Part shown: piece after piece, positions 1 to 64,000 of the stretch
Numbering within the stretch: the first letter of the stretch is position 1
Layout of the letters: each line of letters opens with the position of its first letter
Origin: Naegleria gruberi
Lineage: Eukaryota
Assembly: GCA_000004985.1 (NCBI GenBank)
Contig: GG738900.1
Strand: one strand, 5' to 3'
DNA length: 64,000 nt
Notes under the pieces: model-generated
What the model was told of the DNA's origin: nothing
The model's database searches: none
Seen by the model: the letters and a program-made list of their open reading frames with translations, nothing else
Position numbers and translations under genes: made by a program

Positions 1-240
1 AAGAAGGAGCGGATTGAGGAACTGAAACAAGTGAAAAGAGTTGTTTTACTGATATGTGATTGATACAAAATCGTTTACAATTATGTTTACAGTTTACTTG
101 TCAATAGATCTACTGCTGTACTAGATGATGATTCGCTGACTCTGTCACTGTATAGTTTTATTCGATTGAATTCAATTAATTTAATTTTATTAATACAACA
201 AATTAAATCTTTAATAAATAATTTAATTTTTTAATAAAAA

Positions 241-1575
241 ATGACCAACCAAGAGAATTGTGGACCAACAACAAATGAATTGGTGAATAGTAATTCTAAT
301 AGTAATACAATACCATTATCATCATCGTTACCAACAAATGATACATCATCAACAATAATTTGTACTTCTAAAACACATCAATTATCTAAATTTTACAAGT
401 GGTGTCCTCATGATGATTATTTATTAATTAAAGGAGTAGAGAAGGGAATGTCAGCAGAGGAAATTAGAGGATCAATCAAGTTTGAGAGGAGTTTCACAAC
501 GGAAGAAATTACAGAAAGATGGTTATCAATTTTATATGATCCGACAATTTCCCAAATTACTGGCAAGCACATGAATATGTTACAATCAGTGAAAAATTAT
601 AAACGAGTTCCTTGGTCAAATGAAGAAAATCAAATTATATTTAAAGAGGCAGAAACTCATAAGGAGGTACCATTAAATTTCGAATTAATTTATGATAAAT
701 ATAGGGATTGTTTGCATCCATCTAGATGTCCAAAAACATTGGAAGCACACTATCAGAGAATGAGAAGAAAAGGAATTATCAAGGAACATATTTCGTCAGT
801 CACTGAAACACAACCAATACAAACACCAACAGCTGTTGGATCGACGATGGATGATGAAGATGAGGATTATGATGAAACAAAAACATTTTCAGAATTGGAA
901 AAGGAGGTGTTGAATGCTCCAATACCAAATGATTTGGAAATGAGAGCACAAAATATTCAATTGATAGAAAATAAGGTATCAGAAAAGAATGAACTAAAGA
1001 AAATTCACAAACTTGAAAAGGAAAATGATATTGATGAACAGGCTACAGGCACCAAGAAGATTAAACTCTCATTTGAAGAGAATGTAATTGCTGTATTTGA
1101 TGGAATACAATCTAAGCAAAATATTTACAAATCAGAATCTATCATTGGAAGAAAGAATTCTAGCTTTAATGTAGATGTTGACCTAAGTATTGAATCTGAG
1201 GATATTGGAAAGATCTCAAGAAAGCAAGCTGTTCTTACACTGAGTTATACAATTGAAGAAAAACCTGCTGTAAAGACAATTATTGCCACTGGTGAAAGCG
1301 GTGAAAAAATTGATAGAGTTGCTGATGTAGAAGATCTTTCTGGAACAATAGATGAGTCCAGCAATAAGAGAGTAGTTTTCACATTCAAGTTACAAAATGT
1401 TGGTAAGAGAAACATTCTTGTAAATGGACAACCAGTAGAAAATAATAATGATATTGCTATTCCACATCAATCTTTAATCCAATTTCCAGGAGGTGGAAAG
1501 TTTGTTTTTAAAATCTCTACAGAAGGTTTAAAGAAGTGGTACGACTTGAACAAATCTGCCACCCAAATACTTTAA
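241..1575 (+). CDS. FHA-domain protein, microspherule-protein-1 (MCRS1)-like; single exon, 444 aa
   Basis: Continuous ORF from a true ATG at 241. The C-terminal ~100 aa show the FHA pattern (IGRKNSSFNVDVDL...ISRKQAVL...NVGKRNILVNGQPV). The N-terminal half resembles the MCRS1 N-domain. An AT-rich promoter-like tract lies upstream at 1-240. Confidence 0.6.
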   Translation: MTNQENCGPTTNELVNSNSNSNTIPLSSSLPTNDTSSTIICTSKTHQLSKFYKWCPHDDYLLIKGVEKGMSAEEIRGSIKFERSFTTEEITERWLSILYDPTISQITGKHMNMLQSVKNYKRVPWSNEENQIIFKEAETHKEVPLNFELIYDKYRDCLHPSRCPKTLEAHYQRMRRKGIIKEHISSVTETQPIQTPTAVGSTMDDEDEDYDETKTFSELEKEVLNAPIPNDLEMRAQNIQLIENKVSEKNELKKIHKLEKENDIDEQATGTKKIKLSFEENVIAVFDGIQSKQNIYKSESIIGRKNSSFNVDVDLSIESEDIGKISRKQAVLTLSYTIEEKPAVKTIIATGESGEKIDRVADVEDLSGTIDESSNKRVVFTFKLQNVGKRNILVNGQPVENNNDIAIPHQSLIQFPGGGKFVFKISTEGLKKWYDLNKSATQIL

Positions 1576-1657
1576 TAAATCTTGACTCAATTTGATATTT
1601 AGTTATTATTATTTTATTGAGTTTTTTATTTTATAAATAAATTAGTTGTTTACAAAT

Positions 1658-4384
1658 TTAGAAAGCTTCATCAGACTTAGTTTCTTCATTCTTAGATGAC
1701 TTAAGAGCTTGAATTTCATCTTCAAGCTTCTTAATTCTGTCAAGGAACATCTTGTCAGCTTCTTGAACAGCCTTTTCAAGTTCAGACTTGAACTTGACAT
1801 AGTCTGCTCTTTGTTCAGAGTAAGCAGAACCTCTTAAAGCAGCTGCACGTTTCATGGCAGTAATCTTATCACTCAATTTCTGGAGTGCATTCAAACCACC
1901 GTTAACCTTATCGTATTTTTCTTTCAATTGAGCATTGAGTTCATCAAGAGAGGACTTGATAACTCCTTGAGAAACTGTTTCAGCATCCAATTCTGAGGCA
2001 ATTGTTTGAGCACTATCCTTTTTACCTTTAAGGGTGATATCTTGAGTATCAAGAGTATCCTTCAAAGCAGCAGTGTCAATTTCAAGAGAACGAGCAGCAT
2101 CAGACTTGTCATCCAAGAGCTTGTTAAGCTTTTCCTTTTCAATAGCACTGCTTTGCTTTTCATTAGTCTTTTCAGTAATTCTATCTCTGAGTCTAGCCAA
2201 TTCAGCCAAAATCTTTTCTTCTTCTTCTCTGAGTTCCTTAAGTTTGGCAACTCTCTTCTTGAGATCGTTGGAGAATGATTGAAGCTTGGAAGAAACATCT
2301 TGCTTGGCCTTCAAAAGTTTGGTCTTTTGGTTTTCAATCATTTGTTCGTATTTCTTGAGTTCGTCATCTCTTTCTTGTTGTTGTTTCTTCTTCAACATTT
2401 CAGCCTTTTCATCATCATCTTCTTCGAATTCAAGAATCTTGGACAAGAGTTCGTCCTTACTCTTTTCATAACTTTCCTTGAGACGTAATTGTTCCAAATA
2501 CTTCTTCTTGACAGATTCAGCAGCGTTAATAACTTCATTTTCAATTCTAGTAAGCTTTTTGTCAATGTTAGTGAGCTTCTTTTGTAATTCAGCAACTTCT
2601 TGAGTGTAAGCATCAACTTCAACGGTGAGAGCAGAAATCTCCTCACGAATTTTTTCGAGTTCGAGAAGCTTGGCCTTTTCTCTATCTTCAGAATCCTTTT
2701 GAATATCAGCAGCTGTGGACAAAATAACATCAAGTTCTTCGAGTCTCTTTTCTAATTGTTCTCTTTCCTTAACAGCCTTTTCTCTTTGTCTATTCTTAGC
2801 ATTGTAGGCAGACTTGGTTTGAGCCATAGCGTTTTCCAATTCGGCGATAGCAGCATTAATAGATTGCAATTCCATATTCAAATCCTTGATATTCTTTTCC
2901 TTATTGGCAACTTTATCTTCTGTTTCCTTGAGTTCTTGAAGACGTTCATTTAATGATTCAGAAATATTCTTCAATGCACCGAGTTGGGAATTGTAATCAT
3001 CAGCAAGAGCATCAATGTCTTCAAATTCATATTTGAGATTTTCAGTAAGATTTTGAACCTTAGCCTTATTATTTTGGAGTTCCAAGAACAAAGCTTCAAT
3101 TCTGTTCCATTGAGCAATACGCTTAACTAAAGAAGATGAGTTATCTTCTTGGTCATCAGCAATAAGACTTCTCAATTCATTTTCAGATTTTTGTGAATCA
3201 GACTCAGTGGTATCAACTGTAATTTCTTGCAAATCAGCAACAGTGGCAACAGCAGATTCAACCAATTCAGAGAATTCCTTCTTTCCATCAACTGGAGCTG
3301 GCTTTGTAGAAAGTTCTGGTTTGGTGTCCAAAACCCAAACATCATTGTAATTCTTCTTATTGAAAGAACCACCAAAGACAAAGATTTGGTGACCCTTAAC
3401 AACAGAACAGTGACCTCTACGAGCAGGAATCAAATCAGAGTTATCAATAGTAGTTTCGTCGAGCCACTTTTCTCTCTTGAGATCATAAACTTTAGTATCA
3501 TCAAGAGTTTGCTTGCTAGTCATACCACCATAAACAAATACCTTGTTATCCAAAATATTGGCAGTGTGGAAAGATCTCATTTTACCACCAACCTTTGTTG
3601 TAGTCCAGGAAAGCTTTGCAGTACCAGAGGTAAGTCCAGCACAAGTGGCTGGGAGTTCCAAAACATGAATGTCAGGGTTGTATTCTTCTTCACTCTTACT
3701 ACCACCAACAATATAAAGCTTACCATCATGGATGATGCTCTTGTGTCCTTGAACGTATGGACTTTCTGGAACAGAAATTGACTTCCATTCAGAAGAAGTA
3801 GTATTCAAGACGAATAGACCATTCTTAACAGATCCGTCAGTACCACCATAAACAATAATGCATTCACCAAAGGCAGAAGCAGAATGTGATTGAAGAGAAC
3901 CAGGCTTATCTCCGGTTGTGATAACCTTTCTCAAAATTTCACCTTGGACATCCAAAACATAAAGATCTTGGTTATAGTCGAATACGCCAGATCTACCACC
4001 AAAGACGTACATCTTGTCTCCAATGAGAGTCATAGAATGTCCAGCCAATGTTGGGATTTGTTTTAATTCAGCTTGTGGAGTTGAAATGGTTTCCACATTC
4101 AACTTTGACCAAGATCTATCGCTAATAGAATAACTAAAGAATGTATTGCTGAATGATGTCACTCCTGTTCTTCCACCAAAAACAATAATTCTCTTGCCAG
4201 ACTGATCCAATTCACAGGAGTGGAATGGTCTTTCCAATGGAGGTGATCCTCTTTTAATTTTAACTTGTTCCCATCTTCCTAAACTAACAGCCATGACACT
4301 GCTAATTGTTAAAGCTACAAGCATCAACAAAGCTAGTGAAGTCTTCAACAAGCCTTGTGCGCCTTTAATATTGAGTGGCGTCAT
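1658..4384 (-). CDS. Kelch-repeat beta-propeller plus long coiled-coil protein (Tea1/Kel1-like) with N-terminal signal anchor; single exon, 908 aa
   Basis: True ATG at 4384-4382. A hydrophobic N-terminal segment (LALLMLVALTISSVMAVS) is followed by about six Kelch blades with recurring VFGG / YVFGG / IVGG motifs. The C-terminal ~450 aa is E/K/L-rich with a heptad character. Confidence 0.7.
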   Translation of the reverse strand: MTPLNIKGAQGLLKTSLALLMLVALTISSVMAVSLGRWEQVKIKRGSPPLERPFHSCELDQSGKRIIVFGGRTGVTSFSNTFFSYSISDRSWSKLNVETISTPQAELKQIPTLAGHSMTLIGDKMYVFGGRSGVFDYNQDLYVLDVQGEILRKVITTGDKPGSLQSHSASAFGECIIVYGGTDGSVKNGLFVLNTTSSEWKSISVPESPYVQGHKSIIHDGKLYIVGGSKSEEEYNPDIHVLELPATCAGLTSGTAKLSWTTTKVGGKMRSFHTANILDNKVFVYGGMTSKQTLDDTKVYDLKREKWLDETTIDNSDLIPARRGHCSVVKGHQIFVFGGSFNKKNYNDVWVLDTKPELSTKPAPVDGKKEFSELVESAVATVADLQEITVDTTESDSQKSENELRSLIADDQEDNSSSLVKRIAQWNRIEALFLELQNNKAKVQNLTENLKYEFEDIDALADDYNSQLGALKNISESLNERLQELKETEDKVANKEKNIKDLNMELQSINAAIAELENAMAQTKSAYNAKNRQREKAVKEREQLEKRLEELDVILSTAADIQKDSEDREKAKLLELEKIREEISALTVEVDAYTQEVAELQKKLTNIDKKLTRIENEVINAAESVKKKYLEQLRLKESYEKSKDELLSKILEFEEDDDEKAEMLKKKQQQERDDELKKYEQMIENQKTKLLKAKQDVSSKLQSFSNDLKKRVAKLKELREEEEKILAELARLRDRITEKTNEKQSSAIEKEKLNKLLDDKSDAARSLEIDTAALKDTLDTQDITLKGKKDSAQTIASELDAETVSQGVIKSSLDELNAQLKEKYDKVNGGLNALQKLSDKITAMKRAAALRGSAYSEQRADYVKFKSELEKAVQEADKMFLDRIKKLEDEIQALKSSKNEETKSDEAF

Positions 4385-5104
4385 TTTTTTTTGTTTTAAT
4401 TTTTTATTATTTTTTGAAAATTACAATTTGCATTTGGCGGGGAACGTGTTTGTGTGAAGAAAACTCGGTTTGCCTTTAAAAGTTCAATTAAAGACAAATT
4501 TGTTGCTTTAGGTAGTTCTATATTGCAAATGCCATCATTTTCATTGTTAAGGTTTTAATTTTCATTTTTGTTCGCATTTTCATTGAACTTCAGTTGCGGA
4601 TTTGTGCTCAACAAAATTTTATCCTTCAAGTTTTGAATTTTAATGTTTGATAAAATTGGAATCCACTGAATGCTGTTTTTGATTTCCATTACTTTCCCTT
4701 TTCATGAAATGCCTTAGTAAAGACCATCCTTCTTATTAGTTTCTGAACAACAGCTGAATATCACTTGATAAATAATCTTTGGATAATTTCTAACCCATTC
4801 ATGGTTGATAATTATTAACAAGCATAGAAGAGAAATGATTAGGTTATCTTCATCACATTTTTCGGTATCTGCCATTCACCTTGTTAAATAAAACAATTAA
4901 AAAATTAAAGAAAACCACAACAAGCAACGTTTTCAAAAAATATTAATCCACAACAAAGCAAATATCTTGTAAAGTGGTATGAATGATGATTAATATTTGA
5001 CAAGCATATATCGGATTCTTCGGAGCGGACGACTAACAGGCGACTGACTACTGTTGTTTCATCTAACAATTAAGTTTGATTGGAAACAAATTTATGTTTG
5101 CTTT

Positions 5105-7161
5105 TTATTCTTGATTGTTGTCAAGTAGTGAAGAATGATTTGATTTTTCTTCGAGTAGTAATTCTGTAGAGTCTTCTGAGGGTTGTTTGGTTAACACGAG
5201 AGGACTCATTGCTACAGTACTAGAGCTAGGTTCAGAGCTTTCTGATTTTGATTGAGAATTGTTGGCAACATCTGTTGAGATGGTAAGGTTTTTGACCTTC
5301 TCTGGTGTTTTCACTTCTGCAGTGGTGGAAGCTCGTGGTGTTGTCAATGTGAGGACTGGATGATCTGTTGTGATAGTATTATTATTGGATGATGTGGTGG
5401 TGTGCTTTTCAGGTGCCTTACTTGTATTGGCACTTGCAGCTGTCGTTGAGGTTTGCTTTGTGTTGTTTGTCGATGAGGCATTAGTTGTACTATTGGATGA
5501 AGATGTTGTTGTGGTAGTAGATGATGCTGTTTGTCTTGGTGTGGCCACTGATTTCTGAACTTCCTTCTTATTTTCTGGAATTCTACCTCTGAATGATGTG
5601 AACAATTCTTCATCTTCATCATCATCAGTTAGGGCTTTGGAATTGAGTGATTTTTGAGATTTCATAAACGAGACGAAATCCACTTCTTCCTCTCCTTTTT
5701 TCTTTTTTGAATGTTCTTCCTTCTTTCTATCATCCAAGTATGGATGCTTAAAGGTCAAGTGATATTGTTTGAATAGATTTTCAATCTTTTCATGTTTGTA
5801 ATCCATATCTGAATCAATGAGGACAAAGTACATTTTACCCTCTCTTTCGTCTCTCTTTCTTCTCACTAAATAGTGATAAGTCTTTCTATTTGAATTCATT
5901 AACAAACTGTCAAAGTATCCAAAAGTATCTCCACCATCTTCTACTACTGATACATAAAAAGAACCCGGTTCATTTTCTGCAAATCTTGTAATGTATGTAC
6001 CTGGTTCTTGACCATCCAATAAATTTTGTGCTTCAATTGATGACATACTTCCCCAGAAATGTTTCATATCCAAAATTGTGTTGAGAATTGGAAAAAATTG
6101 AGTTGAGAATGGTCCAAACCATTTCAAAGTTGTTTTAAAATCAATCATGGAAACAACATTATCACATGTTGGATCTATAATGTACGATATTTCATCTACC
6201 CAATTTTTCTTTGTTCTGACGTTAAAATCAAAGAATGTATCCAATGTATCAAGGAAACTATCCTTGCTCACAGAGAATATATTTCCACCAATGTTATTCT
6301 TCCAAAATTCTGCACCGAATTCATCCAAAATAGTTTCATTTGTAGTATTCAGTTGAGATTGTGTAGAGGAATCAGAATAATCCAATCCCTGTAATTCAGC
6401 ATCGTGAATGAAGGACACCAATTTCTTGTAACCAATCATTTCTTCCAAATGATGACTTGTCAAAATTTCACATTCATCCTTAATTTCGAAATATCTCTAA
6501 ACAATTATTAGAATCAATTAATATCAAATGCACAAACCTGTTTGTTATCAATATTTGACCAATCATAACCCATAGATGAAAGATTAGCATTAGAAGATGA
6601 ATTAGACATGGTTCCAGTTACAGAACTTGAACGTTTCAAACTTCTTCTGGCGTTTGCTTCAGAAATTGCAACCAAATCTTCCAAATTCTTTTTAGTTTGT
6701 TGCAAATGATTAATAATATTCTCAGTCATGACATCAAATGCCTGTTTATATCCACTCACTGTGCTTCTTGCTCCCAACAAGATATTATTATTGTTCTTTC
6801 CTGTTAGTGAGAATAATATTTGTGTGTTCTGTTTGGAAAAATTATTCGAAATGTCATCATAATATTTTACAATCTCCTCAATGTTTTTAACTGGTATTGT
6901 GAATCCTTCCAATACTCCACTTGGCGGTTTGATAATACTCAACAAATTATTACAAGTGATTCGGAACATGTTTGTATCGATGGTTCCTGCTCCTGCATTA
7001 CCAGAAATTAATAAACTGGCACTTCCACCAAGGATCATTCCTGATTGTTTGTTGTAGGGAAGTAATTCTACAAGTCCATGAGAGGCCTGACTCATATTAA
7101 AGTGTGTTCCTGGTAAATTGGTGACGAGTTGTTGCTTGTCACTTGATTGTTCTTGTCCCAT
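5105..7161 (-). CDS. STAT-like SH2-domain protein; 2 exons (6538-7161, 5105-6496) joined by a 41-nt intron at 6497-6537
   Basis: The SH2 core reads HFWGSMSSIEAQNLLDGQEPGTYITRFAENEPGSFYVSVV, with a linker-like region before it and an S/T-rich tail. Exon 1 (ATG 7161) ends ...NKQ|GTTTGT and the acceptor TTTAG|AGATAT restores the frame into the downstream ORF (…RYFEIKDECEILTSHHLEEM…). The domain order resembles the STATs described in Dictyostelium (an uncharacterised N-terminal domain, a linker, SH2, then a tail); I infer this from family knowledge. Confidence 0.6.
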
Positions 7162-7273
7162 TTTTTGATTGATAGGTTTTCAATTAATTTGTTATGTTCT
7201 ACTAACAACTATTGAAAACAAGAATGATAAAGTATTATCTGAGTAATAATTGATAAATTACAAAATGTGTTTA

Positions 7274-8205
7274 TTATTCAGTAACTGTCTTGGCAGTATT
7301 ATTAACATTGAGCAAAGTTGGTGTGAAAGAAGTTTGTGGTTGATATGCACTAAAAGCAGATTGATAAGAACCCATTCCACTTGCACGTAAACCACCTCCG
7401 ATACCAGTAGATGGTGATGATGATGGTGTTGGTTTGGCAGTTGTTGCTCCTCCAAAAAGTGATCCTGAATAACTCTTCTTTCCTGTAGTAAATGGAAGAT
7501 ATCTATGTTTAATCATGTGTCTGATTTGTTTTCTCAAAGTAACAGCCAACAAAATGATCCAATATCCCAACAAAATAGGCCAGTAAACTGGAATGTCCAA
7601 AATTCTTGTAGATGATAACAAGAGAGAAATTACAACACCCTTTGTTAATGAGTACCAGAATTTAAACTCTGGAAGACGACGAACAAAAGGCTTTACATCA
7701 TCAGCATCTTGTTTTGGTTGTCCAAACAATCCACCAGAGGCAAAATTACGTCCAACAGAGGTACTTGGAAGGGTTGCACTTCCAAGATTTGCTTCCTCGT
7801 CTTCTTCATCTTCATCGTCGTCTTCTTCAGGTCTAAACTTTGGTGAAATGAAGGCAATAAACAAATTGATTACATAAATTCCCAATCCATAACAAATTAT
7901 GTACCATCCATGGAAATATATAACTCTAAACAAGAATAAGAAGAAGAGGAAACCTAACACCGACCAACGGAGTGTCTTCTTTCCATTCAATCTAATCATC
8001 ATCAAATACACACAAATTATTTAATCATCAAATCCACACAAATTCCGCATAAAAATTATTATTAATTCGATCATCAAACAATCACTTGGTATTTAACAAG
8101 AAGAAAACAAATCTTGATTACGCACCTATCCAAAAAACTTTGATACTTCATTCCAAATGAACGGAATGATCCTCCTCCAATACTGCTCTCGCTTTCCAAG
8201 TCCAT
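7274..8205 (-). CDS. RER1: RER1 (retention in ER sorting receptor 1); 2 exons (8126-8205, 7274-7991), 134-nt intron
   Basis: Exon 2 carries GWYIICYGLGIYVINLFIAFISPKF...RRLPEFKFWYSLTKG...IKHRYLPFTTGKK, which matches the RER1 family. The track ORF began at a GTG. The true 5' exon (ATG 8205-8203; MDLESESSIGGGSFRSFGMKYQSFLD) ends at GATAG|GTGCGT. Splicing to TTAG|ATTGAATGG gives ...YQSFLDRLNGKKTLRW, matching the conserved RER1 N-terminus (…IYQSWLDKSTPYTAVRW…). Confidence 0.8.
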
Positions 8206-8392
8206 TTTTTTAAGAGAATGTAATAACTTTAAACGTGTACACAGATTTCCTCTTTGCTTACATCATCAACATAAAAGCAACAATAATGGATTGAATTGTC
8301 CTCTCTCAACATTCGACATGAATTGTAATGCTTCAATGTCATCTCATTCTAAAAATACAACCATACCATGAAATAAAGTTAAAAAAAACGAC

Positions 8393-8947
8393 TTGATGAC
8401 AAGAAGCCACAGAAAAATTGGTGTATTTGAATATGATAGCGACGAATTTGCAACAACAGAGGAAAGAAAAGAATCAAGAAAAGCCTTCAGAAAGAATGTG
8501 AGGAATGTTTTTGGTCAAACAGGAAAAGCAGTTGTGGTGGATTTAGATGTTCCTAAACGTTCTAAAAGAAGATGGAATAAAGGAACGTTTACGGAAAGTC
8601 AAATGATGAATTCATTGGATCTAGCTCAAAAATTCAGAGAATTGGATGAATTTGAACAAGTACAAGAGGAATGCAAAGAAAATTTGAAACAAAAGGTTAG
8701 ATCTAAAATGTTTGAGGAGTTTTGTGAAAGGAAATCACCAAAAGTTGTAAAAAGGATATTGAAAAAATTGGAAAGAGAAGGGAAGGATACAATTTATGAT
8801 GACATGAGCACTGACAGTGAAACTGAAAGACAAGTCGAAAGATGGGTTCAAGATAACATTAATTCTGATATTAAAGAAACTAGGAAATATATTGAAAATG
8901 AAAGTCTCAACTCATTTTCACTATTCAGACAAAGAAAGCAAAAGTAA
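8393..8947 (+). CDS. hypothetical highly charged (K/E/R-rich) protein, 184 aa
   Basis: ORF from a true ATGATG at 8393. I see no recognisable domain. Composition and codon usage look like neighbouring genes. Confidence 0.4.
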   Translation: MMTRSHRKIGVFEYDSDEFATTEERKESRKAFRKNVRNVFGQTGKAVVVDLDVPKRSKRRWNKGTFTESQMMNSLDLAQKFRELDEFEQVQEECKENLKQKVRSKMFEEFCERKSPKVVKRILKKLEREGKDTIYDDMSTDSETERQVERWVQDNINSDIKETRKYIENESLNSFSLFRQRKQK

Positions 8948-9491
8948 AATTAGTAATTTTTTATTTTTTTAAATTTCAAAAACCATAACAAAAATACCTT
9001 TTCTACATATTCCCAAAAAGAGGATGTACTGTAAAAGCAGATGAAGGATTGCAAATTATTTTGCAAACGAAATGATGATAACTTATGGCTGTCATAGTGA
9101 TGGGTTGGAGATGTCGACTGAACACCTTCATCAATCCTCTCATTACACAGAACGAACTTTCCATAGCAGTGTGTTTCTTAACCGGAATGACTTCTGAACT
9201 CTTTTTTAACATAACAGATTAATATCTCACAATCTTTATAATGGTTATGGTTGGACATTTGAGATCAACCAACTACCTCTAACTGCTGTATTGAAAACCT
9301 TAACATTGTTTTGACTCCAAATTTTTTAACTATCTCTCAAACCAATTAAAAAATATTAATCAATACACTAAGTGATCAATTCATTGATTCATTAGCCTCA
9401 ATTAACAAACCAGCCCACCCAGATTGATCAGTTTCCTGAAAGTTTTGAAAAATTCTATTAAGACAATTCACTCTTCCAAATTAGAGAAAAA

Positions 9492-12191
9492 ATGAGTACA
9501 ACTGCTGTTGGTCAGCAGAATCAACAGCAGGAGCAACAACAATCACAACAACAACGTTCTTCTACGCCTCCTCCCTTAATAATGCCAACGTTATCACTCT
9601 CACCGAGGCATTCATCACAACCGAATGGTTTGCAGCCATTTTCGATAGTGGTACAACGAGCGCAACCATCACCCTTATCTTCATCGTTATCAAGTATTCA
9701 GGAGCATCTCTTCTTTGTTAATAATCATAGTAATGTTCATGCGAATATAAATCTAGGTGGAGCAGAGAATGGTGTTCAGCTACAGCTGGTACAACCCTTA
9801 AACTCTGATAATAATAATATTCAAGTGGTTTGTAGATTCAGACCAATGAATGATATGGAAAAAACACAATCGGAAAAACCAATTGTTGAATTTGGAGAAA
9901 ACCAAAATTGTACTATAAAAGTAAATATCATCATACGAAAATACTTATTTACTAATTAATTAATTTAGACTAGGAGATCTGTACATAATTTTACATTTGA
10001 TAGAATTTTCAACTCTGAAACAAGGCAAGAAGACATTTTTAATGTGGTAGGAAAACCAGTGGTTGAAGGTAAGTATTCTATTAAGTAATATTTAGAATTG
10101 TTAACAATATCAGATGTTTGCAAGGGATATAATGTAAGTATGAGAAGATATTCAAATTAAAACAATCGAAATTAATAATAGGGAACTATTTTTGCTTACG
10201 GTCAAACTGGTTCAGGTTAGTATTCAATTGATTTCAACAATTTATTTAATATTATTTTAGGCAAAACATTTACAATGATGGGAGCTGGAGACTCGATATT
10301 AGGTTATTCAGAACATCCAGAATTTAAAGGTGTGATCCCAAGATCTATTGATTATTTGTTTAGATATTTAGAAAGTAATTCTGAAATCAAGTTTGCTGTC
10401 TCAATGTGTTTCGTTGAGATTTATATGGAAAGAATTAAGGATTTACTCGATCGTAAGTACTCTTTATCAATCAGTGCTTATCAATTTCAATAGCAAGCAA
10501 AAAGAATTTAAAAATTGAAAAGCGAGAACCAAGAGGAATTATTGTTAGTGGAGCAAGAGAGGAGAGAGTAACAAGTGCAAGAGAAATTTATCAATTATTA
10601 AAAATTGGAGCTTCAAACAGAGCTATTGCAGCAACAAGTAAGTAGGATGAATTTCTCCATTTCTCAAAATATAAAGAAATGAACGAGGAAAGTTCAAGAT
10701 CTCATACAATACTAATTGTAATGGTTAGTCAGAAAAATATTACAACCTCAGAAACCAAGTTTGGTAAACTGATTCTTGTCGATTTGGCAGGTAGCGAAAA
10801 AGTTAAAAAAACAGGGGCTAGTGGTTCAACTCTGGAGGAAGCAAAGCAGATCAACAAATCGTTATCTGCACTAGGAATGGTTATTACAGCTTTAACAGAC
10901 GGAAATGTAAGTCCACTCATGTTAGCATTAAATGTTCATTTCAACCAAGTCAAAACATGTACCATATAGAGATTCAAAACTCACAAGATTACTTCAAGAT
11001 TCATTGGGTGGTAACTCAAGAACAACTCTTGTGATAAATTGTTCGTTCAGCTCATTCAATGAGGAGGAAACTTTGTCTACATTGAGGTTCGGTGAAAGAG
11101 CAAAGAAAATCAAAAATAAGGCAAAGGTCAACAGAGAGCTGACTGCCAAAGAGTTGAAGCAAATGTTAGAAAAGGCGAAAGAAGAGGTTAACGAACTTAG
11201 AGATATTATAACAGGACTGAGAAATAAGCAAATTGAAGAATCAAGAAAGTTTGATGAGGAATTATTAGAAAATTCTCATATCAAACAAGAAATTGAAGTT
11301 GTTACAAAAGAAAAGGAAAAACTGAAGGAAATCATAGAGGAAATGAATGAGATTACTGTCAAACAAAGTACAAAAACTTCTAGACATAGATCCATTTCCA
11401 TATCGAGTTCTCAAAAACTTTTTAATCCAAGAAGACTGTCAATGTTCGTTTCCAGATCTGCAACTTTGTTCGAGAGTGGTGGAGACTCTCCAATGAGTGC
11501 TTGCACTGCAAACGATACGAGCGAAGCAATCTTTGATCAAACAGGGTCAGAAACCTCATCGATAGGTGATGACGAAGGAACAGACTATGCTGAGCTTTTT
11601 GAAAAAATGGAAGTTGAACGAGAAAAGACAGAATCAAAGAATAAGGCCCTACAATCTCAAGTCTCGAGTCTTACAGCTGACAATTTTGATATTGAACAGA
11701 AAAATAAGGAACTGAAAGAGCAGGTGAGAATTCTGGAGGAAATAAATAAGGAAATGGAACAGGAACATATTAGAATGCAAGAAGAGCTATTACTTAAACA
11801 AAAATCTCTAGATTCTCTGGAAGAAGATTTGAAAAAGTCCAAAAAAAACGAAACCAAATGGAAGAAGGAAACAATGGAACTAAGCGAAGTATTCAACAAA
11901 ACTGTGCAAAGCAAAGTCCGAGAGTCTGTCAGAAATCAAAATAGTTTATCTGGAAATAATAAGGTTGTGGAAATGCTGACGTTAGAAATCAAAGCTCTCA
12001 CAAGTCAGGTGTCCTTCTTCGATGTGGCTACCAGAAGTGCTTTCCGAGAGAAGTTTGGAACATTGGCTTACTCAATCTCAAAGAGTGGCGTTGTAAAACC
12101 AGAAGAAATTTTCCCTATTAACAATACTGGAGCAGCTTCTCCAAATTCCAAAGAAAGAGTATTCACTATTAATTCAAGTTTAAAACAGTAA
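9492..12191 (+). CDS. kinesin-1-like heavy chain; 8 exons (9492-9920, 9969-10068, 10114-10133, 10182-10215, 10261-10452, 10494-10637, 10677-10908, 10950-12191)
   Basis: Motor motifs are reconstructed across introns: VVCRFRPMN; FTFDRIF…VVGKPVVEG; DVCKGYN; [12 protein letters not shown]|KTFTMMG (the P-loop is split by an intron); DLLD|PSKKNL; NRAIAAT|[13 protein letters not shown]; [10 protein letters not shown]; TDGN|[25 protein letters not shown]. All introns are 41-49 nt with GTAAGT/GTAAAT/GTTAGT donors. A long C-terminal coiled-coil stalk follows. Confidence 0.85.
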
Positions 12192-12218
12192 TAATTTTAC
12201 AATGTATAATATATTAAA

Positions 12219-13860
12219 TTAATTATTGGTAGTAGTGGTTGGTGGTTCAGCAAATTCAACTTTTTTAGGAGAGGTTGGGCTAGATGTTTCTGTTTTAGCA
12301 GCTTTCAATAAAAGTGATTTGAACTTATTTTCCTCGCTCTGTTCTTGTAACATTTTGAATGTTCGTTCTTGTTCTTCGAGAGAAGCTTTGGCTTGTTGAG
12401 CTGCTCTCTTCATTCTACTCTTCATCTTAACAATAAGCAAAAGTCTACTCTTACTATCATCAGCAGTTGGAGTTGGTAACTCTTCAACTGTTGAAGATGG
12501 TGTACGTGGTGTTTCTGGAATAGTTTCAGCTTCATAGGTTGCATTCATCCAAGCATGATCTTTAAAGTTTTCTAAAGTGATTCTTGTTTCTGGATTCTTG
12601 TCTAACACCTTATTCAGTAAATCTTTGAGTAAATCATCTTGATCGAATGGTGCTAACATTTTAAAATCGTCATGTTGAATGCTTGTATAAATTTGCATAT
12701 ACGAATCGCCTTGGAATGGAGTAATATTATAGAGAAGAGCAAACAAAGTAACACCTAATGCCCAAATATCACTCTTGAAACCACTATACGTTTCACCTTT
12801 ACAGGCCTCTGGTGATAAGAATGCTGGAGTGCCTGCAGATCCCTTTACTGTATCATCATTACCTTCACAAATGTGACTCACACCAAAATCAGAAACCTTT
12901 ATATTCAGCGAACCGTCGAGAAGTATATTTTCAGGTTTAATATCTCTGTGGCAAATACCTTGAGAGCTGAGAAGATGTTTAGTTTGAAAATTTTTGAAAT
13001 TTGATTACTTACTGAAGATACTGAACTCCTTCAATAGCTTGTTTCAAATATGATCTAATTTGATTGAGTCTGAATTTACAAGGTTTTGGAACTTCTTCTC
13101 CAGTGTTAGTTTCTGACATGGATAAAATTGCTCCGTTTTCTGCATATTCGATTAATAAATAAAGGAAATCAGAATTTCTATCATCAATAACCTCGAATAA
13201 TCTAACTACGTTTTGATGAGAAAGTTTTTTCATAATTGCAATTTCTCTTTGAACGTCCATTAGCAAGTTTCCACCACCAGCTTTTTTAACTCTTTTCAAC
13301 ATGGCCTTGTTCATAATTTTCATCGCAAAAGGTTTGTTATTATTATCCAAAACTAATTTAACTTTTCCGTATGATCCCTTTCCCAATGTAGAGATAACTG
13401 TATATTCGTTAATCATCTTATTACCTTCTTCGTCAGAGCTCAAAAGTAGTGAATTTGTGAGTTTGGTAACTGAATCATTGGTTGATCCAAATATTGGTGA
13501 ATAAGCGTCCTCACTCGGAGAGTCTTTTCCAAGAGATGATCCTATTTGCAATCTTCCCGAACTACTTCTGTTTGGAGAATGAGGAGAGGCATTATTTTTC
13601 ATACCCTTGTTGACATACATTTTAGAGAATGCATCATCTTCGTTATCTTCTCTTCTACTTGAAAAAAGGTTAGAAACTGGAAGTGTTGAACTTCTTGATC
13701 TCTTTTCTGTTGTTGTAGGTGTTGGTGTTGAACTTGTTACGGTCAGTGAAGTGTCTATAGTTACAAGTCCGTCTCTTTTTTCAAATACACTTTTGCTGGA
13801 TCGTTTTTGACGAGTTTCATTGGATATACCACTATCGTCCTTCGTTGCTATGATTCCCAT
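12219..13860 (-). CDS. Ser/Thr protein kinase, CaMKK-like; 2 exons (13013-13860, 12219-12966), 46-nt intron
   Basis: Exon 1 carries GKGSYGKVKL, AMKIMNK and MDVQREIAIMKKLSHQNVVRLFEVIDDRNSDFLYLLIEYAENGAI. The last of these is close to the CaMKK consensus [22 protein letters not shown]. The donor CA|GTAAGT and acceptor CTCAG|C give [33 protein letters not shown]…GTPAFLSPE. Confidence 0.75.
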
Positions 13861-14775
13861 GATGATTTTTGATCGAGTTGAATAAAATGTTTGTGTTGGT
13901 TGTTGTTTGTTATTAATAAATTAAAAGGAATGAGATCAAAAAAGTTAGTGTAGGAATAAATTAAATGGAGAGTGGTTTACAGAGGAAGAATTGGAGGAGA
14001 AGGGAGATGGAGAATCTAAATAATTATAATTCAAAATAGGTATTCAAGTACCTTTATAATTATAATAGATAAATATTAATGAAGCTGTTGTTGTAGAAGA
14101 CAATGACGGAAAACAGAGAGATTATCGTCCGTACACAATTCTTTCTTCTGTTGTTATTGTTGTTGTTGGTATTATTATTCCTTCAGAAAATATAAATCTT
14201 TTGAATTATCCAAGAGACAAGTCAAGTGATTATTATTCAATAATTGTTATTGTTGAGGAGGAGACAAATTTTTTGGGTGTTGTGTTTGATGGTTTTCTTC
14301 GTCTATCAAAAATAGATATGTGAGAGATGAAAATGTGCAGAAGTTACTTATTCTGTTGTGCTGCACAACAATTCGTGTTTCTCAAATTCAGTTCTTTTTT
14401 TCTTGTCTAAGGTACAACTACTCACACCTCCTCTGTGTTGATTCAGTGAATGTGTGGATTATTGTTAATGGAGGAATGACCGACTCAAAGTATTTTATTT
14501 ACTGATATTGTTGAAATGAGTTGGTTTGTAAGAATCAATGTAATCTTGGTAATTTTTTATTAGGGATTGTCATTGCTTATATTAGGTCAGAAACTAACAA
14601 CTGATATTAACTGAAATATTGTGTTAGAAGTCGGATCATGGTGCTTGTTGATCATTTGCGAGAATCGTGACCTCTCTTGTTGTGTGATGTATGAACCAGC
14701 AAATTTCACAATACAAGTCCACAAATAGACATCTGGTCTTTTGCCTTTTGGAAATTCAAACTATTAAGGAAAATT

Positions 14776-16007
14776 TCAAGTCAAAGAAAACAGAGGCCGG
14801 GATTGAGGCAACTTCTTTTCTAGCCCAATCTTTGAACAAATTTGAAGCCAGGCTTTCTCGGCTGAATTATTTTGAATGCTTTCTGGGAGTTGGCCTAGGA
14901 GTTGAAGGTCTTGTTTGAATTTCTCGAAGCTTTTTAACATATCAAAGTGTCTGTTTTGGTGAATGGGTGAGTTGGGCATCAAATAAAGACATTTCTCAGA
15001 ATAATCAATAGCCTGTATGAAATTTCCTTGCCTCAATGATAACTGCGACAATACTTGGTAAAGATGAGCAATTTTCTTGTCTAATTTTTGTGATCTCCTT
15101 GCAATGTCGAGAGTATCAATAATTTCAGTGATTAATTGTTTCGACTCATCGATTGATTGCACATTTTCAGCAACGTACGACTTGGCAACCGCCTTGTATT
15201 CCTTAAGAGAGAATTCGATTTCTAGTCGCTCATGTTTAGACAGAACTCTAGAGAAGGTGCCATTATATATTCCTTTGGAAATGTAATCTATCATTTCTAG
15301 TGCAGTTAAATATCTATCTCTGGTACATTGTTTATAAGATTGTTGGGTGATGTATTTGCTCTTTGTTTGTTTTTCCAGTTGAGCTGAATATTTGCTATTC
15401 AAATATAAATCAACCATCATCCACATTATTCCAATATTCAGAGGGAATAATTTAATCATCTCTTGTAGACAATTTTCGTATTCCATTAATTTTTTTTCAT
15501 TTAACAAAACTTTGGAAATAGATTTCCAGACTAATATTTTGTTAAACTCATTCAAATCACCACTTTTCAATAGATTTGACAGGCTTTCAACAGAAATATC
15601 ATTGGATGTGACAATATTAGATTGAGAGCATGTCAAATATATTTTTCTAGACAGTGCTTGCTTGTTTGTTTCTGATAAAATTGACCATGTTGCATTCTTC
15701 CAATCATTCCCAATACAAAACATATCCACAATATTTTCTTCTCTTTTTCCGATCAAATGACCTCTTACAATTAGTAGCCTTAGCAATGATTGTCTCGGAA
15801 TGATGGTGAATTTCTCCAATCCAACACTTTTGAAAGATTCTTCAATCAACAAGCATTAACTGAAATTCGTTACATGACACAATAAGAAAAACAAACCTTC
15901 GGAATAAAGTTGGTTTGAACCAGTAGTACTATGAGAGACAAGATCTGATGTTGTTGAGCAAATCTTTGAATCATCACCAGAAGCCTCCGATTGATTGGCC
16001 TTGTTCA
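14776..16007 (-). CDS. hypothetical helical (TPR-like?) protein; 2 exons (15897-16007, 14776-15839), 57-nt intron
   Basis: The track ORF started at a TTG. The true ATG at 16007-16005 encodes MNKANQSEASGDDSKICSTTSDLVSHSTTGSNQLYSE and ends GAAG|GTTTGT. The acceptor TTGAAG|AATC restores the frame into ...ESFKSVGLEKF… I found no diagnostic domain. Confidence 0.45.
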
Positions 16008-16144
16008 TCACACTTGTCTATTTTTTAAAAAATTCATAAAAATAAAAATCAATACACTGAACTCGCTATTTGTTCGAAAATCTCCCGCCACATATTTACT
16101 TTTTGTTGTTTAGGTTCTTAGCTGAGAAAACACAAACTGTAAAA

Positions 16145-18845
16145 ATGAGTGTACCAAGGTATCGCCCAGCAGGAGGTAGTCTCACTTCGAGGTTAAATCC
16201 CTCGTTCTTTGCCCTTGCTGACAGATACCCAAGTAGTGCGGAGGAGGAAGATGAAGCAAATGAAGATGAAATTGAGGAAGAGGAGTTTGCTTTTGCTTTG
16301 CCAAAGACTGGTACTGATTTTTTGTTAGGACCTAATCCTGTACATCTTAATTCATTGTCAGCAATACCTGAACCGGTATACAATGTTGACCCAACAACAG
16401 CTAGTAGGATGATGTTACAGGATTCAGCTAGGTTAACAGGAAAAAGACCTTATCATAAAGTTGTATATGATTGTTTTGGAGTTGGTCATGGAGACGAACA
16501 TTTTGATGAGGAATCATTATTTCGATTTCTAGAAACAAATCCAATACCTTTAAATTTAGGAACAAATTGTCAGAGACAAAATCTGCCAAAAGTGACTAGC
16601 ATGGTTAATTCCGATTCTTTATTATTCGAGTCTAGGTTTGAGAGTGGAAACCTTAGAAGAGCTGTTCAAATTTACGATTATGAATATGATTTAATTTTAA
16701 AATTTGATGTTGAAACAAATGGACATACTCAATGGTTCTATTTCTCAATTCAAAATGCAAAAAGAGGAAGAAAGTACAAATTTAATATTGTAAATTATTT
16801 GAAACAAGATAGTTTATATAATCATGGCATGCTGCCATTATTTTATTCAACCAATGATGCTTTAACAAAAGGGCAAGGTTGGATCAGGTCCGGAACAGAT
16901 GTTTGTTATTATAGGAATAACATCAAACGAAAAGGAGGATCTTACTACACTCTTACATTTACCTTTGAGGTTGCACATGATAATGATGTTTGCTATTTTG
17001 CCTATTCATACCCTTACACATACACAAATTTACAAAATTATTTAAATAATTTGGAAAAAGACAAAGTGAGGAGTCAATATTTAAGAAGAAGAGTTCTATG
17101 TAATGATCTTGCTGGAAATTCATGTGATGCATTAACCATAACTTCTTTTGCTGGAGATCCTTCTGCTCTCAAAACGAGAAAAGGAATTGTTTTAACGGCA
17201 AGAGTACACCCTGGAGAATCCAACTCGAGTTGGATTATTAAGGGAGTCATCGACTTTTTAACTGGTTCGAGTATTGAATCGAAAGTATTACGAGAAAATT
17301 TCATTTTCAAAATAGTTCCAATGTTGAATCCAGATGGAGTCATAAATGGAAACTATAGATGTGCTCTTTCAGGATCTGATTTGAATAGAAAATGGCATAA
17401 TCCAAACATCAAAACTCATCCAACAATTTTCCACACAAAAAAGATGGTTTTACAATTCCAAAAAGAACGAGAAGTAGTTTTATTTTGTGATTTTCACGGA
17501 CATAGTAGGAAGAAGAACATGTTCATGTATGGATGTACTGTTTCGAAATATGGTGTGGAGAGATTACTACCCAAAATTTTCCCAAGACTTCTATGGAAGA
17601 TTTCACCTCACTTTTCATTTAAGGATTGTCATTTCGGCAAACAAAAAGGAAAGGATACAACCGCAAGAGTTGTGATGCATAAGAGTGGAGTGAAGAATGC
17701 ATTTACATTGGAGGCATCATTCTGTGGACCAGACACTGGAATACACATGGGAAGACAATTCACTTGTAAACATTTCGAGCAGATGGGCCACTACTTTTGC
17801 CAGGGTATACTTGAGTTTTGTAATCCAGAACAAACTCAAGTCAATCTAATTATCAAAGAATTAGATTTATTATTTCCAGAAAAATACAAAGATGAAGATT
17901 CCACAAGAGAGTAAGTATTTGACATTATCCAGACAAAATTAATGCCCAATTAATCACAGCAAATATTCCAGCTCAGAAGAGGATGATGATGAGCCAGTTC
18001 CACCTCCTCAGCTCATTGAGAAACTTTCCCAAATCCCTACCCCTAGAGTGTTATCCTCAAGGAGAGGATCTAATGCTTCCGAATACTCTCAATCAGTGTA
18101 CAGTTATTCCTCGGTTGGCCGAAGTAGCCAACACTCTAGTACCACTTCAATTAACTACTCCAAACCAACAATAACAGTTCCAGTAATTATTCCACCAAAA
18201 TTGAATCATTCCAATCCTCAATCAGCTCCTCCATCAGCTATCTCAGTAGGTAATACTCCAAGGACAGCTAGTTCTGCCAAAGTAATTCATCCAACACCAC
18301 CACCAGTGCCACCCAAAGATTCTGATAAGAGACCAAACCTCCTTAAGAGAAGTCAATCCTTTTCTAATAATAATCAGCTTCCAAAATCAAATAAGAATGA
18401 GAAACCAGTTGAAAAACAGAAAAAAGTGACAAAGACAGTTGTGCAAGCAAAGAAAAAACGAATTGTCAGACCAAATAATACAGCTCGCTCAATGTACAAA
18501 CCAAGACCTTACACGCCTCCAGCTATTGATATCAATCCATTTTCCTACGATACTGACAAGATAATTCAATCCTTCAAGACGACTGACAACACAAATTATG
18601 ATCCAATCATGGAGCTCATTGAAAAAGTGGAATCCATTAAAAATCTAAGAAAGGAACGAGCTATTGAAAATTTGAAACAAGCAAAATTGAAACCAATGCA
18701 AGCCAAACCTTTCAACAAATTTGCAGCCTCTCCCTCTCTCAAACCCTCAGATAATTTATTCTCAATTACGAATTCCACAACAATTAGCACGACTTCAACC
18801 AATAGCAGCCAGCTCTTTCCTAGTATTGTTTATAAAAAACGATAA
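16145..18845 (+). CDS. cytosolic carboxypeptidase (CCP/Nna1/AGBL family, M14 metallopeptidase; tubulin deglutamylase-type); 2 exons (16145-17910, ~17960/17972-18845)
   Basis: True ATG at 16145 (MSVPRYRP). The CCP N-domain carries LLFESRFESGNLRRAV and FYFSIQNAKRGRKYKFNIVN. The M14 core carries VHPGESNSSWIIKG, MLNPDGVINGNYRCALSGSDLNRKW and FCDFHGHSRKKNMFMYGC. The ORF ends …DEDSTRE at AGAGA|GTAAGT. Either acceptor (CACAG|C or TTCCAG|C) keeps the frame into the low-complexity S/P/K-rich tail ORF ending at 18845. Confidence 0.8.
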
Positions 18846-18849
18846 AAAA

Positions 18850-20475
18850 ATGCTCGGACGCTCAACTTCGTATGTTTTTATTTTGCGATTTTTCATCATC
18901 AACAACAATAGAAACGGAAAGGCTTTTAGCAAACTCTTGAAAGGATTTGCTTCTCAACAAGTTAGAAACAAGACAATTAACGTACGTAAACAACAATAAT
19001 TTCCGTGTTTTTAAATTTTTTAGTTGAATTATAGAGGAAAAGCAACTATTCGTGATGGATTGAGTGGTTCCACCACTGAAGTCGGTACCCCAGTCAATGA
19101 TTCCGTATGTAATATTTCTATTAGTATTAGAATATATTTATTATTATTATTTTCTACAGATGTCTGTCTCTGTTTGGAGCAAGGGTTTCACAAGATGTTT
19201 GCAAATTAATCGTCCACGTGAATCTAACAGAATTACTTCTGAAGTCGCTAGGGATTTATTGCATCAATTTAAGGTTTGTTTCTCATCACAATATGATGAT
19301 GATAATTATTATTCTTCATCAACAACAGGTTATGGATACCAACCCAATTATTAATCTTATTACTTTGTCTGGAATTGGAAATGGTTTTTTGAGTGCTGGA
19401 TATGATTTTAGAGAACTTCAAAATTTGATGGATAAGGGTGATTATGAAACTGTTTACTCATTGGTCAGAGATACTCACAAACTTGCATACTATGCTGCTA
19501 ACTGTGAAACTCCAACAATGAGTGTTATTAATGGTCTTATGCGTATGTTTCAATTATTATTAGAGTTTTTTAACTTGTTTAAATAGTCGGTCCTGGTACA
19601 TCTTTGGGTACTTCTGCAAACTATGTTATTGCCACTCCTGGTTCTCTCTTCTCTGCTGCTGACTCTGCATATGGTTACTTCCCAGATTGTGGTGTTACCA
19701 TGTTGCTTTCACGAGTAAATCAAAAGCATGAAGGTCTCGGAACTTTCCTCGGTCTGACAGGTGCTCAAGTCAAATCAAGTGATTTGGTGTAAGTTTCTAA
19801 TTTTAATTTTTTTAATTAACTATTTAAAGTAATTGTGGAATTGCCACTTCATTCGGTATGGAAAGCATGTCTCAATACATTGCTGAACGTCTTCTTGAAG
19901 TTCAAACCGGAGCTAACCAAGATGATATTCATAACTGCATTGTGGAATCTACTGAATCTGATGTTCCTGCTTTGTCTTTCGCTTTTGAATTATATAAGAT
20001 TAAGGAACACTTCTCAAATAAGAAATCTGTCGAAGAAATTATACAATCACTCAAAAATACTATTACTGATTCTACAAAGACAAAACCTGAAAGAGATTGG
20101 GCTGCTAATATTTTGGAAAATATGAATCAATTATCACCATTGAGTCTGAAGGTTACTTTCAGAGCTATTCAAGAATGTGACCAAGGATTAGGTTTGGATG
20201 AAACTTATCAAAGAGATTATCGTATTGCTTCTCGATTGATCAAATCTAAGGATTTTAAACAAGGTGTTAATTCTGTTTTGACTGGAATTGAACCTGTTTG
20301 GGAATTTGAATCAGTTGAAAAAGTTCCTGATAGTGTTGTTGATTCCCTCTTTACTCCATTGAGTTTCGAAAAGGATGTTGATTGCGAACTCCAATTACCT
20401 GAAGAAGTTTTCCTGGAAGATCAAATTCTTTTCCAAATCAAAAAGAACCAATCCGTCCAAATTGCTAAACAATAA
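18850..20475 (+). CDS. HIBCH: 3-hydroxyisobutyryl-CoA hydrolase (HIBCH; crotonase superfamily), probably mitochondrial; 6 exons (18850-18981, 19024-19104, 19160-19273, 19329-19542, 19587-19788, 19830-20475)
   Basis: The spliced product matches HIBCH along its length. Examples: ITLSGIGNGFLSAGYDFREL (GAGGKAFCAGGDI); INGLM|LGPGTSLGTSANYVIATPGSLFSAADSAYGYFPDCGVTMLLSRV (IDGITMGGGVGLS…FAMPETGIGLFPDVGG…LPRL); LGTFLGLTGAQVKSSDLV|NCGIATSF; LKVTFRAIQEC…YQRDYRIASRL. The N-terminus is R-rich and hydrophobic, like a mitochondrial presequence. Introns are 40-56 nt with GTACGT/GTATGT/GTTTGT/GTAAGT donors. Confidence 0.8.
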
Positions 20476-20514
20476 TTTATAATAAAAAAGTCTAAGAATA
20501 AGGAAATTTTGAAT

Positions 20515-21385
20515 TTAGTGAACTTTTTTCCTTTCCACTCGGTAAGTATGAACATAAAATTGAAGAAATAAGAGCAAGAAACTTAGAATTACACCTTGTC
20601 CAAGCCATAATACCTCTTCACTACCACTACATTTGACTTCTGCCACATATAAATAATAGAGATACAATTGAGGAACTACTAGATCAAGTACGAATTGACC
20701 TATTTGAAGTATTGTAACATATTTCTTCCAAGTTACATTAATTCCAATTGCCGCCCTTGAATAATAATAGTACATGATTACATGAATATAGCCATTCGTC
20801 ACAACTGCAACCCACTATAATAACAAGATGTTAGTGATTAAAAGAGTATAAAAAACATACCTGAAGAGACATCTTATCACAAAGAGCGACATAAACCAAG
20901 CCAAGTGTCACTATATGATGGTAGACGTGCAAAAAAGTTAGTGGTCTCCTTTTCAAAATCATCAATACTGTATCTATCAACTCGTAATGTTTAGATAAAT
21001 AAAAGATATAAGTCCAAAAGTTTAATGGACCAACAGTTGTCGATGTTTGTGGATCACAAAATACAGACTCTAGAGAATATCCATTTCTAATATAAATCCG
21101 TATTGATTCCAATAAATTGCCAGTTGCCATAAACAAGCTAAGTATACAAAGAAATAAATTGTGTAAATAGGTAAACCTTTTCAATTCAAAAACCCTTTCC
21201 TCCTTCCGATATTTTAAATTAATTATAAATTGAAAAAGGTATATAAATATTGTATAGGCTATTAATGAAAAGAATGGATATCTCCAGTGACTCAGAGGTG
21301 TTTTTCCATATTCAAAACTAAAATTCTTTACGTAATCGGGATATAACGAATAAATGTTATCCAATATTTCAACAAATTGTGACAT
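20515..21385 (-). CDS. ELO-family fatty acid elongase (ELOVL/GNS1/SUR4); 2 exons (20861-21385, 20515-20814), 46-nt intron
   Basis: True ATG at 21385. The histidine box LTFLHVYHHIVT sits in exon 1 (ending …KMSLQ|GTATGT). Exon 2 begins WVAVVTNGYIHVIMYYYY (NxxxHxxMYxYY). The protein is multi-pass hydrophobic. Confidence 0.85.
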
Positions 21386-21913
21386 TCAATCCATATATAC
21401 AAAATTATTAATCAGTGATGATGATGTTATTGTTGTCGTATCCGTGATGGTAGTATTATTATTTGTGTCAAGCAAAAAACTACTCTTCCGAATCAACTGT
21501 TCGCTCTTTTGGAAATTTTTTTAAATATTTTTTGTTGGAGAAATTTCCGATCAAGGTGGCCACAGCGAACAAGCTGAAATTCAACTATGTGACAAATTGG
21601 CTAATCGGTTTCTAGTACGAAAGGAGCAAGGTGGATATTGAGACGATATGCAAATTGTGTGTAAACTCAACAGGATAAATTTTCAGTTGCCATGGGGTAT
21701 TAAGGTAAATTTTTGGTCTTCAAAACTGTAAAATGTCCATTTGAAAAGACTAATTGTCCAATATTTAACTGATCTAACGAATTCCTCTTCTTTTGTATTG
21801 AGTGTTACAGTAGCCATATTTCTTGAGATGAAAAGAAGCGCATATTTTCAAGTTGACAATACATTACAATTCCTTTTTAAACTTTTTAAAGCTGCAAATC
21901 TCATTTCAAAAAA

Positions 21914-22516
21914 ATGTCTAAATCAGATTTCTTCCTGTTTGCTGCAATCTTTGTAGTGATTTCTGGCATTGCCCAAGCTAAATACCTTCAAATCTACCAT
22001 TACAATTCTCGTAACTGTTTAGAATCCAACTATGTAAAGGTTGATATCTTTAGAGAGGGTTGTTTTTCCTTTGAAAATTATGTTGAAAGTCAATACGCTA
22101 CTTGCAATGGTTCTTATGGTTATCTTGAAATCATGAAGAATCATATTGAATGTGGAAAGGACCCTATCGTATTCAAATTGGGAGTTTGTGTCAATATTGA
22201 AGATGATATAGTTCGTTCCTATAGAGTTACTTGTGGTGATTTCGTCTCCAAAGAGAAAATGTTCTGGGAAATGGCCTACAATGATAGAAGATGTGAAAAG
22301 TTTGTGAGATCAGCAACTGGTCACGTTATTGGAAAATGTGATGCCACTGCTGATTTTGGAGTTGGAGCAAAGGTTTACACATGCGAAAGAGATGATACCA
22401 GAGTTCAGGTACTTACATATAAATCCAGCACGCAATGTATTGGAGGAATTAGAACTAATCAAACATGGACTACTGAATGTGATAACAGATTCCAAAATGT
22501 TTGTGGACTTGTTTAG
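21914..22516 (+). CDS. hypothetical secreted cysteine-rich protein, 200 aa
   Basis: True ATG at 21914. There is an N-terminal signal peptide (FLFAAIFVVISGIAQA) and about 14 Cys in the mature part. No known domain. Confidence 0.5.
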   Translation: MSKSDFFLFAAIFVVISGIAQAKYLQIYHYNSRNCLESNYVKVDIFREGCFSFENYVESQYATCNGSYGYLEIMKNHIECGKDPIVFKLGVCVNIEDDIVRSYRVTCGDFVSKEKMFWEMAYNDRRCEKFVRSATGHVIGKCDATADFGVGAKVYTCERDDTRVQVLTYKSSTQCIGGIRTNQTWTTECDNRFQNVCGLV

Positions 22517-22854
22517 GTAATTTAATTATTTCCACATTCGAATAAATAGCATGAAGCATTTTTTATTTGAATATTCATTTCAAATCTTCAATTCAATCAA
22601 TTCATAACATGCATTATCCATTCCATCAGAGCAGTAATTATTTTCAACATAATTATATAGATTCGAATCTCTAACGTCCTTATTCCAAGTAAAAAACTCC
22701 CATTTGTACATATTCAGAATCCAATATTACCCCATTCTCCCAATACTCCTCATCATTGTGTCTATTTGGAGAATAAATTTGTCAGCTTTGGATACAAGAC
22801 AGTAAAACAACAATTTGAAAAAAACAAAACAACAATAATATAGAAACATACAAA

Positions 22855-23169
22855 ATGGTGAGAAACATTGCACTCTCTGAAGTTGAAGAACATGGTCCAA
22901 ATCATCAAGATCCTTGGATTATTATCTCGGGAAAGGTTGTAGCCTTTGGAACGTATAAGGATGAACATCCGGGTGGTGAAGATGTCATTCTCGAATGGGC
23001 TGGTAAGGATGGCACAAAGGCCTTCAATGATGCTGGTCATGGAAGTAGTGCTAAGAGTGACATGCAAAAGTATATAGTTGGAGAGTTTGAGGGTGCATCC
23101 GATGTTGCTGCAGCCTCATCAGAGACTGCTCCTCAGGAAGGTGAAAAGAAGGAATGTTCCATTCAATAA
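22855..23169 (+). CDS. cytochrome b5 (heme-binding domain), 104 aa
   Basis: EHPGGEDVILEWAGKDGTKAFNDAGHGSSA contains the canonical HPGG…H heme-ligand motif. True ATG at 22855. Confidence 0.8.
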   Translation: MVRNIALSEVEEHGPNHQDPWIIISGKVVAFGTYKDEHPGGEDVILEWAGKDGTKAFNDAGHGSSAKSDMQKYIVGEFEGASDVAAASSETAPQEGEKKECSIQ

Positions 23170-23433
23170 TTTTGATATCTAGCTTTGAAATTGTAATTTA
23201 AGAGTATTAATTGTAAACTCAAAGATACTAAGATTGTATAATATAAATGAGAGTGAAATTTTGATTTTGAATCAATTCTATTTCTTTAAACAATGCAAAA
23301 AACAATGCTAGCAGAACGAACTATGTCTATTTCCAAAACAAATCCAAAATGCAAAGGACGAAACTTGACTTGCCTTCAATCTTATCCAATTGCTTTTGTT
23401 AACAAAGAAAATTGAAAAAACAATACATAAAAA

Positions 23434-23934
23434 ATGTCAGCTCAATCAGGGAAGAATTGTTCTGTATGTTTTGTTTGTCTCGGAAATATTTGTCGGTCAC
23501 CAATGGCAGAGATTGTCATGTTGGCTTTGATAAAGGAAAAGAAGGCAAAAGTTGATTTCATTGTTGATTCTTGTGGTACGGCTAGTTATCACGTCGGAGA
23601 GGAGCATGATGATAGAACACTTTCCACATGTAAAAAGTATTATCCATGGTTAAATACTGATGATATGAGAGCGAGACAAATTTGCCAGGATGATTTTGAA
23701 GATTTTGATTATATTCTAGTAATGGATGAATCAAATTTGAGAAATGTTAATTCAATTAGAAAGAACAAGTCTGGAAAAGCTAAGGTCCAATTATTAGGTT
23801 GTTATGACCCTGAAAAGAAGAATTCAATTGTGGAAGATCCATATTATGGTGGAATGAGTGGATTTGAGTCAATTTTCAAACAAATTAAGAGAAGTTTGGA
23901 AAATTTCATTCAAATAATTGAGTCAGAGCAATAA
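23434..23934 (+). CDS. low-molecular-weight phosphotyrosine protein phosphatase (LMW-PTP/ACP1), 166 aa
   Basis: Active-site P-loop VCFVCLGNICRSPMAE (CLGNICRSP). The length and a C-terminal DPYYG motif are typical of the family. Confidence 0.9.
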   Translation: MSAQSGKNCSVCFVCLGNICRSPMAEIVMLALIKEKKAKVDFIVDSCGTASYHVGEEHDDRTLSTCKKYYPWLNTDDMRARQICQDDFEDFDYILVMDESNLRNVNSIRKNKSGKAKVQLLGCYDPEKKNSIVEDPYYGGMSGFESIFKQIKRSLENFIQIIESEQ

Positions 23935-23983
23935 AAGAATAATAGATTTATTATGATCCTTTTGAAATTAATTTACATTAGGT

Positions 23984-25246
23984 TTACAGTTCAATGAGTT
24001 GCTTAGGTTTTTCGACTTCTTGTTTAGGTTTTTTAGCTGATTGAGAATGGTAATGTTGTTTGGAAAGAATTTGTGAAAGAATTCTCTTCTTGTCTTTCAG
24101 TTCACTTTCTGAAGTATCGCAATGAATGGAATTAATTGTTGAATAAAAGTCGTTCTGTGTTGAAACAAAAGTATCAATAATTTTTTCATCTCGCTCCAAT
24201 TCATTACTATTATGTTCAATCATCTTTTCAAGATTCTTTGTCAATCTTTCAACATGTTCACATTCGTCATATTCTTCTCCGTGATTGATTTCTCCAAAGA
24301 AAATTTCATGAATATATGAATTATTTCTCAAATACCTTTGAAGTGCTTCATTATAGACTGTTTCGTCGTGAGTCTCAGAAACTGAAAGAGCTGGAATTTT
24401 AGAAATGGAAAGTGATGCCTTTAACATTGAAAATTCTTCATCCCCTAAATCAAGTTCTTTAGAAGTAACTGTTAAACTTCTAATATCTTCAACGGATCTA
24501 CTGATAGTATCATCTGGATTTGTAAACCAAGATTCCTTGGAGGAATATGGAGTTGTCACAGCTGGTGAGAATAATCCAATAGATGGTGATGCTGGTGTGT
24601 TAAGAGGAAGGAATAAAGATGATGCTGGTGTAGCAAGAGATGGTGATGTTATATTTTGAGTATCCAATGTCCTTGGAGTGGCAGGTGTACTGGCAGCCAT
24701 AGATGAGGATGGACTTGATGGAGTTTCAACCTTCTTCTTTTTGCTACGGGATCTACTAGACTTTTTCTGTTCTTTAGCAATACTCTTCATGAATTTCTTC
24801 AGGTTATCATCATCTTCATCACTAACATCCTCACCATCAGCAACTGTGGGAGAAATTCCTTCTTCTTTACATAATTCGTGATAATTTGATGTTCTTCTAA
24901 GTTCAATTTCCAACTCTTCATCATCTTGAATAACCTTCCCTTTTATCAATCCATTTTCTATCAATTGATTCCAAGTACCAAAATAAAGAGGTTGATGTTT
25001 GGTTAATTCATCATAGATGACCGGACAACATTTCCTAAAGTGATTCTTAAAGTTGGTACCAAAATTACCCACAGCACGATCACACATTGGACATACTCTA
25101 TAGGTTGTCGTTTTTCTCTTTGACTTTTCCGCAGTGTTGATATACCTGATAATACTCTGATCAGAATCCTTGATAATTCTTTCCAAAATTTGTTTAATTT
25201 GTTCTTCCGTCAACGGTGCTTCATTGGTCTTTTTCTTTTTCGACAT
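23984..25246 (-). CDS. hypothetical Ser/Thr-rich protein with N-terminal Cys/His motif (CPMC…H…CC), 420 aa
   Basis: Single ORF with ATG at 25246. RVCPMCDRAVGNFGTNFKNHFRKCC suggests a small zinc-binding module. The rest is low-complexity and acidic. Confidence 0.45.
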   Translation of the reverse strand: MSKKKKTNEAPLTEEQIKQILERIIKDSDQSIIRYINTAEKSKRKTTTYRVCPMCDRAVGNFGTNFKNHFRKCCPVIYDELTKHQPLYFGTWNQLIENGLIKGKVIQDDEELEIELRRTSNYHELCKEEGISPTVADGEDVSDEDDDNLKKFMKSIAKEQKKSSRSRSKKKKVETPSSPSSSMAASTPATPRTLDTQNITSPSLATPASSLFLPLNTPASPSIGLFSPAVTTPYSSKESWFTNPDDTISRSVEDIRSLTVTSKELDLGDEEFSMLKASLSISKIPALSVSETHDETVYNEALQRYLRNNSYIHEIFFGEINHGEEYDECEHVERLTKNLEKMIEHNSNELERDEKIIDTFVSTQNDFYSTINSIHCDTSESELKDKKRILSQILSKQHYHSQSAKKPKQEVEKPKQLIEL

Positions 25247-25494
25247 TTTTTTTTAATTTAATTTCAAATATTTATTGTTTTATATTTTAAATAATACCCT
25301 TTTAAAAACATTATTTGAATACAACAATAATTTTTCAGCTACTTGAAGCTAATAGGGAAACTTACCATTATCATCGTATTCTGCTTTTCAACCTCCACTT
25401 TGAAGTTAAACGTCATGGTGATGAAAAAAGTTGAAACTCTATTAATAAAAATCTAAGTTGAAAAAATTATCATTAAAACTCTCAACAATCCAGG

Positions 25495-26679
25495 ATGGAA
25501 GGAAAACAAGAAGAATTATCGGTATTGGTTATTGCTTCTGATAGTGTTCAGCCAACATCAACAAATTCTACTACCACTTCTTCTTCTTTAAATCATGATC
25601 TCTCCTCTTCCGAGGATCTATCCAAAAAGGAGGAAAATAGAAGAACAAAAAAGTTTTATGATAATCAAACAACATACTTTATGAATGAACAGAGTAGAGC
25701 ATTCACTACAAGAATTGCTCCTGCTGTAGTTTTGGAAAGTAAAAAGAAGGATAAATCGGATAAGAGAGATTTTGCTAGGGAAGCTAAGAAAATGCAATCG
25801 AAACCAATTAATGAAAATTCTAAAAAGATTATTAAAGCTCCTTCATTGAAGGAGGATGACCATGGTTTGGAATTTGTCACAGAGGAAGAATTGTCTAGAG
25901 TTAAACAATTGGCACAAGACAAGTACCAATTAGATTTGGATCAATTGTTTCAATATGAAACTAATCAGGATTCTAATAACGTTGAATTGATGGAAAGATT
26001 GAAATTGAATCACATTGACGATATTTCACTTTTACTTGATATTTTAATACCACCTATTTATGCTACTCAATTGATTGAATTTGGAAGAGATAATTTACCA
26101 CTCATTCTGCAATGGGAATATATTATGGATAAATTATTATTATCAGATGAAGATGAAGCACAATTCATCTTTCCACCTGGAAAGAAAAAACTTAGACATT
26201 TGGAACACAACATTACTGACTATTATAGAATACTATCTAGAGGTGTAGATCCTGAACCACTTAGACGAGTTGCTGTTTTGAGGAAAAAATCAGAAGCAAG
26301 AAGGCCTCTTGTTCTCTTGAGTGAAGTGTTGACCAATTCTGCACGATACCAACAACTTCAACAATTGTTAAAAGACAGAATTGATAAGCTTACACAAGAG
26401 GAAGAACTTAAAAGGATCGAGAAAATCAAACGGATTTTGGGTGACAAGTTTAATGGAGCACCTATCGAGGAGTGTGATAGTAATGGTTTTAAACTCGTAA
26501 TTTCAAAAAAGAGGTATGAAGGTAAACCAAACAGATCTAAGGCAAAAGGTCAACCCGTGCTAACAGGCCAAACTGAAGCTGCCACAACAGAGCCTATTTC
26601 ACCAAAGCCTTCAACAAGTAACTCTGAAGAAAAACCTCAAAATCAAAATCTCAATTCGTATGAAATTCTGAAAGCTTAA
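25495..26679 (+). CDS. hypothetical protein, 394 aa
   Basis: True ATG at 25495. I see no recognisable domain. It is divergently transcribed from 23984-25246 across a 248-bp AT-rich spacer. Confidence 0.45.
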   Translation: MEGKQEELSVLVIASDSVQPTSTNSTTTSSSLNHDLSSSEDLSKKEENRRTKKFYDNQTTYFMNEQSRAFTTRIAPAVVLESKKKDKSDKRDFAREAKKMQSKPINENSKKIIKAPSLKEDDHGLEFVTEEELSRVKQLAQDKYQLDLDQLFQYETNQDSNNVELMERLKLNHIDDISLLLDILIPPIYATQLIEFGRDNLPLILQWEYIMDKLLLSDEDEAQFIFPPGKKKLRHLEHNITDYYRILSRGVDPEPLRRVAVLRKKSEARRPLVLLSEVLTNSARYQQLQQLLKDRIDKLTQEEELKRIEKIKRILGDKFNGAPIEECDSNGFKLVISKKRYEGKPNRSKAKGQPVLTGQTEAATTEPISPKPSTSNSEEKPQNQNLNSYEILKA

Positions 26680-26693
26680 GAACATTAAATAAT

Positions 26694-28445
26694 TTATTGA
26701 TTTGCAGCAAACAGTGATTTGAGAATTTGAAGAACTTGTGAAATAGTTGGTCTCTCCAGAGGATCTTGTTTCCAACACCAAGAAATTAGATTGACTATTT
26801 CATTTTGCTCTTTAACAAGTATCATATTTGGAGAAAGTTCTGGTCTTTCACCTTTTGAAACTCTGTCCAATATTACTTGTGGATTGTTGCCCTTCCAAGG
26901 ATTGATATGTGTAAATATTTCATACAAAACAATACCAAATGCAAATATATCCACTGCTGAGCTAAGTGGATATTTCCCCTTAGCAAGTAGAATTTGCTCA
27001 GGTGATTTGTATTGTACCATTACAGCATGCTCTGCTGCACTAACGTTAGGGTTATAATATTTGATCAGTGAGTGTGGAATTATCAGCATACCACACTCTC
27101 CACATGTTGGAGCAGAAGCAGTAGTGTTGCAAACATAACATGTGCTAGAATCAACCAAGAATTTACAATCATAGTCATCCGAAAGCATAATGTTAGCTGA
27201 GCTAACATTAACACAAATCATCTTCTTGTCGACATGTAAGAAATGCAATGCATTAGCTGCACTAATGGCAACCCTATAAATATTATTCCTTTGCTTTAGA
27301 TTCTCTTTGGTATGGTTAATAGTTTCTGAACTCTTCTTTTTCGGTGGTGGTTTAAAAAGTACATCATAAAGAAATCCATTTTTACAATGCTCCATCAAGA
27401 TTTTAAATTGAAATTTTTCCTGTCGCAAACCATATCCAATATGGTCCACAATTGATGGATGTTTTAGTGTACATAAGAGAAGAGCCTCTCTCTTCCATGA
27501 TTCTAATTGTTCTGGTTTTGAGAAAATAACTGTTCTCACTGCATACTGTTGATTATTAAACAGGCATTGTCTCATTACATAATTATGTCTTCTATCAATG
27601 ACTTTATCTTCTGTCACAACTAAATCATAATCTGGTAAAAAATACATTCTTTCTAACATTGATAAGGCTTCTCTATTGTCTCCAACAATCATAGAAAGAG
27701 CATCAGTTTTTTGTGACTCAAATGTCTTCTTTTCTGCATCAAACACGATTTTCCTCAAACGTTTTACAAGCTCTGGAAATGAAAAAATGTTATCAGAGAG
27801 AACTTTCTGTAATTCCAATTTGATAAAGTTTTGATGTAAATTATCTTCAAACATTTTTGCACCGGCAGCACTTTGGACTGATTGATTTGTCACATTATTT
27901 TCAGATATTCCTCTTCCATACGAAGAAAGTAATTGAACAATAAATCCTTTAGTTGGGTATTCAAGTGGTACTGTCAATCCAAATTTGTAGTGGGTATAGT
28001 TTGGAGAATTTTCAGAAGGAAGATGGATTGATTGTTCACAAGGAGTGTCATCGTCATCATTTTCTGAAGATAGTTTTGAAAATCTGCCATCTTTCATTGC
28101 ACTAACTTGAAGTTTTTGCACTGGTGTGATGATTTGAGTGGAGAGACGAATTTCAATGTAGAGGAAGTTATTAATGTCTGGTAAATTAATGTCTGCAGAA
28201 ATGTAGAGAAAGTAGTTCGTTGTTCCGGTTGATAAGGAAGAAATAGAACAATCGTCACCTTTTCCATTAATTTCCTCCTCAGCAACGTAATGTTTTTCAA
28301 TGGGTAAAGATAATTCTTTTTGTATTAAATCCTGAATTTGAATTTTGGAGAGAAGTGTTGGTTTTGGTGATGATGATTGTGGGCTATCAGCTGCAGCTGC
28401 CACAGCAGCAACTTGTTGCTTTTCTATTTGCTTCTTTCTGAACAT
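26694..28445 (-). CDS. protein kinase-like (TKL-type) protein, probable pseudokinase, 583 aa
   Basis: The C-terminal ~280 aa have a kinase fold (…LKHPSIVDHIGY…LHFLHVDKKMICVNVSSANIML…YKSPEQIL…DIFAFGIVLYEIFT…RPT). Catalytic motifs are degenerate. The VAIK lysine is replaced (YAVRTV), HRD reads HVD and DFG reads KFLVDS. The N-terminal 300 aa are unassigned. Confidence 0.6.
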   Translation of the reverse strand: MFRKKQIEKQQVAAVAAAADSPQSSSPKPTLLSKIQIQDLIQKELSLPIEKHYVAEEEINGKGDDCSISSLSTGTTNYFLYISADINLPDINNFLYIEIRLSTQIITPVQKLQVSAMKDGRFSKLSSENDDDDTPCEQSIHLPSENSPNYTHYKFGLTVPLEYPTKGFIVQLLSSYGRGISENNVTNQSVQSAAGAKMFEDNLHQNFIKLELQKVLSDNIFSFPELVKRLRKIVFDAEKKTFESQKTDALSMIVGDNREALSMLERMYFLPDYDLVVTEDKVIDRRHNYVMRQCLFNNQQYAVRTVIFSKPEQLESWKREALLLCTLKHPSIVDHIGYGLRQEKFQFKILMEHCKNGFLYDVLFKPPPKKKSSETINHTKENLKQRNNIYRVAISAANALHFLHVDKKMICVNVSSANIMLSDDYDCKFLVDSSTCYVCNTTASAPTCGECGMLIIPHSLIKYYNPNVSAAEHAVMVQYKSPEQILLAKGKYPLSSAVDIFAFGIVLYEIFTHINPWKGNNPQVILDRVSKGERPELSPNMILVKEQNEIVNLISWCWKQDPLERPTISQVLQILKSLFAANQ

Positions 28446-28728
28446 TTTAAACCGATCCGAAGTGCCACTGTTATTTGAAGTCTATTTCAAGTTGTCTTTT
28501 TCGAGTCAAATTGGTCGACAGCAGTAAAGAATAACGTGTCGATCTATTTTTTCTAGCCTGCTAATGAGTACAAACGTACGACAGGTTGGTCAAAAGAAGA
28601 ACGCATTTCGATAAAGAACTAGGAAATTCCAAAGAACAGAGGGCTGATAATATCGTGTATGAATCTATTGTTGTTATAATATTCTAGAAATTTCATATTT
28701 ACAATTGTTTTTTAAATTTAATTTTTTA

Positions 28729-29304
28729 TTAGATCATTGACTTGGTGAAGAGTGATACAAATTGTTCAAAATTCAATGCTCCCTTATTTGCTGTATCAAC
28801 AATTGAGAATAAATAATCAATCTCTGCATCGCTCATCGAAACATTACCTGGTGCAGACTCGGAAATATTTCCCAATCCTTGAAGTTTATAAATCATTGAT
28901 CTAAATTCTTGTTTTGTAATTTCTCCATCTTTGTTTTCATCAAACAAATTAAAGGCTTCCTTCAAGTCATTCTCGGTATGCATTCCGGCAACCTTTTTAG
29001 ACTTTTTACTTGTAAGGAATGATAAAAGTTTGTTGCCCTTACTCTCATCTTCACTTTCTCCAATTAATTCTACAAATTGATCAAAGGTTATTCCGTTTTT
29101 ATCAGAGGATGAATTAAGGTCATTGATGAGATCAGATATTTCCTTTCCGTTTGTTTCTGTTGTTCTTCCCAACTTGGTAAAAACTAACATTAAATCGTGC
29201 TCATCCAATAAACCATCCATATCACTGTCGAACATATCAAAGATATTTCGATATGTTTCTCTATGATAGTTTTCTTTCTTGAGCATGGAAGGATTGATAG
29301 GCAT
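28729..29304 (-). CDS. EF-hand calcium-binding protein (calmodulin-like, 3-4 EF hands), 191 aa
   Basis: EF loops DSDMDGLLDEHDL, DKNGITFDQF, DENKDGEITKQEF and DTANKGALNFEQF. ATG at 29304. Confidence 0.75.
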   Translation of the reverse strand: MPINPSMLKKENYHRETYRNIFDMFDSDMDGLLDEHDLMLVFTKLGRTTETNGKEISDLINDLNSSSDKNGITFDQFVELIGESEDESKGNKLLSFLTSKKSKKVAGMHTENDLKEAFNLFDENKDGEITKQEFRSMIYKLQGLGNISESAPGNVSMSDAEIDYLFSIVDTANKGALNFEQFVSLFTKSMI

Positions 29305-29681
29305 TTTGATAATTTACAAACTCTTGTAGACGTACAGGGAAAGAGTGGTAGGTTTGTTTTTTCTTTGAAAGTGTCCCCAAAAAACTTGCCCAAGAGACAG
29401 TGTTGTGTTGGCTGTTCTCTATCATCAATCGTTGAATCGTAATAATATAATCTCCCTGAGTTAAGAGGCAACTTGTGTGTCTCTCTCGTATTTAGCACAA
29501 AACGAGTCGTATCCTTCTCTTAAAAGATAATTCAAGCTTCTTAATTGAGGTCCATCGATGCAAACAAGGAACAGTACCCCGAAGAACTGACTTACAAAAT
29601 TCTCTTGCTGGTGGTGTGTGAGGTTTTGTATAAAGCAAATACCAAAGAGAGAATTTGCTACTGTGGATCAATAATGATGAA

Positions 29682-31245
29682 TCAAAGATCATCGTCATCA
29701 TCATCATCTTCATCATCTGTTATGAGAGTTTTATCATAGCCAAACATTCGTTTAAGCTCTTCATAAAGAACAAAATGAATGGCATGACCTGGAAACACCC
29801 TTAGGGCATTCAATCGCCATCCTCTGAATAGGGCAGCTGATGAGGTTTATATTAATGTTGGTAATTTTAAAAAACTTACCCATTCCTTCCTCTTGAATGA
29901 TTCTCTTGAAAGCATGCATAGTATTCTTGTACATTGGTTGTCCTTTCTGAGTAAAGAGTGGTTCTAAGGCACTTGTTGACGCACTTCCTTCCGTCTTGAT
30001 AGAGGTACTGCCATATCTTGTTATTCCACTTGAAAATTCGTCAGCCTCCAATTTGATAAGATTGGGTTTTGGTAAACTTCTGTCATGAATATCAGAATGA
30101 GATATAACAGCAGAGTCAATAACTGAAGGCATTGTACCCATCAATTGTCTTCGTCTCCTTACTGTGTCAGCAGGATAAGACAATGTCTTCCCTAGAAAAG
30201 AGCTAATAGTTCCGTAACTGAGCTTGAGACTGTGGTCCAATAAACTTCCTTTTTCAATTTGCCCTCCATTGAGCTCCTCAATCCTACTGTGGGTGTTTTT
30301 TTTCAATAACTCATAAGTCGTTATTGAGCACGTCACATAGGGGACAATACCTGTAAAAGTCAATCCTCCAATTTTAAAATAAAAACATACCAACCATTGA
30401 GGCTCCCATTCCTTTCCATAAAGCAAACATCCCTTCATGTTTCAACAATTCTCTCACGCACCGATAGGCACTTCCAAAGTACGGAAAGTAGGATGATTTT
30501 ACGTGGTACTTGCTGTAATACTTGATAACAGTCAATCTGGTACGAACAAGATCGAGTGGATAGGCAAATACTGTCAAATTGATACCACTCATTAAGGCTG
30601 ATGTGAACACTATTAAAAAATCCTTTTCATATTCTGGAAGCTTTGACAAAACTTGTGAGCTTGTGAAAATGTGAGTACTGAGATGTCTGTAAATGTCAAA
30701 AAACGCAAACTTCATAAAACTTGATAGAGGTCTGATTAAGAATGACTAAGCAATCCAAAACAAACCTTGTTGGTATTACTCTAGTTATATTCAATCCATT
30801 TCCTCTGAAAAGACTTGTCCAACCCTCATTTTCTGCCACATGTTTCATATATCCAACAATTCCCTTGGTCCTCACCAATTTTGCAACATCCATAGAAACT
30901 GTCGAGCTACCAATGAGTGCATAGGTAATGATTTCCGATGCAGCAGCTTGATTTCTGATTTGCCTCCTCAAATGTCTACATGTTTGTAGTTCAATTTTTA
31001 ATCTTTCTATCGGGGCATAGAGTGTTTTTGTGATAGAAGAAGCAATGCCTCCAAACATTACAATCCTCAATTTTTCCAAATGTTTATCATCCAACATATT
31101 CAAAGCTCCATAGAGACCATCCAAAGATTTCTCCTTGTTGTTCTTATTTTCCAAAAAACGTTGACCATCTCTTACTTTAAACTATTTAACATGTTAATTT
31201 TCACAAATTGTTGATTAAACTCCTTACCCACTCTTTAAAAACCAT
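29682..31245 (-). CDS. mitochondrial carrier family (SLC25) protein; about 5 exons with an 18-nt first coding exon (31228-31245) and last exon 29682-~29836
   Basis: Carrier signatures TLYAPIERLKIELQ, INLTVFAYPLDLVRTRL and LSYPADTVRRRRQ. The last exon is reached via G|GTAAGT…CATCAG|CT and reads AALFRGWRLNALRVFPGHAIHFVLYEELKRMF…DDEDDDDDDDL*. The track ORF began at a TTG. The true ATG exon (ATGGTTTTTAAAGAGTGG|GTAAGG) splices via a 46-nt intron to TAG|TTTAAAG…. Internal intron positions are approximate; one near 30760 is ambiguous between a 34-nt and a longer intron. Confidence 0.7.
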
Positions 31246-31563
31246 TAAAATAAATTTTTGATTCGGAACTATTAAACAAGCAGAAGGTAAGTGATGTTGT
31301 CAAAATATTTTTTTAATTATTTGAACAACATCCATTTCTCCTAAATTGTTTTCTGGTAAGCCTCTTATTGCAACCGTGAGTAGTATTCTAAAGTTTCTAA
31401 TTTCTGGAAAACAATTGGAATTGAGTGCATCATTTAATTACTTCAGGGTACTTGGGAAACATTCATGATTACAATGTTTGATGACTTACTTAGCTCTTTT
31501 TGTTGTGAAATTTGATGTTGATAAGTAACAATAAAATCATTCGTTATTTAGCTTTAATAAAAA

Positions 31564-32815
31564 ATGTTTAATTCTACTGGTGATGACTCGACAGTGAATA
31601 TAATCGACGATGATAGAATAGACAAACATCCGGACACTATAAAGACAGGTATTCTTGTAAAGGTTTGTATTTTAGTTTAGTCTTTAATTCAACAATTATA
31701 ATTAAAAAAGAGAGGACAAAAGTATAAGACTTTCAAAAAACGTTACTTTGTATTGGTATCAGGTATGTACTAAGAAAAAAACAGCAGGAACCTAACTAAA
31801 CAATAACAATTCGAAAGATGGTTATTTATTCTACTTTAAAGATAAAAATGATTTGGACCATCCCCTAGGAATTATCTACTTGAAATCGAATGCTTTTCTC
31901 AACAAGTCTGCAGAAATATCGGAAAGTGTCGGATATGGATTCACATTGAGATCTGGAGCTAAACGTTTCTTACTTGCTGCAGATTCTCCCGAAGAGAAAA
32001 CAGCATGGTTAAGAGCTATTGATAAAGTAATGACATTGAGTGCTTCCAAAGAAAAGCTAGCCCAACAGGCAACAGCAAGAAAGAGAAGTGTAGCTGTGAA
32101 TGGTAACTCACCAACAAACCAACCAGAAAATATGTTTAAATTGGATTCATCAGAAAATAGTGGTCCAAAGAATATGGAAAATTCAACTGTAAATTCTTTT
32201 GAAAAGGAGAAAATTGATAGACTTCAAAAACAAAAGGATGAATCTCTAATGATATTACAACAGATTGACTCTAATTTTGTAAAATTACTATCCTCAATTT
32301 CAAATCTTAAACGAGAACTCGAATCTTCCACTCTTGAAACAGTCGAACCAAATCAAGAAACTAAGGAAGTAACTTCAACACCATCATCACGAAAGAAAAA
32401 AGCAACTTCTAGTGACGATGATTTCTCAGATTCTGGATTTGATACTAGTGATTCAGAAAGCGAGAACGTTAAGCCAACCTTTGATCCAACAGCCATACTT
32501 GCTCCTTCGACAGTAGCTGATTTGATGAACCCAGTCGAAAGATTGAAAGGATTAAAGTCAACAATGGAAAAGATGTATATAGAATTGGAAAATATCACTG
32601 GAAAAGTGAAGAATGTACAACAGGATCAGGAGGATCTCATCAAACAAACCGAAACACAAATTCAAGAGTTTGAACAAGAAAATGAAGACCTCAGAAAGAG
32701 AATTCAAGAATTAGAAACAGAAAATGAGGAATTAGGTCATCACAAGAAGCTTTTAATTAAGGAAGTTAAAAAGCTTCGAACTGAAACCTCACAGCCCCAG
32801 ACACAACAACAATAA
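31564..32815 (+). CDS. PH-domain protein with C-terminal coiled coil; 3 exons (31564-31662, 31711-31762, 31817-32815)
   Basis: The PH domain is split over three exons: …TGILVK|RGQKYKTFKKRYFVLVS|DGYLFYFKDKNDLDHPLGIIYL…GFTLRSGAKRFLLAADSPEEKTAWLRAI. Introns are 48 and 54 nt with GTTTGT/GTATGT donors. The C-terminus is E/K/Q-rich coiled coil. Confidence 0.7.
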
Positions 32816-33068
32816 ATAACACGTTTGAGAACTAATTTGGGGTTGTGAGGTTTCAGAATATTTGTTACTATAGAATTCAATTTTGGTGGACGTTAAATGC
32901 TTCGTCATTTCTTATTACAGTTGAGGACAAACAAGCTTCACACAGAGCGTTAAATGCCACCAAAATTCTACAGTTACATCTTTAAAAAAAATACTCATTC
33001 TTTTCCTTACAAACCTTATTGATATTGATCGATCGTTATTTGCGAAAAACACTAGAGAATAAACGACG

Positions 33069-36000
33069 ATGTACGATGTTAATAAGGACGATAACAACAA
33101 ACGAAAGGCCTCTCCAACAAGAGATGCTCTCATGCAACAAAGGTTGGAACACTATAAAAAGTATAAAAACCTTTCGTCGGATGTAGATAGGGCTGATGAT
33201 CAAGGTAGTTTTATTGACGATGAAAACTTTCTTCCTGTAACACCCTCCCCTAAGAAGAGAATTGATACAGTAAAAGGAAGAGAAACACCAAGAGAGACTA
33301 CAAAGGAAACCCCAAAGCCTAGTATAACTCCAACTCCTTCCTCATCAAAGAAAGCTCACCCAAATATTCCAGTGCGGGAAAGTTTTCCTTCTCCATCCAT
33401 GAAGTCTTTGAAACAGACCTATGATAATAGTAAGCTTAAACAAGATGAAGAGATGCAGTCTCTACTAGATAAATTAAGGGAAGAAGGTGAACAAAGACAT
33501 CTTCAGCTAATCACTCTTAAGGAAAATGAAAAGGCCGAGTTTGAACAAAGAATTATGAAGAAGGCTGAAGATATTATCACCAAACATAAGGAACAATCCC
33601 AAAGAGCCCAAGAAGAAGTGTACAGAAAGGCCGAAGAGCTTATGAAGAAATATAAAGAAATGGCATCTTTCGCTGGAAAAGAAGTTGAAAAACTAAAGGA
33701 AGAAATGGCAAATCAAAAACTTCTCTATGAAAGAGATTTTCTTGAAAAGCAAGAAGCTGCTAGAAAAGTGGCCGAAGAAGAATATCAACTTAAGGTTCGA
33801 CAATATCAACTCCAAATAGAAGATCTTCAAAAAAAGAACTATTTGCAAAGAGTTGAAATGAGTAAGAATATTGACGAAAGAGCAGAACTTCTCCGAAAAA
33901 GAGCTGAAGATGCTGAAGCTAAGTTGTTAGAAGAAATGGCCAGATTTCAAGAAAAGGAAGTTGAGTTCAGAAGTGAAATTGACTCCCTTAACAAATCATT
34001 ACCATTATTAGCACAACAAAAAGCCGATGATTTAATGAGAGACTACAATCTCAATATTAAGAAGAAAGATTTTGTTCTTAGACAAGAGCAAGATAATCTT
34101 TTGAAGGAAAGAGAGAAAGAACTCAAAAACGAATACGAACAATTAAAGAAAGAATTGGAAGAAGCCAAACTTGAAAATGAAGAGAAAAAGAATCTAGAGT
34201 TCAAGAGGCTTCGTGACAAGATGGACAATGAAAAGAAGGTTTTCGAAGAAACTGTTAACGCTAGGTTTGAAAAGATGAAGAGTCAATTAGAGGCAGAAGT
34301 TGAATCGAAGAAGGATGAACTTCGACTCAAGGAAATGATGTTGAGAGATGAACTCGATAAGGCTAGATTAGATCTTTCTCACAAGGTCATTAGTGAAAAG
34401 AAGGACTTTGAAAATGATATTTTCATGAAGACTAAATCCATGATTATGGAATTTGAAAAGCAACTCGAAAAGAAAGGTGAAGTGCAGTCTGATGACCAAA
34501 AGAAACAACTTGCCAACATTTCTCGTGATGCTCTTGACAAATTAAGAGTTGAAAAAGAGGAAAGAACTCTTTTTGAAAAACAAGCAATGGAAAAGGCAAT
34601 GAATGTTATCAAGGAATTCGAAGAAAAGATGAAGAAAGAATCCGATAGAATCACTCAAGAAAAGCTTAGAGATGTTGAAGAACAAGCCAGAAGAGACAGA
34701 GAAAGAACCGAGGAAGAAGCTAAAAAGAGAAGAGAGTTCGAAGAAGATATCAAATCAAAGTATGAGATATTTAAGGAAGAATACAAACGAAACTTGGATA
34801 GAGAGCTCTTGGAAAAGAAGAGAGAAATTGATTTAGAATTTGCCAAAAAAGAAGAAGAGTTTGAAAAAGAAATGCATGAGCAAAGAAATAACATTAAACT
34901 CCAAGAAAAAGATCTTCTGAGAAAGGTAGAAGGAATCAAACACGAAAAATTACAAGAATCAATTAATCATATTGAACAACTTAGAGGTGATTTGTACAGT
35001 CAGTGGGAAAGAATTTCCAAGGAGGAAGGTAAACGTGTTCTTGAAGAAAAGGATAAAAATCAAAGGGAAATTGAAGATATGAGACGAAGATATGAAGAAA
35101 AATTAAACCTCATTAGAATGACTACTAATAGAGAAATTGATGAAGTAAGAAAGTCTCACCAAGAACTTGAAACAAAGCTGAAGTTCGACTATGAGGAAAG
35201 AGTTCAAAAATTGAATGACGAAAAGAGATTCCTTGAAAAGGAAATGCAAACCAAGATAATAGATAAGAGAAAGGAACTTGAAGAACAATTCGAAAGAAAA
35301 CTTGAAGAAGCAAAGAAAACTTTGGAGTCCTCATTAGAACGTAGGGATAGTGATGTAAAACTCAAGAAGGAAGAAATTGAATACGAAAAACTTTCCTTTG
35401 AAAGAAAGATTAGAGAGGATTACGATACTAGAATTAGAGAAATATCTACCCAATTTGAGAAGAGACAAAAAGAATATCAAGAAAATGAAATTGAGTTGAG
35501 AAGAAAACTCGAACAAGAAAAGATTGAACTTCAAAAGTTAATGGAAGATGAAAAGATGAAATACCAAGAAAGAGTTAGAATCGAAAATGAAAAGATTTTA
35601 AGAGAAAAAGAAAAATTGTTCAAAGAAGAAAAGGAAAAGATAATTGCCCAAACCGAGGAACGTGTTCAAAGTATCAGAAAGGAAACACAAGACAGCCTTT
35701 TCAATAACGACTCAAAGAGGGGTGAATATGAAAATAGTATACGAGACAATTATAGTAAGATGTTCAGAGAAAAGGAACAATATTATCTTACACAAGTTGA
35801 ATCATTAAAACAAACTCTCAAGACACAGAGAGAGGAATATGAGAACAAACTCAATGAAACAGAATTGTCACTAAGAAAGGAAAGAGATGAGGTTGATAGA
35901 CAAATGACTGAAAAGTACAATAGACTTGTTGAACAAATGAATGGCGACTCTAAGAGAGAAACCCATAAGAGAATGCAACAAGAAATTGAATTTGAAAGTG

Positions 36001-39000
36001 AAAAACTTCAATTTGAGATTAAACTTAAGAAGCAATTGGAAGATGAAAGAAAGAAGATGGAAGACAGAATTCATGAAAAGTTCCAAATGGCAGCTGAAGA
36101 AACAGAAACTCATTACAATGATATCATTAGAAATTTGAAAAATAGACTTGATGAAGAAAAGTCTATTATTGATTCAATGGGTAAGAGAGAAAAGGAACTT
36201 CAGAGAATGTATGAAGAAAAATTGCTTGATACCCAAAGACAAACAGAGTTTGCTAAAATGCAATATGAGGAAGAGTCCAAGATGAGATATACACATCTTC
36301 TTCAAGAATATACTCTCAAGGTAAGACAAGAGTTACTTGAGAAGGAAAAGAAGGAAAGAGAGGAAAGACAGAAAGAAATGGAAGAGTTGAACGCCAAGTT
36401 GGTTAGAATGGAAGAAGACAAGAGACTCTTCGAACAAGATGCTAGAGAAAGAGCTCTAGAACTTGTGAAAAAGGTTGAGGAAGATGCCAGAAGAGAAAAG
36501 CAGAAATTGGAAACATACTATAATGACCTTATTAGAAAGCTTCATGAAGAAAAGACCCTGTACAAGCAAGAAGTTGATGAACATTTGAGAATCAAGGAAA
36601 AGGAATTAAGAGCAAGCGTTGACACACTTAGAGTAAAGCTAGAACATGCAACAGATGCTAGAATCTTGGAAGTGAACGAAATTCTTGAAAAAGAACGAAA
36701 CAGATTCATGAAAGAAATGAATGACAGAGCATTGAGAGAAAAGGAGGACAGAATTGTATTTGAAAAGCATCTTCGTGAGGAGATGGAAAATGAATTCCAA
36801 CAAAGAGCCTCAATTGTTGCAGCAAATATTAAACTACAAACAGAAGAAATTGAAAGAAGAATGTATGAAACTGAAAATAATGAAAGAAATAGAATTAGAA
36901 TATTTGAAGAAAGAAGAAAAGCTTATGAGGAAGAAATTCGTGCCAAATACAATATGATTATGAGTCAAGTTGAAGAAGAACAAGAAAAGAATCTTCAAAC
37001 TGTAAAGAAAGAAATTGAAGAAGAAAGAGACCTACTCACTAAGAGACAGAATGAACTTCAAAAGCAGTTCGACTTGGTCACTATTTCTTATGAAAAGACT
37101 ATCAGAGAAAAGTATGATTCTTTGAGACAAGAACAAGATCAAAGATATAAAGATATGCTCAAACAAAAGGATTTCCAATACCAAACCGAAATTGAAGATA
37201 TGAAGAAATCAAGATCTAAGGAGGTAGAATCAATTGAAAGAGACAAGCTTGAATTTGAATCTCGATTGAGAGAAAAGTATAACCTGTTAGAAAGAGAATT
37301 GGAAGGAAAGTATATTGCCCTTCTTTCTGAAGCAGAAAATAGATACAAGAAGGATAAGCAAAAGTTAGAAACTGAAATAGACAAACTCAGAAATGAATTG
37401 CAAATTATGGATTCTCAAAGACTTGAGTATGAGCAACAAACTAGAAGAAGATATGAGGAAATTTTGGAAAAAGAAAGAAATGAAATCCTTAAAGATAAAT
37501 CTCAAATGGAAAAACAATTTAAGAAGGAAATCGATTCTAATATTGAATTATTCAACGAGAGACAAAGAATACTCGAAAAGAGCAAGTTGGATTATGAAGA
37601 GTCTGTTAGAAATAAGTACATGAGAATTTCTGAAGAAAAAGAGAATCAATTAAAGGCCGATCACGAAAGCCAAAAGATGGCGGATCAAAAGAAGTGGGCT
37701 GAAAGACAGGATGAATGGCTTCAAAAGGAGAGAGAATTCGAAACCAAGATTATTCAATATGAAGATCAAATCAAGAATAAGTATGAAGTTATTATCATGG
37801 ATAATCTCAACAAGACGCAAGCTGAAATGAGAAAGCTTAGATCTCAATTAGATGAAGAAAAGAATGCACTTCTCCAACAATTAACAGAAAAAGAAAGAGA
37901 TTTGAATGCTAAATATCAAAGATTTGAAAGAGATTGCAAATCTAACTTTGAAAAAGAAAAGAGAGAATTGATTGCTCACCATGACTCTGTTATTGAAGAA
38001 CTGAAGAAGGCTCTTGAGCAAGATAGAGCAACTTTGCAAAAGGCAGCCCAAGAAAACAGCTTGGAAATGGAAAGAAGATTGATTTCTCACGAAGAAAATA
38101 TTAGAAAACAATACGAAGATAGATATGTAGAGTTGGATGGAGTTCTTCGCAAAGCCATTGAAGATAGAGAACTACAACTACAAAACGAATGGAATAACAG
38201 ATTTGTTAAGGAACAAGAGAGAATGAATACTAATGATCTAGCAAGAATTGAGTTTGAAGATAGAACAAGAGACTACTTCTTCCAATTATTCAATAACAAG
38301 CAAGCTGCTATGGAGCTCCAAATTAATGAAGAAAAAATGAAATTAGAAAAGGAAAGAGAACAAATGAATATTGCTCTTTCAGACAGAATTCAAGAAATTA
38401 GACAAGAAAAGATTGCCTATGAAGCTGAAATTAGAGAGAAATATAATTCTCTCATCCAAAAGGTCCAAGAGGAAATTAATGTCATGTTAAAGGAAAGAGT
38501 TGAGACCGAAAAATCTGAATGGGTAGCCAGAGAGCAAACCTTCATTGAAAGAGAAACTGAATTACACAGGGAAAGAATCAAATCCGAAGAAGATACTAGA
38601 CAAAAACTTGATCAACTTTTGGATTTGGAAAAGAAAAAGTGTAATGAAATCATTGAAACCCTCCAACAAAAGATTAATGAGGAAAGACATTTGGAAAAGG
38701 TTGAGCTTTCAGAAAAGGAAAGAAAATTGGAGGAATACAAGATTGATTATGAACATGTTGTCAGAGAAAAGTACAACATTATCTTGGAAGATGCTCAAAA
38801 GCACTACAAGACAATGATTGAAGAAGCCACTGATAATTTCAATTCTGAACATGACAAACTCATCAAGGAATTCATTAAAAGAAAAGAAGAACAAGATGGT
38901 GAATTACTTGTCTTACAAAATCAATATAGAAAGGAAATCGAAGATCAGCTTATCAAGTTCCAAGAAATACACACCCAAACAATCAAGATGAAGGAAGAAC

Positions 39001-40988
39001 AATTCCATCTTGAACTTGAGGCTGTATCAGAGTCAATCAGAGAAAAGACTTTGGCAAATGACCTTGCTAGAATTGAATATGAAGAGTATGCCAAGAAGAA
39101 GTTTGAAGAAAATATCAAAGAAGAGCTCCAAAGAATTAAACTCATGGAAGAAAATATTAAGGACCGTATGAGAAAGGATTTGGAAGAAAGAGAAAGAAAA
39201 CGCATTGAAGATAGAAAATCCTTTGATGTTGAAAAGGATATCCTTGAACAAAAGATTAGATCCAAATATGAAAAGATTGCAGAAGAACAAGAAAGAGTTC
39301 ATGTTGCCCGTATAGAACAAATACAGGCTATGGTAGATCAAGAAAGAGATAATCTCGAAAGAAGAGACATTGAAAGAAAACAATTAGCTAGAGAACAAGC
39401 TGCCGAGTCTGAAGAAAAAATGAGAAAGTCTTTTGATGAAAAATTCAAACAACTAGTGGAAGAATATGAAAACAAGATTAGACAAAAGGATAGAGAAATG
39501 GTAGCTGAAAAGGATAAATTCAGTGAAGATATGAGAAAGAGAGAAGCTGAAATTACTCAAATCACAGCCGATTTAGATGAGCAAATATCTCAAAAATACA
39601 AGAAGATTCTTGACCAATCAGAAGAAGCAATTAGAAGAGAATTTGAAGTTAATGAAATGCACTTTAAGGCCGATCTCAATAAGAGGTTCGAAGATCAAAT
39701 TAGAGAACTTGAAATTGCTTCACGTATTGAACAACAAAAATACGAAGAAGATATCCAACTTAGATATGAAAGTAGAGTTAAATCTGTTGACGAAAAGTGG
39801 AGAAGTGAATTAGACATTCTCAAGAAGTTCCATGATGAAGAGATTACCAAGCTTCATGACGAAAGTAGACAACAAAGACTATTAGAACAAGAAAATAGAA
39901 CTCAATACGAGCTTGCAGTAAGAGATCAATACTTCACTAAGCAAAAGGAATTGGAGAATGAACATATCGAAATTATTCAAAGCATTAGAAAAGAAGAGGA
40001 AGAAAATAGATCCAAACTAAATGGTCTTTTAGAAGAAGAAATTCAAAGAGTCAAAGACTCTGTTTATCAAGAGAAGCTTGAAATTGAAAAGAGTTATGAC
40101 AAGAAGCTTGACGCTGTCAAAAAGTGTTTTGATGTTGATATTGCTGAAATTAAAAAGCAATTCCAAGAAAAATCCACTGTCATGGATCTTGCAAAGCTAG
40201 ATTTTGAACAAAAAACCAAAGCTAAATATGAAAAGATTCTGGCCGAAGTTCAATCCTCTTTAGAAAAGAAGTTGGATGACAGAAATAAGGAAATTGAAGA
40301 AGCTAGAAAGCAAATGCAACAAGAGAGAATGAATTATGAACTCCTAGTTAGAGAGAAGTATAATGAAACTCTGAAAGAAAAAGAAAAGCAAATGGAAGAA
40401 ATCCTTAAAGAAAGAGAAATGCTTCTCCTTGATGATGATCAAAGAAGAAATCTTGCCTCCTTAGAAAAGGAAAGAAGATTAGAACAAATGAGAATTGAAA
40501 AGGAAGAAGAAATGAGAGCCAGATTTGAAAAACAAACAGAAGAAATTAGAGAATACAGTAAAGCACAAATAGAAGAAACAATCAAACAACTTGAACTCGA
40601 AAGAAATAAGAAGGAAGAAACTGAAAAAGAAATTATGAAACTCCAACAACAAATTGCTAGTATGCAACATAGTATGGATATGTGGAAATTAGAATATCAC
40701 AAGACCACAACATTGAAATTCAAGAAATTAATGAGCGAAGTTGAGCTCAAAGCCAAACGTGAAATGGAAGAATTTGCCAGACAACAATTAGAAGAAGAAG
40801 AGAGAAGATTAACTCAAGAATTGAGAAAGAAAGATGAAGAATTGAGAAAACATAAACAAATGGAAGAAGAATTGCAGCTCAAGACCATGGAACAGCAACA
40901 ACCAAAGAGAACTCAACCTGGTGAATTTTCTGATAGTACCAGTGAAAAGAACTTCCCAATCAAAAAGGGACTCAGAAACTTTAAATAA
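33069..40988 (+). CDS. giant 2639-aa, extremely E/K/R-rich repetitive coiled-coil / single-alpha-helix-type protein; single 7.9-kb exon
   Basis: Uninterrupted ORF from a true ATG at 33069. The K/S/T/P-rich N-terminus is followed by ~2400 aa that are almost entirely E, K, R, L, Q, I and D. Degenerate motifs recur at roughly 55/110-aa spacing: (I/V)REKYN, AKYE, RNKYM, LARIEFE/LARIEYE, LEKERN. All antisense ORFs in this span are low-complexity artefacts. Confidence 0.7.
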   Translation: MYDVNKDDNNKRKASPTRDALMQQRLEHYKKYKNLSSDVDRADDQGSFIDDENFLPVTPSPKKRIDTVKGRETPRETTKETPKPSITPTPSSSKKAHPNIPVRESFPSPSMKSLKQTYDNSKLKQDEEMQSLLDKLREEGEQRHLQLITLKENEKAEFEQRIMKKAEDIITKHKEQSQRAQEEVYRKAEELMKKYKEMASFAGKEVEKLKEEMANQKLLYERDFLEKQEAARKVAEEEYQLKVRQYQLQIEDLQKKNYLQRVEMSKNIDERAELLRKRAEDAEAKLLEEMARFQEKEVEFRSEIDSLNKSLPLLAQQKADDLMRDYNLNIKKKDFVLRQEQDNLLKEREKELKNEYEQLKKELEEAKLENEEKKNLEFKRLRDKMDNEKKVFEETVNARFEKMKSQLEAEVESKKDELRLKEMMLRDELDKARLDLSHKVISEKKDFENDIFMKTKSMIMEFEKQLEKKGEVQSDDQKKQLANISRDALDKLRVEKEERTLFEKQAMEKAMNVIKEFEEKMKKESDRITQEKLRDVEEQARRDRERTEEEAKKRREFEEDIKSKYEIFKEEYKRNLDRELLEKKREIDLEFAKKEEEFEKEMHEQRNNIKLQEKDLLRKVEGIKHEKLQESINHIEQLRGDLYSQWERISKEEGKRVLEEKDKNQREIEDMRRRYEEKLNLIRMTTNREIDEVRKSHQELETKLKFDYEERVQKLNDEKRFLEKEMQTKIIDKRKELEEQFERKLEEAKKTLESSLERRDSDVKLKKEEIEYEKLSFERKIREDYDTRIREISTQFEKRQKEYQENEIELRRKLEQEKIELQKLMEDEKMKYQERVRIENEKILREKEKLFKEEKEKIIAQTEERVQSIRKETQDSLFNNDSKRGEYENSIRDNYSKMFREKEQYYLTQVESLKQTLKTQREEYENKLNETELSLRKERDEVDRQMTEKYNRLVEQMNGDSKRETHKRMQQEIEFESEKLQFEIKLKKQLEDERKKMEDRIHEKFQMAAEETETHYNDIIRNLKNRLDEEKSIIDSMGKREKELQRMYEEKLLDTQRQTEFAKMQYEEESKMRYTHLLQEYTLKVRQELLEKEKKEREERQKEMEELNAKLVRMEEDKRLFEQDARERALELVKKVEEDARREKQKLETYYNDLIRKLHEEKTLYKQEVDEHLRIKEKELRASVDTLRVKLEHATDARILEVNEILEKERNRFMKEMNDRALREKEDRIVFEKHLREEMENEFQQRASIVAANIKLQTEEIERRMYETENNERNRIRIFEERRKAYEEEIRAKYNMIMSQVEEEQEKNLQTVKKEIEEERDLLTKRQNELQKQFDLVTISYEKTIREKYDSLRQEQDQRYKDMLKQKDFQYQTEIEDMKKSRSKEVESIERDKLEFESRLREKYNLLERELEGKYIALLSEAENRYKKDKQKLETEIDKLRNELQIMDSQRLEYEQQTRRRYEEILEKERNEILKDKSQMEKQFKKEIDSNIELFNERQRILEKSKLDYEESVRNKYMRISEEKENQLKADHESQKMADQKKWAERQDEWLQKEREFETKIIQYEDQIKNKYEVIIMDNLNKTQAEMRKLRSQLDEEKNALLQQLTEKERDLNAKYQRFERDCKSNFEKEKRELIAHHDSVIEELKKALEQDRATLQKAAQENSLEMERRLISHEENIRKQYEDRYVELDGVLRKAIEDRELQLQNEWNNRFVKEQERMNTNDLARIEFEDRTRDYFFQLFNNKQAAMELQINEEKMKLEKEREQMNIALSDRIQEIRQEKIAYEAEIREKYNSLIQKVQEEINVMLKERVETEKSEWVAREQTFIERETELHRERIKSEEDTRQKLDQLLDLEKKKCNEIIETLQQKINEERHLEKVELSEKERKLEEYKIDYEHVVREKYNIILEDAQKHYKTMIEEATDNFNSEHDKLIKEFIKRKEEQDGELLVLQNQYRKEIEDQLIKFQEIHTQTIKMKEEQFHLELEAVSESIREKTLANDLARIEYEEYAKKKFEENIKEELQRIKLMEENIKDRMRKDLEERERKRIEDRKSFDVEKDILEQKIRSKYEKIAEEQERVHVARIEQIQAMVDQERDNLERRDIERKQLAREQAAESEEKMRKSFDEKFKQLVEEYENKIRQKDREMVAEKDKFSEDMRKREAEITQITADLDEQISQKYKKILDQSEEAIRREFEVNEMHFKADLNKRFEDQIRELEIASRIEQQKYEEDIQLRYESRVKSVDEKWRSELDILKKFHDEEITKLHDESRQQRLLEQENRTQYELAVRDQYFTKQKELENEHIEIIQSIRKEEEENRSKLNGLLEEEIQRVKDSVYQEKLEIEKSYDKKLDAVKKCFDVDIAEIKKQFQEKSTVMDLAKLDFEQKTKAKYEKILAEVQSSLEKKLDDRNKEIEEARKQMQQERMNYELLVREKYNETLKEKEKQMEEILKEREMLLLDDDQRRNLASLEKERRLEQMRIEKEEEMRARFEKQTEEIREYSKAQIEETIKQLELERNKKEETEKEIMKLQQQIASMQHSMDMWKLEYHKTTTLKFKKLMSEVELKAKREMEEFARQQLEEEERRLTQELRKKDEELRKHKQMEEELQLKTMEQQQPKRTQPGEFSDSTSEKNFPIKKGLRNFK

Positions 40989-41072
40989 CTTGTAAAATAT
41001 GTAAATTGTGTGAATAAATGAATAGATAATTCTTAACACAATTCTTCACGCCAATTTTACATTTTAAAAAAA

Positions 41073-43046
41073 ATGCCAAAAGAGAGACCTCCGACAATCG
41101 ACACCTCTCGACCTTCAACATCAGAGGCCACAAAGAATGATCAATCATCACCTACAAATAACACTACAAGGAGAAAATTAAAGAGGTCTAAAGTTGTTGC
41201 AACTCCAACAAGCTCGAGCGAAGAAACTCCACAATTCCCATCATCGGAAGCAATAACAAATGAACAAGTAAATACAACAAAACAACAAGATGAACCAACA
41301 ACAAAAGAACCAATAACTCCTGTAACACCTTCCGAGCAAAAAACAACAAGAAAAAGGAAATTCCATAAAAAAGAAGTTGAAACACCCACAACACCACAAA
41401 CTACGGAAGTTAAACAACCCATAATCTCACCATCAGAAGCTAAGGAACAACCTAAGCCAGTAGTACAGGAAGAAACAAAACCTCCTCCAAGCAGTAAAAT
41501 AGATAATCCAGTAGTGGATAATACTCCAACATCAACACTAACACCACCAGTCCAACAAGTTCCAAAATCTACAAGGAGAACATCAAAAAAGCCCAAGGAA
41601 ATCAAGAAAGTGACAACACCAGTTGTAGAACAGCCGAAAGCGATAAAAGAAACAAAGGGGACTAATCCTAAGCAAGAAACAAATAATAGTAATGCTAGTG
41701 ACAAACAGCCAGAATTAATTACAAGAATTTTGAAACGTCACGAAAATAGCAAGTTACAAAATGTGGAAAAACCTGTGCCAAAAAGTGTACCAAAAGAGGA
41801 AAGTGATGAGGAAGTAATGAATGTGGATAGCTTGGAATTAGATGATGAAATGAGTGATGAGGAAGAAGTAAAACCAACAAGAAACCTGAGGAGGAATTCG
41901 GAAAAACAAGCCAAAAAACCAATTTCTGAACCGATTAAAAAAGAGGCACCCAAAAAGCCAATCAGTGTACCATTAAGCGAGGAAAAATCAAAACCTTTAC
42001 CAACCGAGGATAAGAAACGAAAAGTTTCAGAGACCATTCCAAAGGAAAAAGAAGTGTTGGAAAAAAAGGAATCCAAACCTGAAACTGTTACTGTTGCTGA
42101 TGAACCTGCCAAAACTGTTGAACCAGAAACAAAAAAGCCAAAGCTCACCGAAACCACTCCAACAAACTCCTCCTCTAGACCTAGTGAAACAGTTGCACCA
42201 AAAAAACAACCAGAAACTCAACCATTAATGGAAAAAGAAATTCAAAAAGTTGAGCCACCTCAAAAACCTAAGGAAGAACCTTCTTCAGCAAAAGTTTCTT
42301 CAACTGTAACAAAGGAGAAAGATCACTCAGTTACTCAGCCGAGTAGTACAACTATTACAACCAACAACTCAAACTCGTCTGGAAAGGAAATTTCTAAAAT
42401 TCCAAAGAAGAGAATTGAATCATCTCAACCATCCCAATCTGGTCAAACTAATAATTTGCCTCAACCACAACAAACCCATCCAGAACCTTCAAATCAATCC
42501 CACAATAACCATTCACAACCTCATAGCCAAAGTAACAATTCCCACCAAGCACAATCAGATCATTATCACAATAGAGAAAATAGAGAAAACAGAGATCACA
42601 GAGATAATAGAGAAAATAGAGATCATAGACACGAAAATGATTACTTTAGATTCAGATATCGAGATCCAGAGCAAGAAAGATATAGAAGGGAGTCAAGCCT
42701 TAAACTTCCACGCTTGAAAATCCAATACGAAGATACTTTCTATGAAGCTGCAAAGGATTTAATAGTAGAACAATATGGTTCCAACAAACCAAAACAGACT
42801 TCTATCAATCCAATTGTACCACATCCAACTTTACCACCAAAAGAACAATTAGTATACGAAATTGTTTATGCCAAGGTAGCTCTGGTGGTTAAATTGAAAG
42901 AAGAAGAAAAGCGAACGATTAGTCAAAAACTAGTTCAAAAAATTGCTCCACAAGAGACAATGGAAACTCTCAAACATGAATCCAGCAAAGGGAAAATTGA
43001 AAATTATGTTGACAAGTATTTGAGGGAGAAGAAGCTAATTCAATAA
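41073..43046 (+). CDS. hypothetical low-complexity basic protein (T/P/K/E-rich) with RE/RD (RENRENRDHRDNRENRDHR) tract and conserved-looking C-terminal ~100 aa, 657 aa
   Basis: True ATG at 41073. Most of the sequence is disordered-type. The only globular-looking segment is the C-terminal …LPRLKIQYEDTFYEAAKDLIVEQYG…LVYEIVYAKVALVVKLKEEEKRTISQKLVQKIA. Confidence 0.5.
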   Translation: MPKERPPTIDTSRPSTSEATKNDQSSPTNNTTRRKLKRSKVVATPTSSSEETPQFPSSEAITNEQVNTTKQQDEPTTKEPITPVTPSEQKTTRKRKFHKKEVETPTTPQTTEVKQPIISPSEAKEQPKPVVQEETKPPPSSKIDNPVVDNTPTSTLTPPVQQVPKSTRRTSKKPKEIKKVTTPVVEQPKAIKETKGTNPKQETNNSNASDKQPELITRILKRHENSKLQNVEKPVPKSVPKEESDEEVMNVDSLELDDEMSDEEEVKPTRNLRRNSEKQAKKPISEPIKKEAPKKPISVPLSEEKSKPLPTEDKKRKVSETIPKEKEVLEKKESKPETVTVADEPAKTVEPETKKPKLTETTPTNSSSRPSETVAPKKQPETQPLMEKEIQKVEPPQKPKEEPSSAKVSSTVTKEKDHSVTQPSSTTITTNNSNSSGKEISKIPKKRIESSQPSQSGQTNNLPQPQQTHPEPSNQSHNNHSQPHSQSNNSHQAQSDHYHNRENRENRDHRDNRENRDHRHENDYFRFRYRDPEQERYRRESSLKLPRLKIQYEDTFYEAAKDLIVEQYGSNKPKQTSINPIVPHPTLPPKEQLVYEIVYAKVALVVKLKEEEKRTISQKLVQKIAPQETMETLKHESSKGKIENYVDKYLREKKLIQ

Positions 43047-43134
43047 ATTTTGGTATTTATAAATTTCATCGTAAAATCAACTTGATAAATCAAGAAGAAA
43101 ATTATTCATCCTAGAATTACTACAATTTAATCGT

Positions 43135-43352
43135 TTAGATTCCGTAAACGTCCTTTGAACGACCTTGTCTTTGTTTGTGTCTTTGATTTTCCTCGCAGAT
43201 AACGTAGACCTTCTTCTTTCCTCTCTTAACAATTTGGCATTGTTTGCACATTTTCTGTTTTTCCGAATAATGATTAAAATTAATTATTGAATAAACATGA
43301 TGACAATTCCTCCTTTCAAATAACACACCTTCAAAGATGAAACAACTCTCAT
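43135..43352 (-). CDS. MRPL36: mitochondrial ribosomal protein bL36m (L36); 2 exons (43329-43352, 43135-43254), 74-nt intron
   Basis: The spliced product MRVVSSLK|KMCKQCQIVKRGKKKVYVICEENQRHKQRQGRSKDVYGI matches the bL36 consensus (MKVRSSVKK-C--C--V-RKG-VYVIC-NP-HKQRQG). Exon 1 ends AAG|GTGTGT and the acceptor is AAAACAG|AAAATG. Confidence 0.7.
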
Positions 43353-43447
43353 TTTTTTCTAATTGCAAAATTTATTTATTTTAAAAATCAATCAAAATAA
43401 TTTTTTTATTGTTTTTTCCTCATGTAAAATTCTTTGCCAATAAAACC

Positions 43448-44502
43448 TTAGTAACTCACGTATTGCATACCATCGAAAAGCATATGGAAGGCAACATCCT
43501 TGTATTGTTCGTCGACAAATTTGTAGTCGTCTAATTGATGTCTGGTAACCCAAGCATGGTCAGAGTATTCAGCCAATTGCTTGAAAGGTGGAACACCTCC
43601 GATATAAATAACACGATAGAAGAAAGTCTTTTCAAGTGGGTTTGATGGATTCACATAGTGAGCTGTTGGTGAATAGCTGATAAAGTGACCATTTACACGA
43701 TTACGCATTTGTTTACCGAAAAATTCTTGAGCAGCTGATCTCATTGTGTGTGGATTAGTTCTAACAGTTTCTGGGAATTTCCACAAACCAGTTTCCTTAT
43801 CTTTGAAAATAAGATAGAGTCTATTTTCTAATTGTCTATTAATTGATTTTCTATTATCATTGAAATCATCCTTTGTCCATCTTCGTTGAGGTTTCCAATT
43901 CTTTATCCAATAGTCAGTACCTTCAGTCATATATCCTTTACCTTGTGTTCTTTCATATTCAAGTTTTTGTTTATCAGTCATTTCAGCTGGGTCTGGTACT
44001 TTAATGTGAACATCTGGACCCTCCTTCTTAGCGTTCTTTTGACCCTGTTTTTGTTATTATTATGATGAATTATGTATTATGGAAAAATACTAACCTCTTG
44101 CTTCTTCTTTAATTTCATCCATTCTTCGTGATATTCGGTATAATCGAGCCATTTATGTCTGGCATAATAATTGTTATTGTGTTTTTGAAGCTCGTTCATT
44201 TCCTTCTCAATAGGGTGCATATCATTACCCAAACGAGGTAACCTCTCCAAACAAAAAGCTACTTTCAAAGTTTCTGGACCATTATAAATCACTTCCTTTG
44301 GAATATCTTTTTCAGGGATCGGTGTCTTGTATCCACTCTTATCAACTTCTTCCTTGGTAACCCAGAGTAAATATCTCTTTTGTGTTGTACAACAAGGTGA
44401 AAATACTGAAGCCGATGAAGGAGAAATGTTTTTGCTCAAAGCATTCTTGCCGGATTGAAGAAGAACAGCTTTGGCGGTGTTTGTGATACGTTGCTTTTGC
44501 AT
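43448..44502 (-). CDS. probable mitochondrial ribosomal protein mL46 (NUDIX-fold, MRPL46-like); 2 exons (44095-44502, 43448-44044), 50-nt intron
   Basis: ATG at 44502. Exon 1 ends …KKKQE|GTTAGT. Exon 2 (AACAG|GGTCAAAAG) continues in frame. …RLPRLGNDMHPIEKE…, …LYLIFKDKETGLWKFPE… and a NUDIX-like core resemble mL46. I make the family assignment from memory of MRPL46; it is unverified. Confidence 0.55.
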
Positions 44503-44678
44503 TTTTTTAATGTATTTTATTTTTTATTTTTTATTTTTCATTAATTCTTTTGGGGCAAGGTTTAAGCATACTGAGCACAGGTTTGAGGGAAATTCAATTA
44601 ATATTATTAATCCTATCATCAACTCTTTATAACATCACATTATGTTCACAATTTTATGGTGCCTCTTATTCTCTTCTT

Positions 44679-46649
44679 TTATTGATGTGGTTTTACTGGA
44701 GTAGTGGCAATATCTTTGGTTTCAGTTTTTCTTAAAAGAAGAGGGCTTAAGGTGTGATTTGCAAAAAGTTCCAAACATGTCATCATATTTTCCAAATACC
44801 TTTGAACATGTTCGTAATGTACGCTCTCTGGATAACATATTGAAAAGATCAATTCTCCAGTCCTTGAGTTGGTGTAGAAAATATTGGAAATACCATTCGT
44901 GTTGCCAATGGCAGAATAAGCCGCTGAGATGAGCTCAAATCTGACATTCTGTCCTGTCAAATTCTCCAATTTACCTATATTACTGAATACCATTTGGAAA
45001 GATTCCTTCTTACTAATGTCAAATTTCAGAAATTTGTGAACTATTTGATAGGTAGATAGAGTGTCATGATACTTCTTATTGAGACAATTTCTCGTTTGAT
45101 AGGATCCATCTAATATTATTTCAATCAATTTATCAATATCCGATTCATTATTAGGGGATATGTTTTGGGGAATGTGCAATCTGGTGGTTGATAAAAGTGC
45201 TGAGGAATAATTTCTAAAGATGTCCTTTGGTTTCCCGAGTGGAAGGAGAATACCTTCTCTAAAATCCACTGTTATGGTATTAGTAAAACCAAAGGTTGTC
45301 TTTTCTCTCGCTTTTTCATTGTAAGACCTTGAAGAGAGAACCCATGCCAAACATCCAATCGATTGAACTATTGCTGTAACTGTGAGGTCAAGTGTCTTGG
45401 TTTTTTCAATCAACTTGGTAAGTGTTAACTTACTGGTATGTCGAATGAGAACCTTAGTCTGTGCTGGCTCAGGATAGGGAGATTTTAGTGGAAATGATAT
45501 TATTGGAGACAAACCATTATAACTAATCACTTGACTCACAAATCTAGAATAGAATAATAATCCTCCAAGTTTTCCAAGTTTTTTAGGAATATCTGACTCT
45601 GCATGGTGGTGAGTTGGAGTGGAGCTAGTTGAGCTACTGGTGCTACTGCTAGTTTCTGTTGGAGATTGATCATTCTTCTTTTTTTGTGGAGCAGTTTTTG
45701 ATTTAAGCATTTCCAGAATTTGAATAGGTGAGGGTGGAAGTAGAGAATGAATGTTTTCTAAGGCTTTCCTCTTTACCTCCATCAACTCTTTTTCCACATC
45801 GACAAGCTGTACTTCTCCATACATGTAATCGAATAATGAGGCAAACTCTTCAAGGAAGATTTTTATACTCGTAGCATCACAAAGAGCATGAAAAAATGTA
45901 AAACAACACACCCATTTCCCATCTGTGTGTTTTGATTTTGTGATGGTCAACCTCCACATTGCTTGGACTGAATTTGGATCTCGTAAAATATCCCATGAAT
46001 GAATAATCTCGTGATTAATTAGTAATTTTACAAGCTCTTCTTCATTTTCGATTTCAATATTGTCAGGATTTATCGAATTTTCATCCAATAATACTTGAAT
46101 ATCCACAGTGATTTGATCCACAATTTCGAATTGAATAGTTCCACGTGATTGTACAATTTCTTTCGTCCATATTTCGTGTAAAACTTTTTCAATATTATCC
46201 GAATGTGATGAAATCTTTGAATTGATTTTCTTCTTCAGTTTATCCTTCAGTGTAGGAATGGCACACAACATTGGATGTCTATATTTCAGAATATCAATAC
46301 ACTTTTTACATTTCTCCTTTAGTTTCTCCCCTTCAGCTCTCACTATTTCAATATCATCTTGTGTACCCTCCTGTAATTTGACACTTTTTGGAATAATATC
46401 TGCTGCCAATACTAAATTATGATGTCCCAGAAAGTTTTTATCATTAATTCTATGAAAATAATATTGTTCACTGAGTGTTGTTTCTACACATCCGATCGGT
46501 GGATTGAGTGACAATAATTGTAATCTTTCCCTAAGTGCACTAGAGAAGGGAATCGGAATAAAATTTTTATATATCCTCTCTAAATCCTCTTCACTATGAT
46601 GATTGTGATGATGAATTGCTATTTCCTTGTTGTGCTGTTTGAGTGTCAT
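44679..46649 (-). CDS. HxxxD-motif acyltransferase (condensation/alcohol-acetyltransferase-like fold), 656 aa
   Basis: True ATG at 46649. A His-rich N-terminus is followed by the motif FFHALCDATSIKIFLEEF (HxxxD) near the middle. This is typical of the CoA-dependent acyltransferase/condensation superfamily. The gene has a single exon. Confidence 0.55.
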   Translation of the reverse strand: MTLKQHNKEIAIHHHNHHSEEDLERIYKNFIPIPFSSALRERLQLLSLNPPIGCVETTLSEQYYFHRINDKNFLGHHNLVLAADIIPKSVKLQEGTQDDIEIVRAEGEKLKEKCKKCIDILKYRHPMLCAIPTLKDKLKKKINSKISSHSDNIEKVLHEIWTKEIVQSRGTIQFEIVDQITVDIQVLLDENSINPDNIEIENEEELVKLLINHEIIHSWDILRDPNSVQAMWRLTITKSKHTDGKWVCCFTFFHALCDATSIKIFLEEFASLFDYMYGEVQLVDVEKELMEVKRKALENIHSLLPPSPIQILEMLKSKTAPQKKKNDQSPTETSSSTSSSTSSTPTHHHAESDIPKKLGKLGGLLFYSRFVSQVISYNGLSPIISFPLKSPYPEPAQTKVLIRHTSKLTLTKLIEKTKTLDLTVTAIVQSIGCLAWVLSSRSYNEKAREKTTFGFTNTITVDFREGILLPLGKPKDIFRNYSSALLSTTRLHIPQNISPNNESDIDKLIEIILDGSYQTRNCLNKKYHDTLSTYQIVHKFLKFDISKKESFQMVFSNIGKLENLTGQNVRFELISAAYSAIGNTNGISNIFYTNSRTGELIFSICYPESVHYEHVQRYLENMMTCLELFANHTLSPLLLRKTETKDIATTPVKPHQ

Positions 46650-47046
46650 GTGTTTTTTTTATGTTTCCTTTGCATTATGTTTTCAAATTCCAAGATGAGG
46701 TACAAATTAGGTTCGTTATTGTTTCCAATCGTTTCTTCATTCCAATATATCTGAAAAGAATGGAATAGCTCAGCAAGTTAAAAAATTATTGAGCCCTTTG
46801 AATGAAAAACAAATAGAAAGATTGGATGAAATTTTGAAAAAGTTAAAGATTTCTAAACTTTTATCAAGTGTTGCAAAGGTTTCAAACGATATTTTGATTA
46901 TTTTTGATGATTTTGGATTGCCAAATATTGTAGAAGAACAGCAATCAATATTATATTTCAATAATGGTGAGATTAATCGACCAAATACTAATCTTTCAAA
47001 ACCAGATACAGTTTTTGAAGATGTTTTATGTGGACTATTCCCTAAC

Positions 47047-47310
47047 ATGGTAAAGAAAAGAGCAAATATAAAGAGACCATTGTCATCTTATATGATTTAC
47101 TGTAGGGAGAAAAGAGAGGAAATGAGAAACGAAATGATAAGCAAGCAAGAACAAACTACGAATATTACGATAATGAAAGCTTTAGCAGAAATATGGAAAG
47201 AGTTGAGTGAAACTGAGAAAAATCCGTATGCTGAATTAGCAGCCATTGACCGGGAAGAATATCAAAAGAAACTCGATGAATATGTATTTGTTATCAGAGA
47301 TTTGGATTGA
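47047..47310 (+). CDS. HMG-box DNA-binding protein (the ORF is open from 46789; first in-frame ATG at 47047)
   Basis: HMG box KRPLSSYMIYCREKREEMRNEM…MKALAEIWKELSETEKNPYAELAAIDREEYQKKLDEY. The track ORF starts with a TTG at 46789, so the true start is either the ATG at 47047 (88 aa, NHP6-like size) or an unidentified upstream exon. Confidence 0.6.
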   Translation: MVKKRANIKRPLSSYMIYCREKREEMRNEMISKQEQTTNITIMKALAEIWKELSETEKNPYAELAAIDREEYQKKLDEYVFVIRDLD

Positions 47311-47377
47311 AACTTGTTCGACTGACAATAAACTGGTGATGTTTTCGCGCCAAAAATATTTACGTTTTCAAAAGAAA

Positions 47378-49702
47378 ATGAAAGTATTTGTATTTGAGGC
47401 CGATGATTATGCCGAAAAGTACCTCTGTGAGAGATTGTATGCCGAGGAAAATGTAGGTTATCAATTGAATCATTGTCATCAACATGATCGACAATTTTTA
47501 TTTATCAATAAACTAGTTTGTGATTGGAACAAGTAAAACTGGAAAGGACTCTATTCCATTCGTAAATAAATTAATTCAGGTAAGGAAGATTAATAGTGAT
47601 GTAAATAATTGTTTACAACCTTTAAAAAGAATGATCCGAAGGAAATTAGGAATGCACTTATGGATGTGGATGCAATTGTATATAGATTGAAGGAGAGTAA
47701 TATTGATGATACTAGATTTGCAATCAAAGTTATTGAGGCTGCCGAATTCAATGAACCTAAAACAATGATCTTACTCTCGACAAGTATGTCTTGGGCAATG
47801 ACTCGTAAAAGTTTTACTGAAGCAGATCAAGATGATGAAGCAGAAAAACCATTAAGAAAGCCATATGAAGCTTTCACTGAAGATGCATTTGTCACAAGAA
47901 AACCTCACAACTCATTTAAAGGATTTGTTGAAATTGAAAAGAGAGTTATGAGAGCTAAATCAAAATATCTCAGAACCTTTGTGTTCTTCTGTGGAATTTT
48001 GTATGGAGAAGAGGAAGAAAAATTACATCAATGGTTTAAATTGGCTTGGAATGGAGAAGGTGACTCATTGCCTGTCTTTTTGGATGGTGGAAATTATGTT
48101 CCAATGATTCATGTGCAAGATTTAGTATCAATAACTCAAAAAACAATTGAAGAGCCACCCCAACCAAAGGACGGTGAGGATGATTATCAACAAGCATTTC
48201 TTGCAGTGGATGAATCCCAGTTGACTCAATCTCAAATAGTTGAATGCATTAGTCAAAAGTTTGGATTTAATGGAAAGGTTGAAAAGCTAGATGAAGAAGA
48301 GTGTTTAATTTATGACTACTTTGAATATTTCACAGCTGACGTTAAACTTGCCATTGGTGCTGTCAATGAATTCTCCTTTGAATGGGTTTCCAAAGAGGGG
48401 TTTGCTGAGAATTTCGACAAAATCAAGCAAGAGTTTGAAAAGAAGAGAAATCTTGCTCCTCTTAGAATTTTAATGATAGGTCCACCAGGTGCAGGAAAAT
48501 CCCACTATTCTGCTCAAATGAAGAGAAAATATAGATTGGATGTTGTGAACTCGTCTTCTGTAATTTCAGATTTTGAAGCATTGGTGAAAGAGAAGGAAGC
48601 AACCTACCATAATCTTGTTCAAGAAAAGAAAGACAAGATTGAGCACGCCAAACAATTGAGACTGCAAAAGAAGAAGGAGCTAGAAGAAAAGAAGAAAAAG
48701 CAAGAAGAAGCTAAAAACGATGGAGATGACGATGAAGACAACCAAGAACCTCCTCAAGAAGAAGATCCAGAAGAACCAGCAGAAGAGGATAAGGAAGAAG
48801 AGGAAGGTTCACCAATCTTTGTTGCAAAACAAGAATTTGAAAAATACAAGGCCATTCTTGATTTGAAAGAGAACAGTGGAAGATATAATGATACAGCAAT
48901 TACTGAAATGTTTAGATGGAAACTGTCTCAACCAAGGTTGTTGAACCATGGTTGGATACTGGATGGATTCCCAAAAACAGTTGAGCAAGCTAAACTTCTT
49001 TTTATTAAGCGTGCAGAGGGAGATGATGAACCAAAGGGTGTGGATGATCATTTGTTCCCTGATTATTGTATTATTTTCAATTGTAAAGAGAAGGTTTTGG
49101 AGGATAGATTAATCAATATAACTGATCCAACTCCAGGACACAATGACCAAGATGGTTTTAAGAGAAGACTTGAAGCCTTTAACAAGGCTAACGATATTAA
49201 CAATTTAACCACATATCTTTTGGGCTATATTGAAGAATGTGTTACTGAACAAAAGAGACAGTGTATAACGAAGGAAGTAGTTTTTGAAACTGAAAGAGAT
49301 GAAAAAGAAATACTGACCGAAGTTAAGGAGTTTTTGGGTAAGCCGCACAACTATGGTCCAACAGAGAAGGAATTAAAAGAAAAGGAGAGAAGAAGAGCTG
49401 CCAGAGAAGATGAACAACAAAAACAAGAACAACAGAAGCACCAAAATGCTTTGGAAAGAAAGAGAAAACAAGCAGAAGAAAGAGAAAGAGTATTAAGAAG
49501 TGATGCTGAAAGACTTGAAGAAATAAGAAAGCAAGAGAAAATCATGCTTGAAGTCAAATCTCAACCACTTAGAGTTTACCTTATGGAAAATGTCATTCCA
49601 GTTCTTACCAAAGGGTTGATTGAAGTGTGTCAAATGCAACCAGAAGATCCTGTTGATTATCTTGCTGAATGGTTGTTCAAACAAATTCCTGATGATAAAT
49701 AA
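47378..49702 (+). CDS. AK7: adenylate kinase 7 (AK7)-type protein: N-terminal Rossmann-like domain, adenylate kinase core, C-terminal Dpy-30 motif; 3 exons (47378-47452, 47517-47579, 47630-49702)
   Basis: The match to AK7 runs along the length. MKVFVFEADDYAEKYL aligns with RVFINLLDSY; FVIGTSKTGKDSIPF with FQIVGTLSKPDSPRP; PKTMILLSTSMSWAMT with RKLFILLSTVMTWA; HQWFKLAWNGEGDSLPVF…AVDES with HTFFKMAWLGEIPALPVF…AVDES. The P-loop reads ILMIGPPGAGKS and the LID region GWILDGFPKTVEQAKLLF. The Dpy-30 motif reads PLRVYLMENVIPVLTKGLIEVCQMQPEDPVDYLAEWLF. The true ATG exon and a 63-nt second exon were found upstream of the TTG-initiated track ORF. Introns are 64 and 50 nt with GTAGGT and GTAAGG donors. 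Confidence 0.85.
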
Positions 49703-49704
49703 AT

Positions 49705-52688
49705 TTATTTAAGTTGCCTTTCGGCTCTAACAACTGGATAGTATTTTAGAATTGAGTTTTGAATTGCATAATCTTTCATTGTTAATCCCTTTTTATCCAT
49801 TAGAGTCTCCTTAACTCCAAGTGAATTAATACACAATCCAGCCAAAAATTGAATCTCTTCCAAGCTCAGTTCACTCATATACAGATGTTTCTTTTTCTCT
49901 TGTAAATCATATAATAAATGAAGAATGGTTTGACCGTTTGATAATTGGAAGTTTGCCTTGGCGCCACTTTGAACAAGATATTTTGCTGTTTTGAGTTGTT
50001 TGTTGTGAATGGCAATGAATAATGGAGGGTAACCATCAATATTAACAGCATCAATATCAGCTCCAAATAATAAAAGTAATCTTATTATGTTTGTCATTCC
50101 TGATCCAGAAGCAAGATGCAAACAAGTGTTTCCATTTTCATCCTTAGCAGTAATGTCAACACATAATTCCTTAACAAGAATGACAGCCATATCATAAAGA
50201 ATCTTTTCCTCTTCCTGATTATAATAGATACAGTTACAAATAAGATGGAGAATGGTTTCGTCGTATTCACCCCTTATTCTAATGATGTACTTGGAATTTC
50301 TGGCAAAGATGGCAAACATCTTGAAATCCAAGCGATCTAAGGCTATCAACAGAGCACACTTGTTGTCACCTCTCGAACCAGTTGTTGATCCGAAAACCAA
50401 GCATGGATCTGAACCAGATTCACAAAGAGCTTCCATGGTTTTTTCGAATTGTTCTTCCTTCTCTGGATCCTCAAATTTTTCATGTTTTTCCATCAAATAT
50501 TCTAAAATGTGCTTGTGGTCAACTGTGTAAATATTTAACTCGGCTCTATTCTTTGCTAAAACCCTGACCATTCCTGGGTTCATACATTCAGCAGCAATAA
50601 GCAGAGGGGGTGGAACGAAATTGCCAAAATTAGGGCAAGCATATTTATCCATTAAGTATTGAGCAATTTCCTCATATCCCATGGCGGCTGCTACGTGAAG
50701 AGAAGTTCTATAAAATTCATCTTGAGTATCCACATATTCTTTTTCAATTTCGACAAGATGCTTTACTCCTTCAAAATCTCCAGAACTGAATAGATTGAAT
50801 ATGATAGGTTGAGAATAATTTTCTTACTTACAAAACTGCTGTGTGAAGATTCATTTTAGATCCTAAACCTTTCAATTTTGAAATTATTTCCAATCTGGAC
50901 TTTACTTCATCTTGAACAATAGTCACATATCTCATTTCTGGAACATAGTAAGCAAAGTCGCAAGCCGTCTTCTTCTTATGGAGGATATTGATATCAATGT
51001 TTGGATGGCTTGCCAAAATATTTACAGCTGTTATATTTGCGTTTTTACAAGCCACGTGAAGAGGAGCTCCTAATGACCTTGTAGTCAAGTTGACATCAGC
51101 TCCTTTTTCAAGCAGTAAATTAATTATTTGAGTAGTAATTTCTGGTTCTGATTGTAAACCACAGGCCAAATGCAACAAGGATTGTCCTCTGTCTGATACT
51201 CTGTTAACATCAGTGAAACCTTCATTAGAGAAAAAAGATTCCATTTTCTCAATGTTCAATGATTGGACGCATTCCATTGCAAGATCAAAAGGATCACATT
51301 TAGAAGGGGAAATTAGTGTATCGTCGAAAGAGAAGGAAGTTGAAATCACTTCCTCTCTAGCAGGGACTGGCTCCTCAACATTAATTGAGGCAATATCGAA
51401 TTTGAAAGGAATCTGTCCAAAGTTTGTAGTGACTGTACAGGGTGCATTTGAGCCAATAACAGGATAAAATACAAATGGATTTTCATGTTCTGGTTCCATA
51501 ATTGTTTCACTCTTTGGATTCATGTTCAAATATTCGTCAACAATTTTTTGTTCCAATGGCTTTCCTCTCTTTTCCCTAATTATCAAATGTCTAGTAGCTT
51601 CAACTGGAATACCATCAATTATTGTTCCAGATAAATGCTCTCCTGGATGCTCTGTCCATGTGCCTTTCATAATGCCTTCTCCAGGAATATATACGTACTT
51701 TGTATAGGTAGATGGGTAGTGTTCAATATCTGCTGCTTCTGTCAACTTTGATTCCTCTCGAATTCTTACAATTTCCTCTAAGGATGATAAATCATAAAAC
51801 TTTCCTAACATTACTCCATTCAATGTGAAAAATACATGTCTTTGAGGTAATATGATACCTGCACCAACAGTGTCTCCAACTTGGAATGATTTGTTAATTT
51901 CGTATTGTTTTGAATCGTGACTAATGGCACCTGTATCACTGTGATAAGCGTAGGATCTATTCTTGATTAATTGATAAATAGAATAGTCAAACTTACATAT
52001 CATCAAATCCTGGAAATGCATGATAATACCCATCTTTCGAACTGAATCCAATTGCAATCGAAACATTTTTCACTGATCGTATTACACTAATTTCAAAGTA
52101 ACACATTTTTTGATCATCATATCTTATATCACATCCACTATTAACCATAACACTCTTAATCATAATTTAGCCTAACATTCCTCAATAAAAACTTACTGTA
52201 TGATTTGTTGTTCCAGGTGTGGCAAATCTGATAAAGTACTTGTCTTCATAGGCTGATATTTTGAAATGATTCTTCGGAATTATAAAGAATTGTTGATCAT
52301 TTTCAGGTTCAATCTCTTGCATACTTTCGAGAGGTTCCTCAGTTTGAAATTCACTATCGTCCTCATCAACATTAGGAATTGTATTCATTACTTGTTCCTT
52401 TCTCCTCCTAGGTGTAATGACACTCTTAGTTTTTGATTGTTTGGGAGTGTAGTTTTTATAATTGGTCTTAATCCTTGATGATGATGTTGAGGTAGTACTC
52501 ATGGAAGAACCCATAGTGGCTCTACTACCATTCTCCACCCTACTTGAATGATTCTGCTGACGATATCGAGGTGTCGATGATGACATTTCAAAATCTGTAA
52601 ATTTTTTTAAGAATTTTGGCGGTAAGGAATTTAGAATGACCGTTACACGATTTAATGTTGTTATTGAACATTCCTTGATAGGTTTCAT
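49705..52688 (-). CDS. SPRY-domain plus ankyrin-repeat protein, ~950 aa; 4 exons (52197-52688, 51997-52154, 50832-51956, 49705-50785)
   Basis: Track ORFs 52182-52721, 50828-52066 and 49705-50733 join in frame. …ATPGTTNHT|SVMVNSGCDIRYDDQKMCYFEISVIRSVKNVSIAIGFSSKDGYYHAFPGFDD|ISYAYHSDTGAISHDSKQYEINKSFQVGDTVGAGIILPQRHVFFTLNGVMLG is a canonical SPRY domain (YYFEVKI…IGLS…SYGYHSDDG…GDVIG…FFTKNG). …LHTAV|FSGDFEGVKHLVEIEKEYVDTQDEFYRTSLHVAAAMGYEEIAQYLM begins an ankyrin-repeat array of six or more repeats. Introns are 42, 40 and 46 nt, all with GTAAGT donors. The first in-frame ATG is near 52688; the track's M at 52721 is a TTG. Confidence 0.7.
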
Positions 52689-52779
52689 CTGTTGTTGAGT
52701 TTTTGATGTTTCTTTTTTCAATAGCTATATATTTGCTTTATCAAATCATGCACGATTGGAAGAGATACCACTGAGGAGA

Positions 52780-53499
52780 TTAGTCATTTTTCTTTTGGGT
52801 TCTGGCTTGGGCAAGTTTCTTTCTAATTTCCAATGGAACTGTTTCAATACCATAAGCATTGGTTGCAATATTCTTGTGTGTAAGTTGTTGCTTTCCAATA
52901 ATATCATATTTCTCACCTCTCACAATGACAAGAATAGCATCAATAAGTAAGCCAACAATGAGACCAAAGAGACCAAAGAGCATTTGGTTTTGAGTCTTGT
53001 TTTCTCCTTCAAATATGTATTGAGAAATTGTGAAAAAGAGAATGAACATTGTAGCCATTGTAACAACTAAATCCAATCCAACACCTAATTGACCCTTATA
53101 TGAATTAATAGCTTCTCTTTCATCTCTGGGTCTACCAACCACATTCTTTACCATTTTCGAATATTCTTCATCTGCCATCTTTTTTTTGAGTTGTTCTGTC
53201 AACTTTAACCATTTTGGATCTTTTTTAGTTATTGTTGGTGTTTGTTTTGTCAACCGTATTTTACTTCCTTTCACTAATTTATGAAGATATGTTTTTGATG
53301 ATGATTTATCATCCGATGTGTTATTATTTAAATATTCAATCACTCGTTTTAAAACTTCAAATGTTACAAAATCCTCATTATCGAATTGTTCAATTTGTAC
53401 TCGGAGACTAGACTCCACTGCTGACGTTCCGTATTTAACAAGATGTGATTTTGCTTTCTGCAGACAGTCACTAATTTCTTGCGTTTTATCAATTTCCAT
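52780..53499 (-). CDS. small membrane protein with two C-terminal TM helices, possibly Vma12/TMEM199-like V-ATPase assembly factor, 239 aa
   Basis: True ATG at 53499. The N-terminal part is soluble and helical. The C-terminus has a hairpin of two hydrophobic helices (LDLVVTMATMFILFFTISQYIF; MLFGLFGLIVGLLIDAILVIV) and a basic tail. The family call is tentative. Confidence 0.4.
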   Translation of the reverse strand: MEIDKTQEISDCLQKAKSHLVKYGTSAVESSLRVQIEQFDNEDFVTFEVLKRVIEYLNNNTSDDKSSSKTYLHKLVKGSKIRLTKQTPTITKKDPKWLKLTEQLKKKMADEEYSKMVKNVVGRPRDEREAINSYKGQLGVGLDLVVTMATMFILFFTISQYIFEGENKTQNQMLFGLFGLIVGLLIDAILVIVRGEKYDIIGKQQLTHKNIATNAYGIETVPLEIRKKLAQARTQKKND

Positions 53500-53635
53500 T
53501 TTTTTTCTATTTTAAAATTGCAAAAAGATTTTATTTAATTTTAAATGAATTAGAAATTTAATTCATTAGATATTTTACCTTTAAAGAATTGTTGCTTTTT
53601 TCGTTTTTTAAATTCATTAAAATTAATAATAAAAA

Positions 53636-55002
53636 ATGCTTCGAAATGTTGTGCTAAAATCCAAGCCATCAGCCGATTATATTTTCACTCATGATAATAC
53701 TATACGACACACAAAACCCTTTTTTCAAAAGTATGATACACGAACTAAAGGAAGAATGTTGGGAAAATCATTTATTGAAAGTTTTTGTGCAGAATATGTT
53801 GTTCCGGAGGATGTTTTCATGCAATATTGTGAACATGATTTTATTAAATTGAATAAGAAACGAGTGGAGGATGCGAATCATATTATGGGATATAAGGACT
53901 CATATCAAACGGAGGATGTTAGAACAGATAAAATTACTACGAATTTTGATAGTATTGAAGTAATTTATGAGGATGATTCAATTTTGGTTTTGGCAAAACC
54001 AGAAAATGTACCAGTTCATAGTATGTGTTTGTGAAATTGTTTTATTGACATTAGTTTAAAAGAGGTTGGACGATATGTGAAAAATAATTTAATTGATATT
54101 TTGAAAAGAGAATATACTAGATTTCATCCAACAATGTTACCGAATGCGGATTTATTTCCTCTTCACAGGATAGATCGATTAACTTCTGGAGTTTTAATTT
54201 TGGGAAAGAGCTCAGAAGTTGCTAGGGATTTCTCAGCCTCATTAAAATCCAAACAAGTTGGAAAACAATACATTGCTGTGGCTGAAGGAATATGTCCAAC
54301 TGAGGGTTTATTCAAAGTAGATTATCCACTCATGGAAATTGATCCATTGTTGGGCATTTGGAGAGCAGTACATTCTGAGGAATCGAAAGAATTTATCAAG
54401 AAACATTACCTTCATCACACTCCATTGGATTGGAATAATGTCAAGGAGGCTGAAACTCTTTTCCAAGTACTTTACAGAGATTATGCAAGTAATAGAACTG
54501 TATTTTTATGTCAACCAGTAAGTTTTATTATCTGAAATATAGTTTCTTATTTCAATTTAAGGTAACTGGAAGGTAAGGTTAATGTTCATAATAATTTTTT
54601 AACAAACAAAATAATAGAACTCATCAAATTAGAGAACATTTGTACGCTATTGGTCACAAAATTATTGGAGATTCAGCTGATGATGAGGATAGAACTTCTT
54701 TTAATTTAAATTGGAAGGAAATGGCTCATAACATGTGGAGATGGAAAATAAATGCCATGTCAAAGCATGGTTTCGGAAATAAGAAAGTTATTGAAATGGC
54801 CATAGACGAAATTATAATGAAAGGAGAATATCAAATTCCTCAATCTCTTGGACTATTTTCTGTCAGTTACAGATATCAGGATTTATTATTCGAATGCGAG
54901 ATTTATAGACCACAATGGATTGATGATGTTTGGCCATCCATTCAACACAACATGAAGAGTTGTGAATTATATTATAATTTTGTAAATAATAAGAATACCT
55001 AG
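53636..55002 (+). CDS. RluA-family pseudouridine synthase (RPUSD-like); 4 exons (53636-54023, 54066-54517, microexon 54562-54572, 54615-55002)
   Basis: True ATG at 53636. Motifs are reconstructed across introns: VLAKPENVPVH|S…HRIDRLTSGVLILGKS (catalytic Asp motif HRLDRxTSG); LCQP|VTGR|THQIREHLYAIGHKIIGD (RluA motif III xxGRTHQIRxH). The VTGR segment is an 11-nt microexon (GTAACTGGAAG), flanked by the acceptor TTTAAG| and the donor |GTAAGG, and it is needed to keep the frame. Confidence 0.75.
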
Positions 55003-55015
55003 TCGTTAGTTACAC

Positions 55016-55219
55016 CTAAACCTTCTCATCCTTCAAACGTTTATATTCTTCATTATAATAGACGGATTCTTCTTCACTTTCCAATTCTTGTTCTCCTGTT
55101 TTTTCAACATTTCCGTTCTCATGCTCTTTTAATTCTTCCTCTGATAGTGTACGAGAACATTCCTTTTCAATTTGTTTAAGTTTATCCATCAAGGATGCAA
55201 ATTCTCTGTTGCCACTCAT
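55016..55219 (-). CDS. hypothetical small acidic coiled-coil protein, 67 aa
   Basis: True ATG at 55219. K/E-rich with codon usage like its neighbours. It sits between two well-supported genes. No domain call. Confidence 0.35.
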   Translation of the reverse strand: MSGNREFASLMDKLKQIEKECSRTLSEEELKEHENGNVEKTGEQELESEEESVYYNEEYKRLKDEKV

Positions 55220-55322
55220 TTTTTTTGTAAAGGGAATTAGAATTTAAAAAGCTATTAATAAATTTAATATCTAAAAAAAAGTGATAATAGATAATTGTTA
55301 ATACAGTATTACCATATTCAAG

Positions 55323-56219
55323 ATGACAACAATAGACTTTCAACAAATGCTTCTCGAGGAAAGAAAAAAAGCTCGAGAAGAATTAAAACAGAAAAAGGCT
55401 TGCTCTATTTTTCAGGATCGGAATGATCATCAATTAAATGATTTATCAAAATATAAATTATCAAAGGCTCCAATGGAAGCTATCTATTATATTCCTGATT
55501 ATATCACTGAGGAAGAGGAGAAAAAATGTGTGGAAGCTATTTATAAGGATGATACAAGTTCTTCATATGTTGGAGAGAAGAAGGGATGGGTTTGTTTGAG
55601 TAAGAGAAGGCTCAAGAATTTGGGAGGCATTCCTCATCCAAATGGCATGTATAAGGAGAGTTTGCCAAAGTATATCACTGATTTTAGGAAATTATTACAT
55701 CAGAAGGGACATTCAATTGACAAGTTTATTGAAATACCTTCTGATCAAGTTAAAAACCATGACTATAATCAAGTATTACTGAATGAGTACGAGTGTGGAA
55801 AGGGAATTAGACCACACAAGGATGGTCCACTCTATAGTGATATTGCTCTTGTTCTTTCATTGAAGACTACTTCACTAATTGATTTTTATACTGAAAAACC
55901 TACAGAAGAAAATGAGGAATCTGTACTCGCAAGTGTATTTTTGGAGCCTAGATCACTTTTGATTTTCTGTAAAGAAGCCTATACGGATTATTTTCATGGT
56001 GTTAGAGATGTGGATCAGGATGTAATTAATCCAGAGAAATGCATAAATATGCAGACTGCTAATGTTTCTGCTGGACAAATAATTCCAAGAAACACAACAA
56101 GACTTTCCCTAACTATTAGAAATGTGAAAACTGTAATAACTGAAAAAAACTATACTAGCTCAGAATCTCAGGAAATTGAAAGAAGAAGATCATGGTGGCA
56201 GTCTGCTATTGACAATTAA
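55323..56219 (+). CDS. AlkB-family Fe(II)/2-oxoglutarate dioxygenase, ALKBH6-like, 298 aa
   Basis: True ATG at 55323. The double-stranded beta-helix core reads NEYECGKGIRPHKDGPLYSDIALVLSL (HxD iron ligands) with a later FHGV His and RLSLTIRNV (2OG-binding Arg). This arrangement is typical of AlkB homologues. Confidence 0.6.
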   Translation: MTTIDFQQMLLEERKKAREELKQKKACSIFQDRNDHQLNDLSKYKLSKAPMEAIYYIPDYITEEEEKKCVEAIYKDDTSSSYVGEKKGWVCLSKRRLKNLGGIPHPNGMYKESLPKYITDFRKLLHQKGHSIDKFIEIPSDQVKNHDYNQVLLNEYECGKGIRPHKDGPLYSDIALVLSLKTTSLIDFYTEKPTEENEESVLASVFLEPRSLLIFCKEAYTDYFHGVRDVDQDVINPEKCINMQTANVSAGQIIPRNTTRLSLTIRNVKTVITEKNYTSSESQEIERRRSWWQSAIDN

Positions 56220-56230
56220 AATCTATTGTA

Positions 56231-57088
56231 TTATTGTTTGGAATTATTAGAATTACTAGAATCATTAGAGGTATTGGAATTATTTCGCCCAGTATAGATA
56301 TGAAATTTGTAATTTGATGGATATTCCTCATCCTCCTCTGCATCCATTAGATGGAATTTCCAACTCCCAGATTTCTTCTCAGAGCAAGTATTTCTAGGTG
56401 GTATTGTATGAAATACTCGTTGATAGTTTCGTTTCTTTTGAATTTTTGTTTTTGAGATTGTAGTTTTACATTGTGATTTAAGGTTAGAAGAATTAGACTT
56501 AATATTATGAGTATTTGGGTTTGGAGAGGAAGATTCTGAAGATGGACTTGTTGACAATCTATTATCATCATGTTGAGTAATGGTGGAAATGGATCTAAAG
56601 TCAATTTGTGGGACTGGTTGTGATGATGATCTATTTGACAATGTCTTCATCCACTTACATTTAAATAGTGGAGTAGTTGGAGAGGGAACCTTCAATGTTG
56701 AAGCAACTGATGCTTGTATTGGCATGTGGGTATAATATTCTTGTTCTAATGTATTAACAAAATCATCCATATCCAGTTGGAGAAATGTTGGTTCAATGCA
56801 AAGAGGGAGAAAACTAGTTTGAATGCAACATGAACTTTGCTGTATGACTGAATTCTGATTGGTGTTACTCTCAAATATTGATTCTACCATGAGATTTGAG
56901 TTTGGCACAGTCAGGACTGGGCTAGAAGATACAATTCGATTTCCAACAAAGTTGAATTGGTTAGTCATGGTACGCTGTGCAGTTGTTTTTTTCAATGTGT
57001 GAGAATTATCAATGATACAAACTATTCTATTTACCTCTAGTTGATAAACCAAACTTGTTAAGTGCTCCACCTTTATACCAGACATCAT
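56231..57088 (-). CDS. hypothetical S/N/T-rich low-complexity protein, 285 aa
   Basis: ORF with ATGATG at 57088. It is rich in Ser, Asn, Thr and Gln with no recognisable domain. It is divergently oriented to the SPRY/RING gene across a ~580-bp spacer. Confidence 0.4.
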   Translation of the reverse strand: MMSGIKVEHLTSLVYQLEVNRIVCIIDNSHTLKKTTAQRTMTNQFNFVGNRIVSSSPVLTVPNSNLMVESIFESNTNQNSVIQQSSCCIQTSFLPLCIEPTFLQLDMDDFVNTLEQEYYTHMPIQASVASTLKVPSPTTPLFKCKWMKTLSNRSSSQPVPQIDFRSISTITQHDDNRLSTSPSSESSSPNPNTHNIKSNSSNLKSQCKTTISKTKIQKKRNYQRVFHTIPPRNTCSEKKSGSWKFHLMDAEEDEEYPSNYKFHIYTGRNNSNTSNDSSNSNNSKQ

Positions 57089-57669
57089 TAGATAACTATG
57101 GAAATGGATTTGTCTCCGCTTAACCTTAAGAGCCTCAATGCGGTCTATTTGCTATTTTGAACCCTCGAGGCCAAGGATACTTAAATCTCTTTGGATAACC
57201 TGCCGTTTTAGTATTTATTTCTGAGATGTTATGTTATCCAATGAGATTCTGCAAATCATTTTCATTTATGGCAGTGTGAGAAATGAGTGACAGGAATGGA
57301 CTGGGAATAAAACAATCCTTAATGGATGTGTTGGAAATACGCATCACGAGGATTCTGGTTCACATTCAGAGTGATTCACACATTCTTACCAATCCTTAAA
57401 ATGAAAATGGCAACTTGCAAGAAGAATTTCATACCTAAATGCAACCATGATTGAGTCCATGCTCCATTAACTCTTTTAACTTTCACTATTTACAATTTCG
57501 AATACTGAACTGTAAAACTTACTCAAAAATTTTTTTGTAAACATAAACCCCACAGTAATAGATTATCAACCTTATTCCCTTTGTCCATTCAAAAACGTGA
57601 CAGGAAACGTGATACGTAAAACCAGATTTTGATTTGGCAAGCGAAAAAATTGTAAAAATAGAAAAAAAA

Positions 57670-58809
57670 ATGACTCGACTTGATGTGCAGTTTTGTAAGG
57701 GATTTGTTCAGACTAATGTTCAGAACGTTTATTGTACAGATGTTGGTGGAAAGGGATTGAAGAATAATAATGATCGATTTATTTTACAGTTTAATCAATA
57801 TTATCAGAAAGGTTTGATGGTGAAAAATCAGGAGAAGGGAATTCCGATGAGATATTTTGAAATATTTATTCAGCATGTTTCTGAGAAAAAGCCAATATTT
57901 GCTATTGGATTGGCAAAACCTAATTATGATAGAGGAATGGTTGGTTGGTATGATGAATCGATTGGATATCATGCTGATGATGGATATGTTTTTCATAATG
58001 TTGGAAATCAACATAATACTGAGAATTTGATTGGATTGTATTCTTTTGGAGATAGTGTTGGAGTTTTGTTAATTGGTTCTAAAGCATATTTTACAAAGAA
58101 TGGAGTAGCTAATACCAAAGCTTTTGAGCTGAAGAATTATGCTCATGAACAATATTTACCAACTTTGTCTTCTTCAGATTCTGACACTACCATCAAGGTT
58201 TTAAGTCCAAGTGAATTCAAGTTCAATATTGACAAGTTCATTAAAGAAGATTTGAAACTCGAATTAATAGAGAATGAGACACCTCAAAGAAGTGTAAATG
58301 ATTCTGCTAATGACATGCTGAATCATTGTGATGGATTGAAAAAGTTAATTCTAGATGTGATAGAACAACAATCAGTGAATGATTCTCTCCAAAAGCAAAA
58401 AGATACTGAAATTCAAAAATTGAAAATTGAAATTACAGAGCTACAATCCTCTAACGAAAAACTGAAACAACAACATGAAATAACCTTAAAAGAGAATGAA
58501 AAATTGAGAGATGTAAAGACAAGACTTGCACTCAATCAACAAGATATCAATAATTTAAGTCTGGAACAATTGAAAGAGTTGTCACGTATTCTCCTAGATA
58601 CTCAAAACACAATCCATAGTAAGGAGAAAGACTTGCTAGATGTTGAGCTACTCTGTGTGGTTTGTCAAGATAAGAGAAAGAATACCTTGTTCTTACCTTG
58701 TAAACATCTTTGTGTTTGCGCTGAATGTGCTGAGAGTGTCAAATCTACTGGAAAACAATGTCCAGTTTGTAGAACTGTTATATCTGATAGCATACAAACA
58801 CATCTCTAA
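57670..58809 (+). CDS. SPRY domain, coiled-coil and C-terminal RING-finger E3 ubiquitin-ligase-like protein, ~380 aa
   Basis: The track M at 57634 is a TTG; the first ATG is at 57670 (MTRLDVQF…). SPRY: IGLAKPNYDRGMVGWYDESIGYHADDGYVFHNVGNQ…FGDSVGVLLIGSKAYFTKNGV. Coiled coil: EIQKLKIEITELQSSNEKLKQQHE. C-terminal C3HC4 RING: CVVCQDKRKNTLFLPCKHLCVCAECAESVKSTGKQCPVCR. Confidence 0.75.
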   Translation: MTRLDVQFCKGFVQTNVQNVYCTDVGGKGLKNNNDRFILQFNQYYQKGLMVKNQEKGIPMRYFEIFIQHVSEKKPIFAIGLAKPNYDRGMVGWYDESIGYHADDGYVFHNVGNQHNTENLIGLYSFGDSVGVLLIGSKAYFTKNGVANTKAFELKNYAHEQYLPTLSSSDSDTTIKVLSPSEFKFNIDKFIKEDLKLELIENETPQRSVNDSANDMLNHCDGLKKLILDVIEQQSVNDSLQKQKDTEIQKLKIEITELQSSNEKLKQQHEITLKENEKLRDVKTRLALNQQDINNLSLEQLKELSRILLDTQNTIHSKEKDLLDVELLCVVCQDKRKNTLFLPCKHLCVCAECAESVKSTGKQCPVCRTVISDSIQTHL

Positions 58810-58869
58810 ATTGTAGATATTGTAATAAATTAAAAAATTTACTTGAATTAAAAAAGTAGTGGATGGTGT

Positions 58870-61218
58870 TTATTTATGCTTGATGTAGTATTGATCACTT
58901 TCATCGAATGCTTTGAAAATTGTATGTAATGGTTGGCCGGTAACAAGGAGGGAAGAAAGTCCATTTTCATTTCTTTCAGCTTGGAAAGCTTCATGTTGAT
59001 ACATTAAAATATTGAAAACTGGTGTGTTGCAGTTGGATTGAACTGGTGAGGCTCTCATGAATTGATTGTAAATAGCCAACATGTTCATTACAACTTCAAC
59101 ATTTCCACCAACAATTCCAGGATTAAGAAGCATACTATTTAGAGGTGTTTGATGTTTAGAAAGGGTATTAAGTGGATAAGGAGCTGATTTGTTATAGTAG
59201 AATGATCCATTGACTTCATCAATAGTGATGGAGCATTGAGCAAGCTTTTGTTGAGCCCACTTGGATGAACCAATAGTGGTTGGCTCTGAACCAAAGAAGA
59301 GCTTGTCAGTACTTTCACATACATCACCATCACATTCATCAAAGGTAGAAAGATATTCGAAAGGATTCTTATTAAACTTGATATCAAATAGATCAGTCAT
59401 TATAACTCTCTTTGGTAAAAGACTGAGGCCTTTAGTTGATTCTCTTTGAGCTTGAAGAAGGAAGTTTTCATAAATGAAGAATCTCTCATCATTGGTTGAT
59501 CTCTCACCCAATTGAACGAGTTCAAATCTTACATTATATGAAGTTAACTTGTTGAAACCACACTTGGTGTAAAGTTTGGCATCGTCATAGAAAACCACAG
59601 CTCTAAGATTATGTTTGTGAACCGATTCGTACCATTCTCTCATTGGCTCAAAACAAGAGTCACCATATTGTTCATCTCTTTCTGGATGACCCTTTGTAAC
59701 AAAGTAAGTGGTAAAAATAACATCGTCTGTTACTTGATTATTGGAAAAGTGATAGTATTTCAAGTACCAATCAACAAATTTACGAACACCATCTTCGAGT
59801 TTGGTCTTTGGTTGGAAATTGAGTAATTCTTGACTGTGTGTAATGTCAGCAAAGGTAATGGTCATATCAGTTGGTGGTTTCTTTACATGATTAATCTTGG
59901 CCTTCTTATCGAGAGCCTTTTCAATATACTTGATCATATCAGTAACCTTCTCAGGAGTATGGTTACCTAAATTGAAAACATCATGAACAGCTCTTCCTTC
60001 TTCTCTTTTAACACGATCTCCATAATTCATAGAATTGATAATACCATTAACAATATCATCAATATAGGTAAAATCTCTCATTAACTCTTTTCCTTCGAGA
60101 GTGTAAAGAGTAATTGGCTTACCCTTAACAATTTGATCAACCCAACTGAAAAGAGCCATATCTGGTCTTCCATAAGGGCCATAAACAGTAAAGAATCTCA
60201 ATCCAATAACTGGAATACCGTAAAGGTAGTTATAAGTTTCAGCAAATAATTCTTGGGATATCTTGGAGGCGCTATATACATTGGTAGGTTTGTTAATGTT
60301 CATTTGTTCATGGAATGCAGATGGATCAAATTCTTGAATGTTTCCATAAACGCTTGAACTGGAGGCATAGGCAAAAACTGGAGGATTAGTTTTTTGGTAT
60401 TTAACACTAGTTTCCAACAATTCTATTTGACAGAGAATGTTATTTCTAATGTAGGTTTGGGGATTTTTAAGGGAATATCTTACACCAGCTTGGGCAGCAA
60501 GATGGAGAACATGTGTAAAGGTGTATTTCTCGAAAATTTCACTCAAAATTGAAGTATTGCATACATCTCCCTCAATGACTTGAAAATCAATGAATGGCTT
60601 AATGTCTGCTTCTTCTTTTCTCAAAATTGTACTCGCTTGTTCAATCAAATTTTGATTGATTTCTCTAACAGTCTTTTCCAATTGTTTCTTTCTCATGTAT
60701 TTCAAGTCAGTTGAGTAGTAGTCATTGAAATTATCAAGACCAATCATGACACTACGTTCAACATTATTCAATGCCAAATCAATTTGTTCAATATTGCCCT
60801 TTGTTTCATTGACAAGAGTTGCCATAAAATTGTTCCAATAGGCAAACTCTTCCTTTGCAAGCTTTTCAGCAAGATGAAAGCCAATAAATCCAGCACTTCC
60901 AGTAACTAGAACTTTACGAGAATGAGAAGATTGGGAAAGACCAACCGTATTATCAGATTCTCCTGATGATGTCATATTGGTGGAAGCACTTCCACTAACA
61001 ATAGAACCATCAACAGAAGCAGCAACACTTGCAACAGAAAGTCCGGAAGCAGTATTGCTGTTAGAAGTAGTGGAGGCAACAACTACTTCGGAGTGTGCAT
61101 TACCAGCACACATCATCAAGACAATGGCAAACATCATCATGATTGTCATCATCTTCCATGATGATGAGAACTTTAACAGAATGGTACTCTTAGAGTAATA
61201 ATAGTGTCTATGAGACAT
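58870..61218 (-). CDS. type-II membrane protein with UDP-glucuronate 4-epimerase-like (GAE, extended SDR) domain fused to a ~400-aa uncharacterised C-terminal domain; single exon
   Basis: The track M at 61239 is a TTG. Candidate ATGs are at 61218 (MSHRHYYY…) and at 61152 (MMTIMMMFAIVLMMCAGNAHS, a signal anchor). An S/T-rich stem follows. The SDR core reads KVLVTGSAGFIGFHLAEKL, FTHVLHLAAQAGVRYSLKNPQTYIRNNI, YASSSSVYG, YSASKISQELFAETYNYLYGIPVIGLRFFTVYGPYGRPDMALFSW (YxxxK). This closely matches plant-type GAE UDP-glucuronate 4-epimerases. The C-terminal half (…VIFTTYFVTKGHPERDEQYGDSCFEPMREWYESVHKHNLRAVVFYDD…) matches no family I recognise. Confidence 0.75.
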   Translation of the reverse strand: MSHRHYYYSKSTILLKFSSSWKMMTIMMMFAIVLMMCAGNAHSEVVVASTTSNSNTASGLSVASVAASVDGSIVSGSASTNMTSSGESDNTVGLSQSSHSRKVLVTGSAGFIGFHLAEKLAKEEFAYWNNFMATLVNETKGNIEQIDLALNNVERSVMIGLDNFNDYYSTDLKYMRKKQLEKTVREINQNLIEQASTILRKEEADIKPFIDFQVIEGDVCNTSILSEIFEKYTFTHVLHLAAQAGVRYSLKNPQTYIRNNILCQIELLETSVKYQKTNPPVFAYASSSSVYGNIQEFDPSAFHEQMNINKPTNVYSASKISQELFAETYNYLYGIPVIGLRFFTVYGPYGRPDMALFSWVDQIVKGKPITLYTLEGKELMRDFTYIDDIVNGIINSMNYGDRVKREEGRAVHDVFNLGNHTPEKVTDMIKYIEKALDKKAKINHVKKPPTDMTITFADITHSQELLNFQPKTKLEDGVRKFVDWYLKYYHFSNNQVTDDVIFTTYFVTKGHPERDEQYGDSCFEPMREWYESVHKHNLRAVVFYDDAKLYTKCGFNKLTSYNVRFELVQLGERSTNDERFFIYENFLLQAQRESTKGLSLLPKRVIMTDLFDIKFNKNPFEYLSTFDECDGDVCESTDKLFFGSEPTTIGSSKWAQQKLAQCSITIDEVNGSFYYNKSAPYPLNTLSKHQTPLNSMLLNPGIVGGNVEVVMNMLAIYNQFMRASPVQSNCNTPVFNILMYQHEAFQAERNENGLSSLLVTGQPLHTIFKAFDESDQYYIKHK

Positions 61219-61750
61219 TTTACGATATGTAATGAGCAATGATGCAACAGGGATGCAATAGAATCTACAAACTAATATTAGGAAGAGGACAACGAGTGTT
61301 GAGATGAGGATCCTTTTTTTTGTTAAATAGTAAACTTGATTTTTAAAATAGAGACCATGGACCTCAAATAAATAGCAGAAGTCCGCATGGGAAGTTTAAA
61401 ACTCTAATTATGCTTCCTTCATTCTGTGATGCATCATCAATGATAACACTTGTAGATTGCCAGCATGAATAAGTAAATATTTGCTTCTGGTTCCCTCCTT
61501 ATTGAATAATGAATATTATTCGGTCATTTTCAAGGAGTATCATCTTGATCAAACAATTGAAGAGACAGGAGTTGAATGGCCTGAGTGTGGACAAATGGTT
61601 GCTTTCAGTTTTGAAATTCCAAGTTTCTCCTCCACTACAGTGTCGAGGAGTTAAAGAGGAGTTATTGAAGGTCAAATAATTTGAAAAGATTTTCCTCATG
61701 ACTTCCGTGTTACTACTGTTCCGTAGTGTGAGTGAAAATATCAGAATTGA

Positions 61751-64000
61751 TTAACTGCCATATCGAATAAGGCCAACTAGTGAAGGGCCTTGTTCTGGCT
61801 TGTGCTCATCCCGTACTTCAAATCCATGTTTTTTGAGAAAATCAACCACAGAGGAGTAACCTTCATCCTTGTAAACAAAAGTATAAATTGGAAGAGAAGC
61901 CTCATCAGACGATTTGATTATTGGCATGAGCACTTCATTGCCAAGTCCTTTCTTTCTCAATTTAGGTTTAACAGCAAGTGCCAATAGTGTCCAGTGAGGT
62001 TTATGAGGCGAGGAAATGAGAGAGTTGTGATATTCTTCCATACTCTCAGCACATTTGATACATCTGTACATGGATTTAAGTTTTCTTAATAATAGGTACG
62101 TTAATGAAATTGAAGCTTATGGGATTACTTACAGACTCTTGGGTGATTTTAAAATTCCAAGCTTTAACATTCTCCATAAACCAATACCTTTCGTATTGTA
62201 GGGATCTTGCCATATAGAAATAGCTTGAATTTCCTTGTCCTGATTGGCGAGTGAGTAGTGAATATTGACATATACTCTGCCATATTTGATTCCATATTTT
62301 AGTAATAGAGTACAGAGAAATAAGAGAGCATCTTCTGCAATCTCACTTATTGATTCCACATTAAAAATATGCTTTAAAAGAGAATTCCAATTCAGAAAGG
62401 GTGAATTATTAGTAGTGGGAATGATCAATGCTGGTGAATCCTCAGCAGTAGATGTGCTTGTGGATTTTGAGCTTCCAGTACCAGTACTGTTAGTCAATTT
62501 GGCTTCAATGAATAGCTTCTGGAGTGGATTGTTATCAGAATGTTTGACAACATTAACCAAAAATTTGGCAGCCTCCTCAATTTGACCAGGATGAATCTCT
62601 GAAACTACATTTTTACCTCGCTTATTTCTATCTCTTCTTGTTCGTGGTTTGTGAATTTTTACATAATTATAGACCTGAGTTTTGAATATGTTATTGTCGA
62701 ACAATCCATTTCCAATCTTGGCAATGTCTGATGATGCACGCGATTTGGTACTGTTACTCCTAGATTTTCTTGATTTTGTGCCTGCTGCGTTTGAGTTGGT
62801 TATTTCCTTTCCAATACTTGTTGATGTAACAAAGTTTTTAAACCATTCCTCTTCCCAAATCTTGAAAAATTCCTTGCAACACAATGCAACATGATACATA
62901 TCTTCCAATGAGAGGAAGGCAAATACATTTAACTTTAAAGAAGTTGGATTGAGAGTATTGAAACTTTGTAATGAGAGTTTGATATTATCTTCCCTAAAGT
63001 TTTCCATGATTCGATCCAAAATTTTAATCGTTTTTGCAGCACTAGGTCTGTCCCTTGGTTGATAGCTCAGTAATAGTTTGGTCAAATTGAATAAACCCCT
63101 AGAATATCCCATAGTATCGACACAGTAATGTTCAATCTCATTGAAAAAGTTTGGATTTTTCTGCAATTCCATTGACACCATCATTTGTTTTCCTTCAGCC
63201 ATCATTTGAAGAAGAATCCTATCCAAGTTTATGATTAATATTGAAGATGAATAGACAACCTACACTCCAAATGAATACATATCCGTTGACTGATCATAAA
63301 ATTCCTTGTTTAACATTTCATAGCTCATAAAATCTATTGTTCCACACTGGGTTTTAGCCATTGATAGTGTATCCAAAACTCTACTAATTCCAAAATCTCC
63401 AATCTTTAAAACTCCTGATGCGTCTATTAGAATATTTTGTGGTTTTCTAGAATTAAATTTAAAAGAATAAAAAAATTAATTTTAAATTAATTCGAAACTT
63501 ACAAATCTCGATCTATAAAAAGTATAATAAATTCCAATAATAATAGTAATAGAAATACATACGTATTATATTATTTTCATGCAAATAATTCAATCCTTCA
63601 GCAATTTGAATTGCATAATTTACTATATCCTTTTCCTTCATCTTTCTCTCCTTTTTACAAGTTGTAGTAATGAGCTTTTGCAAATCTCCTCCAGGACAAT
63701 ATTCAATACACAAACAGACATATAAAGTCTCTGCCTTTTTACTGTATTGATGAAGAAAGGCTCCCAAATACTTTATCACATTTCTATGAGAAAGATTCCG
63801 AAGTTTTTGAGCTTCATTCAAATGAATATTGGCCTCATCCAATGAAGACCATTCCATTCTCTTGATTGCTATTTGTTCTTCTGTTTTCTTGTGTTCAGCC
63901 AAAACGACTTGTCTAACATAAGTTATGATGATTAGCCATTTGATATTAATAAAACAACTTACCCTTCCGAACCTCTCCCTAAAATCTTTATAACGTAGTA
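61751..64000 (-). CDS. Ser/Thr protein kinase with C-terminal GNAT acetyltransferase-like fold (partial: the 5' end lies beyond the window); exons in window: 63964-64000+, 63563-63913, microexon 63503-63512, 63264-63446, 62133-63207, 61751-62063
   Basis: The kinase domain is reconstructed across five introns: …ILGRGSEG|GQVVLAEHKKTEEQIAIKRMEW…HRNVIKYLGAF…YLHENNII|HRDL|KPQNILIDASGVLKIGDFGISRV…DMYSFGV|VILLQMMAEGKQMM…RPSA. The invariant HRDL catalytic-loop residues sit on a 10-nt microexon (ATCGAGATTT) between 50- and 56-nt introns. A ~250-aa S/N/K-rich linker follows. …GRVYVNIHYSLANQDKEIQAISIWQDP…GLWRMLKLGILKSPKS then splices (CT|GTAAGT … TGTACAG|A, 69-nt intron) in frame to …HKPHWTLLALAVKPKLRKKGLGNEVLMPII… (GNAT motif A Q/RxxGxG). 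The C-terminal fusion rests on this frame-consistent splice and is unconfirmed. Confidence 0.6.

Follow-up and report, generated by a model that had tools for sequence, protein, structure and literature searches.

PRC1 is regulated by CDKs and possesses a rod of roughly 270 residues that is made up of folded helical bundles. In the family to which it belongs, PRC1/MAP65/Ase1 (PF03999; PDB 3NRX, 4L3I, 5KMG), the general layout consists of a head, a helical rod and a microtubule-binding domain. In a published survey, no PF03999 protein was found in Naegleria gruberi or Naegleria fowleri, with that survey's own caveat that homology based on coiled coils would be missed.

With regard to long helical proteins in general, several other systems deserve attention. 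Non-heptad units arranged in a longer super-repeat are present in the tetrabrachion stalk, in the hendecad segments of intermediate filaments and in bacterial Scy/FilP, and the examples of such non-heptad rods known to us range in length from some tens up to a few hundred residues. SAH domains (single alpha-helices) and trichohyalin-like proteins are characterized by a very high content of E, K and R and by an enrichment of ion pairs at i+4. Elongated helical molecules also serve as rulers commensurate with a polymer lattice, i.e., their repeat length equals the subunit spacing of the polymer. Examples are tropomyosin and nebulin on actin, the 96-nm axonemal ruler CCDC39/40 and the microtubule-binding helix of MAP7, in which 53 residues correspond to one tubulin dimer (PMC8985661).

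Here, we describe a giant rod protein encoded in a 64,000-nucleotide stretch of N. gruberi DNA, hereafter the window. It falls within a rare protist family whose other members end in a PRC1/MAP65/Ase1 domain.

Results

A Giant Single-Exon Gene

The plus strand of the window carries, at 33069..40988, a complete single-exon open reading frame running from ATG to a TAA stop, the 2639-residue product of which has a mass of 324 kDa and a pI of 5.5. In agreement with a first-pass annotation made from the DNA letters, it is the longest frame in the window (the runner-up encodes 908 aa) and intronless among intron-bearing neighbors: intron signals of the types GTAAGT and GTATGT are absent from it, while a kinesin gene at 9492-12191 contains at least seven introns of 39-48 nt. 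An in-frame TAA is located 6 nt 5' of the ATG. The remaining five frames across 33069..40988 are interrupted by 80-372 stops each, and the probability of an open frame of 2639 codons, computed from base composition, is ~1e-91. Scans of the whole window with Rfam and for tRNAs gave no matches.

The same annotation had considered the stretch prone to slippage and mis-assembly. The window contains no N bases, TRF reported no array longer than 51 nt, and direct DNA repeats inside the frame are, at best, 25-56 nt long with identities of 62-88%. Given that these DNA repeats are short, of old age and have diverged from each other, this worry is unfounded.

Exact-sequence look-ups with the frame and three alternative starts returned no record. 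None of the N. gruberi protein entries matches, although the product of the neighboring gene is present at 100% identity, and no peptides from the giant protein were found in the supplements of a Naegleria preprint. Public protein sets appear to lack this gene.

Composition and Head

Glutamate (19.4%), lysine (13.5%), leucine (9.2%), arginine (9.0%), glutamine (7.2%), aspartate (5.9%) and isoleucine (5.8%) dominate the protein, and 48% of all residues are charged. The earlier description as nearly pure E/K/R/L/Q/I/D is right about the dominant residues and an overstatement otherwise, since these seven total only 70%.

The first 140 residues (33069..33488, plus strand) form a non-helical, basic head with a pI of 9.0 and 13 prolines. 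In a possible parallel to the CDK-regulated PRC1, it is rich in S/T-P sites, eight in number with SPTR and SPKK among them, and it contains the basic patches KRK and PKKR. Judged by their sequence, the S/T-P sites may be of the CDK type and the basic patch resembles a nuclear localization signal. No homology was detected between this head and that of the short relative P0029 (E=1.1).

The Rod Is a Continuous Hendecad Helix

The head is followed by an alpha-helical rod comprising aa 141-2611 (33489..40901, plus strand), which is a single, uninterrupted hendecad (11/3) helix whose surface is salt-bridged in the manner of an SAH. Residues 141-2605 (2465 residues) include a single proline and 12 glycines and have a net charge of -81 and a pI of 5.4. 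Hydrophobic residues recur with a period of 3.66 (power 9.2 vs. a shuffle maximum of 2.0), and the resulting stripe is phase-coherent over ~2350 residues. Each 220-aa window between aa 111 and ~2530, the last one starting at aa 2311, shows the 11/3 signal, with a power at 3.667 of 1.5-4.5. The phase drifts slowly along the rod without any abrupt break, such that ~213 in-phase hendecads follow each other with essentially no stutter. As hydrophobics are placed every 11/3 residues, the stripe runs nearly straight along the helix. A heptad coiled coil of the myosin, SMC or golgin type was rejected, as no 3.5-residue period exists: its power amounts to 0.00-0.24 in every rod window, and the highest value, 0.54, was found only in the window at the boundary of head and rod (aa 111-330).

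The period of 3.66-3.68 and the 4-4-3 spacing of the a/d(e)/h type are shared with known hendecad coiled coils and would imply an almost untwisted helix pair; the Naegleria rod is, however, far larger than these. Based on this architecture, pairing of helices should yield a near-untwisted coiled coil with a length of ~0.33-0.37 micrometres. Core positions are only ~40-60% hydrophobic, so that dimerization of the rod is putative.

An obvious alternative is a monomeric helix stabilized by salt bridges that serves purely as a long, stiff linker or entropic spacer. The high proportion of charged residues, the near absence of proline and glycine and the strong enrichment of oppositely charged pairs at i+4 (E/D-K/R, z=7.2; K/R-E/D, z=11.2) are all in line with such an SAH domain. 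Nevertheless, we judge it unlikely, as strong hydrophobics constitute 27% of the residues and are laid out as the coherent 11/3 stripe, aromatic core positions are conserved, the stripe is retained in homologs and a single chain modeled with AF2 folds back such that the stripe is buried. An SAH domain without a seam was rejected on account of the coherent seam, despite the i+4 ion pairs. In the same way, trichohyalin-like proteins differ from the Naegleria rod, in which a hydrophobic seam and aromatic residues at core positions are conserved, and no Pfam match of the TPH or trichohyalin type was obtained. Of the initial proposal of single alpha-helices or coiled coils, a very long, almost entirely helical and charged molecule remains, whereas a seam-less SAH and a heptad pattern do not.

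Tandem Modules of 55 Residues

About 40 tandem modules of 55 residues occupy aa 368-2573 (34170..40787, plus strand), a span of 40.1 x 55. Each module consists of five hendecads, and A and B units alternate, thus generating an additional period of 110 aa. BLOSUM autocorrelation against 100 shuffles yielded z values of 15.3, 13.8 and 9.3 for lags 55, 110 and 165, respectively. Ordered repeats are therefore present, and the degenerate modules with 55/110-aa spacing postulated in the first-pass annotation are borne out. An iterated 55-mer HMM identified 20 strong cores, with 13 of the 19 spacings being exact multiples of 55.

The module core reads [LI]-x-[YF]-E-x-x-[IV]-R-x-K-[YF]. The motifs pointed out before, REKYN (four occurrences in the frame), AKYE (one) and LARIE[FY]E (two), are all variants of this one core. 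Every 55 residues contain 15 core columns, evenly set at 4-4-3 and including conserved aromatic positions, and the charge period of the rod, 7.82-7.87, equals 55/7. In the most regular block, aa 1261-2416 (36849..40316, plus strand), the register of the motif is held through 1100 aa (rows 1261-2361). Its columns are constant over 20 units, from which it follows that net indels are zero. Our search of the literature yielded no account of a 55-residue super-repeat or of the core motif, and no relevant report on hendecads together with microtubules.

In the AF2 model of aa 1261-1700, more than 97% of the residues are helical. The single chain adopts three antiparallel helices, folded back onto the stripe, which with regard to helix pairing is suggestive only. 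The model raises the question of whether the 110-aa period, which is near the 106-aa spectrin repeat, reflects strung three-helix bundles and hence a shorter, beaded molecule; the spectrin fold of the C-terminal domain in the family is a further point in favor of this idea. It is highly improbable in view of the fact that the basic period is 55 and not 110, that the stripe passes without a gap through the 55-mer with its evenly spaced core columns and that there are virtually no prolines or glycines for turns. In the AF2 model, moreover, the turns have pLDDT values under 50, and their spacing of 144 residues does not fit the 55/110 period. A rod of spectrin repeats was rejected on similar grounds (no Pfam Spectrin match, no loop-sized gap in the stripe, one proline in 2465 residues).

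Homologs of the Rod

Homologs of the rod protein amount to a handful among 1.8 billion representatives. A full-length word-indexed search returned none, with candidates saturating at 8000. This null result is a false negative, since exhaustive search of the representatives later recovered P0001-P0004. Database searches for homologs retrieved no Naegleria orthologue, and neither did synteny in N. fowleri via the AK7 neighbor, where the region upstream is rearranged and contains a retroelement.

In the rod segment aa 2012-2241 (39102..39791, plus strand), P0001 is a positional orthologue with 33% identity over 230 aa and no gaps. The conserved C-terminal part of the rod, aa 2342-2611 (40092..40901, plus strand), is 56% identical to L006 over 270 aa and 45% identical to P0002 over 262 aa, in both cases without gaps, and 60% identical to P0028 over the last 167 rod residues. 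Homologs with identities of 20-56% retain the lags of 55, 110 and 165 as well as the hydrophobic period of 3.66-3.68. Every rod-bearing homolog is a fragment and, consequently, no single sequence shows a complete giant together with its tail. The kept periods, the gapless orthologous segments (230-270 aa) and the open frame are counted as support for selection that may act on rod geometry.

The C-Terminal Junction and Its PRC1-Type Relatives

The rod ends in a junction module at aa 2532-2611 (40662..40901, plus strand) with the pattern HSMDMWKLEYHKTTT..KF.KLM.EVELKAKREMEEFAR..LEEEE.., in which 36 columns are invariant across four sequences. In the relatives, the junction is a helix leading straight into a PRC1-like domain; in the AF2 model of P0028, it lies within one continuous helix formed by residues 2-202. 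Junction modules score 31-47 bits against the full 55-mer HMM. Upon leave-one-out, values of -1.5 bits for the Naegleria junction and 5.6 bits for P0029 fall below the shuffle maximum of 8.1, which is exceeded by P0028 (13.7). It is thus not established that the junction is the last 55-mer unit.

Four relatives, P0002, P0028, P0029 and L006, continue from the junction into a PRC1/MAP65 spectrin-fold microtubule-binding domain. P0028 reaches 43.7 bits against Pfam MAP65_ASE1 (PF03999; cut-off 26.9), and PRC1 takes the top four places when its AF2 model is compared with the PDB by Foldseek (probability 0.97-1.0). PRC1 also accounts for the top three PDB matches of the P0002 tail in phmmer (5kmg_P, E=5e-4), while the match of P0002 to profile positions 111-438 of PF03999 is weak, with only 13 bits (E=0.04). 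L006 and P0029 have the same junction-plus-tail layout as P0028 and P0002. These relatives share the gapless C-terminal rod with the Naegleria protein at 45-60% identity. Rod and junction gave no significant match to the rod positions of the PF03999 Pfam model, and no similarity to the dimerization or rod regions of PRC1 is detectable. A further difference from PRC1 lies in the rod itself, a continuous array of 55-residue hendecad modules extending over ~2450 residues.

In the Naegleria protein, homology ends at residue 2611. The place of the PRC1/MAP65 domain is taken by a species-specific end, aa 2612-2639 (PKRTQPGEFSDSTSEKNFPIKKGLRNFK), which together with the stop occupies 40902..40988 on the plus strand; the frame stops 28 residues past the junction. 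The 34-aa end segment aa 2606-2639 has a pI of 9.8. In tblastn, the tails of P0002, P0028 and P0029 found no match anywhere in the window. The downstream frame at 41073-43046, which starts only 84 nt after the giant frame stops, was rejected as the missing tail because it is unrelated to P0002 and not matched by any of the tails. A cryptic intron bridging the stop was dismissed on the basis of the missing GTAAGT/GTATGT signals, the short distance of 84 nt to the ATG of the next gene and the absence of the tail from the window. In Pfam, searched with the Naegleria protein itself at E up to 1, only a spurious hit to DUF7722 (E=0.65) was obtained, and PDB phmmer at 0.01 gave no matches. SMC, trichohyalin-like, plectin-like and centrosomal families, which had been named as possible relatives, were not matched in these Pfam and PDB searches.

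It might be argued that the gene is a truncated, non-functional relic that has lost its PRC1-type domain and is drifting to a pseudogene. The missing tail would fit such a scenario, and so would the lack of a matching N. gruberi entry next to a neighbor that is fully represented, as decay could account for absence from public protein sets. We consider this very doubtful. The 7.9-kb frame is open despite 56% of its codons being a single step from a stop (1625 single-nucleotide paths), and at 1% neutral divergence the probability of it still being open is 0.004. In addition, neither the hendecad phase nor the 55-mer register is broken anywhere, and the C-terminal rod aligns with its relatives without indels.

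Discussion

Since its relatives end in a PRC1/MAP65 domain, the Naegleria rod protein is probably a previously unrecognized scaffold of the microtubule cytoskeleton. More specifically, we estimate a probability of about one half that it is a giant relative of the PRC1 family which has no tail and serves the microtubule system as a scaffold. The scaffold or ruler role envisaged in the first-pass annotation is a reasonable reading. A connection to centrosomes or basal bodies, suggested at the same time, was not found; the sole functional link is that to PRC1/MAP65 via the domain-bearing relatives.

The protein could act in the spindle or in the flagellate microtubule array, where it would be a long structural element serving as scaffold or spacer. 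The Naegleria spindle consists of bundled microtubules and lacks centrioles. A 55-residue module would measure ~8.2 nm, the length of one tubulin dimer, a numerical match only, and an untwisted rod would present the same face outward at each module. With both properties, the rod could lie in register along a protofilament. Alternatively, rods might pack side by side, staggered by one tubulin dimer. Against a microtubule scaffold stands the absence of the defining microtubule-binding domain from the Naegleria protein, and of this domain from the 64-kb window. As the rod is net acidic, moreover, its direct binding to the likewise acidic outer face of microtubules would be electrostatically unfavorable, whereas the microtubule-binding helix of MAP7 is basic. 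In N. gruberi, attachment might occur via the rod itself, via the short basic end or via a partner protein.

A bolder version of this proposal, to which we assign a rather low probability, has the rod as a ruler commensurate with the microtubule lattice, which would play on microtubules the part that tropomyosin or nebulin plays on actin. In this case, each five-hendecad module would span exactly one tubulin dimer, and as the hendecad design cancels supercoiling, ~40 identical faces could be aligned on a straight protofilament, allowing the rod to measure or template ~330 nm (40 dimers). Under these circumstances, the origin of the family may lie in a PRC1-type crosslinker in whose rod a 55-residue unit was multiplied. 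With 55 residues per module vs. 53 per tubulin dimer in the MAP7 helix, the Naegleria rod would share with such rulers a repeat length equal to the subunit spacing, but no sequence similarity to MAP7, tropomyosin, nebulin or CCDC39/40 was detected in Pfam and PDB searches.

A self-assembling protein of striated fibers or of a lamina-like layer, independent of microtubules and located in the flagellar rootlet (rhizoplast) or in a nuclear scaffold, has to be weighed against the PRC1-related scaffold. In such an assembly, the 55-residue period of charge and motif would set the axial stagger, comparable to the 28/196-residue repeats in myosin rods. Flagellates of Naegleria possess a large striated rootlet, and a long rod combined with a disordered, phosphorylatable head is reminiscent of intermediate-filament proteins; the coherent charge period of 55/7 and the lack of a microtubule-binding domain in the N. 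gruberi copy point in the same direction. This remains a rather improbable explanation, because fusion to a PRC1-type microtubule-binding domain is the norm in the family and no similarity exists to the intermediate-filament, SF-assemblin or rootletin families in Pfam or PDB. Furthermore, the known major rootlet protein has a mass of ~170 kDa vs. 324 kDa here.

The PRC1-related scaffold has implications beyond this single gene. With its ~213 hendecads, the rod stands out among natural non-heptad coiled coils as an extreme case of unusual regularity that would be useful for structural and design work, and its gene illustrates how giants of low complexity slip past annotation and word-indexed searches. 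The agreement in length of the 55-residue module with the 8-nm repeat of tubulin offers a testable idea on how long helical proteins may read out a lattice. For Naegleria, reported to be without PRC1, the giant rod is a specific candidate for a factor that bundles or scaffolds microtubules, and a PRC1-family lineage would be present in this organism in a form invisible to domain-based surveys.

The large open reading frame and its repeats

The interval 33069-40988 (+) constitutes a single open reading frame of 2639 codons, running from ATG to TAA with a nearby in-frame TAA upstream of the start. In agreement with the first-pass annotation, it is the largest reading frame of the window, by a wide margin over the runner-up of 908 aa. 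The remaining five frames contain between 80 and 372 stops across the same interval, and an open frame of this length has a probability of about 1e-91 as computed from the base composition of the window. Neither GTAAGT nor GTATGT occurs inside the frame, and the kinesin gene at 9492-12191 (+) is interrupted by seven or more very short introns (39-48 nt, consensus GTAAGT...AG), so that the description as a long single exon amid intron-bearing genes holds true at the level of the sequence. As N. gruberi genes contain on average less than one intron, this kinesin gene is unusually intron-dense. The large gene is strongly purine-biased on its coding strand over 33000-42000 (A 45.5%), with AT skew of up to 0.43 and GC skew of up to 0.31, a feature that is conspicuous in the window-wide composition profile.

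The encoded protein (324 kDa, pI 5.5) is indeed rich in E (19.4%), K (13.5%), L (9.2%), R (9.0%), Q (7.2%), D (5.9%) and I (5.8%), albeit not "nearly pure" in them, as these seven residues total 70%. BLOSUM autocorrelation compared with 100 shuffles peaked at lags of 55 (z = 15.3), 110 (z = 13.8) and 165 (z = 9.3), with lesser peaks at 11, 22, 44, 66 and 77; the 55/110-aa periodicity suspected earlier is therefore real. The register is kept over approximately residues 330-2400, off-register lags being mostly multiples of 11. When the protein is written in 55-residue rows, a core [LI]-x-[YF]-E-x-x-[IV]-R-x-K-[YF] forms constant columns across 20 consecutive units (1100 aa), and the recurring motifs listed initially, REKYN (four copies), AKYE (one) and LARIE[FY]E (two), are all variants of it. 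An iterated HMM identified 20 strong cores between residues 368 and 2573, a span of 40.1 x 55; of the 19 spacings, 13 are exactly divisible by 55 and 14 by 11. A leave-one-out test did not support the junction module, residues 2532-2611, as the last repeat of the array.

On the DNA level, TRF reported only arrays of up to 51 nt, the top internal direct repeats measure 25-56 nt at 62-88% identity, and the window is free of N bases. The repeats are ancient and diverged, and the suggested risk of slippage and mis-assembly is thus unsupported.

Helix type of the rod: a continuous hendecad

Fourier analysis of strong hydrophobics over residues 330-2420 yielded a lone peak at 3.66 residues, with a power of 9.2 (shuffle maximum, 2.0). 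At a period of 3.667 the power is 1.5-4.5 throughout the rod, and at 3.5 it is close to zero in all rod windows (≤0.24), which excludes a heptad coiled coil. Hydrophobic columns of the 55-mer are found at positions 4, 8, 11/12, 15/16, 19, 22, 26/27, 29/30, 33, 37, 40/41, 44/45, 48, 52 and 55/1, i.e., at 15 evenly spaced core positions that follow the 4-4-3 spacing of hendecads without a loop-sized gap. The 11/3 phase drifts slowly along the chain and is unbroken from about residue 100 to 2450; among the 2465 residues of the rod are one proline and 12 glycines. In addition, charge periodicity is coherent at 7.82-7.87 residues (55/7), and there is strong enrichment of opposite-charge pairs at the i to i+4 spacing (z = 7.2 and 11.2). 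Modelled with AF2 as a single chain, residues 1261-1700 are more than 97% helical (pLDDT 80) and fold back at two low-confidence turns.

Taken together, the 3.66 period, smooth phase, core columns, ion pairs and AF2 helicity identify the rod as an uninterrupted hendecad helix whose surface is salt-bridged in the manner of an SAH (single alpha-helix). The initial prediction of a long charged helix stands, while its helix type has to be revised. A pure SAH spacer would be seam-less, and the hydrophobic 11/3 stripe contradicts this. A string of periodic, spectrin-like helical bundles is contradicted by the continuous, gap-free core columns and by the AF2 turns, which lie 144 residues apart and off the 55/110 period. 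By established coiled-coil geometry, an 11/3 stripe deviates little from the direction of the helix axis, so that paired rod helices should show almost no twist; with a rise of 0.15 nm per residue, lengths of approximately 8.2 nm for a module and 330 nm for the array would follow.

Relatives link the rod to PRC1/MAP65

Neither Pfam nor PDB contained a match for the protein. A word-indexed search with the full-length sequence returned nothing because its candidate list was saturated: scoring was confined to the 8000 candidates with the most shared words, and all true homologues of this low-complexity protein were missed. Negatives from this search are unreliable for proteins of this kind. Exhaustive phmmer with residues 1261-2460 against 1.84 billion representatives gave only four matches, all of them fragments from microbial-eukaryote sources and all true homologues. 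P0001 aligns with residues 2012-2241 (33% identity) and P0002 with residues 2350-2611 (45% identity), both colinear and gapless. Two further sequences, P0028 and P0029, were recovered with a profile of the C-terminal region, and L006 from a metagenome scan (56% identity over 270 aa, 0 gaps). All rod fragments retain the 55/110/165 lags and the hydrophobic period of 3.66-3.68, the geometry of the rod being conserved across species. The P0001 locus (684-1451 of GCA_006365035.1, VFQO010024716.1) comprises about 770 nt between stops and resembles an exon, and a different frame of this 1.6-kb contig looks, by eye only, like part of a short-chain dehydrogenase; the rod gene of this organism may be intron-interrupted or the contig chimeric.

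In P0002, P0028, P0029 and L006 the junction module (HSMDxWKLxYHK...EVEL.AK.EMEEFAR) leads into a conserved domain some 165 residues long, which is identified as PRC1-type by Pfam, PDB sequence search and Foldseek fold search. P0028 exceeds the curated Pfam threshold for MAP65_ASE1 (43.7 vs. 26.9 bits, E = 2e-11), the three best PDB matches of the P0002 tail are all PRC1, including microtubule-bound 5KMG (E = 5e-4), and the best four Foldseek PDB matches of an AF2 model of P0028 (pLDDT 80) are likewise all PRC1 (probability 0.97-1.0). In this model, rod and junction form one helix of about 200 residues running into a helical bundle. Rod and junction are thus fused to a PRC1-type microtubule-binding domain in the relatives.

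The N. gruberi frame is 60% identical to P0028 through base 40901 ("...MEQQQ"), beyond which 28 unrelated basic residues precede the stop, and a PRC1-like tail is not encoded anywhere in the 64-kb window. A 657-aa reading frame at 41073-43046 (+), whose ATG lies only 84 nt past the stop, was considered as a displaced tail and rejected. It is P/S/T/K/E-rich and of low complexity with a more ordinary C-terminus of about 130 aa, lacks a Pfam match and shows no relationship to the PRC1-like tails.

Genomic neighborhood

The other neighbors of the large gene are eukaryotic, and several are microtubule- or cilium-related. The frame at 47609-49702 (+) is 100% identical to an N. gruberi AK7-type adenylate kinase with Dpy-30 motif, with orthologues in N. 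fowleri (66% identity), N. lovaniensis (64%), Willaertia (50%) and Acrasis (41%), which assigns the window to N. gruberi. Together with a cytosolic carboxypeptidase of the tubulin deglutamylase family (16070-17914, +) and the kinesin, it is located within 25 kb of the large gene, a clustering that may be coincidence. Upstream of the AK7 orthologue on N. fowleri contig VFQX01000041.1, synteny to the N. gruberi window is lost at a retroelement gene of the reverse-transcriptase/RNase H type (1-783 of the inspected stretch); downstream (SPRY/Ank, epimerase), synteny is retained. In the frame at 5105-6463 (-), a Cbl_N2 EF-hand-like region is joined to an SH2 domain in a Cbl-TKB or STAT-linker-like arrangement; the frame also has a weak IBP39 match, and no RING was detected within it.

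Selection, proposed function and family context

Lack of the PRC1-like domain could indicate a decaying relic. However, 56% of the codons are one mutation away from a stop (1625 single-nucleotide paths), and the probability of the frame being open at 1% neutral divergence is 0.004; these odds and the intact hendecad phase and register argue for continuing selection. We infer that the N. gruberi protein may serve as a long scaffold in a microtubule structure. Its 8.2-nm module would be commensurate with the tubulin dimer, and the untwisted hendecad design would keep equivalent faces aligned, which would permit a rod to contact a protofilament in register along its length, or rods that dock on successive dimers to contact one another in register. 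The missing microtubule-binding domain and the net acidic rod (-81) count against such a scaffold; a further rival proposal is a striated fibre independent of microtubules.

The first-pass annotation was thus sound as an observation and partly right as an interpretation, failing on helix type, family link and assembly risk. The gene is a giant member of a PRC1/MAP65-related lineage, its rod a novel 55-residue hendecad array. The N. gruberi member lacks the defining domain and did not turn up in the public protein sets searched: no search returned an N. gruberi entry for it, and the exact frame is absent from a collection of 15 billion sequences. A published PF03999 survey at gathering threshold placed PRC1 among the crosslinkers missing from Naegleria, with no PRC1 match tabulated for N. 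gruberi or N. fowleri, and its authors noted that proteins related through their coiled-coil sequence escape the method (10.1101/2024.01.08.573270). The complete gene P0029 (557 aa; 3105-4778 of Ga0606064_0171, JGI 3300062347) has a disordered Q/H/S/P-rich head, short coil, junction and PRC1-like domain but not the long rod, and its PRC1-like domain scores only 16.6 bits on PF03999. Gathering-threshold surveys would miss such proteins, and a short PRC1-like gene could therefore hide in Naegleria, too.

What the first reader, a model, noticed from the sequence alone, without database searches (positions are those of the whole stretch)
61751..64000. Protein kinase gene whose last exon appends a GNAT acetyltransferase-like fold
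Frame-consistent splicing links a complete Ser/Thr kinase catalytic domain, through a ~250-aa low-complexity linker, to a C-terminal segment. That segment carries the GNAT acetyl-CoA-binding motif A (KPKLRKKGLGNEVL) preceded by a beta-strand/helix core. The GNAT core itself spans an intron. A kinase–acetyltransferase fusion is an unusual domain combination. It could couple phosphorylation and acetylation of the same substrates. Alternatively the 106-aa downstream ORF, starting at the ATG at 62071, is an independent and truncated-looking GNAT gene.
Basis: partly seen in the sequence, partly recalled or inferred. Interest (0 to 1): 0.6.

Follow-up and report, generated by a model that had tools for sequence, protein, structure and literature searches.

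The report
Naegleria kinase–F-box–acetyltransferase fusion gene

Summary
The fusion is real. On the minus strand, six exons (five GT..AG introns of 45-56 nt, including a 10-nt micro-exon that completes the HRDL catalytic loop) give one open frame. It reads Ser/Thr kinase, then F-box, then a short disordered linker, then a roughly 270-aa GNAT domain.

The window is Naegleria gruberi. The spliced product is identical, apart from three N-terminal residues that lie beyond the window edge, to the public model XP_002672146.1 / NAEGRDRAFT_72831 (669 aa, "predicted protein").

The acceptor is not: the supported intron is 48 nt (62132-62085), not 69 nt. The seven extra residues (KLKSMYR) are present in all 12 homologues compared.

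The GNAT call falls below Pfam's thresholds but is firmly supported otherwise:
- 268 HMMER hits, many spanning the splice junction.
- An AlphaFold model with pLDDT 86.9.

Continuous kinase–F-box–GNAT proteins occur in Willaertia magna, in uninterrupted genomic ORFs, and in poly(A)-tailed transcripts of a relative. The independent 106-aa ORF reading is rejected.

The acetyl-CoA loop (RKKGLG) is intact, but the equivalents of PAC's Tyr171 and Glu161 are Leu and Phe, so catalysis is uncertain. Interest is moderate to low: the gene model is known, while the three-domain architecture is undescribed.

The parts
63963..64000 (-). Exon (partial; the window cuts off the first 3 codons, MEQ). Encodes YYVIKILGRGSEG, the start of the kinase Gly-rich loop.
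   Evidence: The public model P0162 begins MEQ + this sequence.
63913..63962 (-). Intron, 50 nt, GTAAGT..TTAG.
   Evidence: Its removal is needed for the open frame and matches P0162.
63563..63912 (-). Exon encoding the kinase N-lobe and start of the C-lobe, including the IAIK lysine (nt 63872-63861).
63513..63562 (-). Intron, 50 nt, GTATGT..ATAG.
63503..63512 (-). 10-nt micro-exon, ATCGAGATTT, which completes the HRDL catalytic loop.
   Evidence: An identical micro-exon lies at L001 9144-9153. It is required for HRDLKPQN, which is present in P0162.
63447..63502 (-). Intron, 56 nt, GTAAGT..CTAG.
63264..63446 (-). Exon carrying KPQN, DFG (63397-63389) and the activation segment, with MSYE in place of APE.
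63219..63263 (-). Intron, 45 nt, GTAGGT..ATAG.
62133..63218 (-). Large exon. It encodes the end of the kinase, the F-box, the linker, the basic motif and the N-terminal about 160 residues of the GNAT domain, and ends ...KSPKS(L).
62085..62132 (-). Intron, 48 nt, GTAAGT..TTAAG, phase 2. The in-frame TAA at 62129-62131 is part of the donor.
   Evidence: The same position and phase occur in L001 (107 nt) and L016 (41 nt).
61751..62084 (-). Last exon, KLKSMYRCIK...LIRYGS plus stop TAA 61751-61753. It encodes the C-terminal about 110 residues of the GNAT domain. ATG 62071 is an internal Met codon.
63023..64000 (-). Ser/Thr protein kinase domain (window-protein residues 1-259; interrupted by four introns).
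   Evidence: Pfam Pkinase E = 3.4e-55, profile positions 2-257 of 263. Nearest solved structures are Aurora A, NEK2 and NEK1, E about 1e-28 to 1e-29.
62825..62956 (-). F-box (window-protein residues 282-325; core LKLNVFAFLSLEDMYHVALCCKEFFKIWEEEWF).
   Evidence: The isolated segment scores F-box 21.0 bits (cut-off 20.5). The L001 segment scores F-box-like 29.1 bits (cut-off 24.3). Identity to L001 is 56%, against 33% in the flanking linker.
62612..62659 (-). Conserved basic motif KIHKPRTRRDRNKRGK immediately before the GNAT domain. It may be a nuclear-localisation signal (inference only).
   Evidence: R17, G23 and K24 are invariant in the family alignment A2.
61754..62608 (-). GNAT (PAC-like) acetyltransferase-fold domain, 269 aa, interrupted by the 48-nt intron.
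   Evidence: - phmmer against 7k09: E = 4.4e-4.
- 268 HMMER hits.
- Family profile against 7k09: E = 2.5e-44.
- AF2 pLDDT 86.9.
- Foldseek E = 7e-10.
62402..62494 (-). Low-complexity Ser/Thr-rich insert inside the GNAT domain, between alpha2 and the next helix.
   Evidence: The modelled low-confidence stretch (domain residues 53-68, pLDDT < 50) lies within it. Identity to L001 is 18%, with indels.
61940..61957 (-). GNAT motif A, RKKGLG (acetyl-CoA pyrophosphate-binding loop; P0162 residues 602-607).
   Evidence: Gly605 and Gly607 fall in columns that are 98% and 92% Gly across 130 family members.

Best explanation
**What it is (shown).** This is the 3' 98% of one protein-coding gene of Naegleria gruberi: NAEGRDRAFT_72831, XP_002672146.1, UniProt D2VUY8, 669 aa.

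**Gene structure (shown).** It is transcribed from the minus strand and spliced from at least six exons. These include a 10-nt micro-exon and a 48-nt phase-2 intron at 62132-62085.

**Protein architecture (shown, from sequence and a predicted fold).** In order, the single polypeptide carries:
- An N-terminal Ser/Thr kinase with intact catalytic motifs: GRGSEG, IAIK, HRDLKPQN and DFG.
- An F-box.
- A short disordered linker and a basic motif.
- A C-terminal GNAT-fold domain of the puromycin-N-acetyltransferase-like subfamily, which carries a low-complexity insert.

This architecture defines a conserved family in heterolobosean amoebae.

**How it most likely works (inferred).**
- The kinase is active.
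- The F-box docks the protein onto Skp1/cullin. The protein is then either an SCF substrate receptor or is itself turned over by ubiquitination, as reported for the F-box-bearing kinase MEKKalpha of Dictyostelium.
- The GNAT domain binds acetyl-CoA through its intact RKKGLG loop.
- In this N. gruberi copy the residues equivalent to PAC Tyr171 (general acid) and Glu161 are Leu642 and Phe628. I therefore think the domain is a weak transferase, or more probably an acetyl-CoA/ligand-binding or substrate-recognition module, rather than an efficient acetyltransferase.

The gene structure and architecture are near-certain. The functional reading has a probability of about 0.3-0.4.
For: **Identity of the locus**
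- Four window ORFs are exact matches to N. gruberi proteins NAEGRDRAFT_72810/72815/72816/72822, on a 312-kb scaffold.
- P0162 (XP_002672146.1, 669 aa) minus its first three residues equals my spliced product exactly.

**Splice**
- All five introns are GT..AG and 45-56 nt long.
- With the 48-nt intron there is no gap against 12 homologues; with the 69-nt intron a 7-residue gap appears.
- The deleted stretch would include Arg166 of the domain, a column that is 78% Arg in 130 relatives.
- The same intron position and phase occur in two other genomes, at different lengths: L001 at 107 nt and L016 at 41 nt.

**One domain across the junction**
- Stand-alone proteins of about 200 aa align continuously across query position 159/160.
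- Identity to L001 is 59% before the intron and 56% after it.

**Fusion without any splicing inference**
- P0009 is an uninterrupted 626-aa kinase...GNAT ORF on a 31.7-kb genomic contig.
- P0033 is a 664-aa ORF on a 55-kb contig.
- P0059 is the Willaertia magna protein KAL9656570.1.
- P0005 (720 aa) is encoded on contigs that end in poly(A) about 70 nt after the stop and carry Illumina adapter sequence at the 5' end, so they are assembled mRNAs.

**Domains**
- Pkinase: E = 3.4e-55.
- F-box: above the Pfam cut-off on the isolated segments.

**Catalytic residues**
- The PAC mapping comes, with numbering checked against A142 and L145 of the PAC paper PMC7933286.

**Precedent**
Against: - I could not examine any transcript of the N. 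gruberi gene itself. The splice rests on homology, splice-site consensus and the public gene model, whose own evidence I cannot see.
- Pfam GNAT models stay below their gathering scores: best 19.3 bits against 20.7 for Acetyltransf_1.
- F-box is below the cut-off when the whole protein is scored: 15.7 and 16.6 bits.
- The single-sequence AF2 model was poor, pLDDT 37.8. The good model depends on an alignment dominated by stand-alone GNATs.
- Loss of the Tyr171 and Glu161 equivalents does not prove inactivity. The PAC paper itself notes that some GNATs work without the tyrosine.
- Nothing here tests Skp1 binding, acetyl-CoA binding or kinase activity.
Confidence: 0.9

Rival explanations
1. The same fused gene is spliced with a 69-nt intron (donor at 62132, acceptor ACAG| before 62063), giving a protein seven residues shorter. 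This could be either the main product or a minor alternative isoform.
For: - The ACAG| acceptor exists and is in frame.
- The product is a single open frame of 659 codons.
- Two in-frame acceptors 21 nt apart could in principle be used alternatively.
Against: - It leaves a 7-column gap against all 12 homologues.
- It removes a conserved Arg (78% of 130 relatives) from what the model predicts to be a helix.
- Its 69-nt length lies outside the 45-56 nt range of the gene's other introns.
- Its product is not contained in the public model.
Confidence: 0.04
2. Two separate genes. The kinase gene ends unspliced at TAA 62129-62131, and a small truncated GNAT gene starts at ATG 62071 (106 aa).
For: - Both ORFs exist.
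- Prokaryote-style gene callers report them separately on an ENA contig (P0001 and P0163).
- The 106-aa ORF alone gives the best Pfam GNAT score, E = 0.0015.
Against: - The 106 aa would be only the C-terminal about 40% of a GNAT fold. Beta1 to beta4 lie in the upstream exon.
- Only 57 nt separate the stop from the ATG.
- The seven codons upstream of the ATG are conserved coding sequence.
- The TAA is part of a canonical GTAAGT donor conserved in position in three genomes.
- Homologues are continuous in genomic ORFs and in mRNAs.
Confidence: 0.02
3. Same gene, but the GNAT domain is a fully active acetyltransferase. The protein would then be a true bifunctional kinase/acetyltransferase acting on common protein or small-molecule substrates, and the F-box would matter only for turnover.
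For: - Motif A (RKKGLG) and the structural core are intact (W533, H589, W590, G605, G607, D619, Y626 in P0162 numbering).
- Many paralogues or orthologues keep the Tyr (FYKRHGF in P0003, P0005, P0008, P0009, P0011).
- The domain is conserved at 56-59% identity against 18-33% in the linkers, which implies selection.
- Some GNATs work without the general-acid Tyr (PMC7933286).
Against: - The equivalents of Tyr171 and Glu161 are Leu and Phe in this copy, and the Glu is absent from every fused homologue aligned.
- In PAC, removing Y171 greatly reduces activity.
Confidence: 0.3
4. The F-box-like segment is a degenerate relic or simply a helical linker that does not bind Skp1. The protein would then be only a two-module kinase–GNAT fusion.
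For: - Whole-protein Pfam scores for F-box and F-box-like are below the gathering cut-offs.
- The canonical Leu-Pro start of the F-box reads N-P here.
Against: - The isolated segments pass the cut-offs: 21.0 against 20.5 bits here, 29.1 against 24.3 in L001.
- The segment is a conservation island, 56% identical against 32-33% in its flanks.
- Precomputed Pfam hits to F-box-like recur in P0005, P0008, P0033 and the L001 and L016 exons.
Confidence: 0.15

Closest known systems
Puromycin N-acetyltransferase (PAC, Streptomyces alboniger; PDB 7k09/7k0a) and the widespread family of stand-alone PAC-like GNATs of about 200 aa
   Same: - Best sequence match among solved structures, E = 4.4e-4.
- The family profile matches PAC over its full length, E = 2.5e-44.
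- Shared signature W..P ... PHW.L..L.V.P..(Q/R)..G.G ... AD...P.Y ... F..(R/K)HGF ... R.
   Different: - Here the domain is the C-terminal module of a 669-aa kinase/F-box protein rather than a free-standing enzyme.
- It carries a Ser/Thr-rich insert of about 30 aa.
- The equivalents of PAC Glu161 and Tyr171 are Phe and Leu, and the conserved Asn before the Tyr is Val.
- Sequence identity to PAC is only about 18%.
Dictyostelium MEKKalpha (a protein kinase carrying an F-box and WD40 repeats)
   Same: A protist Ser/Thr kinase with an F-box in the same polypeptide. There, the F-box/WD40 region controls the kinase's ubiquitin-dependent stability (PMC5666861, citing Chung et al. 1998).
   Different: - It belongs to a different kinase family.
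- Its F-box/WD40 region lies N-terminal to the kinase (from my own recollection of Chung et al. 1998, not checked here), whereas the F-box here lies C-terminal to the kinase.
- Its partner domain is WD40, not GNAT.
- No homology beyond the domains themselves was tested here.
AAC(6')-Ie/APH(2'')-Ia bifunctional aminoglycoside-modifying enzyme (named from general knowledge)
   Same: It is a single polypeptide combining a GNAT acetyltransferase with a phosphotransferase of the protein-kinase-like fold.
   Different: - It is bacterial.
- The order is reversed: GNAT is N-terminal.
- The phosphotransferase is an APH, not a canonical Ser/Thr protein kinase.
- It has no F-box.
- NCBIfam AAC(6') models gave only E = 0.14 on the L001 homologue's domain, so this gene is not a member.
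O-GlcNAcase C-terminal pseudo-histone-acetyltransferase domain (PDB 3zj0, 6r45)
   Different: - The partner enzyme is a glycoside hydrolase, not a kinase.
- By my recollection, the human pseudo-HAT lacks the acetyl-CoA-binding residues, whereas motif A is intact here.
- No specific sequence relationship was found.
Public gene model XP_002672146.1 / EFC39402.1 / UniProt D2VUY8 (NAEGRDRAFT_72831)
   Same: Identical to the product derived here, including the micro-exon and the 48-nt intron.
   Different: The source names are only 'predicted protein', 'uncharacterized protein' and 'non-specific serine/threonine protein kinase'. None of them mentions the F-box or the GNAT domain. No paper in the searchable library cites the gene.

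Membership tests
GNAT (GCN5-related N-acetyltransferase) superfamily | Mixed alpha/beta GNAT fold (beta1-alpha1-alpha2-beta2-beta3-beta4-alpha3-beta5-alpha4-beta6) | tested here: met
   - AF2 with a 131-sequence alignment: pLDDT 86.9, pTM 0.81.
- Foldseek: 116 hits at E <= 1e-3, and the top 50 listed are all GNAT acetyltransferases or GNAT-containing enzymes.
- This is a predicted structure, not a solved one.
GNAT (GCN5-related N-acetyltransferase) superfamily | Motif A, Q/R-x-x-G-x-G/A, on the beta4-alpha3 loop (acetyl-CoA pyrophosphate binding) | tested here: met
   R602-K-K-G605-L-G607 in P0162 numbering. The columns are 84% Q / 12% R, 98% G and 92% G across 130 relatives.
GNAT (GCN5-related N-acetyltransferase) superfamily | Score at or above the curated Pfam gathering cut-off for a GNAT model (Acetyltransf_1/7/10, FR47) | tested here: not met
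   The best score is 19.3 bits against 20.7 (Acetyltransf_1, last-exon ORF alone). The whole protein scores 15.2 bits. The L001 homologue scores 18.9-20.1 bits. Other sequence evidence compensates: phmmer to PAC at E = 4.4e-4 and 268 HMMER hits.
GNAT (GCN5-related N-acetyltransferase) superfamily | Acetyl-CoA-dependent acyl transfer to an amine | not testable with these tools
   This needs an enzyme assay. The general-acid Tyr is absent (see the next row).
PAC-like GNAT subfamily (puromycin N-acetyltransferase, 7k09) | Proposed general acid Tyr171, and Glu161 (substrate binding / candidate base), as described in PMC7933286 | tested here: not met
   In the alignment, Leu642 (FLKKHGF) falls at Tyr171 and Phe628 (PIYTFV) at Glu161. 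The family columns are 81% Y (+16% F) and 68% E (+16% D).
PAC-like GNAT subfamily (puromycin N-acetyltransferase, 7k09) | Full-length sequence relationship to PAC and its stand-alone relatives | tested here: met
   - The window domain matches stand-alone relatives of 150-240 aa (P0013-P0025) at E from 6e-18 to about 3e-10, across the splice junction.
- The profile of these relatives matches PAC residues 7-206 of 208, E = 2.5e-44.
Eukaryotic protein kinase (Pfam Pkinase, PF00069) | Profile match above the gathering score, plus the catalytic motifs (Gly loop, VAIK Lys, HRD, DFG, APE) | tested here: met
   Pkinase scores 187.7 bits against 31.7, covering profile positions 2-257 of 263. GRGSEG, IAIK, HRDLKPQN and DFG are present; APE is the variant SYE, with the Glu kept. 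Activity itself was not tested.
F-box proteins (SCF substrate receptors) | F-box motif recognised at the Pfam cut-off | tested here: inconclusive
   - Whole protein: F-box-like 16.6 bits against 24.3, and F-box 15.7 against 20.5.
- Isolated 49-aa segment: F-box 21.0 against 20.5.
- L001 segment: F-box-like 29.1 against 24.3.
- The segment is a conserved island, and F-box-like hits recur in the precomputed Pfam annotation of homologues.
F-box proteins (SCF substrate receptors) | Binding to Skp1 and assembly into an SCF complex | not testable with these tools
   This needs an interaction assay.
AAC(6')-APH(2'') type bifunctional acetyltransferase-phosphotransferases | An AAC(6') GNAT joined to an APH(2'') aminoglycoside phosphotransferase | tested here: not met
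   NCBIfam AAC_6p_Ia_fam scores only 12 bits against a cut-off of 265, on the L001 homologue's domain. The kinase here is a canonical Pkinase, and the domain order is reversed.

The most novel reading that the evidence does not exclude
The heterolobosean kinase–F-box–GNAT family may be a metabolic-state-coupled SCF adaptor. In this reading the PAC-like GNAT domain has lost its catalytic Glu (and, in the N. gruberi lineage, its catalytic Tyr) but keeps the acetyl-CoA loop. It would work as an acetyl-CoA (or CoA-ester) sensor or substrate-recognition module. It would gate which proteins the attached kinase phosphorylates and the SCF complex ubiquitinates. One polypeptide would then integrate acetyl-CoA level, phosphorylation and ubiquitin-dependent degradation.
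Probability: 0.15. Interest if true: 0.65.

Novelty: new variant of a known kind. Interest (0 to 1): 0.35.

Why it matters
**What the work settles**
- It shows that the protein is not a simple two-domain fusion. It is a conserved three-module protein: kinase, F-box and a PAC-like GNAT.
- Standard Pfam thresholds do not reveal two of those modules. Public names call the protein only a kinase or a predicted protein.

**Why the combination is of interest**
- All three modules belong to families that act in covalent modification: phosphorylation, ubiquitination and acetylation.
- If the GNAT module binds acetyl-CoA, the family would be a candidate link between metabolic state and protein turnover in Naegleria and its relatives. 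That group includes the pathogen N. fowleri, which I did not test.

**Limits**
- Lineage-specific domain shuffling is common in protists.
- The gene model itself has been public since the N. gruberi genome release.
- No function has been demonstrated.

Tried and rejected
I built and translated it. I rejected it in favour of the 48-nt intron after aligning homologues and comparing with the public model.
2. **Independent 106-aa GNAT gene.** Rejected, as set out under the rival explanations.
3. **Single-sequence AlphaFold of the C-terminal 290 aa.** The model was unusable, pLDDT 37.8. I repeated it with an alignment.
4. **The search for homologous proteins, run twice.** I queried once with a single sequence and once with a 9-sequence family alignment. 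Both runs returned only P0001 and P0002. The second run was wasted. The exhaustive HMMER search found 268 relatives that the word-indexed tool missed.
5. **NCBIfam scan of the GNAT domain.** It gave only noise: rimI at E = 0.063 and AAC(6')-Ia at E = 0.14.
6. **Rfam scan of the window and L001.** No matches.
7. **AlphaFold-database fold search.** The library was unavailable, so I could not list structural neighbours by organism or count N. gruberi and N. fowleri paralogues.
8. **Literature searches.** I searched for the locus tag and accessions, and for kinase/F-box/GNAT architectures. Nothing relevant turned up.
9. **Synteny between the window and L001.** Not conserved downstream: an epimerase gene here, a Peptidase_C48 gene there. 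I therefore treat L001 and L016 as closest homologues rather than proven orthologues.
10. **Kinase subfamily.** Aurora and NEK are equally close, at about 1e-28. No assignment was made.


Full report
**1. What is in the sequence**

Read on the minus strand, window 64000-61751 contains a protein kinase gene interrupted by short introns. I located the boundaries by motif search and checked them by translation.

| Feature | Window coordinates | Note |
|---|---|---|
| Exon (partial) | 64000-63963 | cut by the window end |
| Intron | 63962-63913 | 50 nt |
| Exon | 63912-63563 | |
| Intron | 63562-63513 | 50 nt |
| Micro-exon | 63512-63503 | 10 nt, ATCGAGATTT |
| Intron | 63502-63447 | 56 nt |
| Exon | 63446-63264 | |
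| Intron | 63263-63219 | 45 nt |
| Exon | 63218-62133 | |
| Intron | 62132-62085 | 48 nt (see section 2) |
| Last exon | 62084-61751 | stop TAA at 61753-61751 |

- All five introns are GT..AG.
- The micro-exon is what turns ...NNIIH|RDL|KPQN into the canonical HRDLKPQN catalytic loop.

**2. The last intron**

A second acceptor lies 21 nt upstream: TTATTAAG|, which makes 62084 the first exon base. It is also in frame and gives a 48-nt intron. It adds the residues KLKSMYR. Four observations favour this acceptor:

The 48-nt version aligns without a gap. For example, KSLKLKSMYRCIKCAESMEEYH aligns with KSLGIKGLFRTMKAVEDMEAIH (L001) and LIGLKGIYRCMKVFQEDCKIH (P0009).
- The seven residues include a position that is Arg in 78% of 130 relatives.
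- 48 nt fits the 45-56 nt range of the gene's other introns.
- The public gene model uses this acceptor (section 3).

ATG 62071 is therefore an internal methionine codon. TAA 62129-62131 is simply part of the GTAAGT donor.

**3. Identity of the locus**

Exact-sequence look-ups of intronless window ORFs returned Naegleria gruberi proteins XP_002672135.1, XP_002672137.1, XP_002672085.1 and XP_002672141.1. These are NAEGRDRAFT_72810, 72815, 72816 and 72822, on a 312,004-bp scaffold.

The 90%-identity cluster of the exon-5 ORF contains XP_002672146.1 / EFC39402.1 / UniProt D2VUY8, NAEGRDRAFT_72831, 669 aa. Its source names are 'predicted protein', 'uncharacterized protein' and 'non-specific serine/threonine protein kinase'.

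- After its first three residues (MEQ, beyond the window edge), its sequence is identical to my 666-residue spliced product.

So the fused gene model is already public, but none of its names mentions an F-box or an acetyltransferase domain. No paper in the searchable library cites the locus tag or accessions.

**4. The same architecture elsewhere**

- *Closest homologue.* P0002 lies on contig L001. It has the identical layout, the identical 10-nt micro-exon, and an intron at the same codon position and phase (...AAGAGTCT|GTAAGT, 107 nt).
- *Third genome.* L016 has the same phase-2 intron, 41 nt long.
- *Per-region identity, window against L001*:

| Region | Identity |
|---|---|
| Kinase | 74% |
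| F-box | 56% |
| Linker | 33% |
| Low-complexity insert | 18% |
| GNAT part before the intron | 59% |
| GNAT part after the intron | 56% |

  Both halves of the GNAT domain are therefore under the same constraint.
- *Exhaustive HMMER search.* The spliced C-terminal domain gave 268 hits at E <= 1e-3, 19 at E <= 1e-10 and 7 at E <= 1e-30.
- *Continuous fusion proteins among those hits.*
  - P0004 (864 aa), P0005 (720 aa), P0009 (626 aa), P0012 (842 aa), P0033 (664 aa) and P0059 (756 aa) all run from kinase to GNAT.
  - P0059 is the Willaertia magna protein KAL9656570.1.
  - P0009 is one uninterrupted ORF on a 31.7-kb genomic contig, and P0033 is one on a 55-kb contig. The fusion therefore does not depend on any splicing inference.
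  - P0005 is encoded on more than 20 contigs of about 2.3 kb. Several end in poly(A) about 70 nt after the stop and begin with Illumina adapter remnants, so they are assembled mRNAs.
  - P0008, which looked like F-box plus GNAT only, has kinase exons upstream on its contig.
- *Distribution of the GNAT-splitting intron.* It occurs in the N. gruberi-like lineage (window, L001, L016). It is absent from the P0009 and P0033 loci and from the P0003 ORF, which spans the junction.

**5. The domains**

*Kinase.*
- Pfam Pkinase scores E = 3.4e-55 over profile positions 2-257 of 263.
- The Gly loop, IAIK, HRD and DFG are intact. APE is the variant SYE.
- The nearest solved kinases are Aurora A, NEK2 and NEK1, at E about 1e-28 to 1e-29. 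I made no subfamily assignment.

- It falls below the cut-off in the whole protein.
- It passes on the isolated segments: 21.0 against 20.5 bits here, and 29.1 against 24.3 bits in L001.
- It recurs as a precomputed hit in several homologues.

*GNAT.*
- Pfam models stay just below their gathering scores: best 19.3 against 20.7 bits.
- phmmer against PDB sequences finds puromycin N-acetyltransferase (7k09) at E = 4.4e-4.
- A profile of 130 relatives plus the query matches 7k09 over its full length at E = 2.5e-44, and matches 2qec at E = 1.2e-25.
- AlphaFold2 with that alignment gives pLDDT 86.9 and pTM 0.81. Only the Ser/Thr-rich insert is disordered. The single-sequence run had failed, with pLDDT 37.8.
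- Foldseek's top hits are all GNATs, led by 7k09 at E = 7e-10.

The domain runs from VVSEIHP (nt 62608) to the stop, so about 160 of its 269 residues lie upstream of the intron.

**6. Catalytic features of the GNAT module**

- Motif A (R602-K-K-G605-L-G607) and the family's structural signature residues are conserved.
- In PAC, the crystal-structure paper assigns Tyr171 as the probable general acid. Its removal greatly reduces activity. The same paper names Glu161 as a puromycin-binding residue and candidate distal base (PMC7933286).
- In the alignment, these positions are Leu642 (FLKKHGF) and Phe628 (PIYTFV) in the N. gruberi protein. I checked the numbering offset against PAC A142 and L145.
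- Among 130 relatives, the two columns are 81% Tyr (+16% Phe) and 68% Glu (+16% Asp).
- All fused homologues aligned lack the Glu.
- The Tyr is kept in P0003, P0004, P0005, P0008, P0009 and P0011. It is Leu in the window, L001, P0006 and L016, and Phe in P0010, P0012, P0033 and P0059.

The domain therefore very probably binds acetyl-CoA. Whether it transfers acetyl groups efficiently is open.

**7. How it most likely works**

*Shown.* It is one polypeptide carrying a kinase, an F-box and a PAC-like GNAT fold. The architecture is conserved as a family in Heterolobosea.

*Inferred.*
- The kinase is active.
- The F-box recruits Skp1/cullin, either to ubiquitinate bound targets or to control the protein's own stability. 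There is a precedent in Dictyostelium MEKKalpha, a kinase with an F-box and WD40 repeats whose stability is regulated by ubiquitination (PMC5666861).
- The conserved basic stretch KIHKPRTRRDRNKRGK may be a nuclear-localisation signal. This is pure inference.

**8. Verdict**

- The kinase–GNAT fusion is real and conserved.
- The acceptor site, the 'low-complexity linker' and the 'last exon appends the fold' details are wrong.
- An F-box was missed.
- The separate-ORF alternative is rejected.
- The gene model has been public since the N. gruberi genome annotation. What appears to be undescribed is the three-module architecture and the cryptic PAC-like GNAT with altered catalytic residues.
- Interest is moderate to low. 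The protein is a plausible but untested regulatory hub in a lineage where domain shuffling is common.

Noticed in passing
window 63503-63512 (-); L001 9144-9153 (+): A 10-nt micro-exon (ATCGAGATTT), flanked by 50-nt and 56-nt introns, supplies part of the HRDL kinase catalytic loop. The identical 10 nt, also flanked by introns, occur in the closest homologue. The public model includes the micro-exon.
   Followed up: partly
window 58870-61239 (-): The neighbouring gene is a single 789-aa ORF. It has a hydrophobic N-terminus and a Ser-rich stretch. Residues about 190-490 match NAD-dependent epimerase / GDP-mannose-dehydratase-type domains (E = 1.5e-47). A C-terminal extension of about 300 aa has no Pfam match.
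   Followed up: partly
window 57634-58809 (+): A 391-aa ORF carries a SPRY domain (E = 6.6e-6) and a C-terminal C3HC4 RING finger (E = 5.8e-16). It is a putative E3 ubiquitin ligase lying two genes away from the F-box kinase.
   Followed up: partly
window 12222-12881 (-), tblastn hit 12732-12971: A second, unrelated kinase gene fragment. The ORF matches the C-terminal part of Pkinase (E = 1e-16) and is 36% identical to the catalytic core of the kinase studied here. Its upstream exons were not modelled.
   Followed up: no
window about 61850 (-); ENA protein P0163: A 3,066-nt ENA metagenome contig carries the same gene at near-identity. Its 106-aa ORF differs by one residue (GYSFVVDF against GYSSVVDF here). 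That suggests a strain-level polymorphism of N. gruberi in an environmental sample.
   Followed up: no
L001 11837-12397 (-); L016 3666-4181 (-): In both closest homologue loci, the gene is followed on the opposite strand by a Peptidase_C48 (SUMO/Ulp-type protease) gene. In the N. gruberi window, the downstream neighbour is the epimerase gene instead. Local synteny therefore differs.
   Followed up: no
window 33069-40988 (+): An uninterrupted 2,639-aa ORF, the largest in the window. It was not examined.
   Followed up: no
tool behaviour: The word-indexed homologue search returned only two proteins, even with a 9-sequence family profile. The exhaustive HMMER search found 268 relatives, including full-length fused proteins. 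A negative result from the indexed search should not be read as absence for this kind of divergent eukaryotic protein.
   Followed up: yes
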